This document shows, piece after piece, positions 1-64,000 of a stretch of 64,000 nucleotides of DNA. Both the position numbers and the translations under genes were made by a program. The DNA lies in NCBI GenBank assembly GCA_028702135.1, contig JAQVPJ010000010.1, positions 3,114 to 67,113 on the forward strand, written 5' to 3'. The stretch is from Eubacteriales bacterium. Lineage in GTDB: Bacteria; Bacillota; Clostridia; Oscillospirales; CAG-382. Each line of letters starts with the position of its first letter. Positions within the stretch are counted from its first letter, which is position 1. The notes below the pieces were generated by a model, which made no database searches, was not told where the DNA came from, and saw only the letters and a program-made list of their open reading frames with translations.

Positions 1-181
1 GGACTCAATTAATTCCGTTGGTTGCGTTAACGCAGATGAAATAATCCACGAAATGTAAATACAAAACCATATGACTTGCATATGGTATATTTATTGTATC
101 AAATATAATCAGCAATCAAAGATAAGAAAAAAGCAAACATATCCGTTATAATGTAATCACCGTACGGAGAAAGGAGCTTTT

Positions 182-976
182 ATGGATGAATCGTTTGTTA
201 TAAAGGTGAAAGCTTTCGCAGATACTCATCTGAAAGAAGAATTCTCACTTAATGATCTCGCAAAAGCAGTCGGCTATTCTGCTTTTCATCTGGCTCGGGA
301 ATTCAAACAGCAGACAGGCGTTTCTATCATGGATTATGTTCGTGAAAAACGCATTTTATCATCAGCACAGGAACTTGATGCCGGACTCAGTGTATGCGAT
401 ACGGCTATGGAGTATTGCTTTGACACACACGCAGGTTTTACAAAAGCATTTACTTCGGTATTCGGTTGTACACCGAAAGAATATCAAGAGCATTCACAAA
501 AAATGAAAACAATTGAAAGGAATATTATTATCATGGACTCTACGCAAATCAAAATACGCCATGTTTGTAGGGATGATGTGCAGGATTTATGGGAAAATGT
601 ATACAGTGCGATGACACCTCGCCAGATAACCGAAGATAAAATTGAGCCTGCGATAAAAGATTATGAGTCGGGAACAGGCTTGCTTCTTGTAGCAGAGGTT
701 GACGGCAAGGTCGTCATGTCGCTTGCAATGTCAAAACCTTCATGGATTCCGTTGGGCTTTGTCTGGGACAATAACTTTAACCTTACAGGCGGCGATGAAG
801 ACATTATTATGCAAAAACTTGTCGAGGGGATGAGATACCACGCAAAACAATTAAGCATCACAACCCTCATATCGCCGCAGAACAAAAACACAGAGGAATC
901 CAAGGCTATGCAATCGTTTGGATTTAAAAAAGTATTTGAATCCGGTGAATGGGAATACCTGATGATGGCGATATAA
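182..976 (+). CDS. AraC-family HTH regulator fused to a GNAT-like C-terminal domain
   Basis: The N-terminal ~100 aa carry the AraC double-HTH signature (LNDLAKAVGYSAFHLAREFKQQTGVSIMDYVREKRI ... HAGFTKAFTSVFGCTPKEY). The C-terminal ~150 aa look acetyltransferase-like (LLLVAEVDGKVVMSLAM). A hairpin terminator follows. Confidence 0.7.
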   Translation: MDESFVIKVKAFADTHLKEEFSLNDLAKAVGYSAFHLAREFKQQTGVSIMDYVREKRILSSAQELDAGLSVCDTAMEYCFDTHAGFTKAFTSVFGCTPKEYQEHSQKMKTIERNIIIMDSTQIKIRHVCRDDVQDLWENVYSAMTPRQITEDKIEPAIKDYESGTGLLLVAEVDGKVVMSLAMSKPSWIPLGFVWDNNFNLTGGDEDIIMQKLVEGMRYHAKQLSITTLISPQNKNTEESKAMQSFGFKKVFESGEWEYLMMAI

Positions 977-997
977 TTGTTTTGTTAGGTTAATCAT

Positions 998-1036
998 ACC
1001 CAGAGTAGCTTTTTACTGCTTCTCTGGGTATTTTTA
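998..1036 (+). terminator. Intrinsic terminator after the AraC/GNAT gene
   Basis: Stem cccagag (999-1005) pairs with ctctggg (1022-1028) and is followed by tattttta. Confidence 0.6.
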
Positions 1037-1313
1037 TACCTTATTTTATTTGCGTTTTTATCGTTACTTACATAAAGAGTTTCCCGTATTATTCTGAAAC
1101 ATATCGATGATATATTGATTTTTTCTTTATTATGTGATAGAATAAATATAGTAATTTATACAATGTAAGATTATGAAATCTGATTTTACAGGGAGTGTTT
1201 TTTATGGAGCCTAATCCTGAACCTAGAAGTACGAAAATATTGATTTACATATAAAGCATGCGAATTTTAATCATCCTGCTTTGTATGGATGATTAAAAGG
1301 AGCTTTGAAAGAA

Positions 1314-2255
1314 ATGGTAAAAATTTACTTTACTGAAGACGGTGTAGTCAAGAAAATTACAGAGCCACAAGTTGGCTGCTGGGTATCTCTGATTAACCCC
1401 AGCGAAAAAGAGGTTACTGATATTGCAGAACAGTATAATATCGACGCGGACAGCCTGCGTGCCGCGCTTGACGAGGAGGAGCGTTCGCGAATAGAGGTTG
1501 AGGATAACTACACAATGGTCCTTGTGAACATGCCCACCTATGACACAAACGATAAAGAGGAAACCTATTATACTATTCCGCTTTCAGTTTTTTTAGCGAA
1601 GGATGCAATCATCACCGTGTGCCTTGAGGACACTCCGGTGCTTGATGCTTTTGCCAACGGACGCATAAAAGATTTCTATACCCATATGAAGACGAGATTT
1701 ATCCTGCAGCTTCTTTACAGGAACTCATCTTTATTCCTTTATTACCTGCGGCTTATTGACAAAAAAAGCGAACAGGTAGAGAACGAGCTGCAGAGCTCAA
1801 CTAAGAATCATGAGTTAATAGAATTGCTGAAGCTTGAGAAAAGCCTTGTCTATTTTACCACAGCGCTCCGCTCCAACGAGGTTGTTCTCGAAAAGCTGCT
1901 TAGAAACGAGAACGTAAAGAAATATCCCGAGGATACTGATCTTCTTGAGGATGTTATAGTCGAGAATAAGCAGGCTATCGAGATGGCGAGTATATACAGC
2001 GGAATTCTCAGCGGAATGATGGACGCTTTTGCATCTGTTATTTCCAATAATCTTAATATCGTGATGAAGTTTCTTGCAGTCGTAACTATCGTAATGTCGA
2101 TACCCACGATGATTTTCAGCGCATACGGTATGAATGTTGCGCTTGAGGGTATGCCGTTCGCAAGCAGTCCTTACGGTTTTTTAATTGTTATCTCATTAGC
2201 TTTGGTGCTAAGCCTGATTGTGGCATTTATATTCGCAAGAAAAAAGAGGCTGTAA
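1314..2255 (+). CDS. corA: CorA-family divalent cation (Mg2+/Co2+) transporter
   Basis: It has the GMN signature (SAYGMNVALEGMPF) followed by two C-terminal TM helices and a KKR tail, at a typical ~315 aa length. The ATG at 1314 sits 11 nt after the RBS aaaggag. The track's TTG at 1305 is too close to that RBS. Confidence 0.85.
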   Translation: MVKIYFTEDGVVKKITEPQVGCWVSLINPSEKEVTDIAEQYNIDADSLRAALDEEERSRIEVEDNYTMVLVNMPTYDTNDKEETYYTIPLSVFLAKDAIITVCLEDTPVLDAFANGRIKDFYTHMKTRFILQLLYRNSSLFLYYLRLIDKKSEQVENELQSSTKNHELIELLKLEKSLVYFTTALRSNEVVLEKLLRNENVKKYPEDTDLLEDVIVENKQAIEMASIYSGILSGMMDAFASVISNNLNIVMKFLAVVTIVMSIPTMIFSAYGMNVALEGMPFASSPYGFLIVISLALVLSLIVAFIFARKKRL

Positions 2256-2319
2256 TCGTTAAAGCACATAAACATCGGGTTGATTTTATGTATATAACGC
2301 CGAAAATTCTTTTTGCCGG

Positions 2320-2347
2320 TTGACATAATTACATTTTGTGGTATAAT
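2320..2347 (+). promoter_or_regulatory. Sigma-A-type promoter upstream of the GNAT gene
   Basis: TTGACA (2320-2325), a 16-nt spacer, then TATAAT (2342-2347), preceded by tgg. Confidence 0.55.
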
Positions 2348-2498
2348 ATTACCGGTATTGTTACCGGGTTTTAATAATAATCATACTTACTAAAATTTAA
2401 TATGCAATAAAAGAACCGTCGTTGTTAATAACGTCTTTACTAAAAGGCTATGAAACAGGGGAGGGCTTTTAAATATTTTTTACTGCGAGGTAAGCGAT

Positions 2499-3014
2499 AT
2501 GAAGAGAGCCGCTTCTGTTTTTTTGCGTGCTGACATAACCGCAAGCGATGCATATGCGTTGATTGATTGGTTAAAAAATAAAAAAATAACAAAGTATATG
2601 AATGAGTCTCCAAAGGTGACTGAAAACATACACACCATTTTGAAACAAGGGAATACTCCTTTTCTGACCATGTATTTTAACCGTCAGGGGCGTTTTTTTA
2701 TGATAGATGACGATAAAAACCTCCCGATAGGTTTCATAAAGCTTGTTGAAACAGAAGTAGAAAATTCATACGAAATCGTTATCGCTATCGGAGATGAAAG
2801 CATATGGGGGCGTGGTTACGGCAGAAATGCCGTCAATAAATGCCTTCAAATGGTGTTTTATGAATGGCGCGCTGATAAAATCATTGCAAATATACATTAC
2901 GAGAACCGTCATTCAATCAACCTGTTCGAAAAAATGGGACTGAAAAAGGAAAAAGAGAACCGCAATACCATCCGTTACAGGATTACAAAGGAGGAGTATC
3001 TTAAAAGAGCGTAA
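2499..3014 (+). CDS. GNAT-family N-acetyltransferase
   Basis: It has the acetyl-CoA binding motif region (IAIGDESIWGRGYGRNAVNKCLQMVF) and a conserved NxxSINLFEKMGL tail. The size fits a single GNAT domain. Confidence 0.75.
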   Translation: MKRAASVFLRADITASDAYALIDWLKNKKITKYMNESPKVTENIHTILKQGNTPFLTMYFNRQGRFFMIDDDKNLPIGFIKLVETEVENSYEIVIAIGDESIWGRGYGRNAVNKCLQMVFYEWRADKIIANIHYENRHSINLFEKMGLKKEKENRNTIRYRITKEEYLKRA

Positions 3015-3103
3015 TAACTCTCTTTGTGATACACCCATAAGCGCTAAAGATAGCTGATATAATGTCCCATTGAATTATCAGTAAATTTTGTACTTATTTA
3101 AAA

Positions 3104-3141
3104 AAGACCGCCTCAGAGCATCAACGCTCTTTAGCGGTCTT
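3104..3141. terminator. Bidirectional hairpin terminator between convergent genes
   Basis: agaccgc...agagc / gctct...gcggtct nested stem. It is flanked by an A-run on the + side and a T-rich tract, so it is usable on both strands. Confidence 0.6.
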
Positions 3142-3204
3142 TAGATTTGACGTTGAAAATCATTTTTTGCTTTTATAAAAGTAAAATCAAATTTGTAAGT
3201 GTTT

Positions 3205-4797
3205 TTACCATTCCCAGCCGAATATTCGCGGTAAATCATATCCCTTATCATCAAAAAGCTCGATAGCTATTGCAGAAGGTATATTGAAGGAGCGATAACT
3301 TCTCGAATAAGCATCTCTGCGGTATCTATTCGAAAGATGCAATAATTTATTTTTCACCATTATTTGATCAGTTTCCGGCAGCTTGTCATATGCATCGAAT
3401 AAATATGGTATTGCGGAGTCGGATAACTGGTCGAACATTTGGGTATCAAGCGTTTCAAGATCACCGGACACATAGTGATTTATATTGTAATGAGCGATCC
3501 TTGCGTCGACGTCGCAAAAGACAAGCAGTCCGAACATCATAACAAACGATATGACCGCAGCTCTCATATAATTCATCTTGGAGCGGAACTGTTTTATAGT
3601 CAGAATTATAAATAAAATTCCAATCAGAAGCAAAAACCAGGTAGCATAAACACGCTTGAGCGTAAGACCGAATAAATCGATATACAAAACCATTTTACTA
3701 ATTGCGGTTACTACCAGAGCAACGGTAAAGACCGAAAACAAAACTGTGTAGGTCTTCTGTACGCGGCTTATATTGCCGTTCTCGTTTCTTTTTCCAAAAA
3801 ATACGGTAAGAATTATAATAAATGCATTGATACAGCTTACGGTACAAAGTTGAAAAAAACCTTCTCTTGCGTACTGGGAGCTGTTCATACCCGCAGGAAC
3901 GATGCTCTCGAAAGCGGATAGAAAATATGCTGACTGCGATATGAAAAAGAGCAGATAAACCAACAGTAGGGGAGTAAGTGCCGAGCAGATGATGATATTT
4001 GATACCGACTGGCAGGAATTAATCAGCTTGGCGCTTTTTTTAAAACCGGTATCGAAACGCTCCTTTTTCTCCGAAAAGGAAAACATCATCCCGAAAATGT
4101 ACATTGCAGCCGGTATTCCAAAAAGCAGGGGCAAAATATTCACGCTTATGATTTTTTCTATATCCGAAAAAATATAATTGATCAGGTTTCCGAACGCATT
4201 GTCCGCTTTTGTCAGTAATGTAAGTATAATCAAAGTCGGTATTACCGCGATTAAAAGACCGATTAATATATATAATATCCGCGACGCACCGTTTTTTTTC
4301 TTTAGGTCAGATGGGATAACCCGTACTATCTGCCCCATACTTTCGAAAGGTATAAAAATGCTTTTCAATAAGTTGACGATAAAAATATCGTCTATTTTTT
4401 TTCCTCCCAGGTGTCCGAACATACATAAATACCAGTAAATTACCGAAACAAATATAAAAACAAGAGTCCAGAGTTTTATAAAAGTATTATCTGAAAGCAC
4501 AAATACCAAAGAAAAAAGTGATATAAAACCCGCTCCGAAATAAGCGGAGAACCCAATCGGTATATTTTTTCTTTTTGCGTGTATCAGCGAAATAGCGACA
4601 AAAAGCAGGCAAAAAACAGTCATGCCGATACCCGGATCTGAACATACTCCATTTTTTATAAACAAAAAACCTAATATAAATGCGAGGATCGCAAAAACAA
4701 AGTCGACCATCGAAACGGGTTTTTCTATAACCCTGTTTGTGTCCTGTAAAGGCGGTACGGCAGGATGATCATTACTGCTGGTAATGTTGTTGTCCAT
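3205..4797 (-). CDS. Large polytopic membrane protein of unknown function (DUF4153/DUF4173-like at best)
   Basis: 530-aa ORF with at least 10 hydrophobic helices and a soluble C-terminal ~90 aa. It is the last gene of the DUF2975/YozG-like HTH cluster. No catalytic motif was recognised. Confidence 0.55.
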   Translation of the reverse strand: MDNNITSSNDHPAVPPLQDTNRVIEKPVSMVDFVFAILAFILGFLFIKNGVCSDPGIGMTVFCLLFVAISLIHAKRKNIPIGFSAYFGAGFISLFSLVFVLSDNTFIKLWTLVFIFVSVIYWYLCMFGHLGGKKIDDIFIVNLLKSIFIPFESMGQIVRVIPSDLKKKNGASRILYILIGLLIAVIPTLIILTLLTKADNAFGNLINYIFSDIEKIISVNILPLLFGIPAAMYIFGMMFSFSEKKERFDTGFKKSAKLINSCQSVSNIIICSALTPLLLVYLLFFISQSAYFLSAFESIVPAGMNSSQYAREGFFQLCTVSCINAFIIILTVFFGKRNENGNISRVQKTYTVLFSVFTVALVVTAISKMVLYIDLFGLTLKRVYATWFLLLIGILFIILTIKQFRSKMNYMRAAVISFVMMFGLLVFCDVDARIAHYNINHYVSGDLETLDTQMFDQLSDSAIPYLFDAYDKLPETDQIMVKNKLLHLSNRYRRDAYSRSYRSFNIPSAIAIELFDDKGYDLPRIFGWEW

Positions 4798-4839
4798 AAT
4801 ATACCTCGTTTCTGAATTATATTTTTATGCGTAGTGTAA

Positions 4840-5052
4840 TTATTCTTTTTTCGGAACATATTCCAATATGTCCTGGGGCTGACAATCAAGTTCCCTGCAT
4901 ATCGTCTCCAAAGTGGAAAAGCGTATTGCCTTAGCCTTGTTTGTTTTTAGAATAGACAGGTTTGCGGAAGTTATATCCACCCGTTTCGCAAGCTCGCCGA
5001 GAGATATTTTCCGCTTTGCCATCATAACATCCAAATTTACTATTATCGGCAC
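4840..5052 (-). CDS. Small XRE/YozG-type HTH transcriptional regulator
   Basis: The 70-aa protein is essentially one HTH_26/Cro-C1 domain (ISLGELAKRVDITSANLSILKTNKAKAIRFSTLETICRELDCQPQDILEY). It lies 12 nt downstream of a DUF2975-like gene, a recurrent pairing. Confidence 0.8.
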   Translation of the reverse strand: MPIIVNLDVMMAKRKISLGELAKRVDITSANLSILKTNKAKAIRFSTLETICRELDCQPQDILEYVPKKE

Positions 5053-5064
5053 TTTTTTACCCTC

Positions 5065-5517
5065 CTAAATCGTATAGTCGTACTCTTCCTTCATGGCGAC
5101 CGCTGCGTCAAATACATTTTTTATAACCCTTAGGATAAGAAAAATGAAAAAAGCGGCAAAAGCGATTACAAAAGCCGTGTTGAAAAAGTAACCCGTAGCG
5201 GTATAGATAATACCGATAAGAAAACAACACCATGACAGGATACGAAGACAGCGGACATTATGCGAAACAAAAATCTCTTCCTTTTCAATACTGCATAACA
5301 GCCTGAACAAAAAATAATCGGCTACAATCGCAGGTAACAGAGAGGCGTACAGAACAATATACGCGACCAGAACACTATCCTCGATAAGATTTGTATTAGC
5401 CTTGAAAAGACTGATATAGGTAGGTATTAAAAAGATACTCGCGACAAGAAAAATAAAAATCACAACGCAGACGATTTTTGATAACAGGATAGATTTTTTT
5501 CTACCGATTACAGGCAT
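5065..5517 (-). CDS. DUF2975-like four-helix membrane protein
   Basis: 150 aa with four hydrophobic segments. It sits directly upstream of the YozG-like HTH gene. Confidence 0.6.
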   Translation of the reverse strand: MPVIGRKKSILLSKIVCVVIFIFLVASIFLIPTYISLFKANTNLIEDSVLVAYIVLYASLLPAIVADYFLFRLLCSIEKEEIFVSHNVRCLRILSWCCFLIGIIYTATGYFFNTAFVIAFAAFFIFLILRVIKNVFDAAVAMKEEYDYTI

Positions 5518-5691
5518 TGGACTCTCTCCTTCATATTTTTTACTAAAATATTCTTATGTGAATCTACTGCGAATGATTATATCATGTTATTTATTGAATG
5601 TCAAGAATAAATTATCGAAAAACAATAAATATAAATTGACAAACAATAAAAAGCGGAACAATAGTCCGCTTTTTATTGTATAGTGTTCGTT

Positions 5692-6297
5692 TTAATAATA
5701 CCTTCTTCTTCTCCTGCGGTGGAACTCTGAAAGGAATAAAATGTCTATCAGATCACCCAACAACCCTCTTCTTCTGTTACGGCGGCTGAAAAAAAACGGA
5801 TAACGCGAAATCGTTTGTGTTATTGTCGGTTCTGCGATCTGGCTGGTACCGTTCTCGTTTGCCTTTGTAAGTTCAGGGTAAACCTCGGTAATTATCTTAT
5901 ATAAATCCTCGGAAATCTGATCTAAAATATCCGGACCCGGCGCTTCTTCTCCGTAATAAGTATCAAGCTGATCGCATATCATAAGAATATAAGGTTGTAT
6001 CTTATAGTATATTTCAGGATAAATCCTTTGTAGATCCGGCATTTCCTCTCTCGGCATATTTTGTGCGGGAGAGCGGTTAGGTGTTACTTGCCCCGGCATC
6101 TGCCCCGGCATCTGTCCCGGCATCTGTCCCGGCATCTGTCCCGGCATCTGCCCCGGCATTTGACCCGGCATCTGACCTGGCATCTGACCTGGCTTCTGGC
6201 TCGGCATCTGACCTGGCATCTGGCCCGGCATTTGCCCCGGCATCTGTCTTGGAGTTCCTTGATTTTGCTGTCTGTTTTGCATATTTAGATTGTTCAA
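5692..6297 (-). CDS. Hypothetical protein with an N-terminal (PGQM)n tandem repeat and an arginine-rich tail
   Basis: TTG start 6 nt after the RBS ggagga. About 16 PGQM tetrapeptides are followed by a non-repetitive acidic domain and a C-terminus ending HRRRRRRYY. No family was recognised. Confidence 0.6.
6091..6246. repeat. 12-bp tandem repeat, about 13 copies (ccccggcatctg and variants)
   Basis: Direct reading gives consecutive 12-mers with third-position-type variation. They encode the PGQM repeat of the minus-strand gene. Confidence 0.95.
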
Positions 6298-6454
6298 ATA
6301 TTTTCCTCCAGTTTCATAGATTCAATACATTATATGAAACGTATATGAATGAGTTACTTCCCCCGACGGATAAATTATTTTTGTTCAGAGAAAAAAACAC
6401 TTGACAAACAGAAAAAAACGTAATATTTTATATTAAAAGTTAATACAATAAACT

Positions 6455-6722
6455 GTTGAAACAGAGAAGTATCTTAATTGAGGTTATCAGAGAGTTTTGG
6501 TTTGGTGCGACAAAACATCGGATTTTAAGTGAATGGACTGTTGAGGGCGGATGCAAAATGAGATTTTTCAGAGTAGTTTCCGACGCGTTTCCAGCGTGAC
6601 TGTGAGGAAGTATGCATGTACTTCGCTGAGGTAGCAGTATACAATCGGTATACCTACGTAATTGGGTGGCAACACGGTAACACATATCGTCCCAAAAGAG
6701 GATGTGTTACGGTGATTTTTTT
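6455..6722 (+). promoter_or_regulatory. T-box leader RNA, probable Trp (UGG) specifier, ending in an intrinsic terminator
   Basis: Stem I elements are AGAGAAGTA, the AG bulge CAGAGAG and the distal loop GGTTTGGTGCGA. The specifier-loop context is GTGAA-TGG-A at 6531-6537. The T-box sequence AATTGGGTGGCAACACGG lies at 6660-6677. The terminator pairs cggtaacacat with atgtgttacgg and is followed by gaTTTTTTT (6675-6722). A TTGACA sits at 6401. Confidence 0.7.
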
Positions 6723-6727
6723 ATAAT

Positions 6728-6770
6728 AAATCCGCTGTTCGGAAGTCTGACGACCCTAACAGCGGATTTT
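6728..6770. terminator. Hairpin between the T-box leader and the convergent lipoprotein gene
   Basis: aaatccgctgtt (6728-6739) pairs with aacagcggattt (6758-6769). TTTT follows on the + strand. Which strand it serves is ambiguous. Confidence 0.5.
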
Positions 6771-6817
6771 CAATGCTCTATATTAACAGAGCATACTATC
6801 ACTTTTTTATATTTTAA

Positions 6818-7807
6818 TTAGTATATTAAAGGTTCATGATCTGATTCATAAACATAATCCGAGGATAGGAAAATCAAATCTTCATCAATCTGCTTCAGTT
6901 TGTATTCAATCACATGCGATTTAATTGTCTCCGCCCAGTCGGCATAAAACTGTATGGTAACCGTAGTTATACCGTTCTCTGTTTTTTCATCGATTACTTC
7001 GTATGAGTACATAATTCCTCCGCATCTATGTACTGAATACAAACCGTCACATAAGTAATCATCGCTCGGAATTATATCTTTTAAACCGGATATTTTATAG
7101 GCATATTCCTGAAATTCATCTAAAGTGAATTCACTTTTTGACCATAAAACATATTCGGTCAAAGATGAAATATAGTCTTCCTTTTGTTCTCCGGTTAATG
7201 AAGCCGGATCGGAGTAATCACATATCTTGTAAAAAACGTCCCATTCAAATAACGCGTATTGTGCAGCAGATGCTTCATCATAAATCTTATTATAAGTTGT
7301 AAAATAGGTATCATAGGGCGATTCAACTAAAACGGTGTGTTCACCAACCGGCATGGTATCCAAACCGCTTTCTATTATATCGAATGAAAAAATAACAGTG
7401 TAATCGTCTCTCGGATAAATTGTGTACGCACCGATTTTGAGTGTTTTGTAATCATCAAGAACACCTTTTTCAAGACAACCTTTTTCTTCCATTACTGCAG
7501 TGTCACCGTTCAAAAATGCTTTTATCAATAAGTATCTTTCGTCTTCTTTTGTAAGTCCGAGCTGTTCGATATCCTCTATGTCGTTTATTGATAAATTTGT
7601 TTTGCTTGAATCCTCACTTGATACCGAAACCTCATTCTCGCTTTTTTCAAAAGAGGATTCCATCGTGCTTTCATCATTCTCCGATAGATTATCCGATGCT
7701 TCTGACGACCCGCTTGAATTATTATCCGGTTCGACACAGGAGTAAAACGCCGCAATCAAAAACAATGATATAAAAAGGAGGATTGCTTTTTTCATTATCA
7801 TACTCAC
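6818..7807 (-). CDS. Putative lipoprotein of unknown function
   Basis: It has a signal peptide with a lipobox-like AAFYSC, then a low-complexity S/E/N linker, then a ~230-aa globular domain with no recognised motif. Confidence 0.6.
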   Translation of the reverse strand: MSMIMKKAILLFISLFLIAAFYSCVEPDNNSSGSSEASDNLSENDESTMESSFEKSENEVSVSSEDSSKTNLSINDIEDIEQLGLTKEDERYLLIKAFLNGDTAVMEEKGCLEKGVLDDYKTLKIGAYTIYPRDDYTVIFSFDIIESGLDTMPVGEHTVLVESPYDTYFTTYNKIYDEASAAQYALFEWDVFYKICDYSDPASLTGEQKEDYISSLTEYVLWSKSEFTLDEFQEYAYKISGLKDIIPSDDYLCDGLYSVHRCGGIMYSYEVIDEKTENGITTVTIQFYADWAETIKSHVIEYKLKQIDEDLIFLSSDYVYESDHEPLIY

Positions 7808-7844
7808 CTTTCTTGGAAAATACTGCTTTATATCAATAGTGGAG

Positions 7845-7896
7845 AAAAAAACCGAAAAAGTTTCACCCCGAAGAATTTTTTTATATTTATTTTTAC
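7845..7896 (+). promoter_or_regulatory. Copy A of a shared upstream element (CCGAA-N11-CCGAA plus a T-rich tail)
   Basis: aaaaaaaccgaaaaagtttcaccccgaagaatttttttatatttatttttac, about 17 nt upstream of TTGACA-17-TATTAT for the lipase-like gene. It is about 75% identical to 9348-9398. Confidence 0.4.
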
Positions 7897-7972
7897 TCGT
7901 TAAAATAAAACATTGACAATTTCAATATCTATCATTATTATTGAAGTATTACAAATACTTGAAGGAAACAAG

Positions 7973-9316
7973 ATGAAGCATATAAAAAGATTTATCAATA
8001 TAATATTCGTTACTCTGCTTGCCAACTTCGTTTTACTCGCTAAAACGCTTAGCATTTTTTCAGTGGTTAATATAATTGGTTTTTACACGCTCACTTTAAT
8101 GCTCTTTGTATTGCTTAATGTATTTCCGCGATATAAGACTTCAAAACCCATCAGGCAGGGAATAATGCTTGACGGGTATGAGTTGGTTCTGCTTTCTGCA
8201 TTTACGTTTACAATAAATACAATACTTAATATCTATGTCGGCATATGTTTTGTACCCGAAAAAATCAGTTGGGTAACTTTTATAATTAATTGTATACTTT
8301 GTATTATATCAGGAGCTATTTTGATTATAAACGGCTTAATACGAATCTATACTACTTCTGTTCAATTAGGAATAAAATGGCGGCTGATGTTCGCATTTCT
8401 CTGTTGGTTTCCCATTGTTAATATTGTTCTACTTTGGAAACTTTGCAGAATTGTCCGTGATGAATATGACTTTGAAACACAAAAGCTTGAGAATAATTAT
8501 GTCAGAAAAGAGAACGAACTTTGCAAAACGAAATATCCGCTTTTGCTAATCCATGGGGTGTTTTTCCGTGACAGAGTATATTTTAATTACTGGGGTAGAA
8601 TTCCGGGTGAGTTGATAAGAAACGGTGCTGTTATTTATTACGGAAATCATCAATCTGCAGCAACTGTGGAGAACAGCGCTATCGAACTAAAAAGCCGAAT
8701 TACACAAATAATCGAAGAAACGGGATGCGAAAAGCTGAATATAATCGCACATTCAAAGGGTGGTCTTGATGCAAGAACTGCGATTTCATGTTATGGGATG
8801 GATCAATATGTCGCTTCACTGACAACAATCAATACACCGCACAGAGGATGCGGTTATGCCGATTATCTGCTGCAAAAAGCGCCTAAATGTATTTTGAATT
8901 TTATTACAAAGAGTTATAACTCTGCCTTGAAGAAATTGGGTGACAAAAACCCCGATTTTTTCGGTGCGGTAAACAGTCTTACAGAAAAAAGCTGTTCGGC
9001 TATCAACAAAAAAGCAATTGATAAGGACAATGTGTATTATCAGAGCTTTACTTCAATAATGAACCGCTGGTCAAGCGCAAAATTCCCTTTAAATATTACA
9101 TATCTATTGATTCGTCATTTTAACAAACAAAACGATGGACTTGTATCGGTTGAATCCGCAAAATGGGGCAGTCGCTTTAATATTATAACAACGGACAGTA
9201 AAAGAGGTATTTCCCACGCCGATGTTATTGATTTGTATAGGGAAAATATCAATCAATTTGATGTCAGGGAATTCTATGTTGATATTGTAAAGGACTTAAA
9301 AGAACGAAACTTATAA
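7973..9316 (+). CDS. Membrane-anchored alpha/beta-hydrolase (lipase/esterase-like)
   Basis: The N-terminal ~170 aa contain 4-5 TM helices. The C-terminal domain has the nucleophile elbow IIAHSKGGLD (GxSxG-type) and LLIHGVF (oxyanion region). The start at the MKHIKRF ATG follows the RBS aagga. Confidence 0.7.
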   Translation: MKHIKRFINIIFVTLLANFVLLAKTLSIFSVVNIIGFYTLTLMLFVLLNVFPRYKTSKPIRQGIMLDGYELVLLSAFTFTINTILNIYVGICFVPEKISWVTFIINCILCIISGAILIINGLIRIYTTSVQLGIKWRLMFAFLCWFPIVNIVLLWKLCRIVRDEYDFETQKLENNYVRKENELCKTKYPLLLIHGVFFRDRVYFNYWGRIPGELIRNGAVIYYGNHQSAATVENSAIELKSRITQIIEETGCEKLNIIAHSKGGLDARTAISCYGMDQYVASLTTINTPHRGCGYADYLLQKAPKCILNFITKSYNSALKKLGDKNPDFFGAVNSLTEKSCSAINKKAIDKDNVYYQSFTSIMNRWSSAKFPLNITYLLIRHFNKQNDGLVSVESAKWGSRFNIITTDSKRGISHADVIDLYRENINQFDVREFYVDIVKDLKERNL

Positions 9317-9347
9317 AAAACTGCTGTTTTAAAATGCAATCATACAT

Positions 9348-9398
9348 AAAAAACCGAAAAAATTCTTTTCCGAATGAAATTTTTTTATTTATTTTTAC
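9348..9398 (+). promoter_or_regulatory. Copy B of the shared upstream element
   Basis: aaaaaaccgaaaaaattcttttccgaatgaaatttttttatttatttttac. It lies upstream of TTGAAT-16-(tga)TATAAT for the GH20-like gene and has the same 16-nt CCGAA-to-CCGAA register as copy A. Confidence 0.4.
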
Positions 9399-9521
9399 GG
9401 TGTTTATTTGAATATCATTTTTTTTATGATATAATCATATTAGTGGATTTTCTTGCATAAAAATCGATTTTGGTATACGACAAACACAAAATCACGACAT
9501 AATGATGATATGAGGAAAAAA

Positions 9522-12206
9522 ATGAAAAAATTTCTTGTTATTCTTATCGCAGTAATTGTAATGGTGCCTTTTTTCACACAAAGCATACTCGCACAAAGCA
9601 CAAATGAAGCACCGAATGTAATACCCGCCATTAGAGAATGGCAGGGGGAACAGGGAAGGTATGAGCTTAAAAAAGGGGCAAATATCGTTTTTAATGACCC
9701 CGATCTCAGTAAAAGAGCTGAGATAATAAAGAGCTATTTCAAGGATATGCTCTCATATGATATTCAATTAAAGGAAGGTGAACCCGTATCCGGCGACATT
9801 CATCTCGTCTTGGACAGCTCGAAAAAAGATATTGGCACAGAGGGCTATCTTTTGGAGATAAATGATATCATCACCATTACCGCAGCGAGCAAACAGGGTG
9901 TTTTTTACGGATGCATAACTGTTTTACAGTCGCTGTACGCCGATGGATTTGTTCCAAAGGGTACTGCAAAGGATTATCCCGAATACGAGATTCGCTCGGG
10001 AATGATCGATGTGGCGCGTGCTTACCTGCCGCTTGAATATGTCGAGGAAATAACAAAGTACATGGCATGGTTCAAGCTCAATGAGGTGCATCTGCATATA
10101 AACGACCGCGGAGAGAATAATTACAGTGCGTTCAGGCTTGAAAGCGATGTACCCGGGCTGACCGCAAAAGACGGCTTTTATTCCAAAGACGATTATCGCG
10201 ATTATCAGAAAAGAATGTGCGATTACGGTATTTCAGTCCTTACAGAGATAGATACTCCGGCACATTCAAAATGTTTTTACGGCGTTGTGCCTGATGAATA
10301 TATGCTCGACGAGAACCATCTGGATATAACCAACCCCGATGCTGTTGATTTCGTCAAGAGGCTCTTTGACGAATACATAACAGGTGAAGATCCTGTATTT
10401 GTAAATAAAAAGGTACATATAGGAACCGACGAGTATCCCGTACAATACAACGAGCAGATGCGCGCATATACCGATCAGCTTATAAAGCATATAAATTCAA
10501 GAGGGTATACTCCCCGTTTTTGGGGTGCTTTCGGAAATAATGGCTTTAACGGCGTAACTCCCGTTTCAAATGAAGCAGAAACGAACTTTTGGGCAGTCGG
10601 GCTCTCCGATTATAACACGCTTTTCGATATGGGTTACGATGTCATAAACACCTGCGCCCCAATGCTCTATGTAGTTCCGGGCGGCAACTATGGATTTCCT
10701 GACTATTATAACCTTAAGTCGATGTATAAGAACTGGTTTGTAAATTACATGGGTTATAATGAGTCCGCTTCTGTATCACCCGACCATGATCAGCTCAAGG
10801 GTGCTTCGTTCGCTCTCTGGAACGACAGACACACGGCTTACGGTGGATTTTCAGCTTTTGATATTTTCGACAGGCTTAAAGGTATGATCTGCCTTATTTC
10901 GGAGAAGACCTGGTGCGGTGAGCAGACAAAAAGCATCCGAGTCGATGACTTTTTGCATAGATTCGATATTTTATCCAAAAAAGCCGGCAATACCAACCCG
11001 GGCAGAACACAAAATTTTCCTATTAGTGAGATAAATCAAGCGGGTATAAAAAGCATAGGATTTCCATACATAGCATCATTTAATGTTTTTATTGAGGATT
11101 ATACGAATAATTGCCTTCTGTTTGACGGCTCTGACGGGCAAATCAGGCTTAATAAAAACGGAACGATAAGTTTGTTAAGAGAAGGTTATGATTTCCTGTA
11201 TAAATGCGATATTCCAAAAGGCAGGAACACCAAGCTTAAACTGATTGCCGACAATAAAAGAACCCTTCTAATTGTTGACGATACATATTATTACAATCCG
11301 ATAAATAAAAGGAACCCTTCTCTTAACGAGAGCTCGACCTTCGTTTTTCCTCTTGAGCAATCTGCGTTAAATCTGAAAGGGACAATCTCCGATTTACTTA
11401 TTGAAGAGAATACAGTATCCTTTAACGACCTTAAAATAAATGCAAACCTCGCTCTTGGTAAAACTGTAACCGTAAGCGGGCTTGAGGTAAATACCGGCGA
11501 TTTAAACGAACCGCTTGCTGTTGACGGAGACATCGGGACACGATTATCATTTGCGAGGGATAGTGACGAGCAGTGGCTTATTGTCGACCTTGGCAGCGAA
11601 AAGGATGTAAATACGGTTGTTATAAGTTTCTTCGAGCATATCAAGGAGTATAAAATACTTACATCGACCGATGGGACGAATTTTACCGAGGTATTCCACG
11701 AGCAGAACGGCTCGGAGCGTGATAAAAAAACAGATAAGGTGATATTTGATACAGTTAAGGCAAGGTATGTAAAATATCTGCAGCTAAAGAGATTCTATAT
11801 TTCGGAATGGAACGCTTATTACAGCGGCGGAATAAGCGAGTTTGAGATTTACGGTTATGATAAAAAAATATATGATGAAGTTATTTCGGAAGCCGAATCG
11901 ATTATCAATGCTGCTTCTGCAGACAATCGATACTCATCTGAGATAAAAAGTGCAAAGAAGGAATTACAGAGGTATATGGGCAGCGAGGAGATTTACACCA
12001 CGCATATAAACGCACTCAGGGATAGGCTTGCGGAGTCAATTGCGGAATACAAAGCATCTGAAGAATCGGGGCAGCAGGAGATTTCAGAGCAGGAAATCCG
12101 GCAGGATAAGACGAAAATTTGGATAATCGTTATTCTTATTTTCATCGCCGGAGGTGCAGGATTGTTCTTTATACTAAAAAAAGGAAGTATAAAAAAGAAA
12201 AAATGA
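9522..12206 (+). CDS. Secreted, C-terminally membrane-anchored GH20-like hexosaminidase with an F5/8 type C (discoidin) domain
   Basis: It has a signal peptide, a GH20-like core (MIDVARAYLPL, LNEVHLHINDRGE, TEIDTPAHS, VHIGTDEYP), a discoidin-like segment (LALGKTVTVSGLE...EQWLIVDLG...ARYVKY...ISEFEIYG) and a terminal TM helix followed by KKGSIKKKK. The start could be 9510 or 9522. Confidence 0.7.
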   Translation: MKKFLVILIAVIVMVPFFTQSILAQSTNEAPNVIPAIREWQGEQGRYELKKGANIVFNDPDLSKRAEIIKSYFKDMLSYDIQLKEGEPVSGDIHLVLDSSKKDIGTEGYLLEINDIITITAASKQGVFYGCITVLQSLYADGFVPKGTAKDYPEYEIRSGMIDVARAYLPLEYVEEITKYMAWFKLNEVHLHINDRGENNYSAFRLESDVPGLTAKDGFYSKDDYRDYQKRMCDYGISVLTEIDTPAHSKCFYGVVPDEYMLDENHLDITNPDAVDFVKRLFDEYITGEDPVFVNKKVHIGTDEYPVQYNEQMRAYTDQLIKHINSRGYTPRFWGAFGNNGFNGVTPVSNEAETNFWAVGLSDYNTLFDMGYDVINTCAPMLYVVPGGNYGFPDYYNLKSMYKNWFVNYMGYNESASVSPDHDQLKGASFALWNDRHTAYGGFSAFDIFDRLKGMICLISEKTWCGEQTKSIRVDDFLHRFDILSKKAGNTNPGRTQNFPISEINQAGIKSIGFPYIASFNVFIEDYTNNCLLFDGSDGQIRLNKNGTISLLREGYDFLYKCDIPKGRNTKLKLIADNKRTLLIVDDTYYYNPINKRNPSLNESSTFVFPLEQSALNLKGTISDLLIEENTVSFNDLKINANLALGKTVTVSGLEVNTGDLNEPLAVDGDIGTRLSFARDSDEQWLIVDLGSEKDVNTVVISFFEHIKEYKILTSTDGTNFTEVFHEQNGSERDKKTDKVIFDTVKARYVKYLQLKRFYISEWNAYYSGGISEFEIYGYDKKIYDEVISEAESIINAASADNRYSSEIKSAKKELQRYMGSEEIYTTHINALRDRLAESIAEYKASEESGQQEISEQEIRQDKTKIWIIVILIFIAGGAGLFFILKKGSIKKKK

Positions 12207-12246
12207 GTTTAAGCGTATATAAAATTATTTTTGAGAGTTGTTTGTA

Positions 12247-12275
12247 TTGACAATATCAGCTAAATGTTATATACT
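12247..12275 (+). promoter_or_regulatory. Promoter of the ABC-F gene, giving a ~250-nt leader
   Basis: TTGACA (12247-12252), 17 nt, TATACT (12270-12275). Confidence 0.55.
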
Positions 12276-12467
12276 TACACAAACAAAAGAGATGGGTGAA
12301 AAAATGCGCAAATAATCTGTTTTTCGTGTAATAACAGTAAAGATCATTTAAAAGTCTGCAAATATCGCGGACTTTGAACTGTTGCCGAAATGCGGATTTA
12401 TTCAACCCGGGGATTTTACAGCTATGTATTTATGCGTTTTTTCCTGTAAAACCTTGTAATATTTGAA

Positions 12468-12510
12468 GTCTGTTTTCGGCATGATTTTTCGTGAGGAAAC
12501 AGGCTTTTTT
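12468..12510 (+). terminator. Leader terminator/attenuator 20 nt upstream of the ABC-F start codon
   Basis: gtctgttt (12468-12475) pairs with aaacaggc (12497-12504), followed by TTTTTT (12505-12510). The RBS ggggagga and the TTG start come next. Confidence 0.5.
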
Positions 12511-12529
12511 ATATCGGGGAGGAATTGAT

Positions 12530-14068
12530 TTGCTACAAGTAAAAAAACTAACCATCACACATACAAAGAACTTAAAAATACTAATAGAGGACCTTAACTT
12601 CACATTAAACGAGGGGGATAGGGCTGTAATAATCGGAGAGGAGGGAAACGGAAAATCAACGCTGCTTAAACTTATTTATAATAAAGAGCTAGTCAGAAGC
12701 TATATAGATTATACCGGAGAGATAGTAAAAAACAACACAAAACTCGGATATTTGGCGCAGGAATTGACGTCAGAACAAAAAGACATGAGCGTCAGTGCTT
12801 ATTTTTCGCAAATTCAGGGTTGTTTTGAAACAACACCGGCGGATCTGTCGCTAATAGCACGTCAGATTGGTCTGAGTTTGGAGTTTTTCTATTCCGGCCA
12901 ATGTATAAGGACGCTGTCCGGAGGTGAAAAGATCAAGCTGCAAATGGCAGGAATACTAATCGAACACCCCGACGTTTTATTGCTCGACGAGCCTTCTAAC
13001 GATATAGATATCGAAACTCTTGAATGGCTTGAGAGGTTTATTATCAGCTGCAAAAAACCCGTGTTATATGTTTCTCATGATGAAACTCTGATCGAAAAAA
13101 CCGCTAATATGATTATCCACATAGAGCTTGTAAGACGCAAAACCTTGCCAAGAAATACTGTTGCGAGGATGCTTTACGGTCATTACATTGAACGAAGGTT
13201 ATCCAAACTCGCACATCAAAAACAGGTTGCGGTTAAAGAAAAAAGCGATTTTGAAAAGCAGCAGGAGAAGCTTCAAAAAATAATGCAAAAAGTCGAGCAT
13301 CATCAAAACGCTATAAGTCGCAAGGATCCGCATGGCGGGAGAATGTTGAAAAAGAAAATGAAAAACGTAAAATCTCTTGAAAAACGTTTTGAAAAAGAGT
13401 TTGAGAACAGAACTCAGATTCCCGATACCGAGGAAGCGATAATGATAATGTTCGATGACGATATCGGCGTACCAAATGGGAAAACCATATTGGACTTCAA
13501 AAAAGACAGGTTATATTTGGGAGAAAGGTTATTATCGGAGAATATTGAGCTTAATATTGTTGGCGGCAGAAAAATTTGTATTGTAGGTAAAAACGGTGTG
13601 GGTAAAACAACCCTGTTAAAGAAAATTGCAGAGGAGCTGCTTGAACGCAGGGATATTAAAGCTTCGTATATGCCTCAAAATTATGAGGAAATACTCGATT
13701 ATGACAAAACCCCGGTAGAATTTCTGTCTGTTACCGGAGAAAAGTATGAAGTTACAAAAATAAAAAATTATCTCGGTAGTGTCAAGTATACGACAGATGA
13801 AATGGAGCGAACGGTTTCCGAGATGTCTGGCGGTCAGAAAGCAAAGCTGTTGTTCATGAAGATGATTCTTGAAAAAAGCAATGTCTTGATTCTCGATGAA
13901 CCTACAAGAAACTTCTCGCCGATATCCAACCCCGTCATCCGTGAAGTGCTAAAGGAATACAAGGGTGCGATAATCTGCGTTTCGCATGATAGAAAATTTA
14001 TATCGGAGGTGTGCGATACTGTATACAGAATGACAGAAAAAGGGTTGGAAATGATTGATTTTCCTTAG
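12530..14068 (+). CDS. ABC-F family ATPase (two ABC domains, no TM domain); candidate ribosome-protection type
   Basis: Walker A motifs GEEGNGKST and GKNGVGKTT. Signatures LSGGEKIKL and MSGGQKAKL. A ~80-aa K/E-rich interdomain linker is present. TTG start 6 nt after ggggagga. Confidence 0.85.
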   Translation: MLQVKKLTITHTKNLKILIEDLNFTLNEGDRAVIIGEEGNGKSTLLKLIYNKELVRSYIDYTGEIVKNNTKLGYLAQELTSEQKDMSVSAYFSQIQGCFETTPADLSLIARQIGLSLEFFYSGQCIRTLSGGEKIKLQMAGILIEHPDVLLLDEPSNDIDIETLEWLERFIISCKKPVLYVSHDETLIEKTANMIIHIELVRRKTLPRNTVARMLYGHYIERRLSKLAHQKQVAVKEKSDFEKQQEKLQKIMQKVEHHQNAISRKDPHGGRMLKKKMKNVKSLEKRFEKEFENRTQIPDTEEAIMIMFDDDIGVPNGKTILDFKKDRLYLGERLLSENIELNIVGGRKICIVGKNGVGKTTLLKKIAEELLERRDIKASYMPQNYEEILDYDKTPVEFLSVTGEKYEVTKIKNYLGSVKYTTDEMERTVSEMSGGQKAKLLFMKMILEKSNVLILDEPTRNFSPISNPVIREVLKEYKGAIICVSHDRKFISEVCDTVYRMTEKGLEMIDFP

Positions 14069-14092
14069 TTCGTTAAAAAATATTAGCTGTAG

Positions 14093-14128
14093 AAAACGCC
14101 GCTTTGTCAATAAAAGCGGCGGTTTTAT
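14093..14128 (+). terminator. Intrinsic terminator after the ABC-F gene
   Basis: aaaacgccgctt pairs with aagcggcggtttt, a GC-rich stem followed by a T-run. Confidence 0.8.
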
Positions 14129-14310
14129 ATAATTTTTAAGGCACTATGCAAAATTTTTGGCACTGCGTAAAATTTAGTAAATTGATTTCTCTCGGAACAA
14201 AAAACCATATCAAACTTTTATCCCTTATACAGATTTTTGTTTAAAAGGAAGATGCTTATTCACTTTTGCGCAAATTTTTCTACGAGCTCTAATAAATTTT
14301 ATTTTTGAGA

Positions 14311-14949
14311 TCATTTTATCCCAATTCTCATTCTATAACAAAAATCAAGCCAAAAAGTATCTTTTAATACATTTGATATTATATCCTCGAACTTTTTTAT
14401 ATATGGTTCTATTTTTTCGGGTGCTATTTTTAATATAGCCTGCAGACCGCCCTGACTTTTTGCTAATTCTATAAACCTTTTTGAGCTGCACTTTTCGCGG
14501 TTGCAAAAAACAATCTCACGGCAATAACTAAAATAACCGCTTTTTCGGATATTATAGAGGTGCTTATCTTTGTCCCAGTGGTAAGAATCGTTTTCCTTAC
14601 AAACGACAGACAATTCGGTGACTTTTTCCGATAACTGATTATACGCTTCCTCGGCTTGCCGGTTGCATACAGGTGGCCAATCGCAGTCAATTGCAGCAAA
14701 AATCCCACCTTTTTTCAGGATTCTGTTAATTTCAGCAAGAGTTTCAGCAGGCTCCATCCAATGGAAGGACTGCGAACAAACAACAACATCCGCAATATTA
14801 TCTTCAAGCGTGGTATCATTCGCGAATGCTTTAACAAACGAAATGGTATCGCTCTGTTTTTCCAATGCGGTTTTTATTCCCTTTTGGATACTGCTCTTAA
14901 TAATATATTCCTGTGTCGTGTGCTCGCCACCGCCTAAAATCAGCCACAC
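14311..14949 (-). pseudogene. Chimeric ORF: duplicated peptidase C-terminal fragment fused to an N-terminally truncated class I SAM methyltransferase
   Basis: The first ~26 aa (LGGGEHTTQEYIIKSSIQKGIKTAL) duplicate the C-terminus of the M20 peptidase at 15963-17120. The rest (VVCSQSFHWMEPAETLAEINRILKKGGIFAAIDCDWPP) is the post-motif-II part of a methyltransferase. Motif I (GxGxG) is absent. Confidence 0.6.
14868..14945. repeat. ~78-bp dispersed duplicate (copy 1) of the peptidase gene 3' end
   Basis: gcggtttttattcccttttggatactgctcttaataatatattcctgtgtcgtgtgctcgccaccgcctaaaatcagcc is about 90% identical to 15997-16075. Confidence 0.9.
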
Positions 14950-15731
14950 CAGGAATAATAATTCGGTTTGAATTCAAAAAAGCGTTTTAAATAGGTCATT
15001 GCGGCAAAAAGAAGAATAAATCGGGATTTTAGTTCTGTAACCGTTCGATAAATGTTGATTTTTGCGTCTCCCGTATCGATGTTTTCACGAACAAGAAAAT
15101 TTTGTGTTACAAGCTCGTCCAAAATATCGCATACACCATTCTCGTCAAGCGAGTATTTAATGGCGATAGTGGATGATGTAAACGACGAATTCTTGTTCTC
15201 TGATATATATTGTAATATTGTACGGTAACTCTTATTTTGCAGACACTCCAGTATTTTTTCAATGCTTTCGTCTTCTAAGAGCTTGCTTTCGATGCAATTG
15301 TGGGGTATAAAAATACCTCCCGTTGGCTCTGAGTAATAAACAGCACCGTTTCTGCCGCTAATAATACCGATCTGGGAGGACGGCATTTTAGATAAATTCG
15401 TTTTACATTCTTCCAAACGATCGCCGAAAGACACTTTATCGTATTCATCATGAAAAGCTTTTAAAATCGTTGTTAGAAATTGATCCTTTATCATGTCATA
15501 TACATCAGTAAACTGTACTCTCTCCTCTAACCCATCACGTCCGTACAGCATATCAACACTTATACCAAAAATATCAGCTATAACTGGTAACAGCATAATA
15601 TCAGGCATTGTAACGTTGTTTTCCCATTTAGAAACCGATTGTGCGGAAACGCCTATTAAATTAGCTAATTCTTCCTGTGTCATACCTTTAGATTTTCGCA
15701 ACTCAGTTATTTTTTCACCGATTGTATACAT
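14940..15731 (-). CDS. XRE-family HTH transcriptional regulator with a C-terminal domain of unknown function
   Basis: N-terminal Cro/C1 HTH (ELRKSKGMTQEELANLIGVSAQSVSKWENNVTMPDIMLLPVIADIFGISVDMLYG) plus ~190 aa that were not recognised. Confidence 0.8.
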   Translation of the reverse strand: MYTIGEKITELRKSKGMTQEELANLIGVSAQSVSKWENNVTMPDIMLLPVIADIFGISVDMLYGRDGLEERVQFTDVYDMIKDQFLTTILKAFHDEYDKVSFGDRLEECKTNLSKMPSSQIGIISGRNGAVYYSEPTGGIFIPHNCIESKLLEDESIEKILECLQNKSYRTILQYISENKNSSFTSSTIAIKYSLDENGVCDILDELVTQNFLVRENIDTGDAKINIYRTVTELKSRFILLFAAMTYLKRFFEFKPNYYSWCG

Positions 15732-15751
15732 ATTCTACCTCCTAAAATATT

Positions 15752-15763
15752 ATGCAGCTGCAT
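15752..15763. promoter_or_regulatory. Perfect 12-bp palindrome in the 5' UTR of the XRE gene (candidate auto-operator)
   Basis: ATGCAGCTGCAT, 20 nt upstream of the start codon at 15731. Confidence 0.3.
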
Positions 15764-15962
15764 TTTAAACACATTATACTTGCTTTTTACAGGCGAATCC
15801 ATATAGCAAAAATACAGTTGCTAACCTAATCAGATAGAAAAAACGATATTAGTGATTTTTACAACATAAGTATTGTTTTAATTTAATAATACTTCTTTGA
15901 ATTACAGCTTTGGAGTAAATAAAAAAAGAAAAAAGGCCTTACTTAGCAGTAGGAATTGCTGC

Positions 15963-17120
15963 TTATTGTGATGAATAAGATTTTATTATATTCAAAGCGG
16001 TTTTCATACCCTTTTGGACACTGCTCTTAATAATATATTCCTGTGTCGTGTGCTCGCCGCCGCCCAAAACCAAGCCGCAGCAGACGGCGGGTATCCCCAT
16101 TGAGAGCGGAATATTAATGTCGGTAGAGCCGCTTTTGAGCTTTGGAAGAGGTAATACATTCACGTATGCGTTCAGTAAGCGCTCCAAAAGTGCATTCTGT
16201 TTTTTCTTGTTACAGTTAATACCTACGGGACGAACGCCGATGAGTTCGGCACTGACATCACCAAATAATCGATACCTTTCTATAATTGCGTTCAGATTTT
16301 CACGCATAATCTCTAAAAAAACATGGTTGTTTGAACGGTATTCGTAAAGTATCGACGCTTCCGACGCTAACGTGTTTATACTTGTTCCGCCGGTAATCAT
16401 GCCGACGTTCTGTGTGGTATGAAAACCCGATGCTTTAGGGAGCGACAGGTCGTACAATTCGCTCACAATGCGGGAAATCCTCTCAATCGCATTCGGCTTT
16501 CCGAAATCGGAATAAGCGTGTCCGCCGTCGGTTCTCGATGTAATGCGGTATCTTTCCGAACCGACAGCTTCGTAAATCAGGGAATCAAGGTACAGATCGA
16601 ATGCGATAGCCTCCCTGACCGTTTTTCCGTAATCCTCAAAGAGCTTCCGGCTGCCTTTCAGATTGCCGCAGCCCTCCTCGCCTGAGGTTGCCGCAAATAT
16701 AAAGCCGTAATCGCTGTTTATTTCGCATTTATGCAGATATAAAACACACCAGAGCATAATGGCAAGATTTGCAGTATTGTCTCCGATACCGGGGCAGCGC
16801 AAAATATCCGACTCCTCAATCAGAGTCAGCTCCTGAGTTATCGGAAAAACAGTATCGGTATGCGCCATAAAAACAATATTCTGCCTGCCGTTTTCGCAGT
16901 TTATTTTACAGATTACATTATCCGCCTCGTCGATTAATACATCCGTCACACCGTTCGACTGTAAAAAGTTCTTGCAAAACAATGCTTTTTCCCTTTCCAT
17001 ACCCGTCGGGGAGGGGATAACGGCAAGCTGTTTTATCAGCTGCATAACACTGTTTAGGTTTTCTGATATAAATTCATCAATATCGATCACTGTTATCCTC
17101 TTTCTATCTGTAAAATCCAT
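15963..17120 (-). CDS. M20-family metallopeptidase (PepT/ArgE/DapE-like)
   Basis: Metal-ligand and catalytic motifs MAHTDTVFP, GIGDNTANLA and TSGEEGCGNLKG. Size ~385 aa. Confidence 0.8.
   Translation of the reverse strand: MDFTDRKRITVIDIDEFISENLNSVMQLIKQLAVIPSPTGMEREKALFCKNFLQSNGVTDVLIDEADNVICKINCENGRQNIVFMAHTDTVFPITQELTLIEESDILRCPGIGDNTANLAIMLWCVLYLHKCEINSDYGFIFAATSGEEGCGNLKGSRKLFEDYGKTVREAIAFDLYLDSLIYEAVGSERYRITSRTDGGHAYSDFGKPNAIERISRIVSELYDLSLPKASGFHTTQNVGMITGGTSINTLASEASILYEYRSNNHVFLEIMRENLNAIIERYRLFGDVSAELIGVRPVGINCNKKKQNALLERLLNAYVNVLPLPKLKSGSTDINIPLSMGIPAVCCGLVLGGGEHTTQEYIIKSSVQKGMKTALNIIKSYSSQ
15997..16075. repeat. ~78-bp dispersed duplicate (copy 2), the native 3' end of the peptidase gene
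   Basis: See 14868-14945. Confidence 0.9.
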
Positions 17121-18157
17121 TCCGCAATATCTGCTATAACCTGTTCGTCAACTGTGCCTTTTTTCTCATATTCCGTTAAATCTGTTTTCCCAGCAGATTG
17201 CATAAATAGGTGATTAAGATTATTGTATAATATAAAACTGACATTACTTTTCCCTGCAAAAATATCCTGATATGCTTTATAATCGATTTCGGTATATACT
17301 TGGAAATCAGCATCACCCTGTAAAATTAACATAGGTTTATCAAGTTTTTCATAAATTGTAATATCATTAATTTTTCTAAGGCTTAACCAATAACTTGAGG
17401 GAACATTGAATAAAAATAATGATGGGTCGCCCTCTTTAATATCCTTAACCATCTTAATATATTTTTCTACTTCGTCTTTCATTGCTTTTTTTTGAATATC
17501 TGTTTTGTCGGTCAATGCGTTGATTGCCGCTATGTTTTGATCCAATATTAAATCCTCAAGGTTTCTTGGTGTGCCGGCCATTGAAATAATGCCGGAAACC
17601 TCACTTATTGTATGTGAGATATAGGGCACGAGTTTTCCTCCGAGACTGTGTCCGAGAATAAATATCTTGCTGTTTTCTGTCGCTTTGTTTTGCTGCGCAA
17701 AATCTATTGCTTGATACACATCGTTAAGAACCTCGTCTTCTATCGTGATGTTTTTCGGAGCGGTTTCGGGGTATTGATAATAACGCTTGTTATATCGAAT
17801 ACTGGCAACTCCTTGTTTGGCAAGGCCTTCCGCAATATCCTTGAACGGCGTATTTTTATAAATGGTTTCGTTGTAATCACTTTGCCCGGAACCTTGAATC
17901 ATAATTACAACAGGAGGGTTTTCAACTCCCTTAGGTAAGCACAATATTCCGGTCAGCGCATATGGAGAGCTTCCGATTTTTATTTCCGAGCAATCAAAGC
18001 CATCGTCAACCGAGGAAATAAGGGGGATGCCGGAGTATTCGGATGGTTCAGTATCGCTAATAACGCAATCAGAGTTATCGTTCACGACGGTATTTTTACA
18101 TCCGCCGATAAAAAAAATAAAGCAGCTTAAAAAAGCGAAAATATGTTTTTTACTCAT
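17093..18157 (-). CDS. Secreted alpha/beta-hydrolase lipoprotein
   Basis: The start at MSKKHIFAFLSCFIFFIGGC gives a lipobox. The nucleophile elbow is ILGHSLGG and the oxyanion region is VIMIQGSG. The stop overlaps the peptidase start by 28 nt. Confidence 0.75.
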   Translation of the reverse strand: MSKKHIFAFLSCFIFFIGGCKNTVVNDNSDCVISDTEPSEYSGIPLISSVDDGFDCSEIKIGSSPYALTGILCLPKGVENPPVVIMIQGSGQSDYNETIYKNTPFKDIAEGLAKQGVASIRYNKRYYQYPETAPKNITIEDEVLNDVYQAIDFAQQNKATENSKIFILGHSLGGKLVPYISHTISEVSGIISMAGTPRNLEDLILDQNIAAINALTDKTDIQKKAMKDEVEKYIKMVKDIKEGDPSLFLFNVPSSYWLSLRKINDITIYEKLDKPMLILQGDADFQVYTEIDYKAYQDIFAGKSNVSFILYNNLNHLFMQSAGKTDLTEYEKKGTVDEQVIADIAEWILQIERG

Positions 18158-18292
18158 TATAAACATCCCCTGTCTAAATATTATCATCATCAGTATATCA
18201 CATAGTAACAGAAATTTCAATGTTCGGAAAAATTATAAACGAAAAAAAACGAGGCTGTAAAAACAACCCCGTCTGATAAATAAACTTTTTTA

Positions 18293-19471
18293 TTACTTTG
18301 TGATTCTTGCCACACCTGTTTTGATAGCGGCTTCCGAAACAGCTCTTGCAACAGCGGAGGCGACATTCTTGTCAAGTGCGCTGGGAATGATATATTCGGT
18401 GTTTAGTTTGTCCTCTGAAACAAATGAAGCGATAGCGTAAGCGGCGGCGATCTTCATCTCGTCGTTTATCTCGCTCGCCCTGACGTCAAGTGCACCTCTG
18501 AAAATACCGGGGAACGCGAGAACGTTGTTTATCTGGTTGGGGAAGTCGCTTCTTCCCGTTCCGATAACAGCAGCACCTGCTGCCTTTGCAAGGTCGGGCA
18601 TAATCTCCGGTACCGGGTTTGCCATCGGGAACAGAATCGGGTCTTTTGCCATTTTTTTGACCATATCGGGAGTTACGCATCCGGGTGCGGAAACACCGAT
18701 GAACACGTCTGCGCCGACAAGAACCTCCTCAAGCGTACCTTTTATCATATGGCGGTTTGTTATCTTTGCCATTTCGAACTTCTCGGCGTTTAAGCCCTCT
18801 CTGCCCTCATAAATCGCACCGGTCCTGTCGCAAAGAACGACATCTTTCAAGCCGACAGATATAAGAAGGCGAATTATCGCAATTCCTGCTGCACCCGCTC
18901 CGCTTGTGACAACTCTGATCTCGTCGAGCTTTTTGCCGGTGAGCTTAAGAGCGTTTATCATAGCGGCAAGCGTAACCACCGCTGTTCCGTGCTGGTCGTC
19001 GTGGAATATGGGAATGTCGCAGCATTCCTTTAATCTTCTCTCAATTTCAAAGCATCGAGGTGCGGAAATATCCTCAAGGTTTATTCCGCCAAAGCTTCCC
19101 GCAAGCAGTCTTACGGTGTTTACAATCTCATCGACATCCTTTGAGCGGATACAAAGCGGGAAAGCGTCCACATCGCCGAAGGACTTGAAAAGCGCACATT
19201 TGCCCTCCATAACCGGCATACCCGCCTCGGGACCGATATCACCCAATCCGAGAACGGCAGTACCGTCGGTAACAACCGCTACAAGGTTATTGCGTCTTGT
19301 AAGCTCGTAGCTTTTGTTTACGTCATTCTGTATTTCAAGGCAGGGTTGCGCTACTCCCGGCGTATAAGCGAGTGAAAGATCATCTCTTGTGTTTAACGGA
19401 GCGCGGCACACAACCTCAATTTTACCGTTCCATTCATAATGCTTTTTTAAGGATTCCTCTGCATAGTTCAT
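18293..19471 (-). CDS. NAD(P)-dependent malic enzyme (short form)
   Basis: LSLAYTPGVAQPC, VVTDGTAVLGLGDIGP, GGINLEDISAPRCFEIE and TSGAGAAGIA, over a ~390-aa single malic-enzyme module. Confidence 0.9.
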   Translation of the reverse strand: MNYAEESLKKHYEWNGKIEVVCRAPLNTRDDLSLAYTPGVAQPCLEIQNDVNKSYELTRRNNLVAVVTDGTAVLGLGDIGPEAGMPVMEGKCALFKSFGDVDAFPLCIRSKDVDEIVNTVRLLAGSFGGINLEDISAPRCFEIERRLKECCDIPIFHDDQHGTAVVTLAAMINALKLTGKKLDEIRVVTSGAGAAGIAIIRLLISVGLKDVVLCDRTGAIYEGREGLNAEKFEMAKITNRHMIKGTLEEVLVGADVFIGVSAPGCVTPDMVKKMAKDPILFPMANPVPEIMPDLAKAAGAAVIGTGRSDFPNQINNVLAFPGIFRGALDVRASEINDEMKIAAAYAIASFVSEDKLNTEYIIPSALDKNVASAVARAVSEAAIKTGVARITK

Positions 19472-19492
19472 TTTATTTTCGCCTTTCCTGTC

Positions 19493-20440
19493 TTATATTG
19501 TAAGCTGATTTAAAAGATTCTTCAATACCCGTGCACTCTCTCTGAGCTTCTCTTCCTCCTCCGGAGTAATCGGGGGAGTTACCTCACGTCTGATACCTTT
19601 TATTCCGATTACGAAAGGAAGGCTGAGGCATACATCGTTGATGCCGTAACGGTTCTTTATCATGCCGGAAACCGTAACGCAGGTATTGAGATCCTGAAAT
19701 ATACTCTCGACAAGCTGTGCGACCGACATAGCAACACCGTAATATGTAGCGCCCTTATATGCGATAACCTTTCCGCCCGCAGTTTTTACCTCTTGTTCTA
19801 TCGCGTTTCGGTCTAAAGTTACGCCTTCGTCCGCCAAATCAGAGAGATATTTGAAGCCCTCGTCGATCTGCAGACCGACAGCGGCGGTGAGTGACCATGG
19901 AATCATTGAGGAATCCCCGTGCTCACCGAATACATATGCGTGCACATTCTTGTAGTTCATATGAAGCTTGTCGCCGAGAGCGGTGCGCAATCTTGAGGTA
20001 TCCAGCATCGTGCCGGAGCCTATTACCTGCTTTTCGGATAAACCGCAGCCTTTAATGAGCGTATATGTGATTATGTCAACCGGATTGCTGACAACAAGGT
20101 AAACTGCATCAGGGCAGACCTCCTTGATTTCGGGAATAACTGATTTAACGATATTGATGTTTGTCTGTGCAAGGTCAAGACGCGACTGTCCCGGTTTTCT
20201 TGCGATACCGAGAGTAACTATAACGATATGCGAATTCTTTGCATCAGCGGCTTCTCCCGAAAAAATCTTGACAGGGTTACCGAACGGTGTTCCCTGTACT
20301 ATGTCAAGGGCTTCCCCGACACTCTTGTCTTTGTTGATGTCAATAAGGACGATTTCGGAGCATAAAGCCCTTAACGAGAGAGTATATGCGATTGTGGCAC
20401 CGACATTTCCGGCACCGAGGATAGTAATTTTTTTTCTCAT
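19493..20440 (-). CDS. LDH/MDH-family L-2-hydroxyacid dehydrogenase (LDH scaffold with Arg at the substrate-discriminating position)
   Basis: ITILGAGNVGATIAYTL (NAD fold), VFGEHGDSSMIPW (LDH-type catalytic His loop) and TLGIARKPGQSRLDL. In the last motif, Arg aligns with Gln102 of the canonical LDH sequence AGANQKPGETRLDL. The start could be 20440 or 20458. Confidence 0.8.
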   Translation of the reverse strand: MRKKITILGAGNVGATIAYTLSLRALCSEIVLIDINKDKSVGEALDIVQGTPFGNPVKIFSGEAADAKNSHIVIVTLGIARKPGQSRLDLAQTNINIVKSVIPEIKEVCPDAVYLVVSNPVDIITYTLIKGCGLSEKQVIGSGTMLDTSRLRTALGDKLHMNYKNVHAYVFGEHGDSSMIPWSLTAAVGLQIDEGFKYLSDLADEGVTLDRNAIEQEVKTAGGKVIAYKGATYYGVAMSVAQLVESIFQDLNTCVTVSGMIKNRYGINDVCLSLPFVIGIKGIRREVTPPITPEEEEKLRESARVLKNLLNQLTI

Positions 20441-20633
20441 TTTTGCGATTATCCACACATCGTGTGAATTGTTCTCTTCTCCCTTTATAATTAGATTTTA
20501 ATTTAACCATTTTACTAAAAAAACAGGGATATAAATCCGTGTATTTTCAACTATTATTATACCATAATATGCAATCAGTGTCAAGGTTGCGGCTATGCAC
20601 GCATATGAAGTGTTTTGCCCTGAAAAGCTAAAA

Positions 20634-20656
20634 TTATTGTGCGATTTCCACAATAA
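20634..20656. promoter_or_regulatory. 23-bp inverted repeat TTATTGTG-N7-CACAATAA (weak terminator of the AraC gene and/or an operator upstream of the dehydrogenase promoter)
   Basis: Perfect 8-bp arms. On the minus strand it is followed by ttttagctttt and lies about 50 nt upstream of TTGACA-17-TATAAT for the 20440 gene. Confidence 0.4.
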
Positions 20657-20676
20657 AAGGGTAGCTTTATAGTAAA

Positions 20677-21567
20677 TTATAACTGTAAATCTCCTCTTAC
20701 CTGAGATGGAGTAAGACCGGTTATTTTCTTGAATATCCTGTTGAAAAGAGTGATGTTGTTATAACCTGATTCGGCAGCGATACTATCAACGGTTTTGTTT
20801 GTTGTTTTAAGCAGCTCGCGCGCACGGCTGATGCGTTTTATATTAATGTATTCCCAAGGGGACATTCCGGTCATTTGTTTGAACAACGCTCCGAAATAGG
20901 TCTGACTGAAGCCGGCGGTGGCTGATAATTCCTCAAGTGTCAGGTCCTTTGCATAATTCTGTTCAATGTATTCGACGGAGCGGTTTATATACAAAAATTT
21001 CTCGTAAGTAAGCAGAATCACCTCGCTTTTACTTCTTTTTGTGTCAAATTGCCTGACAAAGCAGGTTAGTATCTCAAAGAGGTACAGCTTAACCATAGTT
21101 TCATAGGAATCTTTTCCGTCACGGAATTCGTTCTCCATTTTTAACATAAGTTCCGTTATCCGTTCCGCCGATTCGGATTTCTGAGGAAGGCGGTTAACAA
21201 AATCTCTGCTGCGGCTAAGGAAAATTTCCATTATGCGTTTTACAGGTATTATGTTATTGCACATCCATAAAAAGCGGGGATCGATATGTATGTTCAAAAT
21301 CTGCATATTTTCGGGTTCTGATATGCGTGTGATATAATGCTCCTCGTTTGTTCCGAAAAAGAAAACATCACCGGGTTTTATTTCATATTCGTGGTTACGG
21401 GTCTTGTAAAAACCGCGTCCGCTTTTAAAAAGCGAAAGCTCGATGCAGGTATGGCAATGTTTGCGAAGAAATCTGTTCTGCGGCGGTACGGAGGAGTTAT
21501 AGAGCCTTATGGCTTCATAATCATATCCGGATGCGCCGGAATGTAGACGGTATTCCGATGTTATCAT
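20677..21567 (-). CDS. AraC-family transcriptional regulator (cupin sensor plus HTH)
   Basis: The N-terminus is cupin-like (HCHTCIELSLFKSGRGFY...GDVFFFGTNEEHYI). The C-terminus has the AraC HTH pair (LTLEELSATAGFSQTYFGALFKQMTGMSPWEYINIKRISRARELL...ESGYNNITLFNRIFKKITGLTPSQ). It is divergent from the sugar-acid operon. Confidence 0.85.
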   Translation of the reverse strand: MITSEYRLHSGASGYDYEAIRLYNSSVPPQNRFLRKHCHTCIELSLFKSGRGFYKTRNHEYEIKPGDVFFFGTNEEHYITRISEPENMQILNIHIDPRFLWMCNNIIPVKRIMEIFLSRSRDFVNRLPQKSESAERITELMLKMENEFRDGKDSYETMVKLYLFEILTCFVRQFDTKRSKSEVILLTYEKFLYINRSVEYIEQNYAKDLTLEELSATAGFSQTYFGALFKQMTGMSPWEYINIKRISRARELLKTTNKTVDSIAAESGYNNITLFNRIFKKITGLTPSQVRGDLQL

Positions 21568-21734
21568 TTTAAAACCCTCTTTAAAAAATAGTGTAAAAGT
21601 GCAGGTAATAATTACAAAGTATATAGACATGGATTTTACATTGTGGTATATTACATATAAGGAATTCTATAACTTATTCTCACTCTTTGTCAAGTGTTTA
21701 AATAAAAAAAGCAATAAAAAGGAAAATAAGAGTT

Positions 21735-23102
21735 ATGATACAGCCAGAGAATTTAATATGTGAAAATGTTAATACCTATTCGTCACCCTCCGAACTCAAA
21801 ATCACGGATATACGCACGGCGCACATAACCGGCGCACCTAAAAACTGTATTCTTTTGAAGATTATGACAAATCAGGGAATTGTCGGATATGGTGAGATCA
21901 GGGATGCTTCGAGCAAGACATACGCTCTTATGCTGAAGAGCCGCATTCTCGGCGAGAATCCCTGCAATGTAGACAAGATTTTTCGTAAAATAAAGCAGTT
22001 TGGCGGCGACTCAAGGCAGGGTGGCGGTGTTTCTGGCGTGGAGATCGCCTTATGGGACCTTGCCGGTAAAGCATGGAACGTGCCTTTATGGCAGATGCTC
22101 GGCGGAAAGTACCGCGACAGGGTACGCGTCTACGGGGATACCGATGTTGAGGGAAATCATTCCGGGCATGATATGGGTCTTGCTTTGAAGAAGCGTATGG
22201 AGATGGGATTTACATTACTGAAAATGGATTTTGGCATAGGTCTTTTACTCGACGAGCCGGGAACGATATGTGCGCCGCTCGGTTTTATAGACGAGATGAA
22301 GAAATACGCTCCCCATATCCTCAATGTGCAGTCCGGTTCGGTGAGTGCGGATATGGTGCGCCGCAGGAGCTACGATATAGTAACCACAGCACACCCGTTT
22401 ACCGGAATACATATTACCGAAAAGGGGCTCGATTTTCTTGAAAATTATGTTGCGGAAGCCCGTGATGTCGTCGGGTACGAAATCCCGATCGCATTAGATC
22501 ACTTTGGTCATGTGTGCATAGAAGACTGTATACGCTTTTCACGCAGGATGGAGAAGTATAATATAGCCTGGCTTGAGGATATGGCTCCCTGGATTTATCC
22601 CGACCAGCTTGCCCGCCTTAAGCGTTCGACTGCCATACCGGTATGCACAGGCGAGGATATATATTTAAAAGAAGGATTTGAGAGAATCATTGACGCCGAT
22701 GCCGTTTCCATTATCCACCCCGACATACTTACCTGCGGCGGAGCGATGGAGCTCAAAAAGATTGCTGATTACGCGGACGACCGCGGTGTTGCGGTCGCCA
22801 TACATATGGCTGAGAGCCCAATCGCTTGTATGGCAGCGGTTCATGCTGCTGCCGCTATGCACAATAATCTTGCCGTGGAGTTCCATTCTGTTGACTGCCC
22901 TTGGTGGAAAGATATCGTAACCGGTCTGCCGGAAGAATTTTTTAAAGAAGGATTTGTTGACGTGCCGGACAAGCCCGGTCTGAGTATCGACGGGTTATGC
23001 GACGAGGTTATAGCAGAGCATATAAATCCCTCCGATCCCGGTCTTTGGCTGCCGACTGAAATGTGGGATATAGAATTTTCAAACGATAGAATTTGGAGCT
23101 GA
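21735..23102 (+). CDS. Enolase-superfamily enzyme (mandelate racemase/muconate lactonizing family; acid-sugar dehydratase-like)
   Basis: An N-terminal capping domain (ITDIRTAHITGAP...GIVGYGEIRD) is followed by barrel metal ligands in ALDHFGH, WLEDMAP and TGEDIY, then HPDILTCGG. Confidence 0.8.
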   Translation: MIQPENLICENVNTYSSPSELKITDIRTAHITGAPKNCILLKIMTNQGIVGYGEIRDASSKTYALMLKSRILGENPCNVDKIFRKIKQFGGDSRQGGGVSGVEIALWDLAGKAWNVPLWQMLGGKYRDRVRVYGDTDVEGNHSGHDMGLALKKRMEMGFTLLKMDFGIGLLLDEPGTICAPLGFIDEMKKYAPHILNVQSGSVSADMVRRRSYDIVTTAHPFTGIHITEKGLDFLENYVAEARDVVGYEIPIALDHFGHVCIEDCIRFSRRMEKYNIAWLEDMAPWIYPDQLARLKRSTAIPVCTGEDIYLKEGFERIIDADAVSIIHPDILTCGGAMELKKIADYADDRGVAVAIHMAESPIACMAAVHAAAAMHNNLAVEFHSVDCPWWKDIVTGLPEEFFKEGFVDVPDKPGLSIDGLCDEVIAEHINPSDPGLWLPTEMWDIEFSNDRIWS

Positions 23103-23116
23103 AAAGAGGTAGTTTT

Positions 23117-24019
23117 ATGCGTTTTAACAATAAGGATGATATAATCGCACTTACGCCTGAATGGAAAGGCGAAAGAATGAAGGACGGCAGACCATATGTT
23201 GCAGATAAATATCTGGAAGCGCTCAGGGGTATGACACTCGAAGAGGTATGGAAGCCCATTTTTGTGCTCGGATATGAAAGTCAGTTCGAGGGTCGCTTGA
23301 AAACACTGCATAACGACGGCAGAAAGCTCATCGGCAGAGCGGTTACCTGCTCCTTTTGTCCGACCCGTCCCGACCTGCATGAGGTTATGTTCGGCATAGG
23401 GGCATCGGAGGGCAGAAAGGGTAATTACAATCAATGGGTTATCGACAGCCTTGTCGAGGGGGACGTTGTCGTCGCCGATATGTACGATAAAATATACAAG
23501 GGAACATTTTTGGGCGGAAACCTCACTACCGCAATAGCTTCAAAGACAAAAACCGGCGGCGGTGTGATTTGGGGCGGAGTGCGTGATGTGGAGCAGATGG
23601 AAAAAGTTCCGGGAGTGCAGGTATATTACCGCGGGATAGATCCGACGCCAATTCGTGATTTTGTGATGACCGGTTTTAACAGCGTAACAAGAATCGGAAA
23701 TGCTGTGTGTCTGCCCGGAGATATAGTGTTCGGAGCGGGCGGCGGCGTCCTGTTTATTCCCTCGCATCTTGTTGCCGATGTGGTTGAAGGAGCTGCAAAG
23801 ACGCATGTTAAGGACGATTTCGGTTTTGAAATGATTGGGCAGAACAAATTTACAACTGCGCAGATAGACAAGAACACTTGGACAAAGGAAATGCTCGATA
23901 TGCTTATGGGTTTTATAAAAAATGATCCGCGCGGAGCCGAATATCGTGACCTTGATTGGTCAAAGGAATATGATCTTGCCATAAACGGTGACCCGAACGA
24001 CACCCAAACTGCGCTTTGA
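23117..24019 (+). CDS. RraA-family protein (RraA / HMG-CHA aldolase fold) with an N-terminal extension
   Basis: GRAVTCSF...EGDVVVADMY...GTFLGGNLTTAIASKTKTGGGVIWGGVRDVEQM...GDIVFGAGGGVLFIPSHL matches the RraA-like signature. The start at MRFNNKD follows the RBS aagagg. Confidence 0.7.
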   Translation: MRFNNKDDIIALTPEWKGERMKDGRPYVADKYLEALRGMTLEEVWKPIFVLGYESQFEGRLKTLHNDGRKLIGRAVTCSFCPTRPDLHEVMFGIGASEGRKGNYNQWVIDSLVEGDVVVADMYDKIYKGTFLGGNLTTAIASKTKTGGGVIWGGVRDVEQMEKVPGVQVYYRGIDPTPIRDFVMTGFNSVTRIGNAVCLPGDIVFGAGGGVLFIPSHLVADVVEGAAKTHVKDDFGFEMIGQNKFTTAQIDKNTWTKEMLDMLMGFIKNDPRGAEYRDLDWSKEYDLAINGDPNDTQTAL

Positions 24020-24033
24020 ACAGGGGATAAGAA

Positions 24034-24726
24034 ATGGAAATAAAATGGATTGGACAGAGCGGCTATCTGCTTGATGACAAAACTACGAGGATACTTATCG
24101 ACCCATACCTTTCCGACATCGTGAACCGTGTTTCAAAACGCTCCCGTATGGTAGAGCCGCCGTTTTCGCCGGAGAGTTTTAAGGGCGACGCTGTAATATG
24201 TACTCATAACCATCTCGACCATCTTGACCCCGACGCTGTTTCAGGCTTTAATAAGAGTATGCTCTTTATATCTCCGCCGTCCTGTAAAGAACGGCTCTCG
24301 GGGCTCGGCTGCCAAAGAATCAAGACATTGAGCGTGGGTGATAGTATTACCGTCGGCAGTTTTACTATTACGGCGGTGAGTGCTTTTCACACCGTGGAAG
24401 CGATCGGGCTTATTGTGGAGAATAACGGCGTGCGGATGTATTTTTCCTCAGATACGCTTTTTGACGAGCGGCTTTTTGAGATAAAGAAATTCGAACCCGA
24501 TTTGATGTTCATCTGCATAAACGGCAGGCTCGGGAACATGAATGTTGATGAAGCGGTCAGGCTGACCGGAATAATCGGTCCCAGAGTAGGTATTCCAACG
24601 CATTACGGAATGTTCATAAGTAACACTGAGGACCCGGGGAAATACATCTCAAAGGTAAAACGCGGTTTTGAGATGGCTTTTAATAAAAATTATGATATAA
24701 ACGAGATTTTAGGAGGCTCTGTATGA
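24034..24726 (+). CDS. MBL-fold metallo-hydrolase (lactonase-like)
   Basis: HxHxDH motif as CTHNHLDHLD. There is a downstream SAFHT and a D in FSSDT, over ~230 aa. Confidence 0.75.
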   Translation: MEIKWIGQSGYLLDDKTTRILIDPYLSDIVNRVSKRSRMVEPPFSPESFKGDAVICTHNHLDHLDPDAVSGFNKSMLFISPPSCKERLSGLGCQRIKTLSVGDSITVGSFTITAVSAFHTVEAIGLIVENNGVRMYFSSDTLFDERLFEIKKFEPDLMFICINGRLGNMNVDEAVRLTGIIGPRVGIPTHYGMFISNTEDPGKYISKVKRGFEMAFNKNYDINEILGGSV

Positions 24727-25469
24727 CTTTTTCTCTATTCGGTAAACGTGCGCTCATTACCGGCTCAAGCAGGGGAATAGGCTCTGCGATAGCGGAAGAG
24801 CTTGCGAAAGCGGGAGCTGAGGTGGTACTGCATTGTTCTCATAATATACGTAAAGCGCAGGAAGTAAAGGAAAGGATAGAAAAAGCAGGCGGTGTGGTCG
24901 CTGATATTATTAGCGCAGACCTGACAAATGCCGTCGAAGCAGAAAAGCTTGCAAAAGCGGCAGGTGAGATAGATATTCTCGTGCTGAACGCCTCTTTGCA
25001 ATACCGGGTAAAGTGGGACAGGATAACGGCGAGTGAATTTGATGAGCAGATAAGATGCAACCTTTTCTCCTCGATGCTGCTGATGCAGAAGCTCGTTCCT
25101 CATATGCGCGAGCGGAAATGGGGGCGGATTATTACTATCGGGAGCGTACAGGAGATTAAACCGCATCCGGATATGCTCGTATATTCGGCATCCAAGTCGG
25201 CACAGACAAATATGGTAAAATCTCTTGCGGGACAGCTTGCTTCAGACGGAATAACGGTAAACAACGTAGCTCCGGGAGTTATTCTGACCGACAGGAACAC
25301 AGAAGCTCTCAGTGATTTTGAATATGCGTCGAGTGTTGCGTCTTCCATACCCGTCGGTTTTTTCGGCGAGAAGGAGGACTGTACCGGAATTGTTTTGTTT
25401 TTAGCCTCGGAGGAGAGCAGATATATAACAGGTCAGAGCATTTTCGTCGACGGGGGAAAAAGTCTTTAG
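24723..25469 (+). CDS. SDR-family oxidoreductase
   Basis: TGSSRGIGSAIA (TGxxxGIG), NASL, catalytic YSASKSA (YxxxK) and PGVILTD. It has a 4-nt overlap with the upstream gene. Confidence 0.9.
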   Translation: MTFSLFGKRALITGSSRGIGSAIAEELAKAGAEVVLHCSHNIRKAQEVKERIEKAGGVVADIISADLTNAVEAEKLAKAAGEIDILVLNASLQYRVKWDRITASEFDEQIRCNLFSSMLLMQKLVPHMRERKWGRIITIGSVQEIKPHPDMLVYSASKSAQTNMVKSLAGQLASDGITVNNVAPGVILTDRNTEALSDFEYASSVASSIPVGFFGEKEDCTGIVLFLASEESRYITGQSIFVDGGKSL

Positions 25470-25496
25470 AATAAATAAAAGGGATGGTGCAAAGCG

Positions 25497-26855
25497 ATGT
25501 CTGAAAGAATGGACGCGGTAATGAAGCCGTTTAGGGAAAATGAGGATTTTGTGCGGGAGAGAATAAATTACGGCATAGAACTCTACCGCAAGGGCTACAA
25601 TACGATAAGGTTTACCGACAAAGAGGGAAATCCGGTTACAAATGTAAAATTCAGCATTAAGCTGAAAAAGCACGATTACAAGTTCGGATGCAATATTTTC
25701 ATGCTTGACGAGTTTGAAAACGAAGATAAGAACGCCGAGTACCGAAAGCTATTCGGGGATACTTTTAATTACGCGACTGCTCCGTTTTACTGGAGGGATC
25801 TTGAGCCGGAAAAGGGAAAACCCCGTTACGACAAGTTCAGTCAAAAAGTTTACCGCCGTCCCGCACCTGATCTCGTACTCGAATACTGCGAGGAAAAAAA
25901 CATTGATGTAAAGGCGCACTGCATAGTTTACGACGCTTTTTCGCCCGACTGGCTTCCGCGAGAGGTGCCTCTTATAAAAAAAGAGTACGACAAGCATATG
26001 GCGGAGCTGAGCGCAAGGTATTCTGCGCGTATCGATGATTGGGAAATTATCAACGAAACTTTAAACTGGGAGATGTACGGCTATTCGCGTCTGAAGACCT
26101 CTGCATTTTTTCAGGAGGCGGATTACGAGACATGGAGCTACTTCGCCGCACGAAGAAACTTCCCTATAAATAATCTTTTGATAAATGCCGGCCCCTGCGA
26201 GGCGTTTTCGGACAGGCTTACCCGTTCGCATTATTATTATCAGCTTGAGTCGCTCGCATCGAAAGGTGTACATTATGACGGTATAGGAATGCAGGCGCAT
26301 ATTTTCTGCGACCGTAAGCATGAAGCGGATTTTATAAGCAAGTATTATAATCCCGTAAAAATGTATGATGTATTCGACGCCTATGAAAAATTCGGTTCGC
26401 CGATTCAGATATCGGAGCTGACCATACCGTCATACAACGGCGGTGTTGAGGATGAAGAGGTTCAGGCGGAGGAACTGAAAACACTTTACAGCCTTTGGTT
26501 TGCTCACAGAGCGACCGATTCTATCGTTTACTGGAATCTTGTCGACGGATACTCTTATGTTCCGGGTGGCGGTAAGGACACGCTGGGCGACCTGAATGCT
26601 GGCGAAAACATTTACGGCGGCGGGTTGATTCGTTTCGATATGACTCCAAAACCGGCTTTTCTGATGCTGAGAAACCTGATCAAAAACGAATGGTATACCG
26701 AGCTTGACTTGAATACGGGCGATTGCGACAGAGCGAAGTTTAAAGGCTTTTTCGGCATTTACGACCTTACATACATATATAACGGCAGGGAAGAACATAC
26801 CGAGTTTCACCTCGATAAGAGGAGCGACCTTGAGCATATTATTGTTTGCGACTAA
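25497..26855 (+). CDS. Cytoplasmic GH10-like glycoside hydrolase (xylanase family fold)
   Basis: No signal peptide. WRDLEPEKG; a WEIINET motif that looks like the acid/base region (compare WDVVNE); GIGMQAH; and an ISELTIPS motif that looks like the nucleophile region (compare ITELD). Confidence 0.6.
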   Translation: MSERMDAVMKPFRENEDFVRERINYGIELYRKGYNTIRFTDKEGNPVTNVKFSIKLKKHDYKFGCNIFMLDEFENEDKNAEYRKLFGDTFNYATAPFYWRDLEPEKGKPRYDKFSQKVYRRPAPDLVLEYCEEKNIDVKAHCIVYDAFSPDWLPREVPLIKKEYDKHMAELSARYSARIDDWEIINETLNWEMYGYSRLKTSAFFQEADYETWSYFAARRNFPINNLLINAGPCEAFSDRLTRSHYYYQLESLASKGVHYDGIGMQAHIFCDRKHEADFISKYYNPVKMYDVFDAYEKFGSPIQISELTIPSYNGGVEDEEVQAEELKTLYSLWFAHRATDSIVYWNLVDGYSYVPGGGKDTLGDLNAGENIYGGGLIRFDMTPKPAFLMLRNLIKNEWYTELDLNTGDCDRAKFKGFFGIYDLTYIYNGREEHTEFHLDKRSDLEHIIVCD

Positions 26856-27002
26856 AGCAGAACAGATATCTATATTAATAAAATAACCCCAAACAGATAT
26901 CCACGCTCCGACTTATCTGGAGCGTGGATATATGATTATTGGGTAAAATGCACAAAAATATATAAAACCGATAAAAATATTTGTTTCGTCCCACAAAAAC
27001 AC

Positions 27003-27031
27003 TTGACTTTTTTTAGTATATACTATATAAT
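27003..27031 (+). promoter_or_regulatory. Near-consensus sigma-A promoter with no downstream annotated gene
   Basis: TTGACT (27003-27008), 17 nt, TATAAT (27026-27031). Confidence 0.6.
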
Positions 27032-27037
27032 ATAGAC

Positions 27038-27372
27038 ATAGGAAACAGGGAGCAGTACGCCGGATTTTGTCGGTATGCAAAAGAAGGGGGGCGAGTCCGT
27101 TGGCAGACGAAATTCCACAGCCTTGCGATAATGCATGCGAAAAGAACGTGGAACTTAAAACGGGCTGCGTTTTCGTTTATCGGGAGCTGCACCAATAAAA
27201 AACCAAGCCTTATCAGGCAAAAGGATGCTTCTGATCGTAAAATATATACGTAAAAAACCGCCGGTCAGATGCTGATTATCAAGGGTTAAATTATATGCGT
27301 TGCACTCGCCGCTGAAATAGTATGGGTTATTGCAGGCTGTCAAAGTATAAAGGAAACAGCTTTTTTTCTCAC
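27038..27372 (+). ncRNA. Candidate structured non-coding transcript, family not recognised
   Basis: The segment starts after the promoter above and is GC-richer than neighbouring spacers. It contains several hairpins: ccgg/ucgg at 27061-27074, aaaacg/cgtttt at 27157-27173, and gcttctgatcg/cggtcagatgc at 27227-27270. It ends in aggctgt...acagctt followed by TTTTTT (27334-27367). No plus-strand ORF of 60 aa or more is present. Confidence 0.3.
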
Positions 27373-27511
27373 AAAAATAGATACTTAATTTATTATAGAG
27401 AGCTGCTCCGTTTCTTGGCTATTGACGAAAAAGTGGATGATGGTGAGCTAAAAAGCGTGACTGCGGTATTCTATATCGCAAAAAACATATAGCATTATTT
27501 TACAAAAGAAT

Positions 27512-27550
27512 AAAACCACTTATCTTTGCATACAAAGGTAAGTGGCTTTT
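27512..27550. terminator. Bidirectional terminator downstream of the GT2 gene
   Basis: ccacttatctttg pairs with caaaggtaagtgg. The hairpin is flanked by AAAA on one side and TTTT on the other. Confidence 0.7.
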
Positions 27551-27569
27551 TATTACAGTATTTTTTGGC

Positions 27570-28511
27570 TTATTTTAAATATGTTTCTATTATATAACGC
27601 GGTCTGTGCTTTGATTCCATATAGGTTTTTCCTATATATTCGCCGACAATACCGGTAGATAGGAACTGAAAACCGAAAAACGCACATGCCAATGCCGTAT
27701 AAAAAATTTTGTCTCCGAATTCTCTGCCGCATAAGAATAAAACAAAGAGAGTCAAAAGCATGCAGATACCCGCAAATAGAGACAATGCGCCGACAAAGGA
27801 GATCATTTTTATCGGCTTTACGGAAAAGGATGTTATCCCGTCCCATGCGAACGAAAGCATCTTTTTAAGAGGATATTTTGATTCTCCGGCAAAGCGTTTT
27901 TCCCTTTTGTAGGATACCGTGGTGCTTTTGAATCCGATAAGCGGTACAATACCTCTTAAAAACAAATTTACTTCACTAAATTTCTCCATACTCTCAAGTG
28001 CGCGTTTTGACATAAGCCTGTAATCGGCGTGATTGTAAACTGTTTCGACACCCATACAACTCATCAGCTTGTAAAAAAGAAGCGCTGTGCTTTTTTTAAA
28101 AAAGGAATCAGTCTTACGGGAACTCCTGACTCCGTATACAACCTCACAACCTTCTTCATACCTCAAGAGCATTTCGTCGATAGCGTCGGTATCATCCTGT
28201 AAATCCGCATCGAGTGAGATTGCAGTATCGCAATGCTCTTTTACGGTCATCAGACCGGCAAGAAGTGCATTCTGGTGGCCCTTGTTCCTTGACAGCTTTA
28301 TTCCCTGAAAAACAGGGTTTTGTCCGTGAAGGCCCTCGATAATATTCCAGGTATCATCCTTTGAGCCATCGTCAACGAATACGATCCTGCTCTCGGGAGA
28401 AATCCTGTTTTCTACGATAAGGTCGCTTACCTTTTTCAAGAGCCTTTTTGAAGTCTCGGGCAGAACCTCCTGCTCGTTATAACATGGAACAACTAAATAC
28501 AGCTTGTTCAT
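27570..28511 (-). CDS. GT2 polyprenyl-phosphate glycosyltransferase (GtrB/CsbB-like)
   Basis: YLVVPCYNEQEVL, FVDDGSKDDT, DXD as SLDADLQDD, and two C-terminal TM helices, over ~313 aa. Confidence 0.85.
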   Translation of the reverse strand: MNKLYLVVPCYNEQEVLPETSKRLLKKVSDLIVENRISPESRIVFVDDGSKDDTWNIIEGLHGQNPVFQGIKLSRNKGHQNALLAGLMTVKEHCDTAISLDADLQDDTDAIDEMLLRYEEGCEVVYGVRSSRKTDSFFKKSTALLFYKLMSCMGVETVYNHADYRLMSKRALESMEKFSEVNLFLRGIVPLIGFKSTTVSYKREKRFAGESKYPLKKMLSFAWDGITSFSVKPIKMISFVGALSLFAGICMLLTLFVLFLCGREFGDKIFYTALACAFFGFQFLSTGIVGEYIGKTYMESKHRPRYIIETYLK

Positions 28512-28513
28512 TT

Positions 28514-30661
28514 CTACCTCCAGAATTCAATCAATCTTTCAAGAGAATATAGTGTCGGTGTTAAGTCGTCGGAAATATATCTGCCGATAACAAAATTGTA
28601 ATACTGACCAAAATTGACGATCAGGCATAAAAATGTCGATATAACAAATGCTGCTCCGGCGATTTTATGAACGCTCTCGTTCCCGAGGTATTTTAATAAA
28701 ACAAATATAATCAGCAGCGCACCTATCAACATCTGCCATGAGAAATCGGCGTTGTATCTTACGGCGTAGCCGCTCTCCCAGACCGAGAAAATTATCACCA
28801 GCGGTGCGATGACGCAGGGCAGCAATACCAAAATGAGCGTTTTTTTTCTTTTAGTGCTTTCAAGCAGAAAATATGCTTTTTTAGACAGGAAATACCCGAA
28901 CATAGGCAACGCACGGAAAAACAGCCCGATTGAGATACCGCTGATATGCTTATCATCTACAAAATAATACCCGTTTGTGCCGAACTCCTGAAATGACGAA
29001 TAAACGAATGGGAATTGCGGTTGAAAATACGGAGCAGCAAAAAGAAACGCATATGTGATCATCAAAACAAACTGTATATGAAACTCCGACTGGGTAAAAT
29101 CGTTTATTGTAAGGGAGTACTTAATGCCGAAATCGAGCGGAGAACCGAACCGGGAGTAATTATACGCCATCTGTATACTGCCGAATATGATAAAGGGCAG
29201 TAAAGAACACAAAAGATATTTAACCGTCTTTGACCAGTTGCAGTCCTTTTCGCTTCTCTGCTTTTTATAACCGTAATAAAAAAACGGAAGTGATGCTATG
29301 CAGTAAACCGCAAGTGTAGGTCTGCACAACACAGCAAGAGAAAGGAAGGTTGCCGCAAGCGCTCCTCTTGCCTTTGATATCTTTCCTTCTCCGACAACGT
29401 TTGATGTTATAAGATAATAAGCGCCGGCGAGCGTACAGGCAAATCCTGAAGAAATCGCAATCTCATAAAACGCTGCCCGACATATAGACATCCATATGCC
29501 CGATGAGATTTGCAGCATTATCAGACCCATGATGATATAATTTATCTGTAAACTACCGAACCATTTTCGTATGATTGCAAGGTAAAACTTCGACATAAAC
29601 AGAATACCGATCATTCCGAAAAGTAAAACCGACCACAAGCAGGGAAAATAATAGCCGGTAATAAGATGATAGGGAAGGAACAAAAGAACTACCGGTGCGA
29701 TTCCGTAATAGGAGTAATAGCTGCCCTCATAATAAACATGGTCCCAGAGATATGATATCCCGCTTTCTCTTCTCTGGCTTGGATCATAAGGATTATCAAG
29801 TTCGGCAAGTGCCGCCGGCGGTTCGGCAAGCAGTTTTATCTGACCTTGCTCAAACGCCTCGACAAGCTCGCTTGTAATCTGGTCGCCATTATCCGATGTG
29901 AAATCCTCAGCAAGAGAACCGCCAAAATCGGTTCTGTAAAGTGCGGACATTAGTACCGCTACGATAAGGAACAAACAGGTAATAATAATGATCTTATTAT
30001 CGCAGTATTTTTGGTTATCCGAGTAGGACTTTTTCATCTCGGCGGAATATAAAAGGAAGTACCCCGTTATTATAACAGCATATAAAAGACAGAAACGAAT
30101 GGCGGAAAACCTGAACGCTATCGGATTGTTAACGGAAATACCGGTGACTTTAACCGAATCACTGGCCAACATATCTATGTTCAACCGCAGTTTGCTGACA
30201 TTGCCCGAAAGATGCAGCGGAATGGTCTGGCTACGTTCGTCATTCTTAATTACCGTTATCTTTGCAATTCCACCGCGGTATTCACGATAAGTTGCGTCCG
30301 CGGCGTCTATTTTAACAGTAACTTCAGGAAGCTTTTCCGGACATACAAGATTAACTGTAATTGTTCCGACAGGGATATTTATATCCCTCAATTCAATTAT
30401 CGCTCTACCTGCACCCTTGGTTGTCTCCGCAACACCGTCATTTACTTTAAAATTCGTTAAGTAAACATCGTCTACAGAATAATCTCTTTTTTCGTAGTCC
30501 CCGAACAGCAAATGATAGGAATTGAAGTTGAAAACGAAAATTTCCAGAAATAAAAGAATAAAAAACCAGACAATTATCGCCCGAAAAGATTTATTAAAAC
30601 GGCGATTTCCGTCCTGTTCGCAGTTGAATATCCTGCTTTTTATCTTGCTCTTTAGTCCCAT
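28514..30661 (-). CDS. Large polytopic membrane protein, candidate GT-C-type glycosyltransferase partner of the GT2
   Basis: 715 aa: one TM helix, a ~140-aa extracytoplasmic beta-rich domain, then at least 12 TM helices with an acidic loop (LDNPYDPSQRRE...WDHVYYEG). It ends 2 nt before the GT2 start. The family was not firmly recognised. Confidence 0.5.
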   Translation of the reverse strand: MGLKSKIKSRIFNCEQDGNRRFNKSFRAIIVWFFILLFLEIFVFNFNSYHLLFGDYEKRDYSVDDVYLTNFKVNDGVAETTKGAGRAIIELRDINIPVGTITVNLVCPEKLPEVTVKIDAADATYREYRGGIAKITVIKNDERSQTIPLHLSGNVSKLRLNIDMLASDSVKVTGISVNNPIAFRFSAIRFCLLYAVIITGYFLLYSAEMKKSYSDNQKYCDNKIIIITCLFLIVAVLMSALYRTDFGGSLAEDFTSDNGDQITSELVEAFEQGQIKLLAEPPAALAELDNPYDPSQRRESGISYLWDHVYYEGSYYSYYGIAPVVLLFLPYHLITGYYFPCLWSVLLFGMIGILFMSKFYLAIIRKWFGSLQINYIIMGLIMLQISSGIWMSICRAAFYEIAISSGFACTLAGAYYLITSNVVGEGKISKARGALAATFLSLAVLCRPTLAVYCIASLPFFYYGYKKQRSEKDCNWSKTVKYLLCSLLPFIIFGSIQMAYNYSRFGSPLDFGIKYSLTINDFTQSEFHIQFVLMITYAFLFAAPYFQPQFPFVYSSFQEFGTNGYYFVDDKHISGISIGLFFRALPMFGYFLSKKAYFLLESTKRKKTLILVLLPCVIAPLVIIFSVWESGYAVRYNADFSWQMLIGALLIIFVLLKYLGNESVHKIAGAAFVISTFLCLIVNFGQYYNFVIGRYISDDLTPTLYSLERLIEFWR

Positions 30662-30740
30662 AATCTCTCCGTTGAATGCAATAATGTAATGTTAATTATT
30701 ATAACACCTTTTTATATATTTGTCCACATCATAATTCGAT

Positions 30741-30801
30741 AAAAAATTAACAGCGGTATTTCTGCAAAATATTTGCCGTATTTTGCAGAGTTTACCGCTG
30801 T
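30741..30801 (-). terminator. Long hairpin terminator after the DUF4855-like gene
   Basis: acagcggta...tctgcaaaata / tattttgcaga...taccgctgt nested stem, followed on the minus strand by aattttttt. Confidence 0.75.
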
Positions 30802-30814
30802 ATTAATGTTGTTT

Positions 30815-33376
30815 TTACTCGATATTAACTGTTATGCGCGCCGGTTCGCTGGTGCCATATCCGTAATCAACCGATATTTCAAAGTAGTCCTCGCCCTTTA
30901 TTCCATAAAGCGGAGTATATACAAAGCTCCCGTCGGAATTGAGCTGTACTGTTCCGTATTTGGGCGAAATGCCGAGCGTAAAGCCCTTTATCATATTATC
31001 GGAAACGACCGAGACTTTTCCGTTTGCCTTTTCCTCGGAGGAGCAGGAAACAGAGGTGCTTTCAGCAGCCGGTTTTGAAGGATTGAATTTTCCCTTCATA
31101 AAATTATAGGTATCCTTATAAAGTGAGTGCAGATACGCATTATTCGATTTATATGCTTCATAAATAGAACCCGGAACGCCGCCCTGATAATACATATGGA
31201 CAGCGTCGGTCATAAATCCTGTTTCGGCACCTGCCGCATAATATTTCTTCAGTCTGTCAACATGACCGGTGGCGACACCGCCTATCTCAAGTTCTATGCA
31301 CATTCCCAAAAGCTTCGCCGAAGCGGCGGCATCATATAAGCGTCTGTCGGGAACCTCAAAGTTGAATGCGAAATTAGGCTGATAGCAGGCGAGGTCAAAA
31401 CCGAGTTTATCCCATTCATTGTAACCGCTTGCCTGATAGTAGGGAATCCACGAGGTTATATAGCCCAGAGAACGTACATAATCGGTCGTATAGTCAATAA
31501 GCTCGATTATTTGACTGTCGGAGTAATCGATACCCTCAATAAACCAGTAAAAACCCTGAATATAAAGGTTCTCGTAGCCTCTGCTGTTAAAGATTCTCAG
31601 CTGTTCATCTATAAGCCACTTTACTGCGGCTTTTCTGTCCGCAAGTTTTGTAAAATCGAGGTTCCTGCCGTTTATCTCACCAAAAGAGGTCTGAGATGAA
31701 ACAGGCATAAATATGGAAAGGAACACGCTTGCCTTGTAATCGTCTTTCCCGAGAGCGGCTTTTGTCTCTCCTACCGCCTCGTTAAGCGCATCCATATTTT
31801 TCCCCTCGGTGAATTGGGTGTTGATATAAAGCTGCCAATCATCTTTTTTGAGAGTTCTTAACGCCGAGCCTTCATAAAGAAACGCGGTGTAAGGCAGAAA
31901 CATGAACGAATCGAAAAGGGTATCCTTTATTACACCGTCTTCGATATACGCTGTATGGGGGAGGTAAATCTCCTTTGTTATCGGAGCTACGTTTGGATGG
32001 CATATATAAGAGAGTAACACATCCCGTGTTCCGTTATAATCCTCAGGAGCGGCATATTTGTTCGGAAAATCAGTCTGCTTTTCTTCGTCCGGTATAATCG
32101 TTTTAGCGTTCCCGACCTTCTTTGTGCCCGTTATTTCTATCTCGTCGACATAAACATGAGTCGCCACGGGTATATAGATTTTTATATATCTCGCACGGTA
32201 ATTACCACCAAAGGTCCCGCTGACCCTTACGATATCGCTGTCCTTGGAAGCTGTGATACTCTTTATTTCTTTTAATGTCTGCCAATCCTTACCGTTTTCG
32301 GACGCTGAAACAATAACAGAGACAGGCAGGTAAACTCCTGTGGCTTTTTCCTTTAGGAAACCGAAGGAATACCCCGAAACCGCGGAGGTTTTACCTAAAT
32401 CATAGTAGATCTCTCTGCCTATTCCTCTTGTAAAACGGAACCATTGCGATGCCGAATAGGTAGCATTTTTTGAGATAATCCCATCGGTAAGGATTTTTGA
32501 GTTAACCGATGTATTATAGTTTTCCTTTGCATGTTCGCCGTCTAAAGCAGAAAGAGTGTATATCTGCTGTGTCAGACCGGATAACAAATTTTTTGGAGTA
32601 TTATAATCCTCGTCGCTCTCACTCCAGTATTCGCTCTCGCTGATAACCGGAATATCGATGTCGCCGTAATAACTATCCGGGTGTACGCCTTCGGTAACAC
32701 CCTCCTGATATTTATTAGCAAATACCTCATCAATGAATAACCATGTTGATCTCGGATGCATGCAGACAATCTTTATTTTTGTAGCGGTTACACTTTCCTG
32801 TAACTTCAGCTCGGCTTTATAGAGATCGCTTGCCTCGATTCTTACGGGGCTTGTGCTGGTTCCCAGATATTTGTATTCCCCGCCGTTGGCGATATAGAAT
32901 TCTACCTTATCGGGAATAGCTATTCCCATCGAAATATTGTTGCAAAAAGATACCCCGATATCGGCAATATCCGCAGTAGCTGTAACGAGATTTATTTCTA
33001 TCGTCAAATCCCCGTTCAGGCGGTTGTAAAAACCTGCCCAGAGTTCCTTGTTTGTGCCGCCGTAACATGAGTCGGCAAACGTACCGTCAGTAAGCACATC
33101 AGCTGTATCGGGATAATCCTCATGGGCTTTGTAGGAGACTGTATAGTTCTTTTTTTTAAGTAAGTTTGTTTTTGTAAGACTTCTATCGACTTTTCCGGTA
33201 TAGAGATTGTCGATATCTGCTTTTAAATATTCCGTTCTTTTTATTTCTTCCGATGTTTCGGACATACTCTCCGAAACAGCGTCAGAGTTTTCCTCTTTTG
33301 TGGGATCGCAGGATGCCAGGGTGGAAACAAGAAGCAGTAAAGACAACAGTAATGCGAGTTTTCCGTTCTTTTTCAT
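30815..33376 (-). CDS. Surface lipoprotein with discoidin-like domains, a DUF4855-like core and a C-terminal Ig/cadherin-like domain
   Basis: Lipobox LLLVSTLASC. Two F5/8-type-C-like segments are present. The core carries YIQGFYWFIEGIDY and WIPYYQASGYNEWDKLGFD. The C-terminus reads GTVQLNSDGSFVYTPLYGIKGEDYFEISVDYG. It has its own promoter, TTGAGA-17-TATACT. Confidence 0.55.
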   Translation of the reverse strand: MKKNGKLALLLSLLLLVSTLASCDPTKEENSDAVSESMSETSEEIKRTEYLKADIDNLYTGKVDRSLTKTNLLKKKNYTVSYKAHEDYPDTADVLTDGTFADSCYGGTNKELWAGFYNRLNGDLTIEINLVTATADIADIGVSFCNNISMGIAIPDKVEFYIANGGEYKYLGTSTSPVRIEASDLYKAELKLQESVTATKIKIVCMHPRSTWLFIDEVFANKYQEGVTEGVHPDSYYGDIDIPVISESEYWSESDEDYNTPKNLLSGLTQQIYTLSALDGEHAKENYNTSVNSKILTDGIISKNATYSASQWFRFTRGIGREIYYDLGKTSAVSGYSFGFLKEKATGVYLPVSVIVSASENGKDWQTLKEIKSITASKDSDIVRVSGTFGGNYRARYIKIYIPVATHVYVDEIEITGTKKVGNAKTIIPDEEKQTDFPNKYAAPEDYNGTRDVLLSYICHPNVAPITKEIYLPHTAYIEDGVIKDTLFDSFMFLPYTAFLYEGSALRTLKKDDWQLYINTQFTEGKNMDALNEAVGETKAALGKDDYKASVFLSIFMPVSSQTSFGEINGRNLDFTKLADRKAAVKWLIDEQLRIFNSRGYENLYIQGFYWFIEGIDYSDSQIIELIDYTTDYVRSLGYITSWIPYYQASGYNEWDKLGFDLACYQPNFAFNFEVPDRRLYDAAASAKLLGMCIELEIGGVATGHVDRLKKYYAAGAETGFMTDAVHMYYQGGVPGSIYEAYKSNNAYLHSLYKDTYNFMKGKFNPSKPAAESTSVSCSSEEKANGKVSVVSDNMIKGFTLGISPKYGTVQLNSDGSFVYTPLYGIKGEDYFEISVDYGYGTSEPARITVNIE

Positions 33377-33525
33377 TTTGTACCTCAATTTTCTGATTTG
33401 GTTCTGATATACCTGTGTAAAGGGTTTAATCATACTATTATAGTATAATATTTTTTCGCTTTTTTCTCAATATCTTAACTGACGAAATAATCACCGCATA
33501 ATTAGTTGTTTTGACCGAAAAATAT

Positions 33526-34212
33526 TTACTGTTCATCAAGAGCGTATTTTTTCTTAATACGCTCAAGCTTTTCTCCTATCGGCCGTGAGAGCAAAAACAG
33601 GAATATTACGTTGGAAACCGCATAAATCGCCGTATAGGGAAGGGATGCCGTAAGTGTAACGAGATATAGAGCTGCATTAAAAGTGTTGTCAATCCATAAT
33701 ACCGACCAGACATCCATAAGAAGAGAATAAACCACACCGGCAAAAGCCCCGTACAGGTATAAGAGCAGTCTGTTCGTTTTCAGTTTTTTTGAGAAAATAC
33801 CCGCAACGAATCCAATCATGCCCCAGGTCAGCATCTGAAACGGCGTCCATGGTCCCTGTCCGAAATACATATTGGATATAAGTGCGGAAAAGGAACCGCA
33901 TAAAAAGCCCGCTTCGCTTCCGAAGTGAATTGCGGTGATGACGACAAAGGCGGTGACGGGTTTAAAGCCTGGAACAAGCGTGAACAAAAAGCGTCCACCG
34001 ACTGAAAGTGCCGTCATTACCGATATTAGTATCAGTTTTCGGGTGCTCGATTTCTTCTTTTCAAACGTAAGAAAAAATCCCACACAGGAAAGTATGGCTA
34101 TGGTTATGGAAATAAACGCATACTGCTTATCCTTAAAAACCCGCGTCCCGATAAAAATAGCGGCGGGGACACAGAAAAGCAGCAGGAAATATTTAAGAGT
34201 CTTCCTTATCAT
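33526..34212 (-). CDS. ECF transporter substrate-specific (S) component, candidate cobalamin-specific (CbrT-like)
   Basis: 228 aa with six hydrophobic helices. It is the last gene of the riboswitch-controlled ECF operon and overlaps the ATPase gene by 20 nt. Confidence 0.65.
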   Translation of the reverse strand: MIRKTLKYFLLLFCVPAAIFIGTRVFKDKQYAFISITIAILSCVGFFLTFEKKKSSTRKLILISVMTALSVGGRFLFTLVPGFKPVTAFVVITAIHFGSEAGFLCGSFSALISNMYFGQGPWTPFQMLTWGMIGFVAGIFSKKLKTNRLLLYLYGAFAGVVYSLLMDVWSVLWIDNTFNAALYLVTLTASLPYTAIYAVSNVIFLFLLSRPIGEKLERIKKKYALDEQ

Positions 34213-35836
34213 TTTTCACTCCGTTTTGGCGGCAAAGTTCAATTGCAGCTTCTGCTGTTATGATATTGTCATATATACCCCTTGTCATACGGTTGACGGA
34301 GGTGGTATAAAAGCTGTTGTCCGAGAAAAATGCCGATGGGACATCGCAGGAAACTATTTCACCGCCAAAGAACAGTGCGCATCTATCGGCGCATCCGGCG
34401 GCGAATTCCAGATCGTGGGTAACGATTACAATCGTCATTCCTTCTGACTTTAGTTTGTCGAGGATTTTTGCTATTCTGCGTTTCATAAACGCGTCCATCC
34501 CCTTTGTCGGTTCATCAAGGAGCAGCAGGCGCGGCTTTTGCATCAATACTTTAGCAAGAGCGCATAGCTGTTGTTCTCCTCCGCTTAAGTCGTACGGATG
34601 CTTGTCGAGCAGCCCTGTGATATCAAAGGGAAAAGACATCAAATCACTGTCTATTTCCGCAAGATCCGCGCGTACGGTTTTTTCTGAAAATACCGTCTGC
34701 ACATCCTGAGGCAGCAGAGCGAGATTGTTTTTATACAAATCGCCGTTTCTGTAGTCAGCTATTTTTTTTCCGAAAACGGTTATTCTACCCGAATAAGCTT
34801 TTAGAATTCCCGCACAAACACCCAGAGCGGTCGTCTTGCCGGAAGCGTTTCCGCCCAAAATGCAATATATCTCGTTTTCATAAACAGTAAGGTTTGTTCC
34901 GCAAAGTATATCAGGCAGGTCTTTACCATACCTGAAATAGATGTCCTTCATCTCCAGAGCCGCTTTGCTTTTATGCGTGTAAGGCTTCTCGGTGAAGCTT
35001 TTTATTCTATTTGCGAAATTTTCCTCAATAAACCTTCTCCCCTCCTTTACACTTATCGGGCAGGGAGCATCTACATTCAGACCGTTATATATTCTCACAG
35101 CCGCCGGCATTGAGTGCAGCATCGGGTCGCTTTTACTGAGAGCTTTGCATACTATCTCCGGTGAATCAAATTTTTGCATACCGCCTTCTTTCATGAGAAG
35201 CACCTTATCTGCGGCAGGGAAAACATCCTCAAGTCTGTGTTCCGACATGATTATAGTTAAGGAAAGCTCACGGTTAAGCTTCTGCAAGGTTGCGAAAAAA
35301 TCCGAAGCCGCTATCGGGTCAAGCTGTGAAGTCGGTTCGTCGAGAATGAGTATTTTAGGCTGGGTTACCATTACCGAGGCGAGGTTTAAAAGCTGCTTCT
35401 GACCACCTGAAAGCTCGTCAACATCCCTGAAAAACCAATCCTCAATACCGAAGTAGCTTGACATCTCGCAAATACGCCGCTTTATGACGGGGGAGGGCAG
35501 ACCCATATTTTCAAGCCCGAATGAAAGCTCGTGCCACACTTTATCATTTATAATCTGATTTTCCGGATTCTGCATTACAAATCCTATTTCAAAGCAGGCT
35601 GAACGCGCGTCAAGGTTTTCGGTATCAGTACCTTTATAATAAATATTACCGCTTTTTTTGCCGGCGGGGGAGAGTTCACGTTTTATCAGCTGTAAGAGTG
35701 TTGTTTTACCGCACCCTGTCTTTCCGCAGATAACGATGAATTCACCGCTATATATTTTTAATGAAATATTTTCCAAGGCCTTTTTTTCGGAATCAGGATA
35801 CGAAAAGCTCAGATTTTTGATTTCAAGCAACGCCAT
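34193..35836 (-). CDS. ECF transporter fused tandem ATPase (EcfA-EcfA')
   Basis: Two ABC modules. Walker A motifs GKTGCGKTT and GGNASGKTT; signatures LSGGQKQLL and LSGGEQQLC; Walker B motifs ILILDEP and LLLLDEP. Confidence 0.9.
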   Translation of the reverse strand: MALLEIKNLSFSYPDSEKKALENISLKIYSGEFIVICGKTGCGKTTLLQLIKRELSPAGKKSGNIYYKGTDTENLDARSACFEIGFVMQNPENQIINDKVWHELSFGLENMGLPSPVIKRRICEMSSYFGIEDWFFRDVDELSGGQKQLLNLASVMVTQPKILILDEPTSQLDPIAASDFFATLQKLNRELSLTIIMSEHRLEDVFPAADKVLLMKEGGMQKFDSPEIVCKALSKSDPMLHSMPAAVRIYNGLNVDAPCPISVKEGRRFIEENFANRIKSFTEKPYTHKSKAALEMKDIYFRYGKDLPDILCGTNLTVYENEIYCILGGNASGKTTALGVCAGILKAYSGRITVFGKKIADYRNGDLYKNNLALLPQDVQTVFSEKTVRADLAEIDSDLMSFPFDITGLLDKHPYDLSGGEQQLCALAKVLMQKPRLLLLDEPTKGMDAFMKRRIAKILDKLKSEGMTIVIVTHDLEFAAGCADRCALFFGGEIVSCDVPSAFFSDNSFYTTSVNRMTRGIYDNIITAEAAIELCRQNGVKNDKEDS

Positions 35837-36687
35837 TTAATTTTCTCCTTAATGTAATAAAAAAGCGGTAAAAATGAGAGTAAAGCATATGCCGAATAGG
35901 TTATTACCGAATAAGCGGAAAACTGCACCCTGCTTAAAACAGGGTAGAAAGTAAATCCGGTATAAGAAAGAGAGATACCGGCAACAGCTGCCGTCGCGAA
36001 TATTACGCATAGAGCGGTCAGGTATAAGTCTTTTTTTGAGAAGCGGTAAACCAAAAAACGACTGCGTCCTTCAAGTCCATAGCCCCTCGCTCTCATAGAA
36101 TCAGCTGTGTCTATTGCGTTTTCGAGTGACCATGTTACCGAAACCGAAAAAACCCTGATTACGCTTTTTATACGATTAGTAAAACTATCCTCTGGGTACA
36201 TTCCCATCGCCTTTTGAGCTTCACTTATCCTTACGGTTTGTTTGCGAAGAAGCGGTACATAACGTAGTGCGGCTGTCAGGATTACCGAGAGCCCGGGCAG
36301 AGCACCACCAAACAGATACAGCAGCTTTTCGCTTGTCATTATCAACGAAAAGGACTTAAACCAGAATATGACCGAAATAATCATAGCGGAGGTGCATACG
36401 CCGTAAACGGTTGCCTCAAGGGTTATCGGGTTTCCGTTCAGAAAAAAAAGCGGAGTGCTACCGTTATGTGAAAACAAAGGGTTTACAATGGCAATAAGAA
36501 CAAACATAACGAAAAAAAACAGAATTTCGTTTAAAAAACGTTCTTTTTTTATAACGGCATACAAGCTGACCGAAGCACACAGCGAAATAAAGGTTATTAT
36601 AGGATTGCTCACGAACATCGCGATAAAAATCACAGGAGCAAAATACAAAAACAGAGCGGCCGGATGGAAAACAAAAAACGATCTCAT
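35809..36687 (-). CDS. ecfT: ECF transporter transmembrane T component (EcfT/CbiQ family)
   Basis: Multi-TM protein with the conserved coupling motif region (DTADSMRARGYGLEGR). The ATG at 36687 overlaps the upstream TGA (ATGA coupling). Confidence 0.8.
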   Translation of the reverse strand: MRSFFVFHPAALFLYFAPVIFIAMFVSNPIITFISLCASVSLYAVIKKERFLNEILFFFVMFVLIAIVNPLFSHNGSTPLFFLNGNPITLEATVYGVCTSAMIISVIFWFKSFSLIMTSEKLLYLFGGALPGLSVILTAALRYVPLLRKQTVRISEAQKAMGMYPEDSFTNRIKSVIRVFSVSVTWSLENAIDTADSMRARGYGLEGRSRFLVYRFSKKDLYLTALCVIFATAAVAGISLSYTGFTFYPVLSRVQFSAYSVITYSAYALLSFLPLFYYIKEKIKWRCLKSKI

Positions 36688-38285
36688 CCGACACCCACAT
36701 CCTCTCCGAGATTGCATGAATACACCCATTCGATATAATCACCGTTCGACAAAACGTATTCTGAACAGCTATCGCCCGAGAAAACTCCGTTTACTTTATA
36801 CAACCAGCCTGACAGAGCACCGAAGTCGTACTGGTAAATATTATTGATCCCTTCAATATAAACTAAAGCGGCATTATCCCCGCCATCATACTCCATTTGG
36901 ATTCTGTTATGTTTAACCGTGCGTTCAAGAATATCAAAAACGGTGTCGCCCTCACGCAGGACATATTCTTTTTTATCTAAAATAACTCCATTTTTGGGAA
37001 TATGCTCCGAATCGGACTTTTCCGCAGCCGTGTCGCAGCGTATTGAGATAAAAACCGTGTTGCTGTTCGGTTTTATGTCCTCAATGTTTTCCTGATAATA
37101 TTCCTCAACCGATTGTACTTCTATTATGAATATTACCGAAACAGCGATAACGATTACGATTATAACTATAAGGATTTTCTTTATACTCGCTTTTTTTGCG
37201 AGGAAAAGATATCCGATAACGAACAGGGCAAGAACCGCTACGGCGATACAAGCCCATTTGCGAAAGAGCGTGTTAAGTGAATCTGTGGGTTCAGTATATT
37301 CAGTTTTAACACCTTCCGTTTCGGATATATAATCAGATTCGGCCTTTTTATCTCCGAAACCGTACAGTCCGTTCAGTCCGTTAGTCTGTCTCCATGCGTA
37401 AACGAGAGAAAGCATAACCTGCACGCTTGCCAAGTCGTTTGCTTCTCCTCCGGGGGTATGGCAAAAGCTCCCGTCGGGCAGTTTATATAAAAGAAGTCCG
37501 TCCAGAACGCTGTTTCCGTTTTTTATAAAACGCTCATCCGAATTGAAGTCGATATCCAGAGCCGTTAAAGCAGAGAGGACTTGAGCGGTGCTCTCACAAT
37601 TTCTTGTCCCGAAACTCGCAAAATCACCGTTTTCGAGTTGTTTTTCAGAGATAAACGCAAGCGCTCTGTCCACAGCGGCTTTTACCGCCGGGGTTTCATA
37701 ATGAACGGATAACGCCTGTATCGCGATTGCTGTAACATCGATATCCGAATTTTTTCCTGACAACGCCCAGCCTCCGTCGGGTAGGGCTAAGGAGAGAATT
37801 CTCTCCGTAATTTCATTCGCGTCCCCCGGGTATTCTCCGGAATCAAGCAGGATAAGCCCGAAAAGCTCACTCATAATACCGAACTTCCCGATCGTTTCGG
37901 CCAGCGTTTTTCTTATAAAAGCGTTATCCGTGCCTAAGGCAGAATAACATATGGCGATACGCTGTAAGTCCGTCGCGTTCCCGCCCGGAGCGGTTTTAAT
38001 ATAGCTATCGAGTGCGTTTTTATATTCGGAAAAATCATAGCCGCCTTTGTATTGCTTAATGGCTATTATATACCATTCGTTCGGGCTTCTGCCGGCGTTA
38101 GGCGTAAGATGCTTGTCTATTAAATCCTGAACGGAACTGCTGCTCGTTTCTCCTATCTTCCAATCCAAAACACCTTCAATATGTTCTTCGAGTAAAGAGG
38201 CGTTGTTTACAGCACCCGAACTTATGCAAAGTACGGATGAAACAATCAGAACGAGCAGCAACAAAGAGATTAGTTTGTATTTCAT
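36684..38285 (-). CDS. Exported transcobalamin-like protein: alpha/alpha-toroid (prenyltransferase-repeat-like) domain, TM segment and C-terminal DUF4430 domain
   Basis: Signal peptide. Repeated LPDGGW / LENGDF / LPDGSF motifs are typical of terpenoid-cyclase/prenyltransferase-like toroids. There is a mid-protein TM helix. The C-terminus reads GDTVFDILERT...GINNIYQYDFGALSGWLYKVNGVFSGDSCSEYVLSNGDYIEWVY (DUF4430-like). Confidence 0.6.
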   Translation of the reverse strand: MKYKLISLLLLVLIVSSVLCISSGAVNNASLLEEHIEGVLDWKIGETSSSSVQDLIDKHLTPNAGRSPNEWYIIAIKQYKGGYDFSEYKNALDSYIKTAPGGNATDLQRIAICYSALGTDNAFIRKTLAETIGKFGIMSELFGLILLDSGEYPGDANEITERILSLALPDGGWALSGKNSDIDVTAIAIQALSVHYETPAVKAAVDRALAFISEKQLENGDFASFGTRNCESTAQVLSALTALDIDFNSDERFIKNGNSVLDGLLLYKLPDGSFCHTPGGEANDLASVQVMLSLVYAWRQTNGLNGLYGFGDKKAESDYISETEGVKTEYTEPTDSLNTLFRKWACIAVAVLALFVIGYLFLAKKASIKKILIVIIVIVIAVSVIFIIEVQSVEEYYQENIEDIKPNSNTVFISIRCDTAAEKSDSEHIPKNGVILDKKEYVLREGDTVFDILERTVKHNRIQMEYDGGDNAALVYIEGINNIYQYDFGALSGWLYKVNGVFSGDSCSEYVLSNGDYIEWVYSCNLGEDVGVG

Positions 38286-39142
38286 ATGCTTTTATTGCGT
38301 TTGTAAAAAGCAGCGCTTATGATAATCATAAGAGCGGCTGCCAACACAAGAAGTGCTGTAATTTCACCGCCGTCGCCGGTATGCGGGGTATCTGTGCTTC
38401 CGTTCGTCTCCGAAATGGCCTTGTCATCTATGACTACGGTATAATCGGAAGCGAAACGGAGTACAAGCGGAAGTCCTTTATCGCTTTTTTTTGATATTTG
38501 AACCTTATGCACTCCCGGGGTCAGCTGATCCCTGCTTATCCTGATCTCACCGTTATCATCAGTGGTATAAATCGCTTTTTCGCTTCCAAATCCCCAATGA
38601 ACCTCTGCATTTGCAACAGGGTTTTCGGAAACGATTGCGCTGTAATCGTCATTAAATGTTGTATCCCGGCTTGTGAATCTAATAATGCCGTCGGCTATTC
38701 TTGACGTGTCCGCTTCGGGGAACTGCATTCCGACACCGTAAGGATCACCGTAATACAGCAGAACTCTGTCGCCGTCTTTCAGGTTAAAGCCGTCTATTCC
38801 CACGGCCGGTTCCAATCCGTTGACTTTATACATCCAGCCGTCCCAACCGCCGAATCTTGAAGCGGATTGATCGTTTATGTCGGTAATATAAGCCGTATCA
38901 ACACCTGTAATCTCAAAGCTGTCCTCCTGCTCGTCAATATATGCGAGCGCGGTTTGCAGGGTCAGATTATCGGTATACGGTATATCAAGTGTATTGTAAT
39001 ATATATTTTCGTCTATCCCCTCGATACGCAGAGTGATGCTCATAACCGATTTGTCTTCTGCCGCCGTGTTTATTGCAAGTACACCGAACAGCATAATTAT
39101 TGATACTGTTATAAAGAAAAGCCTTTTTGCCGATCTGTTCAT
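38282..39142 (-). CDS. Cell-surface DUF4430-domain protein with a sortase-type C-terminal anchor
   Basis: Signal peptide. The DUF4430-like region is TLQTALAYIDE...RFGGWDGWMYKVNGLEPAVGIDGFNLKDGDRVLLYYG. An Ig-like middle domain follows. The C-terminus has TPHTGDGG, a hydrophobic helix and KRNKSI (LPXTG-like sorting signal architecture). Confidence 0.65.
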   Translation of the reverse strand: MNRSAKRLFFITVSIIMLFGVLAINTAAEDKSVMSITLRIEGIDENIYYNTLDIPYTDNLTLQTALAYIDEQEDSFEITGVDTAYITDINDQSASRFGGWDGWMYKVNGLEPAVGIDGFNLKDGDRVLLYYGDPYGVGMQFPEADTSRIADGIIRFTSRDTTFNDDYSAIVSENPVANAEVHWGFGSEKAIYTTDDNGEIRISRDQLTPGVHKVQISKKSDKGLPLVLRFASDYTVVIDDKAISETNGSTDTPHTGDGGEITALLVLAAALMIIISAAFYKRNKSI

Positions 39143-39329
39143 TTTAAATCCTTTCCTAAAAAAAACACTTTTTTACACTGAGTGTAGAAATTTACACCGA
39201 ATGTAAAAAAGCGCAACTATCTCATTCAGGCAATTAAAAGAATAAAAACTTTCATGCCCGAATAAAACGGCTGCGCTCTTCCAATAAGTATCCTTCTCCT
39301 GTATACAAAAGAAAAACACTCTTTTACCC

Positions 39330-39505
39330 AAAAGCGTTCGTTGCGGCAACGCTGTGAAAGTGTATTTGCCGAACGTAAGCCTCGCCTCATGGCAAGCGAT
39401 CCGACTTTAATAAACTCCGGCGAAAAAAATTTCGTCGTTTTTTATTGTTTACGGTAATGGCGGTTGCATCGGATTTTCACCGAAATTCTCTTAACCATGT
39501 GCGAA
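39330..39505 (-). promoter_or_regulatory. Cobalamin riboswitch (compact form) with a terminator expression platform
   Basis: Minus-strand reading gives cATGGTTAAGAGAATTTCGGTGAAAATCCGATGCAACCGCCATTACCGTAAAC ... AAGTCGGATCGCTTGCCATGag. P1 pairs CATGG with CCATG (39388-39499). The GGTGAAAATCC core and a B12-box-like AGTCGGAtcgcTTGCC are present. A downstream hairpin agcgtt/aacgct followed by TTTT lies at 39333-39353. Confidence 0.75.
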
Positions 39506-39533
39506 TAGATTATTTTTATTACGTAACACGGAT

Positions 39534-39562
39534 ATTTTAGCATATAAAGATAACTGTGTCAA
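39534..39562 (-). promoter_or_regulatory. Promoter of the riboswitch/ECF operon
   Basis: Minus strand: TTGACA (39562-39557), 17 nt, TAAAAT (39539-39534). Confidence 0.55.
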
Positions 39563-39599
39563 CGCTTATGCCAAACGAATCTTTTATAACCTGCTATAA

Positions 39600-40514
39600 T
39601 CACATTCTATCGATATAGTTGCAAGCGGCAATAGCGGCAACTGTACCGTCAGCACAGGCGGTTGTTATCTGTCTTACGGTTTTTGTACGACAATCACCCG
39701 CAGCAAATATACCCGGCGTGTCGGTAACGCAGCTCTCGCCGGATATGATATACCCGGTTTTGTCAAGCCGTGCACACTCCCTGAATACATCGTTTTCGGG
39801 AGCAAGCCCTATTGCTACGAACAGTCCGTCAAGTGAAAGTCGAAATTCGCTTCCGTCTGCCTCGCGTTTTAGTATGACACCGTTTAAAGAGGTATTGCCC
39901 AAAAGTGATTTTACCACCGTTCCGAGAATAATCTCCACGTTCGGCTTTGTTTTCAGTAATTCGGCAAGGCGGCATTCGCCCGTTAGATAATCGAGGTTTT
40001 GTATGATATAGACTTTTTTACATATCTCCGAGAGCAGAATCGCCTCCTGCAGTGCGGAATTTCCACCCCCGACTATTCCGACCGTCTGTCCCGCATAAAA
40101 CGCACCGTCACAGGTGGCGCAATAGGATATACCCTCACCCACAAGATTATCCTCTCCGGGTAACCCGAGTCTGCGATGCTTCGCTCCTGCAGCGATAATA
40201 ACGCTTTTTGCCCTGTACTTATTATACTCTGAGATTACAATCTTTTCATCACCCTCGGTATGAAGACCGACAACCTCCTCCAGCTCTACCTCAGCCCCCA
40301 GCGCGAGAACCTGCTCTATTAGCTTGTCTGCCAAATCGTTTCCGGAAATAGCGGCGATACCGGGATAATTCTCTATCTTAGGCGAAAAGGTTGCCTGTCC
40401 GCCGAAGGTTGCTTTTTCGAGCAGCAAAACGGTTTTGCCGGCACGCCTTGCGTAAAGGGCGGCGGTTAGCCCCGCAGGGCCGCCGCCGATTATAATAATG
40501 TCATATTCCTGCAT
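39600..40514 (-). CDS. trxB: Thioredoxin-disulfide reductase
   Basis: GGGPAGLTAA (FAD), redox-active CATCDG, GGGNSALQEA (NADPH) and GIFAAGDC, over 304 aa. Confidence 0.9.
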   Translation of the reverse strand: MQEYDIIIIGGGPAGLTAALYARRAGKTVLLLEKATFGGQATFSPKIENYPGIAAISGNDLADKLIEQVLALGAEVELEEVVGLHTEGDEKIVISEYNKYRAKSVIIAAGAKHRRLGLPGEDNLVGEGISYCATCDGAFYAGQTVGIVGGGNSALQEAILLSEICKKVYIIQNLDYLTGECRLAELLKTKPNVEIILGTVVKSLLGNTSLNGVILKREADGSEFRLSLDGLFVAIGLAPENDVFRECARLDKTGYIISGESCVTDTPGIFAAGDCRTKTVRQITTACADGTVAAIAACNYIDRM

Positions 40515-40521
40515 AAATATT

Positions 40522-42885
40522 TTACCTGTTCTCGATATATTTTTTTATGTTGGATACATTTGAGTGCTTCTCGGTCTGTCCGTTTCGAACGACAAGCAGG
40601 GTAGGTGCGAGCTTTACTCCGTATTTTTTGGTTTCCTCAACATTTTCATCTGCTATGATTTTTCTGTAGGGAATACCTGCCTTGTCAAGAAGCGCCGTGG
40701 CAATTTTACAGTTCGGACAGGTCTTGGAGGTGAAAAGGAGCGCAATATCTTCCAAGCAGCAGGATGACTCCTCATCTGCTTTATCGTTTTTTGCTTCTTT
40801 TTGTTTTAAAACGGAGTTTTCGATGTCATAAACAAGACGGTCCTTGTACTCCTGGCTTTTGCCGACATTCCAGTTTTTAACCGGTCTGTAATAACCCGTT
40901 ATACGGCTGTAAACCTCGGTTTCCTCGCCGCATTCCGGGCATTTTTGAACCTCGCCCTGAATATAGCCGTGGTTTCTGCAAACGGAATAGGTCGGAGAGA
41001 TAGTATAATAGGGGATTTTGTAATTCTCCGCAACTTTCCGTACAAGAGATGCGGCAGATCTCCAATCCGGCAGCTTTTCGCCCAGAAAAGCATGGAAAAC
41101 AGTACCGGAGGTATAGAGGGTCTGAATATCATCCTGAATATCAAGCGCGGTGAATATGTCTGATGTATATCCTACGGGAAGATTCGAGCTGTTTGTGTAG
41201 TAAGGTGTTCCGCCGTTCTCGCAAGCGGTGATAATGTCCGGAAATTGCTCTTTATCATGCTTTGCAAGACGATAGGAGGTGGATTCCGCCGGAGTAGCCT
41301 CAAGATTATACAGATCCCCGTATTTTTCCTGATAATCTGCGAGTCTGTCACGCATATGATTTAAGACTTCCTTCGTGAACTCCTGAGTTTCGGTATGAGT
41401 CATATCTTTTTTTATCCAGTTTGCGTTGAGTCCGGCCTCGTTCATGCCGAGAAGACCTATTGTAGAGAAGTGGTTGTCAAATGTGCCGAGATAACGCTTT
41501 GTATAGGGATAAAGACCTTCGTTTAGAAGCTTTGTAATTATTGTGCGCTTTGTCTTTAAGGAACGCGCACTTATATCCATCATCTTGTCAAGGCGTTTGT
41601 AGAAATCCGCCTTGTCTGCCGCAAGATAAGCTATTCTCGGCATATTGATGGTTACAACGCCTACCGAGCCCGTGCTCTCTCCGCTGCCGAAAAATCCGCC
41701 GGATTTTTTGCGAAGCTCGCGGAGGTCGAGGCGCAGTCTGCAGCACATACTGCGGACATCGCTCGGTTCCATATCGCTGTTTATATAGTTGGAGAAATAA
41801 GGTGTACCGTATTTGGAGGTCATCTCGAACAACAGCTTGTTATTCTGCGTCTCGGACCAGTCGAAATCGGAGGTTATGGAATAGGTAGGAATAGGATACT
41901 GGAAACCTCTGCCGTTCGCGTCTCCTTCGATCATCGTCTCAATAAACGCCTTGTTTACAATGTCCATTTCCTTTTTGCAGTCCTTGTACTTGAAGGGCAT
42001 CTCTTTGCCGCCGACTATGGCGTTGAGCTCTGCGAGATCGTCGGGAACAGTCCAGTCGAGTGTTATGTTTGAAAAGGGTGCCTGTGTTCCCCATCTGCTC
42101 GGAGTGTTAACGCCGAAAATAAAGGATTCTATGCACTTCTTAACCTGATTATAATCGAGATTGTCAACTTTTACAAAGGGGGCAAGATAGGTGTCGAATG
42201 ACGAGAAAGCCTGAGCCCCGGCCCATTCGTTTTGCATAATGCCGAGAAAGTTTACCATCTGGTTGCATAATGTCGCAAGATGCTTTGCAGGTGCGGATGT
42301 GATTTTTCCGGGAACACCGCCAAGCCCTTCCTTTATGAGCTGTTTTAAAGACCAGCCCGCACAGTATCCTGTAAGCATGGAAAGGTCGTGAAGATGTATG
42401 TCAGCGTTTCTATGAGCTTTGAAAATCTCATCGTCATAAATTTCCGAAAGCCAGTAATTCGCAGTTATCGCACCCGAGTTGCTCAGAATCAAACCGCCGA
42501 CAGAATAGGTGACGGTAGAGTTCTCTTTAACACGCCAGTCGGTAACCTTTACATAGCTGTCGACAATCTCCTTGTAATCGAGTATTGTTGACTTCATGTT
42601 GCGTATTTTCTCACGCTGACGGCGGTAGAGGATGTATGCTTTTGCTATATCAGCGTAGCCTGCTTTTATCAGTACAGCTTCCACGCTGTCCTGAATATCC
42701 TCGACAGCGATCAGATTATCTTTTATTTTAGGCTCGAAATCGGCGGTTACATTGAGAGCAAGAAGATTGATTATGCTGGGATGAGACTGCTTGTTCTGTG
42801 CATCAAATGCTTTTGTAATTGCGCTGCTGATTTTGGTAATATCGAATTCTGAAATATTACCGTCTCTTTTAATGACCTGGTACAT
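40522..42885 (-). CDS. nrdD: Anaerobic (class III) ribonucleoside-triphosphate reductase with a fused C-terminal thioredoxin/NrdH-like domain
   Basis: N-terminal ATP-cone (MYQVIKRDGNISEFDITKISSAI), the NrdD core, a Zn/Cys cluster CPECGEE, the glycyl-radical region SRITGYYRPV, then a ~45-aa linker and a thioredoxin-fold tail with CPNC (LLFTSKTCPNCKIATALLDKAGIPYRKI). Confidence 0.9.
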   Translation of the reverse strand: MYQVIKRDGNISEFDITKISSAITKAFDAQNKQSHPSIINLLALNVTADFEPKIKDNLIAVEDIQDSVEAVLIKAGYADIAKAYILYRRQREKIRNMKSTILDYKEIVDSYVKVTDWRVKENSTVTYSVGGLILSNSGAITANYWLSEIYDDEIFKAHRNADIHLHDLSMLTGYCAGWSLKQLIKEGLGGVPGKITSAPAKHLATLCNQMVNFLGIMQNEWAGAQAFSSFDTYLAPFVKVDNLDYNQVKKCIESFIFGVNTPSRWGTQAPFSNITLDWTVPDDLAELNAIVGGKEMPFKYKDCKKEMDIVNKAFIETMIEGDANGRGFQYPIPTYSITSDFDWSETQNNKLLFEMTSKYGTPYFSNYINSDMEPSDVRSMCCRLRLDLRELRKKSGGFFGSGESTGSVGVVTINMPRIAYLAADKADFYKRLDKMMDISARSLKTKRTIITKLLNEGLYPYTKRYLGTFDNHFSTIGLLGMNEAGLNANWIKKDMTHTETQEFTKEVLNHMRDRLADYQEKYGDLYNLEATPAESTSYRLAKHDKEQFPDIITACENGGTPYYTNSSNLPVGYTSDIFTALDIQDDIQTLYTSGTVFHAFLGEKLPDWRSAASLVRKVAENYKIPYYTISPTYSVCRNHGYIQGEVQKCPECGEETEVYSRITGYYRPVKNWNVGKSQEYKDRLVYDIENSVLKQKEAKNDKADEESSCCLEDIALLFTSKTCPNCKIATALLDKAGIPYRKIIADENVEETKKYGVKLAPTLLVVRNGQTEKHSNVSNIKKYIENR

Positions 42886-42917
42886 AGTAATCTCCGTTCC
42901 TTTTCTTAAGTAAATAC

Positions 42918-42946
42918 ATAATATCACAACATTTAGACTCTGTCAA
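42918..42946 (-). promoter_or_regulatory. Promoter of nrdD
   Basis: Minus strand: TTGACA (42946-42941), 17 nt, TATTAT (42923-42918). Confidence 0.5.
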
Positions 42947-42954
42947 TAATAAAA

Positions 42955-42970
42955 TTACTATATATTGTGT
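42955..42970. promoter_or_regulatory. NrdR-box-like 16-mer
   Basis: The minus strand reads ACACAATATATAGTAA, against the recalled NrdR consensus acaCwAtATaTwGtgt. Only one box was seen and the right arm is degenerate. Confidence 0.35.
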
Positions 42971-42972
42971 TT

Positions 42973-42989
42973 TTGTACATGATGTACAA
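42973..42989. promoter_or_regulatory. Perfect 17-bp palindrome TTGTACA-TGA-TGTACAA
   Basis: Direct reading. It lies immediately downstream of the nrdG stop and upstream of the nrdD promoter. Confidence 0.4.
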
Positions 42990-42994
42990 TTTCA

Positions 42995-43687
42995 TCAAAA
43001 GCCCCTCAGAGCAGCGTTTGGCACATAAATCCTTAAAATATCAAGCAAATACCTGCTTTCCTTCTCAGAAAAACCGCAGAGCCCGCTCTCTATCAAATTG
43101 CCGGAATCTACAAAATTCTGTAAAAAATACTTTTCTTCGCCCTTCAGCCACAACCCTATTGACCTGATACTGTCCTCGGTATGGAATGTCCGCACAAGCG
43201 TTGTGCGGAACTCGAAGGGGAGAGAACCTGTCATAAGTTTTTTCGCGCTCTCCTTAACGGCGTCGATATCAATAATCTCTTTTCCCGCAGTTTTTGCATA
43301 ATACTTCGGGGAATTTTTTATATCCATCGCAACATAGTCGAGCATGCCCGAATCTATGAGTTTGATGAGCCTTTCAGGGAAGCTGCCGTTTGTATCGAGC
43401 TTAACTTTATAACCCAATGCCTTTATCTCCGTAATAAAGTTATGGATATCACTCTGCATCAGCGGTTCTCCGCCCGTGATACATACGCCATCGAGAGCAC
43501 CCTTCCTTTTCTTCAGAAAAGTGAAAAAATCCTCATAAGTAATCCCGCTCTCTGAATCCGGCGTCAATACAAGCGATGCATTATGGCAAAAAGGGCATCG
43601 GAAATTGCAGCCTCCGGTAAAAACCGTGCAGGCGACAACTCCGGGGTAGTCGAGCAGAGTCAGTTTCTGCAAGCCTTGGATGTTCAA
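42995..43687 (-). CDS. nrdG: Anaerobic ribonucleotide reductase activating protein (radical SAM)
   Basis: CNFRCPFCHN cluster motif, LDYPG and GVCITGGEP, over ~230 aa. TTG start. Confidence 0.9.
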   Translation of the reverse strand: MNIQGLQKLTLLDYPGVVACTVFTGGCNFRCPFCHNASLVLTPDSESGITYEDFFTFLKKRKGALDGVCITGGEPLMQSDIHNFITEIKALGYKVKLDTNGSFPERLIKLIDSGMLDYVAMDIKNSPKYYAKTAGKEIIDIDAVKESAKKLMTGSLPFEFRTTLVRTFHTEDSIRSIGLWLKGEEKYFLQNFVDSGNLIESGLCGFSEKESRYLLDILRIYVPNAALRGF

Positions 43688-43762
43688 GCTTTATCATTCC
43701 CGTTCTTTTTTGTTTTTTATTTTACCATGTATTGCAAAATAAATAAACATATATATTAAAAA

Positions 43763-46213
43763 TTATATAAATAATGACATATCGGATTCTTCCGCATTCG
43801 CAAGCATTGCCGCAGCTCCTGATAGTTTTACGCCGTCGATCAGCTCTGACGGATGGATCCCCATAATGTCCATGCTCATCGAGCAGGCTATCAGCTCAAC
43901 GCCGCTTTCCTGTGCTTGTTTGAGAAGAAACTCAGGACTGTCTACGTTTTTCGCTTTCATGACACTGCGGATCATTTTTGCACCCATACCACCCATATTC
44001 ATTCTTGAAATCGGCAGCTTCTTTATCCCACGAGGCATCATTATACCGAACATTTTCGATAAGAAATTCTTTTTTACTTTTACCTTTTCGGGACGCCGGA
44101 GAATATTTAAACCCCAGAACGTGAAAAACATGCTGACCTTTCTTCCCATCGCGGCTGCTGCGTTGGCAATAATCAGGGAAGCGATCGCCTTATCCAGATC
44201 TCCCGAGAATACGATAATATTTTTATTTTCCTTATTCGTACCCCCCGTTTCAGGTTGTTTTATACCCTTTTGTACTTTAGCAACGCTGACCCCCTTGTTG
44301 CTTTCCATTCCCAAAAAGACATTTCCGGTCCTGCGGCAGAAACCCTCAAGGTCGCTCGCAAATGCGGGGTCCGTGGTGGATATTTCGATAATATCGCCTA
44401 TATTTGCTCTGCTTAATGCTTCGGACAGTTTTACAATCGGCCCTGGGCATTGAAGTCCGCAGGCATCGAGTGAGATCGTATTTTTATCTGTTGTTGCTGT
44501 ATTGTTGACTATCTGTGTTTCGGGATTGACAAAGTTCATTGTCGGTTTAGGTGAATGTGTCCCGAAAATCGAGTTATAGAGCCTGTATCCTCCGCTGAGG
44601 TTATAGGCATTATACCCGTTCTGAATTAAAATTCTCGTCGCTATATATCCGCGAAGACCTATCTGACAGGTTACATAAACATCTTTTTTCCTGTCTATTT
44701 CCGAAAGCCTTTCCCTCAGACTGTCGAGCGGGATATTGATAAAGCCATCGATATGACTGTTTTGATACTCGATCGGCGTGCGTGTGTCGAGCAGAGTTAC
44801 ACTGCCGTCCCGCGGGAGCTTTTCAACATCGTGCCAATGAAAATTCCTGATTCTGCCCGAAAGGATATTTTCTATAACAAAACCTGCCATATTGACGGGG
44901 TCCTTTGCAGAGCCGTAAGGCGGTGCGTAGCATAATTCAAGTTTTGCCAAATCATATGCTGTCATACCGCCGCGTATAGCGGTTGCAATAACATCGCATC
45001 GCTTGTCGGTCCCGTCATACCCCACAATCTGCGCACCGAGTATTTTCCCCGTATCTTTTTCAAAAATTGTTTTGATGGACATATTAACGGCCCCGGGATA
45101 ATAGCTTGCATGATTTGCCGAGTATGTGAAGGATTTGTCATAATCGAGGCCTGACCGCTTTGCTGTTTTTTCATTCACGCCGGTGGAGGCAACCGTGAGA
45201 TCAAAGGCCTTTAATATCGACGAGCCTTGTGTTCCGGTATACGCGCTGTTAAGGCCGCATATATTGTCGGCTGCAATTCTGCCCTGCTTATTCGCGGGGC
45301 CGGCAAGCGGAACGGATACTTTATTTCCCGTAACGAAATCCGTGACCAGAACGGCGTCTCCGACCGCGTATATATCTTTTTCGCTCGTTTGCATATGTTC
45401 GTCTGCGATTATATAGCCGCGTTCGTTAAGAGCTATTCCTGCCTCTTTTGCGATTTTAGTTTCGGGGCTTACTCCTGCAGCCATTATCATCATATCCGCT
45501 TCAGTTATACCGCTGTTGGTAGCTAATTTTAAAGAAGTACCGTCGTCGATGATAGAGCGTACTGTATTGCCGAGCAGCAGCTTTACTCCCTTAGACTCGA
45601 CATGTCTGTGCACGTCGCTGGCCATATCATAATCAATAGTGCCGATGAGCTGGTCTGCCATTTCGATTATAGTAACCTCAATACCGGCTTTATGCAGATT
45701 CTCCGCCATTTCGACGCCGATAAATCCTCCGCCGACCACAGCGGCACGCCTCGGCTTTTTGCTGTCTATAAATTCCTTAATTCGAAAAGTATCGGGAATA
45801 CTGCGAAGGGTGAACACCTTGTCGGAATTTATCCCGTCAATATTCGGCAATATGGGTTTTGCGCCCATTGATAACACCAGCTTGTCATATGACTCCTCAT
45901 AAGTTCCGTCTGTGGAATGGTTTCTGACCGTAACTGTTTTTGTTTTTACATCAATAGCGATAACCTCGCTGTTAATGCGTACATCCACATTAAAACGCGT
46001 TCTGAAACTCTCCGGTGTCTGAAGAGTGAGTGAGGATTTATCCTTTATCTCACCGCCGATATAATAGGGAAGTCCGCAATTCGCATATGAAATATACTCA
46101 CCGCGCTCAAACATCACGATAACGGCAGACTCATCCAACCTGCGCAGTCTTGCCGCCGCTGTTGCGCCGCCTGCAACTCCGCCGATAATCAGCACCTTTT
46201 TTTGGCTATTCAT
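43763..46213 (-). CDS. CoA-disulfide/persulfide reductase-type flavoprotein fused to rhodanese, TusA-like and DsrE-like domains
   Basis: GGVAGGATAA with redox Cys in SYANCGLPYY. There is a second Rossmann fold (VVGGGFIGVE). The rhodanese loop is VTCQIGLRG. The TusA motif is LDACGLQCPGPIVKL. A C-terminal DsrE/F-like domain follows. Confidence 0.8.
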   Translation of the reverse strand: MNSQKKVLIIGGVAGGATAAARLRRLDESAVIVMFERGEYISYANCGLPYYIGGEIKDKSSLTLQTPESFRTRFNVDVRINSEVIAIDVKTKTVTVRNHSTDGTYEESYDKLVLSMGAKPILPNIDGINSDKVFTLRSIPDTFRIKEFIDSKKPRRAAVVGGGFIGVEMAENLHKAGIEVTIIEMADQLIGTIDYDMASDVHRHVESKGVKLLLGNTVRSIIDDGTSLKLATNSGITEADMMIMAAGVSPETKIAKEAGIALNERGYIIADEHMQTSEKDIYAVGDAVLVTDFVTGNKVSVPLAGPANKQGRIAADNICGLNSAYTGTQGSSILKAFDLTVASTGVNEKTAKRSGLDYDKSFTYSANHASYYPGAVNMSIKTIFEKDTGKILGAQIVGYDGTDKRCDVIATAIRGGMTAYDLAKLELCYAPPYGSAKDPVNMAGFVIENILSGRIRNFHWHDVEKLPRDGSVTLLDTRTPIEYQNSHIDGFINIPLDSLRERLSEIDRKKDVYVTCQIGLRGYIATRILIQNGYNAYNLSGGYRLYNSIFGTHSPKPTMNFVNPETQIVNNTATTDKNTISLDACGLQCPGPIVKLSEALSRANIGDIIEISTTDPAFASDLEGFCRRTGNVFLGMESNKGVSVAKVQKGIKQPETGGTNKENKNIIVFSGDLDKAIASLIIANAAAAMGRKVSMFFTFWGLNILRRPEKVKVKKNFLSKMFGIMMPRGIKKLPISRMNMGGMGAKMIRSVMKAKNVDSPEFLLKQAQESGVELIACSMSMDIMGIHPSELIDGVKLSGAAAMLANAEESDMSLFI

Positions 46214-46376
46214 AATAAACCTCCCATGAATATGATTTTATATAATATAGTATATCCTTTTTTATGTCGTCGCTCTGTAACCGAATCACATTATCAATAA
46301 AAAAAGTTGTGCTTTTTCAATAAAAAACAGTTCTGTTTCAGATAAAAATCAGGTAAGTTTTTCGCATAAATTCTGC

Positions 46377-46429
46377 TTGACAATTTGACATAGTTATAGT
46401 ATACTAACTTTAGTTAGCAGGGGCTAACT
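46377..46429 (+). promoter_or_regulatory. feo promoter overlapped by interlocking CTAACT/AGTTAG inverted repeats (candidate metalloregulator operator)
   Basis: TTGACA (46377-82), 17 nt, TATACT (46400-05). CTAACT-tt-AGTTAG lies at 46404-46417. AGTTAGC-aggg-GCTAACT lies at 46412-46429. Confidence 0.5.
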
Positions 46430-46469
46430 CTATCATATAAAAAGAAGAATCTTAACGCCAAGGAAAGGA

Positions 46470-46724
46470 ATGGACATTAACATGACTCTCAACAAGCTTG
46501 CGGTCGGCAAAACCGCCACAATAAAAAAAGTAGGCGGAGAGGGTGCATTGAGATGCAGGCTTCTGGATATGGGGCTTATCCCGAAAACAAAAGTTTTTGT
46601 AAGAAAGGTCGCGCCTATGGGAGACCCGATTGAAGTAAGAATCAGGGGATATGAGCTCACCATCCGTATGGAGGACGCAGAAAAAATAGAAATAGATGAT
46701 ATCGAAAACGGGAGGGAAGGGTAG
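46470..46724 (+). CDS. feoA: Ferrous iron transport protein A
   Basis: 84-aa SH3-like FeoA (LNKLAVGKTATIKKV...RLLDMGLIPKTKVFVRKVAPMGDPIEVRIRGYELTIR). It lies directly upstream of feoB. Confidence 0.85.
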   Translation: MDINMTLNKLAVGKTATIKKVGGEGALRCRLLDMGLIPKTKVFVRKVAPMGDPIEVRIRGYELTIRMEDAEKIEIDDIENGREG

Positions 46725-46729
46725 GAAAA

Positions 46730-48820
46730 ATGATATTCGCCTTAGTCGGAAATCAGAATAGCGGCAAAACCACATTGTTCAATCAGCTTACCGGTTCAAA
46801 CCAGCGTGTCGGTAACTTTCCGGGTGTAACTGTTGAGCAGAAAATGGGAGAAATAAAAACAAATAAGAACTGCACCGTGGTCGATTTGCCCGGGATTTAC
46901 TCGCTTCGTCCCTTCAGCAGCGAGGAGATAGATACCCGTGATTTTATTTTGAACGAAAAGCCCGACGTAATAATAAATATCATTGATGCTACTAACATAG
47001 AAAGAAACCTGTACTTAACTCTTCAGCTGCTTGAAATGGAGATACCCATGGTTCTCGCATTGAATATGATGGACGAGGTAAGGAACAACGGTGGAACAAT
47101 CGATGTGAAAAAAATGTCGGAAAAGCTCGGAATTCCGGTTGTTCCGATCTCCGCGGCCAAAAACGAGGGCGTGGATGAGCTTGTAAAAACAAGCATTTAT
47201 GCAGCAAAAGGGTGTCACCGAGCTAATAAAAAAAGCATTTATGCAGCAAAAGGGTGTCACCGAGCTAATAAAAACAAGCATTTATATAACAAAAAGAAAA
47301 TATATCCTAAGATTATCGATTTCTGCGACAGCGGCCCCGTTCACCGCTGCATACATGCTGTTTCTCACATGATAGAGGATTATGCTGAAAATGCAGGGGT
47401 TTCGGCTCGTTTTGCTGCAACGATGCTCATAGAAGGTGATGAAAGTATCATAAAAAGGCTCAAAATCGACGAAAACGAACTTATCACTACTGAACATTGT
47501 ATAATAGTTATGGAAGCCGAGCATATGATGGACAGGAACTCTGCTTTGGCTGATATGCGTTATACCTTTATCGAGAAGGTTTGCGCGGAGACCGTTACAA
47601 AAATTCCCGAGAGCAAAGAGCATATACGGAGCGTAAGGATAGACAGGGTTTTTACAAATAAATACCTTGCAATACCGCTTTTTATCGGAATAATGTTAGC
47701 GGTTTTCTGGCTTACCTTCGGTGTGATAGGAACCTTCCTTTCCGATATGCTTGCTATGGCGATTTCGGAACTAACCGTTTTTGTCGAATCGGGTTTGGAA
47801 GCATACGGTATTAACCGGGTCGTGCATAGTCTTATCATCGATGGAATTTTTGCAGGTGTCGGAAGCGTTCTCAGCTTTTTGCCGATAATAGTGACTTTGT
47901 TTTTCTTTCTGTCCATACTTGAGGACACCGGATATATGGCGAGAGTCGCTTTCGTTATGGATAAGCTGCTGCGTAAAATCGGGCTTTCGGGAAGGAGCTT
48001 TGTGCCGATGCTCATAGGCTTCGGCTGTACTGTTCCTGCGATTATGGCTACAAGAACGCTGCCTTCAGAGCGGGATAGGAAAAGAACAATTCTTCTTACG
48101 CCTTTTATGAGCTGCTCCGCAAAAATTCCGATTTACGCTGTATTTACCGCCGCATTCTTTACAGAATATCAAGCTCTTGTTATGATATCTTTATATGTAA
48201 CCGGGATAATATTCGGCATTTTAACCGCGGTTATTATTAACAAGACAGGTTCAAAGGGGAAACCGGTTCCGTTTGTTATGGAACTGCCCAATTATCGGCT
48301 TCCGTCATTTAAGAGTGTGGTGTTGCTGATGTGGGAGAGGGCAAGGGATTTTTTGCAAAGGGCATTTACGGTCATTTTCGTTGCGACGATAGTAATCTGG
48401 TTTTTGCAGAGCTTCGACCCGAAACTGAACGTAGTAACAGATCCCGCAGACAGTCTGCTCGCAATTATCGGAAAAACACTATCGCCACTGTTCGTTCCGT
48501 TAGGTTTTGGCGACTGGAGAGTGTCAACATCCCTGATTGCCGGAATAAGCGCAAAAGAGGCGGTAATAAGCACCCTGAGCGTTCTTACCGCAACCTCAGT
48601 CGACAAGCTGAGCGCTACTCTCGGCTCTCTGTTTACCCCTTTATCTGCAATCAGCTTTTTAGTCTTTACGCTGTTATATACCACCTGCATCGCGGCTGTT
48701 ACGGCAATGAAACGAGAGCTGAAATCTGCGGCAAAAGCGCTGTTGATTGTAATAATGCAATGTGTTATAGCTTATGTGGCATCACTTGTTATATACCAGA
48801 CAGGGAGTGCTATTTTCTAA
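46730..48820 (+). CDS. feoB: Ferrous iron transporter B, carrying an in-frame 14-aa tandem duplication
   Basis: G-domain GNQNSGKTTLFN, DLPGIYSL and NMMDE, followed by a polytopic permease domain. The linker contains the duplicated SIYAAKGCHRANK(K/N). Confidence 0.95.
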   Translation: MIFALVGNQNSGKTTLFNQLTGSNQRVGNFPGVTVEQKMGEIKTNKNCTVVDLPGIYSLRPFSSEEIDTRDFILNEKPDVIINIIDATNIERNLYLTLQLLEMEIPMVLALNMMDEVRNNGGTIDVKKMSEKLGIPVVPISAAKNEGVDELVKTSIYAAKGCHRANKKSIYAAKGCHRANKNKHLYNKKKIYPKIIDFCDSGPVHRCIHAVSHMIEDYAENAGVSARFAATMLIEGDESIIKRLKIDENELITTEHCIIVMEAEHMMDRNSALADMRYTFIEKVCAETVTKIPESKEHIRSVRIDRVFTNKYLAIPLFIGIMLAVFWLTFGVIGTFLSDMLAMAISELTVFVESGLEAYGINRVVHSLIIDGIFAGVGSVLSFLPIIVTLFFFLSILEDTGYMARVAFVMDKLLRKIGLSGRSFVPMLIGFGCTVPAIMATRTLPSERDRKRTILLTPFMSCSAKIPIYAVFTAAFFTEYQALVMISLYVTGIIFGILTAVIINKTGSKGKPVPFVMELPNYRLPSFKSVVLLMWERARDFLQRAFTVIFVATIVIWFLQSFDPKLNVVTDPADSLLAIIGKTLSPLFVPLGFGDWRVSTSLIAGISAKEAVISTLSVLTATSVDKLSATLGSLFTPLSAISFLVFTLLYTTCIAAVTAMKRELKSAAKALLIVIMQCVIAYVASLVIYQTGSAIF
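47185..47285. repeat. 42-bp tandem duplication (~2.4 copies) inside feoB
   Basis: The unit aaaaacaagcatttatgcagcaaaagggtgtcaccgagctaat repeats with period 42. One junction difference is seen. Confidence 0.9.
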
Positions 48821-48832
48821 GGAGGTTTTTTT

Positions 48833-48973
48833 GTGAATATATTTGATTATGCGTTGATTGTTGTTATTGTTTTATGCTTTTCCGCAGCGGTGATAAGCCT
48901 CAGACACAGGAAAAAAAAGAGTGGCTGCTCCGGTTGTTCGGGTTGTTGCTCTGACTGTTCGCGGTATGGGTAA
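48833..48973 (+). CDS. FeoB-associated Cys-rich small membrane protein (46 aa; absent from the ORF track)
   Basis: GTG start 7 nt after the RBS ggagg. Translation: VNIFDYALIVVIVLCFSAAVISLRHRKKKSGCSGCSGCCSDCSRYG. This gives one TM helix and a CxxC-rich tail. It begins 12 nt after the feoB stop. Confidence 0.65.
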   Translation: MNIFDYALIVVIVLCFSAAVISLRHRKKKSGCSGCSGCCSDCSRYG

Positions 48974-48996
48974 GAAAGAAATTCGTAGAATCAAAA

Positions 48997-49035
48997 AGAA
49001 GCAGAGGACACTTAATCGTATTCTGCTTCTTTTTT
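48997..49035. terminator. Bidirectional terminator between the feo operon and the convergent methyltransferase gene
   Basis: agaagcaga pairs with tctgcttct. An A-run precedes the hairpin and TTTTT follows. Confidence 0.75.
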
Positions 49036-49133
49036 ATTTTGGCTCTGTCACAATATATAGTTGATTTTCTGCGATTTATTTCAGGGCATAACAGTCATAT
49101 AAATAAATTAGAATTTGAAAACTTCTTATATGC

Positions 49134-49784
49134 TCATTTTTTGCACAAGCAATGTAATATTATCCCATCTTCGGGCTCATATATTTCTCCCTCTTCACAA
49201 AGTATAACGGAAAATCCTGCATTTTGAGCATAATTTATAAGCTCTTCGGGCAAAAATGTTTCCCAATAAATTTCGGCATTTGCATATGGATAAAACTTTC
49301 CGCCATTTGTATATTGCTTATAATATTCCATCTCATATCTGTAATCATGACCAGAAAAACTTAGCAAACCATTTTTCTTAAGAACACGTTTGCACTCATT
49401 CAAAAAGTCAATCTTGTATGTATCCCCATACATTATGCCAAATGTCTGTGCCCATATAATAACCACATCAAATGAGTTGTCGTCAAATGAAAACGTATGC
49501 CCGTCATAAATCAAGAACGGAATGTTATAGCCGTTTTGCAAAGATAATTGCATAACTTGCTTAATAACTTCTTCTGAAATATCAATGCCTGTAATGGAAA
49601 ATCCCTTGTCGGTAAGTGCAAATGCTTCTCTTCCCATTCCACAGCCGATATCAAGGATTTTTGCTTCTTTAGGAAAAAATTCAGCAACTGCCTGCTCCCA
49701 TTTTTTGAGTTTTCCTTTGTTCCAATGAACCATCTCATCTACATTTATTTTATCCACATACCACTGATGCACAATATCCTTCAT
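49134..49784 (-). CDS. Class I SAM-dependent methyltransferase
   Basis: Motif I ILDIGCGMGREA, followed by an acidic residue in TGIDIS and FDVVIIWAQTF. Confidence 0.8.
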   Translation of the reverse strand: MKDIVHQWYVDKINVDEMVHWNKGKLKKWEQAVAEFFPKEAKILDIGCGMGREAFALTDKGFSITGIDISEEVIKQVMQLSLQNGYNIPFLIYDGHTFSFDDNSFDVVIIWAQTFGIMYGDTYKIDFLNECKRVLKKNGLLSFSGHDYRYEMEYYKQYTNGGKFYPYANAEIYWETFLPEELINYAQNAGFSVILCEEGEIYEPEDGIILHCLCKK

Positions 49785-49844
49785 GATATATTCACCTCAC
49801 AAAAAATAATCTGAAGTTCAAAACTACCCGATAAATTTCTGTTT

Positions 49845-50565
49845 ATGCTACTAATGGCATTGTCTTACTATGGGACATGGTTCTACACTTGTCGGATGAT
49901 GTACTTGACAACGAAAATTTCAAGAGGATATTTTTCTTCTCATACGTCGTTTCTTTGGCTTAGTTTACGAAATTGCGCTAAACCAAATAGTTGTTGAGAT
50001 ACTTCGTAGAAACGCCTTTAAATGGGTTCAGAAAGAGTTTCAGTTCACTGTTATAAGCGTTCATGCGCTGAATGTTGCAAATGCTTCTCTTCTCTCTGCC
50101 ACCCTTTAATTGCACCAGATTAAACGTGTTTTTAGTGGCAAAACGGATATAAGAATTCAATTTATCCGTGCAGAGAGTGGATTTCGGGTTGAATCGGTCG
50201 TTAAAAACAACATGGAGGGCTTTAGTTGATAACCTTCCCAAATTGGACACCTTACTGATAGAATGACCATTTCTGTCGATTGCACAAGGGACGCAAACTT
50301 TCTCATACGAAATACCATGTACATGGACATCCTCGCCCCTCTTATGAGCCTTTCTGGGCATTGTTATGGTTTCCTTTATAAGAGATGTTAAAAAATGTCT
50401 CATCTGCTTCTATGATACCATTTATTCTCACAGAGTTCGCCATGTTTTGAAGAACGTCGAGAATCTTGTGCCTACACGCAAAAGCAGTGTTCTTGTGGAT
50501 GCCACAGTATTCCGCTGTTTTACGTAAGGACTTACCGTTTTTTGAAATATGGGTTTATATTATAA
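49845..50565 (-). mobile_element. Degraded IS1595-family (ISXO2-like) transposase pseudogene
   Basis: Minus-strand frames read ...SLRKTAEYCGIHKNTAFACRHKILDVLQNMANSVRINGIIEADETFFNISYKGN..., then a frameshift, ...HGISYEKVCVPCAIDRNG...LCTDKLNSYI...KGVSTKYLNNYLV, then TAG where W is expected, then NFVN, then TAA, then AKETTYEKK. The N-terminal zinc-ribbon part is missing and no inverted repeats were identified. Confidence 0.65.
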
Positions 50566-50627
50566 CGTGTTTTTGAATATAAGTCAAAGAAATCGACAAT
50601 CATCAACATTTTGTTGTGACAGAGCCT

Positions 50628-51224
50628 TTATTTTTCGTTATTTTCATGGGCATGGATGATATTTTCCGCTATTTCCCTTCGCTTTACACAGGTGTCCATA
50701 GCTGACCTTTCTATGTAGCGGTGAGCCTGTGACTCGCTCATAAAATGATGTTCTATCAGTATCAGCTTGGCTCTGTTAATTATTCTTATGTCCTCCATTC
50801 TGCTCTCAAGCGAAACCGACTTTTTATGAATGGAGGCTATTTTCGTTACTGCTGCAGTCAATAGTTTCATCGACTGTATTATAAGCTGTTTTGACGCTGG
50901 TTTTTGAAGGGTCAGGATTCCTGCTTTTCCGACCATGACGGATATCTGGTCGTACAAATCGCCGCTTACAAGCAATAAAATACCGATAAAATCATTTTTT
51001 GCAGCATCAAGTGCCAAATCTACTCCCAGCTCATCTGTCAGCGGTGTATTGATGAGGACGATATCTATTGATTTGTTTACAAGAATCCGTTTTGCCTCTC
51101 CTGCATCGTAAACGGTTTGTACCGACCTGAAATTCTCATCCGAAAGTATTCCGCTTATATATCCGGCACCCTTCAAAGAGCCTGAAACTATCAGTACGTT
51201 GATTGCATCATTCTCCGCGAACAT
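50628..51224 (-). CDS. ANTAR-domain RNA-binding antiterminator with a pseudo-receiver N-domain
   Basis: C-terminal ANTAR (IINRAKLILIEHHFMSESQAHRYIERSAMDTCVKRREIAENI). The receiver-like N-domain lacks the acidic pocket: VLIVSGS where DD is expected, and DIVLINTP where the phospho-Asp is expected. The KP motif is kept. Confidence 0.8.
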   Translation of the reverse strand: MFAENDAINVLIVSGSLKGAGYISGILSDENFRSVQTVYDAGEAKRILVNKSIDIVLINTPLTDELGVDLALDAAKNDFIGILLLVSGDLYDQISVMVGKAGILTLQKPASKQLIIQSMKLLTAAVTKIASIHKKSVSLESRMEDIRIINRAKLILIEHHFMSESQAHRYIERSAMDTCVKRREIAENIIHAHENNEK

Positions 51225-51256
51225 ATCATCCCTCCCGACTTTAATAAAAGCATCGG

Positions 51257-52459
51257 TTATTTATACAGGCCGATATACATATCGGGCAGCACAGACCTGA
51301 CAAAAGCGCTGGATTCAGCTTCTTTTATGGCCTCACTGAGGCTTGAGGGCAGGGTTTTTAATTGTTCGGTAATGCTCTTATCCGCAAAAAGCAGATTTGT
51401 GTTGACGGGCCCGGTGAGTCTCAGACCTCTCTTTATGCCGTCAAGCCCGGCATAAATCAATAGTGAATAAGCGATAAAGGGGTTTGCCATCGGATCGGGG
51501 GAACGAACCTCGATCCGGCGAGACGGGCTGTTTGAGACGGGAACACGGATTAACTGAGAGTGGTTCTCGTGCGACCAGGAAATGTATTTCGGTGCTTTTT
51601 TCTCTCCAAGCCTCAGGTATGAGTTCTCGCACGGGTTTAAAAATGCGGTTATTTCACTTATATGCTCCATTATTCCCGCTATAAAGCCATCTGTATAATC
51701 TACGCCCTGCGTGCTGTTGACAGAAATACTTATATGCATTCCGTTGCCGCTCTTACCCTCAAGCGGTTTCGGAGAAAAATCAGCGTAAAGACCGTTCCGC
51801 ATCGCTATAGTTTTTACAACCATCCTGAAGGTCGTCGCATTTTCTGCTGCCGTTAAGGCAGCCGAGTGTCTGTAATCAATTTCATTCTGACCCGGACCCT
51901 CCTTGTGATGAGAACATTCCGGGTATATGCCCATATCCAGAAGCGAAAGGCATATTTCACGGCGGACATTCTCGCCCTTATCCTCGGGCGCTATATCCAT
52001 ATACCCTGCGTTGTCGAAAGGAATCTTGGTCGGCTCGCCGTTTTCATCGAACTTGAAAAGGTAAAACTCAAATTTTGAGCTGAAAAGACAGGAAATTCCC
52101 ATGTCATTGGCGGTACGGACAGCTTTTTTTAATATAAAGCGCCCGTCCTTTTCAAAAAAACTGCCGTCGGGATATTTTATGTCACAAAACATCCTTATAA
52201 CCCTGCCTGTGGATGGTCGCCAGGGGAGGATGGATATGGTAGAAGGGTCGGGATGCAGAAAAAGGTCGGATCTGACCTCTGCGTTAAAACCGTTTACGGC
52301 AGAAGCGTCAAAAGCGATTCCCTCGGTAAAGGCACGGTGAAGCTCATCGGGCATTATTGATATGTTTTTCTGCTTTCCGTTAATGTCGCAGAACGCAAGC
52401 CGGATGAACTTGACATCCTCCTCTTTTACATAAGTCATAACCTCGTCATAAGTATACAT
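51257..52459 (-). CDS. glnA: Glutamine synthetase (GlnA family, short ~400-aa form)
   Basis: An N-terminal beta-grasp (VKFIRLAFCDINGKQK) is followed by the catalytic motifs HHKEGPGQNEID and KPLEGKSGNGMHIS. Confidence 0.85.
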   Translation of the reverse strand: MYTYDEVMTYVKEEDVKFIRLAFCDINGKQKNISIMPDELHRAFTEGIAFDASAVNGFNAEVRSDLFLHPDPSTISILPWRPSTGRVIRMFCDIKYPDGSFFEKDGRFILKKAVRTANDMGISCLFSSKFEFYLFKFDENGEPTKIPFDNAGYMDIAPEDKGENVRREICLSLLDMGIYPECSHHKEGPGQNEIDYRHSAALTAAENATTFRMVVKTIAMRNGLYADFSPKPLEGKSGNGMHISISVNSTQGVDYTDGFIAGIMEHISEITAFLNPCENSYLRLGEKKAPKYISWSHENHSQLIRVPVSNSPSRRIEVRSPDPMANPFIAYSLLIYAGLDGIKRGLRLTGPVNTNLLFADKSITEQLKTLPSSLSEAIKEAESSAFVRSVLPDMYIGLYK

Positions 52460-52542
52460 CGGTATTCCTCCTTAAAATCAGGAAAGGTATTCATTCGGAA
52501 AAGGAAAAACCTTAACAAATGAACACCGTTGCTCATTTACTA

Positions 52543-52571
52543 ATTATACCTTTTTATAACTTTTTTGTCAA
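52543..52571 (-). promoter_or_regulatory. glnA promoter
   Basis: Minus strand: TTGACA (52571-52566), 17 nt, TATAAT (52548-52543). Confidence 0.6.
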
Positions 52572-52597
52572 TTATTTGAAAAAAGATTTTTATTGTA

Positions 52598-52626
52598 TTG
52601 ACAAGAACACAAAAGTAGTGTATAAT
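52598..52626 (+). promoter_or_regulatory. gdhA promoter
   Basis: TTGACA (52598-52603), 17 nt, (tg)TATAAT (52621-52626). Confidence 0.6.
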
Positions 52627-52638
52627 TACACTATATAA

Positions 52639-54051
<1,413 letters not shown>

Positions 54052-54067
54052 GCTATTAACAAAACAA

Positions 54068-54106
54068 AAAAATCAGATTTTTCCGTTTTTGGTAAAATCT
54101 GATTTT
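54068..54106. terminator. Bidirectional terminator between gdhA and the Dlt-like operon
   Basis: aaaatcagattt pairs with aaatctgatttt, with A- and T-runs flanking on both sides. Confidence 0.75.
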
Positions 54107-54113
54107 ATTTTTG

Positions 54114-54635
54114 TCAATCTGTGATCGCTATATACTTTATATCGGTTATAGTATCGTTTACAACGATTATCTCAAGGTTTGTTTTGCCTCGTTTATAGGT
54201 ATAAAAACCGTTCTTTTCCTCGTAATCATCCGGTAAGGCTGTTTTTACTTCAGAGAACTTATCGCCGATGCAGATTCCCTCTTTGGTTTCGACGCTGTCG
54301 TCAAGCAGTTTGATAATATATATATAATCCGTCCCGTCCTTCGGATATGTGTTTATCTCGAAGCTGTTGTAGACATAGAATTTGTCTACTCCCGAAAAAG
54401 CGCAGGAAGGGGACTCGAAATAATTTTTCGCCTCTCCGAGTGAAGAAATAACAGGCGCAGCTTTGCCGTTAGGCCTGATTTTCAAGTCGTTATAAATAAA
54501 TTCAAAGCCCTCTATGGATTCGGATGCCCCGGTAATTGCCACTGTCGACGAATTGCCGGAGGAAGTATCCGTATTATTATCCCCGCAACCCGCGAGCAGC
54601 AGGGCAAGGCAGATGATTATTGCTGTTTTTCTCAT
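54114..54635 (-). CDS. Small lipoprotein of unknown function (last gene of the Dlt-like operon)
   Basis: The start at MRKTAIIICLALLLAGC gives a lipobox and follows the RBS gaggag. It begins 4 nt after the upstream stop. No motif was recognised. Confidence 0.55.
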   Translation of the reverse strand: MRKTAIIICLALLLAGCGDNNTDTSSGNSSTVAITGASESIEGFEFIYNDLKIRPNGKAAPVISSLGEAKNYFESPSCAFSGVDKFYVYNSFEINTYPKDGTDYIYIIKLLDDSVETKEGICIGDKFSEVKTALPDDYEEKNGFYTYKRGKTNLEIIVVNDTITDIKYIAITD

Positions 54636-54639
54636 AGAT

Positions 54640-55725
54640 TCAATTCTCCTCATCGATTGTTTCAGGTTTTGCGCCAAAGCTCTTCAGATAACCGTATTCC
54701 ATAAGCTCTTCTTCCTGCTTTTGCTTCATATCATAATAGAACTCTTTTTTGGATTCCCAGATTTCATTTAATTGGGCGTCGTTTCTTCGGTCCCCGATGC
54801 CGTATTTCTCGCTGAGAATTTTACCGAAATATCTCGTGAGCTTCTCCGCACCCGAAAGATTAAGATGAAGTCCGCCGTCGTAGGTGTCGGTGCTGTTATC
54901 AATTCCTGTTTCCTCAGAGAGGTTCAGGAAGTTGATGTATTCTATTTCGTTCTCTTTTGCATAATGCACCATCTGTTCATCCCACTGCTCATACCAGTAG
55001 GGAAAAACACTGGGAGCTTTCATCAGAATAAATCTTATCCCGTTATCCTTGCACAACTTAGTCATCCTGTCAAGGTAATCATAACAGGTATCGCTGAAAC
55101 GGTAATCAGGCAGTGCGTCACCCTTTGGCACATAGTTTACAGGCTTGATATCCGCTCTCATGAGAAAACCGTTGTGGGAAACTTTATCCCTGCACATCAG
55201 ATATTTAAAATCCTCCGCTTGAAGCTCGCTCCACCTCGAATGATATCTGAGAATCGGGAAAAGGTAGGTGATAGGCTCCTCATCGTCCATCATAGATGCC
55301 TTTACGGCGTTGATTTTAGAAGCCGAAAATCTCATTCCGTCGAGGGTGAGACGATTGTATTCCTCCTTGTGGGGTGTGTCGCTTTTCATGGATAATACGT
55401 TGAATACGACGACATCGGGTTTTTCGTAGGTCAGCGTCTCCTCGAGCAAATAATAAGACTGCCAGATAAGCTGCTCCGCGCTGCCGCGTATATAGCTTGT
55501 GATTCCGTAGTTTTCCCAGAGAGTGACCGGAGAGATATTTGAATACACCTCGCAGTCACCTATAAAGATAACGTCGTGATCCTTTTTTTCACTATAATAC
55601 TCGGCGATCAGATTACCCTCGCGTATTGAAGTCATATACTTGGGCATAAGCAGGCTTTGAACCAAATAGAGAAGTATCAGTATAACCAACAGGACTATTG
55701 AATTGACGATAACTTTCTTTTTCAT
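54640..55725 (-). CDS. Membrane-anchored SGNH-like protein (DltD/AlgJ-like position)
   Basis: An N-terminal TM helix is followed by VIFIGDCEVYS, which is block-I-like but has Cys where the GDS Ser is expected. Late DGGLHLN (a block-V-like D...H) is present. It lies directly downstream of the MBOAT gene. Confidence 0.55.
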   Translation of the reverse strand: MKKKVIVNSIVLLVILILLYLVQSLLMPKYMTSIREGNLIAEYYSEKKDHDVIFIGDCEVYSNISPVTLWENYGITSYIRGSAEQLIWQSYYLLEETLTYEKPDVVVFNVLSMKSDTPHKEEYNRLTLDGMRFSASKINAVKASMMDDEEPITYLFPILRYHSRWSELQAEDFKYLMCRDKVSHNGFLMRADIKPVNYVPKGDALPDYRFSDTCYDYLDRMTKLCKDNGIRFILMKAPSVFPYWYEQWDEQMVHYAKENEIEYINFLNLSEETGIDNSTDTYDGGLHLNLSGAEKLTRYFGKILSEKYGIGDRRNDAQLNEIWESKKEFYYDMKQKQEEELMEYGYLKSFGAKPETIDEEN

Positions 55726-55734
55726 GACTACCCT

Positions 55735-57339
55735 CTAAAACCGGCTGTATATAAACTGTGCCGCATCGTAACCCACACCATATGCACCGAAGACGATGAT
55801 TGACAAAAACAACGCAAAGTTGACGCAATAACTCACAAAAGGCTTTTTTGCTATTTTTTCGCGTATGCTCCCCGTACGCTGTGCCAAGCTGACCGCAAGC
55901 AGTAATCCTACCGCGGCAATGATTACGATATAGTCGGGTACGGTGAGCCCGAGCTTCATAAAGCCGCCCTGAAGTAACTCCCTTATATTGAGATTGGTAA
56001 AAACGGTTCCGACCATTCTGAAGGTTTTGCCGACACCGGGGTAGCAATCGAGAGTTCTTAAGAAGCACATCAGCCAGAAAGTGCGGACGACTTGAAATAA
56101 ACGGAAAATAAAAGTATGAGAAATATGGTACCTCCCGTGGAATCTCTCATATAAAGGTGAAAGCTCGTGTGACACTACGATAACGACGGCGTTGAGCAAT
56201 CCCCATACTACGAAGTTCCAGGAAGCGCCGTGCCATAAACCTGTTGTAAACCATATAAGCAGTGTTGAGACATATACCGGCACTCTTTTTCCCACAGGCT
56301 TTCCGAACTTATCTTTGCAGAACTTTGAAAGACGGGTGACAGGCTTGCTCAGGGAAACCGGATAATACATATAGTCTTTAAACCATGTGCCGAGCGTTAT
56401 GTGCCACCTTCTCCAATATTCCGCAATGGATTTTGAGAAGAAGGGTCGGTTGAAGTTCTCTGCTTGCCGTATTCCCAGAGCCTGTGATATTCCCAATGTG
56501 ATATCAATGCCTCCGCTGAAATCGGCATATAGTTCAATCGCATAAAAAAGCATTCCCAAAAGAACAAACACGCCCGTAAATTCCTGCGTGTCTCCTATTA
56601 TGGTTTTAACGGCTACATACAGACGGTCTGCGATAACAAGCTTTTTAAAATATCCCCAGAGAATTCTCTGAAATCCGAATGATATATTCTCCCGGTCGAG
56701 TGAATGCTCCTCAAAAAGCGTCTTTTTCAAATCATCGAAACGGCTGATAGGTCCCTGAACCAATTGAGGAAAGTAGGAGATAAAAAGCGCAAATTTTAAA
56801 AAGTTGCTCTCGTATTTGTATTTTTCTCTGTATATGTCAATAAGATACCCCGCACTTTGAAAAGTGTAGAAGGATATTCCGAGAGGAATAATGAAGTTCT
56901 TTACGGGCAAGCTCCATTCGGGGTTGAATATTTTTGCGACGGAATTTATGTTTGATATCCCAAAATCCGTATATTTGAGTACCGCAAGAATTCCGAAAGA
57001 GAACAAAAGGCATAATAAAATCCATCTTTTCCGTATGGATTTTATCCTCTGTCTGTATTCTTTTATTTCTTCCTTTGAGAGAGCATCCTTGTTGGATGCC
57101 AGGTACTCAGCTTGTTTTGACGAAAGGGAATTTAGCTTCCGGCCGGTAAAAAAGGTCGAAACTGTAGTCGCCAGCATATATATGCCGTACTTAATACCGA
57201 CGAAACTGTAGAACACATAGCTTGCAACAAGAAGCAGCATCCATTGAAAGCGTTTGGGTATCAGATAATAAACTGCAAAAAGCACAAGCAGGAACAGCAA
57301 AAAGCTGTAAGAAGTAAACTGCATACTTACACCGTTCAT
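55735..57339 (-). CDS. MBOAT-family membrane O-acyltransferase (DltB/AlgI-like)
   Basis: 534 aa and polytopic. WRRWHITLGTWFKDYMYYP and GLWHGASWNFVVWGLLN (MBOAT His region). ATGA overlap with the carrier-protein gene. Confidence 0.85.
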   Translation of the reverse strand: MNGVSMQFTSYSFLLFLLVLFAVYYLIPKRFQWMLLLVASYVFYSFVGIKYGIYMLATTVSTFFTGRKLNSLSSKQAEYLASNKDALSKEEIKEYRQRIKSIRKRWILLCLLFSFGILAVLKYTDFGISNINSVAKIFNPEWSLPVKNFIIPLGISFYTFQSAGYLIDIYREKYKYESNFLKFALFISYFPQLVQGPISRFDDLKKTLFEEHSLDRENISFGFQRILWGYFKKLVIADRLYVAVKTIIGDTQEFTGVFVLLGMLFYAIELYADFSGGIDITLGISQALGIRQAENFNRPFFSKSIAEYWRRWHITLGTWFKDYMYYPVSLSKPVTRLSKFCKDKFGKPVGKRVPVYVSTLLIWFTTGLWHGASWNFVVWGLLNAVVIVVSHELSPLYERFHGRYHISHTFIFRLFQVVRTFWLMCFLRTLDCYPGVGKTFRMVGTVFTNLNIRELLQGGFMKLGLTVPDYIVIIAAVGLLLAVSLAQRTGSIREKIAKKPFVSYCVNFALFLSIIVFGAYGVGYDAAQFIYSRF

Positions 57340-57566
57340 TCATTATTCTGCAAACGCTCTATCAAGCAAAAAAGTGCTTTTGCAGAATTAAAATTCTCGG
57401 GAACGATCTCCTCCACAGGGATGGTTATGTCAAACTCATCATTGATTTCGGCAATAAGCGTCACAATGTCAAAGGAATCGATTATATTGTTGTCTATGAG
57501 CTTATCGCTGTTTTCAAAATCAACCTCAGGATGAAGCTCGCTTAAAATTCCGATCAATCTTTCCAT
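57336..57566 (-). CDS. DltC-like aminoacyl carrier protein
   Basis: 76 aa. IIDSFDIVTLIAEINDEFDITIPVEEI parallels the recalled DltC sequence LLDSFGTVELLLAIENRFDI, with the phosphopantetheinyl Ser in DSF. Confidence 0.8.
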   Translation of the reverse strand: MERLIGILSELHPEVDFENSDKLIDNNIIDSFDIVTLIAEINDEFDITIPVEEIVPENFNSAKALFCLIERLQNNE

Positions 57567-59090
57567 TTATTTTCTTCCCGTTTCTCTTATATATTTTTCC
57601 CTTAACTCCTTGCGGTCAACCTTTCCGCTCAGGGTTACGGGCAAGCTTTCAAGATGCAAAACTACGTTCGGTATCATATACCTCGGAAGCTTTTCTTTTA
57701 TAACGGAGATAATATAATTCTTTGAAGCCTCGCCGGTATAATAGAGCACGAGCTTTTTACTGTGTTCGTCGAATATACAGCATACGCTTCCGGCACTGTC
57801 TGCTGTGCTTGCAGCGAGCTCTATCTCACCGAGCTCGATTCTGTATCCCATATGCTTTATCTGATTATCCCTGCGGCTTATAAATAACAATTCTCCGTTT
57901 TCGTTGTATCTTCCTAAATCACCCGTGCGGTAGATTAGCTCGGGATAAAGGTCATTGAGCGGGTTTTGTATAAAAACCTCGCCAGTTTTATCAAAATTCC
58001 CGTAATAACCAAGCGTAAGCGCAGTGCCTCTTATGCAGATTTCTCCAAGCTGTCCCGGCTCAGGGACTTTTTTATTCTCATCTAAAAGGATTATTTCCGT
58101 GTTTCTGAATGGTATTCCGACCGGAATAACTTCGTCGTGTTCAAAATCGCGCTTTATTTCATAATAGCATGAGAAACCTGTAGCCTCCGTGGGACCGTAA
58201 AGGTTAAAATATCTGACTTCAGGAAGGTATTTTCTAAAGATTTGAAGGTGCTTTGGAGGGAAGAACTCACCGCCGAACGTTATGGTCTTCAGGTATTTCG
58301 GCAAAACCTTTTCGAAAACCTTAAAAGTTGATAATACAGTAAGAGCAGAAGCAACCCAGCAAATCGTGTTGATTCTGTTTTCGTTCAGATACTCCGCAAG
58401 TTTAATCGGGAACATAAAAAGCTTTTTCGGAATAAGGTAAGCGGTTGCACCGGTTTTTATTACTGAAAAAACATCTTTCAGGCAGCCGTCAAGATAAAGC
58501 GGAGCCTGATTTCCGAACACGGTTTCACTGTCAAAGCCGATTGCTTCGGCGAGATTGTCAAGATAATCTATTACTGAACGGTGACAGGCGGCGACACCTT
58601 TTGGTATCCCCGTCGAACCTGAGGTGTAGACCACATAAACAGGATCGGTATCTATCTGCTTGTCCTCTATGCGGCGAAGGATATTATCATCCGCCGCTGT
58701 TTTTATTATATCTTCATATATATATATATTTCCGCTAAAACCATATTCTTCAGAAATGGGAAAGGTTTCTTTATCACAAAGGACAGTTACTGATTTAAGG
58801 CTTTTCAGTATCAGCTCTATACGTTGTTTAGGCATCTCCTCGTCTATGGGGATATAGTGGCATCCCGCATATATAACGCCTAAAAAAGCGGTTATGGTTC
58901 CCGGATGTTTTCCCATAAAAACAACAATGGGTTCTTTTGTGAAACCCTTAACGCCAAAAAACGTTCCTATCGCTCGTGCGTTCTCATATACCTGACGAAA
59001 GGATAACTCCTCGAAGTCATCCGCAAAAGCGATTTTTTCGGGAAATACCTTCACTGTGTGTTCAAGATACTCCAAAATGCTTTTCTGCAA
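57567..59090 (-). CDS. Stand-alone adenylation enzyme (DltA-like carrier-protein ligase)
   Basis: AMP-binding core motifs YVVYTSGSTGIPKG, YGPTEAT, YRTGDLG and GKVDRK. The 507-aa size resembles DltA. Confidence 0.85.
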   Translation of the reverse strand: MQKSILEYLEHTVKVFPEKIAFADDFEELSFRQVYENARAIGTFFGVKGFTKEPIVVFMGKHPGTITAFLGVIYAGCHYIPIDEEMPKQRIELILKSLKSVTVLCDKETFPISEEYGFSGNIYIYEDIIKTAADDNILRRIEDKQIDTDPVYVVYTSGSTGIPKGVAACHRSVIDYLDNLAEAIGFDSETVFGNQAPLYLDGCLKDVFSVIKTGATAYLIPKKLFMFPIKLAEYLNENRINTICWVASALTVLSTFKVFEKVLPKYLKTITFGGEFFPPKHLQIFRKYLPEVRYFNLYGPTEATGFSCYYEIKRDFEHDEVIPVGIPFRNTEIILLDENKKVPEPGQLGEICIRGTALTLGYYGNFDKTGEVFIQNPLNDLYPELIYRTGDLGRYNENGELLFISRRDNQIKHMGYRIELGEIELAASTADSAGSVCCIFDEHSKKLVLYYTGEASKNYIISVIKEKLPRYMIPNVVLHLESLPVTLSGKVDRKELREKYIRETGRK

Positions 59091-59091
59091 A

Positions 59092-60732
59092 TTACTCTAA
59101 CACCTCGTCCATGTTAAATTCCTCGGTCGGTGTCCTGGGGTATGAATCCATATCGAAAACATAATAGTTAATTCCGCGTGACTGCGTAAGAGCCGCAACC
59201 TGATCGTCCGTAAGCATGAAGGTGGGCTTGAAATCCAAAAAGTTGCAGGTGTCAAAATGGTACCAGCCGCTTCCGCAGTTGACCAAATTCCAATAATGGT
59301 TGGAGCTGCCCCCGACTCTTGTAACCTTCATGTTATCGATATTTACTCTGTTGAGCATAACCTCCGACACAATATAATAAGTGAAACAGTCTCCGAAACC
59401 GGTGGTTATCCCCTCATGTGCTTCTTTTATCCAGTCCGTAATACCGGCATGACTTTCGTATCTTATATTTCCTCTTATCCAGGTATAAATCGCATACGCC
59501 TGTTGCTCTTTTGTCATATCTTCGGTCAGGATTTCATCAAGAATACCATCGACAAGCTCATTTAACGCATCCTCCGAAACCGTTTCCTTTATTACTGTAA
59601 CCTTAATTGATTTGGAGCTTGTGTTTCCGCTGCTGTCAGTGGCGGTATAGGTAACGCTGTAAGTGCCCTCTTTTGTAATGTCCACATTGCTGCTGTCTAT
59701 GTGCAATTCGACCTCGGAATCCTTGTTGTCCTTTACGAACACATCCTTTTTATAGGCGACCGCTTTACCGATATAAACACTTTTATCGTTAAGTCCGTAT
59801 ATTTCGGGAGGCTCGGTGTCTTTTTTTACGGTTAAAATAGCTGTTTTTTCGGTTGTGTTTTTGAATGAGTCTTCAATTATTATTACAACCTGACGTATTC
59901 CGGTCGAGGAAAAATCGGGTTCCGACTTAAAATAAGCGGAAACCTCTGAGGCGTCGTTTATATCGGTTATAAACGTCAAGGCTTCGATCGGCTCGTTCAA
60001 CCATGCTTCACAGTTGATTGTATTCGCTTCGGGTGGTGTTGTGTCGATGACCTCGATCCTTACGGGTACGGTTTTGCCGCCGTATAAAACATTGACGATG
60101 TGTACCGCCGGTTTTTTTGTGTCTATTGTCGAAATGTCTGTTTCAAACGATAGGGGAACACCGTCATTCAGTGAAAAATCAGCAGCGTTTATATTAAGCA
60201 CGATGCCAGCCTCAACTTGAACCGAGCTTCTGACATTGACGATATCAATTGTCGCGGATAACTCCTTTTTATTGTCACAGAGATCGCGCAACACAAGCTC
60301 TACCTGCTGTACGCCTGTTTTTGTAAAATCCGGTTTTTTTATATATTCAACCGTAATATCAGTCGCATCGGTTACGTTATAAACGAACTCGCTCGCTTCA
60401 ACCTCTCTATAAATGGGTGAAACAAGATTTACTGCTGTCGCCTCCGGCGGAATCGTATCAACTATTTCAAGGGTGGAATTAAAAATCCTGTCGCTTACCT
60501 TTAACTCAATGTTATATGTGCCGGGTTTTTTTAAGTCGAGAGCTGAAATATCCGACACAAAGTCGCCTTTTAAACAACTGTCAAGCAAGAAATCATTTAT
60601 TGTCACTTCCGAGCCGGCTTCTATCGTTACCTGTTCCTTAACCTTCGGCTTAAACGAATCGAATACGAATAACTCCAATGCGACAAGTATAATAAAAATT
60701 ACAATCAAAAAAAAGGTTTTCTTGTTAATCAT
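59092..60732 (-). CDS. Membrane-anchored surface protein with five Ig-like modules and a C-terminal transglutaminase-like (Cys-His-Asp) core
   Basis: An N-terminal TM helix is followed by alternating repeat modules (VTIEAGSEV...PPEA and VQVEAGIVL...PPEA, plus two ...DFxxTG... modules and one HYR/DUF5011-like module). The C-terminus reads GFGDCFTYYIV...SNHYWNLV...WYHFDTC. Confidence 0.65.
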   Translation of the reverse strand: MINKKTFFLIVIFIILVALELFVFDSFKPKVKEQVTIEAGSEVTINDFLLDSCLKGDFVSDISALDLKKPGTYNIELKVSDRIFNSTLEIVDTIPPEATAVNLVSPIYREVEASEFVYNVTDATDITVEYIKKPDFTKTGVQQVELVLRDLCDNKKELSATIDIVNVRSSVQVEAGIVLNINAADFSLNDGVPLSFETDISTIDTKKPAVHIVNVLYGGKTVPVRIEVIDTTPPEANTINCEAWLNEPIEALTFITDINDASEVSAYFKSEPDFSSTGIRQVVIIIEDSFKNTTEKTAILTVKKDTEPPEIYGLNDKSVYIGKAVAYKKDVFVKDNKDSEVELHIDSSNVDITKEGTYSVTYTATDSSGNTSSKSIKVTVIKETVSEDALNELVDGILDEILTEDMTKEQQAYAIYTWIRGNIRYESHAGITDWIKEAHEGITTGFGDCFTYYIVSEVMLNRVNIDNMKVTRVGGSSNHYWNLVNCGSGWYHFDTCNFLDFKPTFMLTDDQVAALTQSRGINYYVFDMDSYPRTPTEEFNMDEVLE

Positions 60733-60781
60733 AAGCCCGTCTTAACTTTCTTCAGAAATAAAAATATTTATAAAAGCAGGA

Positions 60782-61876
60782 TTATATCCAGCACTGATTG
60801 TCGTCCAGATCGAGGGTAAATATGCTTTCTTCATCCTGCTCAAATTTCGCCTGATGAAACTTGAAAACGACTTTGTTCCCCTCGGGATTTCCTATAATCT
60901 CGATTTTTCCTTTTTCGTTGGACAGTATATAGCGGAAGCACTTTGCCTGACCGTTCAGAAGCTTCCTTGTTTCCGAAATGATTTTGCAGCCTTCTTTTAT
61001 AGGTACCTGGAATTGATTCTTGACACCTGCGACAGGTCTGCATTGAAATATGTAGTAGGGAATTACGCCGATGCTTACAAGACTGTTCAAAAGCTCCGCC
61101 ATTATTTCGTGATTGTTATTAACACCCTTTAACAGTACGGTCTGGTTTTTTACAATAACACCTATATCCGTCAGGCATTTTATCGCCTTTTTGGATTCCT
61201 CGGTAATCTCCTTAGGATGATTATATTGTGTTACTACGTAAATTGCTTTCTTTTTATTGTATTTTTTCAGTATTTCCAGCAGCTCGCTGTCATCATATAT
61301 ACGGGACGGTAATACGACGGGTGTCCTCGTGCCGAACCTTATCAAGCGTATGTGCTCCATCCCGGAAAAAGCTTTAAGATAAGCTTCTATCTCCCGATTG
61401 CTTAATAAAAACGCATCACCACCCGTTATGAGTACGTTGTTTATCTCTTTTCTTGCCTCTACATATGATATGTTTTCGCTAAAGCGTTTGCTAATCTCCT
61501 TGTCGCTTATACCGACAAGCCTTTTGCGAAAACAATGTCTGCAGTAAGTAGCGCATTTGTTAGTGGCTAAAATCAATGCGGTCTGCTTGTATTTATGCTG
61601 CAGTCCGACCATAACAGTATTGCTTTTTTCACCGCTGGTATCAAAGCTGCCGCTTATATCCGTTTCTGCGATAGATGGGATGCACAGCTTGCTCAGTGCG
61701 TCATTTTCGTTATTGGGATCTATCAGTGAAAGATAATATTTTGATATAGACATCGGATAAAGCTTGACAATGTTTTTGAGCCTGGCAGCCTCCTCATCGG
61801 ACAAATCCCAATGAAAATAATCCGAAAGCTGTTCTTCCTCTGTTATGTTTTCTTCTAATTCCTTCTGCCAATCCAT
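60782..61876 (-). CDS. KamA-family radical SAM / PLP aminomutase (not lysine-type by active-site residues)
   Basis: CATYCRHC cluster, YYLSLIDPNN, ITGGDAFLL and NQTVLLKGVNN. PYYIFQCR stands where clostridial lysine 2,3-aminomutase has PYYIYQCD. The start at MDWQKEL follows the RBS aggag. Confidence 0.8.
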   Translation of the reverse strand: MDWQKELEENITEEEQLSDYFHWDLSDEEAARLKNIVKLYPMSISKYYLSLIDPNNENDALSKLCIPSIAETDISGSFDTSGEKSNTVMVGLQHKYKQTALILATNKCATYCRHCFRKRLVGISDKEISKRFSENISYVEARKEINNVLITGGDAFLLSNREIEAYLKAFSGMEHIRLIRFGTRTPVVLPSRIYDDSELLEILKKYNKKKAIYVVTQYNHPKEITEESKKAIKCLTDIGVIVKNQTVLLKGVNNNHEIMAELLNSLVSIGVIPYYIFQCRPVAGVKNQFQVPIKEGCKIISETRKLLNGQAKCFRYILSNEKGKIEIIGNPEGNKVVFKFHQAKFEQDEESIFTLDLDDNQCWI

Positions 61877-62104
61877 TGTTTTGCTTCTCCTCTGTGCAGG
61901 TGGTTGCGAGACTGTTTGTGTGTATTCAATCATTTCGGAACCGCATAATTACAATTCTATATTATAAGCGTATGACTTGTTATTGTCAAGATTACCGTTG
62001 ATAATTTGTATTGGTTGTTAAGCCGTTTTATTATAAAAAAATAAAAGCTTTTTATCACAGCGAGGATTTAAGCATATAAATGATAATAAACGAGGATGAT
62101 TTAT

Positions 62105-62602
62105 ATGCCGAAAATAATGAATTACAACAGAGAAAACGTAGTTAAATACGCTGAAAAATGGGCTTTAAGACGCAATCCGGGATATTATGATTTTTCAAAT
62201 CTCGGTGGGGACTGCACGAATTTTTGTTCCCAGTGCCTGTACGCGGGCAGTGGAATAATGAACTATACGTCGGTTCACGGATGGTTTTACAGCAGTGCAG
62301 AGAAAAGAACACCGTCGTGGACGGGAGTGAATTTTCTATACAATTTTCTGACGACAAACAAAAAACGGGGTCCCTTTGCCGTGCAAACGGATATTGAGAA
62401 AATAGAAGTCGGGGACATAATTCAGCTCGGAAACTCCAAAAAAGGTTTTTATCACAGCCTGGTCGTCACGCTGATAAACGGAGTACCGAGCGAGGGCACA
62501 ATATATATTTCCACACATACAATGGACTTTTTCAACCGTCTGCTCAATCAATATATTTATGAGAAAATAAGATTTCTTTCTATCGGCGGAGTTTATGTTT
62601 AA
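62105..62602 (+). CDS. Putative amidase-domain protein (Amidase_6 / NlpC-P60-like Cys-His)
   Basis: YNRENVVKYAEKWA...GGDCTNFCSQCLYAGS...GWFY...SWTGVNFLYNFL...GDIIQL...YHSLVVT. Confidence 0.6.
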   Translation: MPKIMNYNRENVVKYAEKWALRRNPGYYDFSNLGGDCTNFCSQCLYAGSGIMNYTSVHGWFYSSAEKRTPSWTGVNFLYNFLTTNKKRGPFAVQTDIEKIEVGDIIQLGNSKKGFYHSLVVTLINGVPSEGTIYISTHTMDFFNRLLNQYIYEKIRFLSIGGVYV

Positions 62603-62761
62603 GCGTATATTTTTATACCGAAAAGCTTGACATAAAATAATAATTATGTTACGATTAAAAAATATAAAGAATCCTTTTTTTGGATATCCTTTATTTAAAA
62701 CGGACACCATAATTCGTGGCGAATAAAATAGTGTAGGGGAAGCGATTTGCTTTCCGATCGG

Positions 62762-62832
62762 AGCAGTATCCTGCTTTTTAAAATTTAACCTTTTAGAGTG
62801 GAGAGCTTCATTTGAAGTTGACCGCTCTTTTT
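62762..62832 (+). promoter_or_regulatory. Two consecutive terminator-like hairpins in the spacer before the V-ATPase operon
   Basis: agcag/ctgct followed by TTTT (62762-62779). gagtgg...gcttca / tgaagt...ccgctc followed by TTTTT (62796-62832). They lie downstream of a candidate TTGACA-17-TACGAT at 62627-62655. Confidence 0.4.
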
Positions 62833-62884
62833 ATTTATAAAGTACGGTCGATATATAGTAAAAGAATGGGAGGAAAAAGGAAAA

Positions 62885-63202
62885 ATGGTCTCTAAAACTA
62901 TAGATCTGATACTGTCTTCCGAGAAGGACGCGGCGGAAAAATTGGAAGTGGCACATAAGAATGCCGAGCAGCTGATAAAGGATGCAGACGAAAAGGCAAA
63001 AGAAATTTTCAACAACAGCAATGTAACTGCGAAATCAGAAACAGAAAAAATAACAAAAAAAGTTAAAAATCAGACTGACGATATTTTTGAGGATTTTGCA
63101 AAAAAGACCGGGCTTGAAATCGCCGGATTGAAAAAACAAGCCGAAAACAATAAGGAAAGAGCAATTAATTTAGTTATAAATAAAATAATTTCGGGACAAT
63201 AA
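62885..63202 (+). CDS. V-type ATPase small peripheral-stalk subunit (G/NtpF-like)
   Basis: 105-aa K/E-rich predicted coiled-coil. It is the first gene before the subunit I gene, as in ntp operons. The assignment is by context. Confidence 0.5.
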   Translation: MVSKTIDLILSSEKDAAEKLEVAHKNAEQLIKDADEKAKEIFNNSNVTAKSETEKITKKVKNQTDDIFEDFAKKTGLEIAGLKKQAENNKERAINLVINKIISGQ

Positions 63203-63235
63203 ATATCTGCCTTACGGGAAAAGGGAGGTGCAATA

Positions 63236-64000
63236 ATGGCAAAGCTTTCTATGAAGCGGATTGAGATTATCGCTTTGTTGGAGGATCGTAAAAAAATAAT
63301 GGAGCGTTTGCAGCGTCGGGGAGTCGTGGAGTTTTCCGATTGTCAGGACGAAGCTCTTGTAAAAATGAATACCGCATCCTCTGTTTCGCAATTTGAAAAA
63401 TCCGTCAATGTCGCAATCGAAGCAAAAGGGATATTGGAGGAGTTTGCACAGAAAAAAACCCCATCGTTTTCGTTCTTGAAAGGCAGGAGAGGAATCGAAA
63501 CCGATAAATTCGGAAGCAAAGTGGAACAAAGGGACATTATATATAAGAGCTGCCACGATATAATCAGTTTAAAAAAGCAAATAACCGAAGCGCGCGCCGC
63601 AATAGTAAGGACGCAGACGCTATCGGACGCTTTAGAAAGCTGGCGTAATCTTGACATACCTATGCAGTATCGGGGAACCAAATACACCCGTTGCTTTATC
63701 GGTATTGTACCAAAGCAGGTAACAAGCGAGGATATGCTCCTGGAGATAGCACGGCGGAATCCAAAGCTTGAGATGCTTACGGTCGAAGTCGTTTTTGCAA
63801 GCAAGGAGCAGAGCTGCGTTGTCGTTATCTGTCATAAAAGTATAGCGGAGGAAACGAACGAGGTTTTGCGTCAGATGGGATTTATCGCTTCATCCGAACC
63901 TGTAAAGCAGACTCCGGAATCTGTATTAAGACAATACGATAGCGATATTGAAATGTACCGCAGGGAGATTGAGGAGAATATCCGGAAGATAAAATCCTAT
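63236..64000 (+). CDS. ntpI: V-type ATP synthase subunit I, N-terminal part (continues beyond the window)
   Basis: ATG 8 nt after the RBS gggagg, with an open frame to the window end (255 codons). It begins MAKLSMKRIEIIALLEDRKKIMERLQRRGVVEF, which is typical of the cytoplasmic N-domain of subunit I. It is absent from the ORF track because no stop is reached. Confidence 0.7.
   Translation, partial: MAKLSMKRIEIIALLEDRKKIMERLQRRGVVEFSDCQDEALVKMNTASSVSQFEKSVNVAIEAKGILEEFAQKKTPSFSFLKGRRGIETDKFGSKVEQRDIIYKSCHDIISLKKQITEARAAIVRTQTLSDALESWRNLDIPMQYRGTKYTRCFIGIVPKQVTSEDMLLEIARRNPKLEMLTVEVVFASKEQSCVVVICHKSIAEETNEVLRQMGFIASSEPVKQTPESVLRQYDSDIEMYRREIEENIRKIKSY

What the first reader, a model, noticed from the sequence alone, without database searches (positions are those of the whole stretch)
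26856..27569. 714-bp gene-free locus with a near-consensus promoter driving a structured, unclassified transcript
Seen in sequence: in an otherwise compact region there is no convincing ORF between the GH10-like gene and the convergent GT2 gene. TTGACT-17-TATAAT (27003-27031) points into ~330 nt that are GC-richer than the surrounding spacers. This stretch has several stable hairpins and ends in a hairpin followed by T7 (27334-27372).

The longest plus-strand reading frames are a 56-codon ATG ORF at 27322-27492 and a start-less ~70-codon K/R-rich frame. The 56-codon ORF (MGYCRLSKYKGNSFFSHKNRYLIYYRELLRFLAIDEKVDDGELKSVTAVFYIAKNI) has no RBS and runs through the putative terminator.

I could not match the RNA to tmRNA, RNase P, 6S, SRP or a riboswitch class. 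There is only a loose resemblance of GGGAGCAGUA...UUGGCAGAC to yybP-ykoY-type conserved loops, and the overall architecture does not fit.

The locus could be a novel sRNA or structured RNA, an orphan cis-regulator, or the remains of a decayed gene.
Basis: partly seen in the sequence, partly recalled or inferred. Interest (0 to 1): 0.6.

Follow-up and report, generated by a model that had tools for sequence, protein, structure and literature searches.

The report
New large structured RNA gene, function unknown
The gene-free gap holds a stand-alone RNA gene with its own strong promoter and terminator; its roughly 380-base folded core is kept in shape in three uncultured Clostridia species, matches no known RNA family, and its function is unknown.

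Summary
There is no conserved ORF in 26856-27569, and an 11/12 sigma-70 promoter sits at 27003-31.

The hairpin plus T7 at 27334-72 is weak and not conserved. The unit runs on through a closing helix (27402-14) to a strong terminator at 27516-51.

I found two homologues. One is in a sister species (Logan contig, also directly after the GH10 gene). The other is in another genus (Clostridiales bacterium GWF2_38_85, different neighbours). All three have:
- a 11-12/12 promoter a few bases before the same closing helix;
- a conserved core sequence;
- a roughly 20-bp long-range helix that keeps pairing through at least 8 double compensatory changes;
- the same inner-domain topology;
- a same-strand terminator.

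Three-sequence RNAalifold gives z = -9.2 on this strand and -6.2 on the reverse strand. Substitutions show no codon periodicity, and the 56-aa ORF is not conserved.

No Rfam 15 family matches any of the three copies. tmRNA, RNase P and 6S lie elsewhere in the genome. No further copy was found in 164 family genomes, about 800 sampled order and class genomes, or phage, plasmid and viral collections.

Best reading: a new, very narrowly distributed, large structured non-coding RNA.

The parts
26897..26931 (+). 14-bp hairpin after the GH10 gene with no T-run. It is probably the end of the upstream operon and not part of the RNA.
   Evidence: The sister locus L085 has a canonical terminator at the same relative place.
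27003..27031 (+). Sigma-70/SigA-type promoter TTGACT-17-TATAAT (11/12). The predicted start is about 27038.
   Evidence: The homologues have 12/12 promoters at the same distance from helix P1.
27042..27056 (+). 5' strands of closing helix P1: P1a 27042-46 (GAAAC) and P1b 27049-56 (GGAGCAGU).
   Evidence: They pair with 27402-27414. Pairing is kept in all three sequences, with C-G to U-A and A-U to G-C/G-U changes.
27057..27078 (+). Variable 5' hairpin (CCGG...UCGG). This region is expanded to about 115 nt with extra hairpins in G032.
27082..27085 (+). P2 5' strand AGAA, which pairs with UUCU at 27366-27369. It is invariant, so it is not tested by covariation.
   Evidence: Read from the sequences printed; the MFE fold pairs the same strands.
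27086..27116 (+). Most conserved stretch (GGGGGGCGAGUCCGUUGGCAGACGAAAUUCC), including the small hairpin P2.1 (GUC/GAC, 27095-27108).
   Evidence: It forms the backbone of models R1 and R2.
27117..27138 (+). P3 5' strand (ACAGCCUUGCGAUAAUGCAUGC).
   Evidence: It pairs with 27320-27340. 20, 18 and 20 of 22 positions are paired in the three species, and at least 8 positions carry double compensatory changes.
27143..27173 (+). P4 hairpin with the conserved loop GAACUUAAAACGGGC. Its 3' strand can alternatively pair with 27087-27099 (Px).
   Evidence: Neither alternative is decisively supported.
27174..27319 (+). Inner domain: an irregular helix P5 closing a junction with a short hairpin (27207-27218) and a long variable hairpin (27230-27269). 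It ends in the conserved CUGAAAUA (27312-27319).
   Evidence: Independent MFE folds of the three inner domains give the same topology.
27320..27340 (+). P3 3' strand (GUAUGGGUUAUUGCAGGCUGU).
27334..27372 (+). It is not conserved. The UUCU just after the T-run (27366-69) is the 3' strand of P2, and the T-run extends it by G-U pairs with the G-run in the MFE fold.
27402..27414 (+). 3' strands of closing helix P1 (GCUGCUCC GUUUC).
27322..27492 (+). 56-codon ORF. It is spurious: it has no RBS, overlaps P3 and P1, and stops after 19 codons (L085) or 3 codons (G032) in the homologues.
27415..27515 (+). Variable 3' tail with a 7-bp hairpin (27462-27480). Only its last ~20 nt are conserved with L085.
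27516..27551 (+). Intrinsic terminator: a 13-bp stem followed by T5. It is conserved with L085, including one compensatory pair, even though the downstream gene differs there.

Best explanation
The locus is an independent gene for a large structured non-coding RNA.

Inferred transcription unit: a near-consensus housekeeping-sigma promoter would start transcription at about 27038, and the intrinsic terminator would stop it at about 27551. Expression itself is not shown.

Shown by comparison of three species:
- The first bases of the RNA pair with 27402-27414, about 360 nt downstream (P1). This closes a core of about 375 nt.
- Inside the core, a short helix (P2) and a roughly 20-bp helix (P3) nest around a conserved purine-rich strand (GGGnGCGAGUCC...) and a hairpin with the invariant loop GAACUUAAAA.
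- P3 encloses a branched inner domain whose sequence is free to vary but whose topology is kept.

Inferred function: the RNA acts in trans as a folded particle. The conserved unpaired nucleotides probably form a tertiary contact or a binding site for a protein or small ligand, and the paired ends protect it from exonucleases. The ~100-nt tail may be trimmed off. What it binds or does is unknown.
For: - The promoter scores 11/12 here and 12/12 in both homologues, always 7-10 nt before P1. A strong same-strand terminator follows 500-590 nt downstream in all three.
- Homologues: R1 scores 97 bits, E = 5e-22, in L085; BLAST gives E = 6e-7 and the CM 143 bits in G032.
- RNAalifold: two sequences give z = -6.6 (0/200 shuffles); three sequences give z = -9.2 (0/150), against -6.2 on the reverse strand (two-sequence reverse strand -2.0).
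- P3 keeps 18-20 pairs despite divergent sequence. Position 6 is C-G, U-A and A-U in the three species.
- P1 covaries, and the inner-domain topology is the same in the three separate folds.
- It is not coding: there is no codon periodicity (p = 0.35-0.91), stops occur in all frames, and the ORF is a singleton with no Pfam match.
- Neighbouring genes differ between loci, and the terminator travels with the RNA.
- It is not a housekeeping RNA: tmRNA, RNase P and 6S lie elsewhere in the genome.
- The 714 nt are 100% identical in 17 contigs of this species from other samples.
Against:
- Only three sequences are available, and two are sister species. Covariation therefore cannot be tested with R-scape-type statistics, and RNAalifold structures are partly fitted to the data.
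- The reverse strand also scores z = -6.2. Strand choice therefore rests on the promoter, the terminator and the G-U pairs.
- The single-sequence fold of the 340-nt stretch is not better than shuffles.
- The G032 MFE fold prefers local alternatives to P1 and P3.
- P2 is invariant, and the choice between P4 and Px is unresolved.
- The RNA is absent from five same-genus species and from the sister species of G032. It is therefore dispensable.
Confidence: 0.75

Rival explanations
1. Cis-acting or antisense regulator. The transcript exists to control a neighbour. It might do this by regulated read-through past its terminator into the convergent gene (GT2 here, a Zn-ribbon protein in L085, CotH in G032), or as a processed 3' extension of the GH10 operon.
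For: - In all three loci the RNA converges on a minus-strand gene and the terminator lies within 20-60 nt of that gene's end.
- Two of the three loci sit directly after the same GH10 gene.
- One strand (27161-27174) has two mutually exclusive conserved pairings, which is switch-like.
Against: - The convergent genes are unrelated in the three loci.
- The RNA has its own consensus promoter, separate from the GH10 operon end.
- No plus-strand gene follows it.
- No known aptamer matches.
- The internal weak terminator is not conserved.
Confidence: 0.08
2. Non-autonomous mobile element, or a relic of one. P1 would be a pair of terminal inverted repeats, and the patchy distribution would reflect transposition or horizontal transfer.
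For: - A 13-bp interrupted inverted repeat brackets about 375 nt.
- The distribution is patchy: 3 species, absent from congeners.
- The genomic context in G032 is different.
- In other relatives the site after GH10 carries integrase fragments.
Against: - It is single-copy in the genome.
- The conserved promoter lies outside the repeat, and the terminator 100 nt beyond it travels with the element.
- Internal nested helices covary, which inverted-repeat termini do not explain.
- There are no hits in the phage, plasmid or viral collections.
- No transposase gene is nearby.
Confidence: 0.06
3. Remains of a decayed protein gene, or an unannotated small-protein gene (the 56-aa ORF or another frame).
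For: - Gene callers predict the 56-aa ORF in 11 contigs.
- A 78-codon open frame without a start codon spans the core.
Against: - Mismatches are spread evenly over the three codon phases.
- Similarity to G032 appears equally in all six frames, each with stops.
- The ORF ends after 19 and 3 codons in the homologues, has no RBS, has no Pfam match and has no relative at 90% identity.
Confidence: 0.04
4. Non-functional spacer whose similarity and apparent helices reflect shared ancestry and chance.
For: Only three sequences are known. The RNA is absent from close relatives, so it is not essential.
Against: - The core is 64% identical between genera in which the flanking DNA is unalignable.
- z = -9.2 against column shuffles.
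- Perfect promoters and terminators are retained.
Confidence: 0.05

Closest known systems
raiA motif RNA (Rfam RF03072) and similar orphan structured RNAs of Bacillota
   Same: A stand-alone transcription unit with its own promoter and terminator. It has a multi-helix fold with highly conserved unpaired nucleotides, occurs in Gram-positive anaerobes, has no obligatory protein partner gene, and has no known function.
   Different: There is no sequence or structure match. This RNA is about twice as long, and it is known from 3 species rather than thousands.
OLE, ROOL and GOLLD large ornate RNAs (RF01071, RF03087, RF01998)
   Same: Size class of 400-600 nt. Nested long-range helices surround conserved junctions, and the RNAs are found in Clostridia and anaerobic metagenomes.
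   Different: There is no Rfam match. No oapA/ybzG-type partner gene (OLE) and no prophage or tRNA context (ROOL, GOLLD) is present. Conservation is far narrower.
6S RNA (RF00013)
   Same: Paired 5' and 3' ends form a closing stem. It has a rod-like nested architecture with an asymmetric internal region carrying the most conserved bases, and a strong housekeeping-type promoter.
   Different: The genome already has a 6S RNA above the Rfam cut-off at contig C3:21341-21578. This RNA is twice as long, has a branched inner domain, and gets no 6S score.
   Same: Short strings such as GGGAGCAGUA and UUGGCAGAC recall its conserved loops.
   Different: There is no hit even at E<=10. GGGAGCAG is the 5' strand of closing helix P1 and varies in the homologues. 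No downstream gene is present to regulate.

Membership tests
Any Rfam 15 family (4227 covariance models) | Score at or above the family's gathering threshold. | tested here: not met
   The gathering scan of the window finds only a T-box at 6447-6697. Permissive scans (E up to 10 for the window copy, E up to 1 for the two homologues) give only hairpin or terminator noise at 28 bits or less, far below the cut-offs.
RNase P RNA (RF00010/RF00011) | It would be the only RNase P-like RNA in the genome and would carry the GGAAAGUCC P4 core. | tested here: not met
   An RNase P-like match lies elsewhere in the genome (C38:68246-68578, E = 5.5e-11) and also in G032; both are below the RF00011 cut-off and RF00010 was not run. 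The locus has GCGAGUCC and gets no RNase P score.
6S RNA (RF00013) | A match to the 6S model, about 190 nt long, with a closing stem, central bubble and terminal stem. | tested here: not met
   6S is found at C3:21341-21578, at 53.5 bits and over the cut-off. The locus gets no 6S score.
tmRNA | A tRNA-like domain plus a tag reading frame. | tested here: not met
   ARAGORN finds the single tmRNA on another contig (tag AKKNVALAA) and nothing at this locus.
Riboswitch or cis-leader | A known aptamer followed by a co-directional regulated gene. | tested here: not met
   No aptamer family matches. The next genes downstream are on the opposite strand in all three loci.
Structured non-coding RNA gene (generic) | Conserved secondary structure supported by compensatory changes, on the strand of the promoter. 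| tested here: met
   z = -9.2 forward against -6.2 reverse. P3 and P1 carry double changes.
Structured non-coding RNA gene (generic) | A detectable transcript with defined 5' and 3' ends. | not testable with these tools
Protein-coding gene or pseudogene | Codon-periodic substitution and a conserved open frame. | tested here: not met

The most novel reading that the evidence does not exclude
This is the founding member of a new class of large (roughly 380-nt core, 515-590-nt primary transcript) structured bacterial RNAs. The class would be confined to a small clade of uncultured anaerobic Clostridia. Its invariant junction nucleotides (GCGAGUCC; GAACUUAAAA; CUGAAAUA) would form a pseudoknotted active or binding site, for example for a ligand, a protein partner or a ribozyme activity. 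The two mutually exclusive conserved pairings of 27161-27174 would reflect a functional conformational switch.
Probability: 0.3. Interest if true: 0.75.

Novelty: categorically new. Interest (0 to 1): 0.6.

Why it matters
Bacterial RNAs of several hundred nucleotides with complex conserved folds are few (rRNA, RNase P, tmRNA, group I and II introns, OLE, GOLLD, ROOL, HEARO, raiA). Each new one has pointed to unexpected biochemistry or assemblies.

This candidate comes with a ready structural hypothesis, clear gene boundaries and three natural sequence variants. It can therefore be synthesised and probed directly, even though the hosts are uncultured. Its very narrow distribution limits its general importance. 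It also shows that lineage-specific large RNAs are missed by surveys that need many homologues.

Tried and rejected
- **Rfam.** The gathering scan and the permissive scans (E up to 10 for the window copy, E up to 1 for the homologues) gave nothing for any of the three copies.
- **Strict pattern scans.** GTDB genomes gave only G032 plus a chance Planctomycetota hit. JGI metagenomes gave only the G032 contig again plus four chance hits. The viral collection gave none. In hindsight the pattern was too strict: the sister-species copy would have failed it. Those two large scans may therefore have missed homologues, and they could not be repeated.
- **Relaxed pattern.** No hits in the viral collection or in 400 order genomes.
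- **BLAST and CM searches.** Searched: all 164 family genomes, 401 order genomes, 399 class genomes and 39 relatives with lax filters. No further copy was found. One 30-bit hit lies inside murF and was rejected.
- **Phage and plasmid BLAST.** Only promoter look-alikes.
- **Synteny walks.**
  - GH10 relatives gave the third copy at 84% identity; none was found at 77-69% identity.
  - GT2 relatives gave none.
  - CotH relatives of G032 gave none.
- **Strain variation.** All 17 contigs of this species are identical over the locus, so they carry no information.
- **Switch idea.** I considered that P3's 3' strand alternates with a downstream ACAGC to form a terminator. I dropped it because L085 lacks both the repeat and the U-run.
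- **Tools.** mafft-qinsi structural alignment was unavailable.

Full report
**What is in the sequence.** Between the GH10-family gene (25497-26855, +) and the convergent GT2 gene (27570-28511, -) there are 714 nt with no start-codon ORF longer than 62 aa.
- The promoter scan finds TTGACT-17-TATAAT at 27003-27031, scoring 11/12.
- It finds two hairpin terminators on the plus strand. One is at 26897-26931, directly after GH10 and without a real T-run. The other is a 13-bp stem at 27516-27545 followed by T5.
- GC content rises to 0.42-0.52 just after the promoter.
The scan does not report it.
- Folding 27036-27375 alone gives z = -0.64. Folding 27036-27560 gives z = -3.1. In that fold the first bases of the transcript pair with 27402-27417.

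**Not a known RNA.** The Rfam 15 gathering scan of the whole window finds only a T-box at 6447-6697. A permissive scan of the locus (E<=10) lists only miRNA-like and sRNA-like hairpin noise far below the cut-offs. The same holds for both homologues. The genome has its tmRNA (ARAGORN), an RNase P-like match (C38:68246-68578, below the type-B cut-off) and its 6S RNA (C3:21341-21578) elsewhere. The element is single-copy.

**Homologues.** BLAST over all 164 species genomes of the family gave one real hit, G032, which is MGOY01000021.1 'Clostridiales bacterium GWF2_38_85', a different genus. A walk along relatives of the GH10 protein then gave a Logan contig from a sister species with 84% GH10 identity (L085). 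There, the core model R1 scores 97 bits, E = 5e-22, in an 858-nt gene-free gap directly after GH10.
- More distant GH10 relatives (77-69% identity) lack the element.
- The same-genus genome with the closest GT2 also lacks it.
- CM searches of 164 family, 401 order and 399 class genomes found nothing else. One 30-bit hit lies inside murF.
- Phage, plasmid and viral collections are negative.
- Seventeen contigs of the window's own species from other samples carry the 714 nt without a single change.
Rarity outside the searched genomes is therefore not established.

**Gene anatomy is conserved.** All three loci have a 11-12/12 promoter ending 7-10 nt before helix P1. All three have a strong same-strand intrinsic terminator 500-590 nt downstream.
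- The terminator of L085 is nearly identical to the window's and includes one compensatory pair, although the downstream gene differs (a Zn-ribbon protein rather than GT2). The terminator therefore belongs to the RNA.
- The neighbours in G032 are unrelated to those in the window: CotH is convergent and a 243-aa unknown protein is divergent.

**Structure.** RNAalifold was run on MAFFT alignments.
- Two sequences gave -40.05 kcal/mol against -15.7 +/- 3.7 for column shuffles, z = -6.6, 0/200. The reverse strand gave z = -2.0.
- Three sequences gave -46.4 against -14.4 +/- 3.5, z = -9.2, 0/150. The reverse strand gave z = -6.2.

The helices worked out by hand, with the evidence for each:

| Helix | Window coordinates | Evidence across the three species |
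|---|---|---|
| P1a | 27042-46 with 27410-14 | GAAAC/GUUUC, GAGAC/GUUUC, GAGAU/GUCUC |
| P1b | 27049-56 with 27402-09 | one C-G to U-A change |
| P2 | AGAA 27082-85 with UUCU 27366-69 | invariant, so uninformative |
| P3 | 27117-38 with 27320-40 | 20, 18 and 20 of 22 positions paired |

In P3, at least eight positions carry double compensatory changes (position 6 is C-G, U-A and A-U), and a one-base bulge wanders along the helix. The domain inside P3 has diverged in sequence. Folded separately, it gives the same topology in all three species: a P4 hairpin, then an irregular helix closing a junction with one short and one long variable hairpin.

**Conserved unpaired sequence.** It is concentrated in four places: GGGnGCGAGUCC...CGAnAU before P3, GAAnA after it, the P4 loop GAACUUAAAAYGGRC, and CUGAAAUA before the P3 3' strand. 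The strand 27161-27174 can pair with 27143-51 (P4: 83% of cells paired, 2 double changes) or with 27087-99 (Px: 90% paired, one-sided changes only). Px would be a pseudoknot relative to P3. The data do not decide between them.

**Not coding.**
- Six-frame comparison with G032 gives equally weak similarity in all frames, each interrupted by stops.
- Mismatches are spread evenly over the three codon phases in every pairwise comparison (p = 0.35-0.91).
- The 56-aa ORF overlaps P3 and P1 and has no Pfam match. It is a one-member cluster among 15 billion proteins.
- The equivalent ATGs in L085 and G032 are followed by stops after 19 and 3 codons.
- The K/R-rich frame (27017-27253) starts inside the promoter and has no start codon.

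**Interpretation.**
- Shown: conserved gene boundaries, a conserved core, and long-range helices maintained by compensation on the promoter strand.
- Inferred: the RNA is made, is stable, and acts in trans as a folded particle whose conserved junction binds something.
- Unknown: what it binds.

Its patchy presence means it is accessory. It occurs in three species of one family and is absent from five congeners and from the sister species of G032. Rival readings are a cis or antisense regulator of the convergent gene, a mobile-element relic with P1 as inverted repeats, a decayed or small-protein gene, and a neutral spacer. Each explains less of the evidence, and together I give them about 0.25.

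**Limits.**
- Only three sequences are known, two of them close relatives.
- The structures are partly fitted to the data.
- mafft-qinsi was unavailable.

Noticed in passing
window 6447-6697 (+): T-box leader, 106.6 bits against a 93-bit cut-off. It is the only Rfam gathering-level hit in the 64-kb window.
   Followed up: no
window 39386-39501 (-): Sub-threshold AdoCbl-II riboswitch match, 21.9 bits against a 36.5-bit cut-off, E = 0.023. It did not reach gathering score.
   Followed up: partly
L093 6889-7068 and L094 6464-7068 (relatives with 69% GH10 identity): Phage-integrase gene fragments sit directly after the GH10 gene, where the window has the RNA. In the other relatives examined, the genes after GH10 also differ from locus to locus.
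   Followed up: no
L085 7218-9383: In the sister species, a 121-aa Zn-ribbon protein (minus strand) and a 539-aa protein with sigma-70 regions 2 and 4 lie between the RNA and the GT2/GT-C pair. They look like an inserted sigma/anti-sigma-like module.
   Followed up: no
L003 1950-2130 (G032, upstream of the RNA promoter): A GC-richer, ORF-less stretch of about 180 nt inside a 470-nt spacer. It may be a gene fragment.
   Followed up: no
window 26897-26931 (+): A perfect 14-bp hairpin after GH10 is not followed by a T-run, whereas the sister species has a canonical terminator at the same place. The end of the GH10 operon may therefore be leaky here.
   Followed up: no

Follow-up and report, generated by a model that had tools for sequence, protein, structure and literature searches.

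On gene content and conservation, we lean with modest confidence toward reading a seven-gene locus on the minus strand of the window (the whole 64-kb stretch of DNA analysed here) as a Dlt-like, carrier-dependent operon in which a KamA-family aminomutase stands in for a racemase and supplies an acidic, likely beta-, amino acid. Since an aminomutase sits in the place of the racemase, the cell surface would probably be decorated with such an unusual acidic residue. The six genes downstream of the KamA gene appear to constitute a widespread, uncharacterised cousin of the Dlt system, and the operon of the window is a rare variant within that cassette family. No description of this combination of genes was found in the searchable literature, in line with the novelty claimed in the original prediction; because most clostridial loci do not share the KamA link, the novelty resides mostly in the six-gene core family and in the exchange of racemase for aminomutase.

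Operon Organization and Transcription Signals

Seven co-directional open reading frames span positions 54114-61933 of the minus strand, at the coordinates first predicted for them. A sigma-70-type promoter (TTGACA-17 nt-TATAAT; 61961..61989, minus strand), the top-scoring site of the region, matches the consensus at 12 of 12 positions and bears out the promoter proposed for the upstream spacer. Some 85 nt (~85 nt) lie between this promoter and the probable KamA start, and an Rfam search of the leader upstream of the KamA gene found no element. The KamA gene is separated from the transglutaminase-like (TGase) gene by a terminator-free spacer of 49 nt (60733..60781, minus strand) with no stable fold (MFE -5.3 kcal/mol and z +0.71, with an equally good fold in 151 of 200 shuffles), the equivalent spacers of other KamA-type loci measuring about 27-57 nt. 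The remaining junctions comprise 1 nt between the TGase and adenylation-enzyme genes, 0 nt between the latter and the carrier-protein gene, a 4-nt ATGA overlap between carrier and MBOAT genes, 9 nt between MBOAT and SGNH genes, and about 4 nt between the SGNH gene and the corrected start of the lipoprotein gene, confirming the predicted tight spacing, with gaps of at most 49 nt and an ATGA overlap.

The predicted bidirectional terminator at the end of the operon was likewise recovered, as an intrinsic hairpin at 54069..54106 that is shared with the convergent gdh gene and followed by a U-run on both the minus strand (dG -21.2 kcal/mol, z -6.1) and the plus strand (dG -18.1 kcal/mol, z -5.1). 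None of 200 shuffles was equally stable, and a simple scanner had overlooked this terminator because its stem is AT-rich. Judged from these signals, the locus is a single predicted promoter-to-terminator transcription unit, the position of the promoter and the lack of a terminator in the spacer placing KamA on the same transcript as the cassette.

The KamA-Family Aminomutase

The first gene encodes a KamA-family radical-SAM/PLP 2,3-aminomutase of 364 aa (60782..61876, minus strand; longest ORF to 61933). Translation almost certainly starts at Met20 (61876), because a GGAG lies 11 nt upstream and both the homologs and the NCBI call are 364 aa long. The protein scores 253.5 bits against the KamA subfamily model TIGR00238 (cut-off 199.2) and, with its CxxxCxxC motif (CATYCRHC), carboxylate-binding Arg and probable PLP Lys, qualifies as a KamA-family radical-SAM aminomutase. 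Residues C127/C131/C134 of this motif and R136 align with lysine 2,3-aminomutase (LAM) and are invariant in 84 of 84 sequences; R299 and K343 are also invariant among the 84 relatives, and S338 is present in 83 of them. By manual alignment, which for the first of these residues runs past the HMMER-aligned region, K343 corresponds to LAM Lys337 and Ser338 to LAM Asp330.

LAM Asp293 (and Asp330) binds the epsilon-ammonium group of lysine. Comparison with the LAM structure 2A5H (E = 1.6e-65) places Arg299 at the position of Asp293, and identity as a lysine 2,3-aminomutase was rejected on the replacement of Asp293/Asp330 by Arg299/Ser338, together with scores of 261 against 525 for AblA and 200.6 against 369 for EpmB. 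The top equivalog is glutamate 2,3-aminomutase (TIGR04368), yet at 277.1 against a cut-off of 650, and none of the equivalog cut-offs for Glu, Lys, Arg and EpmB is reached by the protein. Ruzicka and Frey are said to have defined in 2007 a glutamate 2,3-aminomutase signature of Lys/Asn at LAM positions 293/330, where the window protein carries Arg/Ser instead. Activity on glutamate is possible for this enzyme; family membership does not by itself establish it.

A Conserved Six-Gene Core

The six genes downstream of KamA form a conserved core found at more than 50 loci in Clostridia and Erysipelotrichia (about 50 metagenome loci, plus Herbinix and Coprobacillus), in the order Ig/transglutaminase protein, adenylation enzyme, carrier protein, MBOAT, Cys-SGNH protein and lipoprotein, with all catalytic residues invariant across relatives. 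Profile searches agree with the domains originally assigned to KamA, the TGase protein, the adenylation enzyme, the carrier and the MBOAT. The first core gene (59092..60732, minus strand) encodes a TM-anchored extracytoplasmic protein with about five Ig-like modules and a transglutaminase-like core. One of the five predicted modules stands above the Pfam cut-off (Bact_surface_Ig-like, E = 1e-10), and the other four are suggested by a repeated ...DTxPPE... pattern. The Transglut_core match (PF01841; E = 4e-8, 33.8 bits against 23) assigns the protein to the transglutaminase-like (papain-fold) superfamily, as a putative transglutaminase, protease or amidase, and its C449/H479/D494 (Cys-His-Asp) triad is invariant in 52 of 52 sequences.

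The next two genes encode a stand-alone amino-acid adenylation enzyme of 507 aa (57567..59090, minus strand; AMP-binding E = 1e-58, TIGR01733 294.8 bits) and an aminoacyl carrier protein of 76 aa (57336..57566, minus strand) with a phosphopantetheine site at Ser31 and a PP-binding match above cut-off. The closest solved relatives of the carrier are the aminoacyl carrier protein 4H2S and DltC, and its D30-S31 pair is invariant (58/58). The following MBOAT membrane acyltransferase of 534 aa (55735..57339, minus strand; Pfam MBOAT E = 4e-17, above cut-off) has DltB 6BUG and 8JEM as its sole solved sequence relatives (E about 1e-23); His370 aligns to DltB His336, and H313 and H370 are invariant in 69 of 69 sequences.

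The gene at 54640..55725 (minus strand) encodes a TM-anchored protein of the PF27429 'LB_356' subfamily with Cys58 (GDC) at the nucleophile position. Its predicted SGNH character was upheld at the level of fold, an assignment that comes solely from a Foldseek search with an AlphaFold model (pLDDT 74, pTM 0.76), the Pfam GDSL match being sub-threshold; the structures matched include GDSL acylhydrolases (3e-5), PatB (1.4e-3), TesA and, at rank 19, DltD (E = 8.5e-4, TM about 0.36), which falls short of DltD membership. The anticipated GDC in place of GDS proved real, C58, G81, N109, D283 and H287 being invariant in 83 of 83 relatives. In relatives whose identity is no higher than 37% the Cys58 position is occupied by Ser, and the protein appears to be a derived superfamily member with an altered nucleophile, Cys for the block I Ser. 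The last gene (54114..54635, minus strand) encodes a lipoprotein of 173 aa with a lipobox (LAGC) and no assigned fold family; its start was corrected to Met15 (54635), giving the N-terminus MRKTAIIICLALLLAGC, which includes the lipobox. The protein carries an invariant ExPSCAFxGxD motif with Cys78, its gene follows the SGNH gene in almost every locus, and a search with its model (pLDDT 96-97 in the core) returned no convincing PDB match.

Relation to the Dlt D-Alanylation System

DltABCD places D-alanine on teichoic acids through a ligase, a carrier, an MBOAT and an SGNH protein. The prediction that the window operon follows this logic without being a canonical dlt operon held, because no Dlt equivalog cut-off is reached and the pocket of the adenylation enzyme differs from that of DltA at 8 of 10 positions. 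The adenylation enzyme scores 248.0 bits against 559.85 for the DltA equivalog TIGR01734 and 253.8 against 476 for NF003417; the carrier, which passes the generic PP-binding model, reaches 35.7 against 68 and 24.6 against 52.35 for the DltC equivalogs; the MBOAT reaches 145.1 against 375 for the DltB equivalog TIGR04091; and the SGNH protein has no DltD match in Pfam or NCBIfam. The Stachelhaus specificity positions were mapped on presumed fragments of PheA and of B. subtilis DltA, both of which passed a self-check (PheA gave DAWTIAAICK, and DltA Cys269 fell at position 301). The resulting window code, DGKCTGLGFK, departs from the presumed DltA reference DLMTLCTVAK at the 8 positions, with Gly in place of Cys269. 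No DltX ORF occurs in the operon, where a widest gap of 49 nt and others of at most 9 nt leave no room for one; the lack of a dltX-like ORF, the A-C-B-D order and the AlgI-sized MBOAT are all as first described.

Racemase and KamA as Putative Supply Genes

Conservation of KamA beside the cassette across Clostridia, which the original prediction had led us to look for, was not observed: upwards of 50 cassettes have no KamA gene beside them, the pairing being confined to the clade of the window, and one of 80 species-level KamA loci has the cassette, the other 79 having no common neighbour. What stands of the proposed link is the place of KamA in one predicted transcription unit of the window and its retention beside the cassette in six lineages of that clade. 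A co-directional gene of the aspartate-racemase family lies between the TGase and adenylation-enzyme genes in 39 of about 49 non-KamA loci. Its representative from locus L104 scores 220.9 bits against TIGR00035 (cut-off 93.1) and 203.6 against the CuyB cysteate-racemase model (cut-off 190), matches Asp_Glu_race (E = 7e-40) and carries the motifs PCITAH and GCTE; among its solved relatives, aspartate racemase 1JFL stands closest (E = 4e-51), and McyF is another. The presence of an aspartate-type racemase inside most cassettes suggests that the substrate there is D-aspartate or another small, acidic D-amino acid.

KamA lies directly upstream of the TGase gene in all six KamA-type lineages (the window, L087, L007/L092, L088, L174 and L173). 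The first five are racemase-free, the TGase stop abutting the start of the adenylation-enzyme gene, and the L173 contig stops within the TGase gene, short of that junction; no racemase homolog was found within the whole 64-kb window. The upstream flanks of these loci are of at least five kinds (Amidase_6/V-ATPase, ABC transporter, SatD/DUF3307, LRR protein and ApgM-like), and identity to the window ranks L087 > L007 > L088 alike for KamA and for every cassette protein. The cassette-linked KamA copies also group into a single clade set within the solitary ones. Because the racemase is present in 39 loci and missing from the KamA-type loci, KamA appears to have taken its place as supply gene in the clade of the window. 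A functional tie beyond synteny is supported, since KamA is predicted to share one transcription unit with the cassette, is kept in six lineages despite differing flanks, and seems to occupy the role of the racemase.

The adenylation pocket changes in the same clade. The code DAKCAGLGMK is found in 48 of 50 KamA-less loci, and among the 187 columns that are at least 95% conserved in KamA-less enzymes just 8 have another residue fixed in the KamA-type clade, with A236G, E240D and V281A, each a change to a smaller side chain, among them; G236, D240 and A281 recur in L174, a locus left out when deriving these changes, and V281A is present in the racemase-type Coprobacillus too. Compared across these loci, A236G and E240D appear to go along with the racemase-to-KamA swap. 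Beta-amino-acid adenylation enzymes match the window enzyme at 152 bits, against about 175-340 bits for NRPS and DltA structures.

Proposed Mechanism and Alternative Explanations

The glutamate adenylation code is DAKDLGVVDK, which includes Lys239. An acidic substrate for the window operon is suggested independently by Lys239 in its own pocket, by the Asp/cysteate type of the racemase and by Arg299 of KamA in place of LAM Asp293, and our best guess is beta-glutamate. In the scheme we propose, a copy of the widespread, normally solitary clostridial KamA would have moved to the head of the operon, with loss of the racemase gene. KamA would turn an acidic L-amino acid, with L-glutamate the likeliest, into its beta-isomer (beta-glutamate), which the adenylation enzyme would activate and load onto the Ser31-phosphopantetheine of the carrier protein, using a pocket that keeps the acid-binding Lys239 and is enlarged beside the amine-binding Asp235 (A236G, E240D). 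The MBOAT (His370) would move the aminoacyl group across the membrane, and outside a Cys-based relay via SGNH Cys58, possibly with lipoprotein Cys78, would pass it on to an acceptor in the envelope. A candidate for the last step, in which an amine would receive the group through an amide bond, or else for editing, is the transglutaminase-like Cys-His-Asp enzyme.

The same arrangement would arise if KamA were a fortuitous neighbour, an ordinary solitary enzyme co-inherited upstream of the cassette in one bacterial family, with the cassette working just as its KamA-less relatives do, on an acidic D- or L-amino acid from another source. We regard this as unlikely, albeit with several observations in its favor. 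The active-site residues of the cassette-linked KamA copies are unchanged from those of ~80 solitary relatives with no cassette nearby, so that the enzyme would have another primary role and could simply have landed here; 79 of the 80 other-species KamA loci have neither cassette nor conserved neighbour. Because all KamA-type loci fall into a single clade, the swap counts together with the pocket changes as one evolutionary event and not as replicated evidence, and about 10 cassettes with neither gene retain the common pocket code, so an in-cassette supply gene is dispensable. Against a chance association, the racemase is missing in every KamA-type locus covering the junction, the KamA-TGase junction stays within 27-57 nt across six lineages whose upstream flanks vary, KamA is predicted to lie on the cassette transcript from where the promoter sits and from the missing terminator, and pocket residues 236 and 240 are altered in the same clade. 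These pocket-enlarging changes would also be unexpected with an unchanged substrate, as would apply if KamA acted as a cryptic racemase, shifting the amino group of L-aspartate to give D-aspartate that the cassette still attaches. Given the symmetry of aspartate about C2/C3, a 2,3-amino shift would yield aspartate again, and the known stereochemical course of LAM, if shared by this enzyme, would make it the D-product; a like-for-like exchange of an aspartate-type racemase would thereby be accounted for, the pocket code is nearly the same (DAK... to DGK...), and Arg299, longer than the Lys attributed to glutamate aminomutase, could reach the shorter side-chain carboxylate. This proposal is theoretical, however, the top equivalog model is glutamate 2,3-aminomutase, and we know of no KamA enzyme that acts on aspartate; we hold it to be distinctly improbable.

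That the locus is a diverged D-alanylation system for teichoic acids with an unrelated upstream gene is barely credible. It shares the ligase, carrier, MBOAT and SGNH-fold logic, DltB is the sole solved MBOAT relative, DltC is among the top carrier matches, and no second dlt operon was found within the 64-kb window. The DltA, DltB and DltC scores nevertheless lie far under their cut-offs, DltD has no family match and DltX no room, the pocket is unlike that of DltA at 8 of 10 positions, one of them Cys269, which is Gly here, the racemase of the relatives is of aspartate type and not an alanine racemase, the nucleophile is Cys and not Ser, and the NCBI pipeline named none of the operon proteins Dlt.

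Comparison With Known Systems

The succession of aminomutase, adenylation enzyme and carrier protein proposed for the window operon resembles IdnL4/IdnL1 of incednine biosynthesis, where IdnL4, a glutamate 2,3-aminomutase-type radical-SAM enzyme, makes beta-glutamate that is then taken up by a dedicated adenylation enzyme and a carrier protein (PMC11284099). Such macrolactam starter-unit pathways differ in belonging to cytoplasmic polyketide assembly lines of actinomycetes, with no MBOAT, extracytoplasmic SGNH or transglutaminase proteins, or envelope target. McyF of microcystin synthesis is an Asp/Glu-family racemase that feeds acidic D-amino acids to NRPS adenylation domains, which have, like the window enzyme, a basic residue at code position 239; the parallel holds for the racemase-type relatives but not for the window, and the McyF product is a cytoplasmic cyclic peptide.

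The KamA protein shares with LAM (KamA of C. subterminale; 2A5H), glutamate 2,3-aminomutase and EpmB the TIGR00238 family, the CxxxCxxC motif, the Arg that binds the carboxylate and a Lys that probably binds PLP. Unlike LAM, it has 364 aa and lacks the C-terminal domain and the Zn ligand Cys268, and unlike all three its subfamily is elsewhere solitary in genomes and uncharacterised. Pairing of an MBOAT with an extracytoplasmic SGNH-fold transferase acting on an envelope polymer recalls PatA/PatB, OatA, AlgI/AlgJ/AlgX and WssH/WssI, the MBOAT of the window being AlgI-sized, but these O-acetylation systems take acetate from a cytoplasmic donor with no adenylation enzyme or carrier, and their SGNH partners use Ser. 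With DltABCD(X) the operon has in common a stand-alone adenylation enzyme, a carrier of about 76-80 aa, an MBOAT in which the catalytic His is conserved and an SGNH-fold protein anchored in the membrane, all encoded together, and, as predicted for the window operon, the passage of an acyl group across the membrane. It differs in its A-C-B-D order, in an MBOAT of 534 aa that is about 120 aa longer than DltB (about 415-440 aa), in a PF27429 SGNH protein with Cys where DltD has Ser, and in its extra conserved genes for the Ig/transglutaminase protein, the lipoprotein and a putative supply enzyme, racemase or KamA.

Operon organization and protein identities

All seven minus-strand ORFs of the predicted operon were found at the expected positions between 54114 and 61933, in the order KamA, Ig-like/transglutaminase (TGase) protein, adenylation-domain (A-domain) enzyme, carrier protein, MBOAT, SGNH-like protein and lipoprotein. 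Their tight packing was also recovered, with 49 nt between the KamA and TGase genes and, at the remaining junctions, either 0-9 nt or an ATGA overlap of 4 nt. A promoter (TTGACA-17-TATAAT, 61989-61961, minus strand) matches the consensus at 12 of 12 positions and is the sole perfect match in the region, and the proposed bidirectional terminator corresponds to a hairpin at 54069-54106 that is strong on both strands (dG -21.2 and -18.1 kcal/mol; z = -6.1 and -5.1), with U-runs after the stem in either direction and an equally stable fold in 0 of 200 shuffles. The 49-nt KamA-TGase spacer showed no structure beyond that of shuffled sequence (z +0.7), and an Rfam search of the locus, including the leader, matched no riboswitch or other RNA family. 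The most likely KamA start is Met20 (61876), which is preceded by GGAG at -11 and yields a 364-aa product, the length of nearly all homologs and of the NCBI call. For the lipoprotein, the start was corrected to Met15 (54635); its signal peptide then carries a LAGC lipobox.

An Amidase_6 gene (62096-62602, plus strand; E = 8e-36) is transcribed divergently from the 160-bp promoter region that it shares with the operon. It adjoins KamA in the window and in comparison locus L087 only, and is probably outside the system. Immediately downstream (50628-54051) come genes for an ANTAR response regulator and, on the minus strand, a glutamine synthetase, facing a convergent gene for glutamate dehydrogenase on the plus strand (52693-54051), so that glutamate-metabolism genes adjoin a putative glutamate-consuming pathway and share the terminator of the operon; this adjacency is absent in L088 and L007. 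Further along, a 141-aa ORF (49978-50403, minus strand), flanked by a methyltransferase gene on one side and the ANTAR/glnA pair on the other, looks by eye like a truncated transposase fragment, and an 816-aa fusion (43763-46213, minus strand) of CoA-disulfide-reductase-like pyridine-nucleotide oxidoreductase, rhodanese, TusA and DsrE-like domains looks like a multidomain sulfur-relay protein.

Profile searches agreed with each domain call of the original prediction, and no protein reached a characterised equivalog. KamA passes the KamA subfamily model (253.5 bits against a cut-off of 199.2) and fails those for Glu (277/650), Lys (261/525), Arg (231/600) and EpmB (201/369). The best model for the adenylation enzyme is generic amino-acid adenylation (294.8 bits, below the 317.4 cut-off), with DltA models at 248-254 against 476/560. 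The carrier protein passes PP-binding and falls below DltC (35.7 against 68), and the MBOAT protein passes Pfam MBOAT and falls below DltB (145 against 375). No family was found above threshold for the SGNH-like protein, and none matched the lipoprotein. Tested against the Dlt system, which D-alanylates teichoic acids, the locus does not qualify as having DltA, DltB, DltD or DltX; for DltC, it shows a generic carrier protein that scores below the DltC model. The NCBI pipeline assigns only generic names to the operon proteins. By sequence, the sole solved relatives of the MBOAT protein are DltB structures (E ~1e-23), with His370 aligning to DltB His336. An AlphaFold model of the SGNH-like protein (pLDDT 74, pTM 0.76) matches GDSL/SGNH acylhydrolases, with TesA, PatB and DltD weaker.

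A conserved cassette with an exchangeable, predicted supply gene

The KamA subfamily comprises more than 6,000 matches. Co-conservation of KamA with the Dlt-like genes across Clostridia, a check set by the original prediction, was not borne out among 80 genome-collection loci drawn from distinct species (49-70% identity): the other six genes (hereafter, the cassette) lie near KamA in only one, Clostridiales bacterium UBA12491 (70% identity). The remaining 79 have neither cassette nor conserved neighbour, the commonest neighbour family occurring in 5 of 80. At 66-77% KamA identity (L087, L088, L173, L174 and L007/L092) the Ig/TGase gene is always 27-57 nt downstream, with the full cassette wherever the contig is long enough; at 63% identity (L089, L090, L176) KamA is solitary. 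Cassette-linked copies group as a single clade within the solitary ones. The seven-gene block is unbroken despite varying upstream flanks (Amidase_6/V-ATPase, ABC-transporter genes, SatD/DUF3307, an LRR protein, an ApgM-like gene), and all KamA-type loci trace back to one evolutionary event. The 364-aa subfamily at large (L008-L086, L089, L090, L176) carries an Arg299/Ser338 signature, lacks the C-terminal domain and occurs as a solitary gene in Clostridia, Erysipelotrichia and some Coriobacteriia and Spirochaetes MAGs. The cassette provides a first functional context for this subfamily of thousands.

Seen from the cassette, conservation is extensive. The SGNH-like family, which corresponds to Pfam PF27429 'LB_356', yielded 7,643 matches in a word-indexed search and 6,703 representative clusters in an exhaustive search (E <= 1e-3). 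Among 80 metagenome loci around the closest SGNH relatives (59-100% identity), all those of sufficient length share one identically ordered core, from the Ig/TGase gene through A-domain, carrier, MBOAT and SGNH genes to the lipoprotein gene, and KamA is confined to the clade of the window. Predicted catalytic and attachment residues are invariant across the cassette loci: TGase C449/H479/D494 (52/52), MBOAT H313/H370 (69/69), carrier D30-S31 (58/58) and SGNH C58/G81/N109/D283/H287 (83/83). Among cultured or named organisms, Coprobacillus cateniformis (L172) and a Herbinix-type contig (L171) carry the core as a tight seven-gene operon with a racemase gene, and the C. cateniformis cassette occurs in hundreds of gut-metagenome assemblies. 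Index entries for its lipoprotein sequence span 560 blocks of the assembly collection, which indicates that human-gut samples commonly contain the system. Together, these data point to a second large family beside Dlt that many Clostridia and Erysipelotrichia possess, among them common species of the human gut such as C. cateniformis.

In KamA-less loci the TGase and A-domain genes are ~800 bp apart, and in 39 loci this gap holds a co-directional gene of ~239 aa. Its product belongs to the aspartate-racemase subfamily (TIGR00035, 220.9 bits; cut-off 93.1), also passes the cut-off for cysteate racemase CuyB (203.6 against 190), matches Pfam Asp_Glu_race (E = 7e-40) with both catalytic Cys motifs present, and has Pyrococcus aspartate racemase 1JFL as its best solved relative (E = 4e-51). 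Wherever a KamA-type locus extends to the TGase/A-domain junction, the racemase is absent and the TGase stop abuts the A-domain start; L173, whose contig ends inside the TGase gene, was not scored. No racemase homolog was found across the 64-kb window. Set against the racemase-less KamA-type loci, the 39 racemase loci define, at the level of gene content, a slot for a predicted enzyme making a non-proteinogenic amino acid, a role that KamA appears to have taken over in one clade. The exchange of a racemase for a radical-SAM aminomutase in this substrate slot offers a natural experiment for substrate specificity.

About ten cassettes contain neither gene and mostly encode a shorter TGase protein, implying that an in-cassette supplier is not obligatory. 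These are L129, L132, L136, L138, L151, L152, L154, L155, L165 and L169, with Ig/TGase proteins mostly of 364-459 aa. No obvious third type of supply gene was seen in them, their neighbours being unrelated housekeeping genes.

The predicted substrate

The ten Stachelhaus pocket positions were mapped with MAFFT, anchoring positions 299/301 on the xGE motif and DltA Cys269. Reference fragments were those of PheA and Bacillus subtilis DltA. The mapping reproduced DAWTIAAICK and placed DltA pocket residues Cys269 and Val301 correctly. DltA reads DLMTLCTVAK and 48 of 50 KamA-less cassettes read DAKCAGLGMK; the KamA-type codes are DGKCTGLGFK (window and L087), DGKCAGLGMK (L007, L088, L092) and DGKLAGLGMK (L174). 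Cassettes lacking both supply genes mostly carry the common code, diverged in L154 (DARCAVLGIK) and L165 (DAKCAALGVK). By its predicted lining, the A-domain pocket is not of the D-alanine type. It is roomy, positions 299, 301 and 330 being Gly or Ala, and position 239 is Lys, the residue that sets the Glu code DAKDLGVVDK apart from the Gln code. In KamA, Arg299 (invariant in 84/84) aligns with Asp293 of lysine 2,3-aminomutase (LAM), which binds the lysine epsilon-ammonium group. Lys239, the aspartate/cysteate-type racemase and KamA Arg299 are three independent pointers that, judged from sequence, indicate an acidic substrate.

For the racemase-type cassettes, D-aspartate or something closely analogous is the most likely substrate. 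In the KamA type, L-glutamate would be converted by a 2,3-shift to beta-glutamate, which is aspartate with one added methylene beside the amine-bearing carbon. Of 187 A-domain columns conserved at >=95% in KamA-less loci, eight are fixed differently in the KamA clade, and three of these changes (A236G, E240D, V281A) lie in or beside the pocket, each introducing a smaller side chain. All three recur in L174, which was excluded from the derivation; V281A also occurs in the racemase-type Coprobacillus and hence is not exclusive. These reductions in side-chain size are consistent with accommodation of the methylene-longer beta-glutamate. Alternatively, KamA might be a cryptic racemase acting on L-aspartate, a degenerate shift with LAM-like stereochemistry yielding D-aspartate; the changes in the A-domain pocket count mildly against this. 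For the beta-glutamate reading there is a precedent in incednine biosynthesis (IdnL4 and IdnL1), where an aminomutase leads to a beta-amino-acid adenylating enzyme and on to a carrier protein (PMC11284099).

Proposed steps outside the membrane

By analogy with Dlt, the MBOAT protein would pass the aminoacyl group outward. In the SGNH-like protein (54640-55725), the block-I nucleophile is Cys (GDC) in 83/83 cassette loci and in both intermediate relatives (40-44% identity), and Ser (GDS/GSS/GNS) in all 18 distant PF27429 members inspected (<=37% identity), which argues that Cys58 is derived and subfamily-specific, a Ser-to-Cys switch at the predicted catalytic position of an SGNH fold. An invariant ExPSCAFxGxD motif (Cys78) marks the lipoprotein (54114-54635), which is encoded by the final gene in every cassette. 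Its model shows a confident two-repeat beta-sheet fold with no convincing relative in the PDB, the best being the uncharacterised YfeY and DUF4309 YjgB (E ~0.004-0.03). The extracytoplasmic proteins thus hold three conserved Cys sites: SGNH Cys58, lipoprotein Cys78 and the TGase Cys-His-Asp.

A thioester relay could run across these three sites and end in amine transfer by transglutaminase chemistry, leaving amides on envelope amines and not labile esters; an ester-forming, DltD-like final step is equally possible. The full scheme, in which KamA-made beta-glutamate is exported to the envelope by Dlt-like steps and the whole family attaches acidic amino acids as amides through the Cys relay, we put forward tentatively and consider rather unlikely to hold in its entirety. 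No beta-amino acid is known from any surface polymer; if true, this would possibly be the first on a bacterial surface.

No acceptor-synthesis genes are evident in the 64-kb window, where the operon is surrounded by genes for FeoB, NrdD, GlnA/ANTAR, GDH, V-ATPase and glycoside hydrolases, along with a GT2/DUF4855 pair at a distance of ~20 kb. In the latter region (27570-33433, minus strand), a GT2 glycosyltransferase, a 715-aa protein without Pfam family and an 872-aa DUF4855 + Big_9 protein are encoded consecutively, a row that may form a surface-glycan module.

Comparison with known systems

Neither the cassette nor the combination of MBOAT, carrier and racemase or aminomutase was described in the 8-million-paper literature library searched, in line with the claimed novelty of the arrangement. 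A canonical dlt operon was rejected on the equivalog scores, the pocket code, the racemase type of the relatives and the Cys nucleophile. Dlt D-alanylation is the textbook route by which Gram-positive bacteria adjust surface charge, antimicrobial-peptide resistance and host interaction. The cassette follows the same export logic as Dlt but differs in its putatively acidic substrate, Cys-nucleophile SGNH enzyme, conserved transglutaminase-like surface enzyme and new lipoprotein. It has the MBOAT/SGNH pairing in common with PatA/B and AlgI/J/X acetylation, yet uses a carrier-protein-bound amino acid, and it shares its aminomutase-to-A-domain logic with macrolactam pathways, whereas the cassette is an envelope system.
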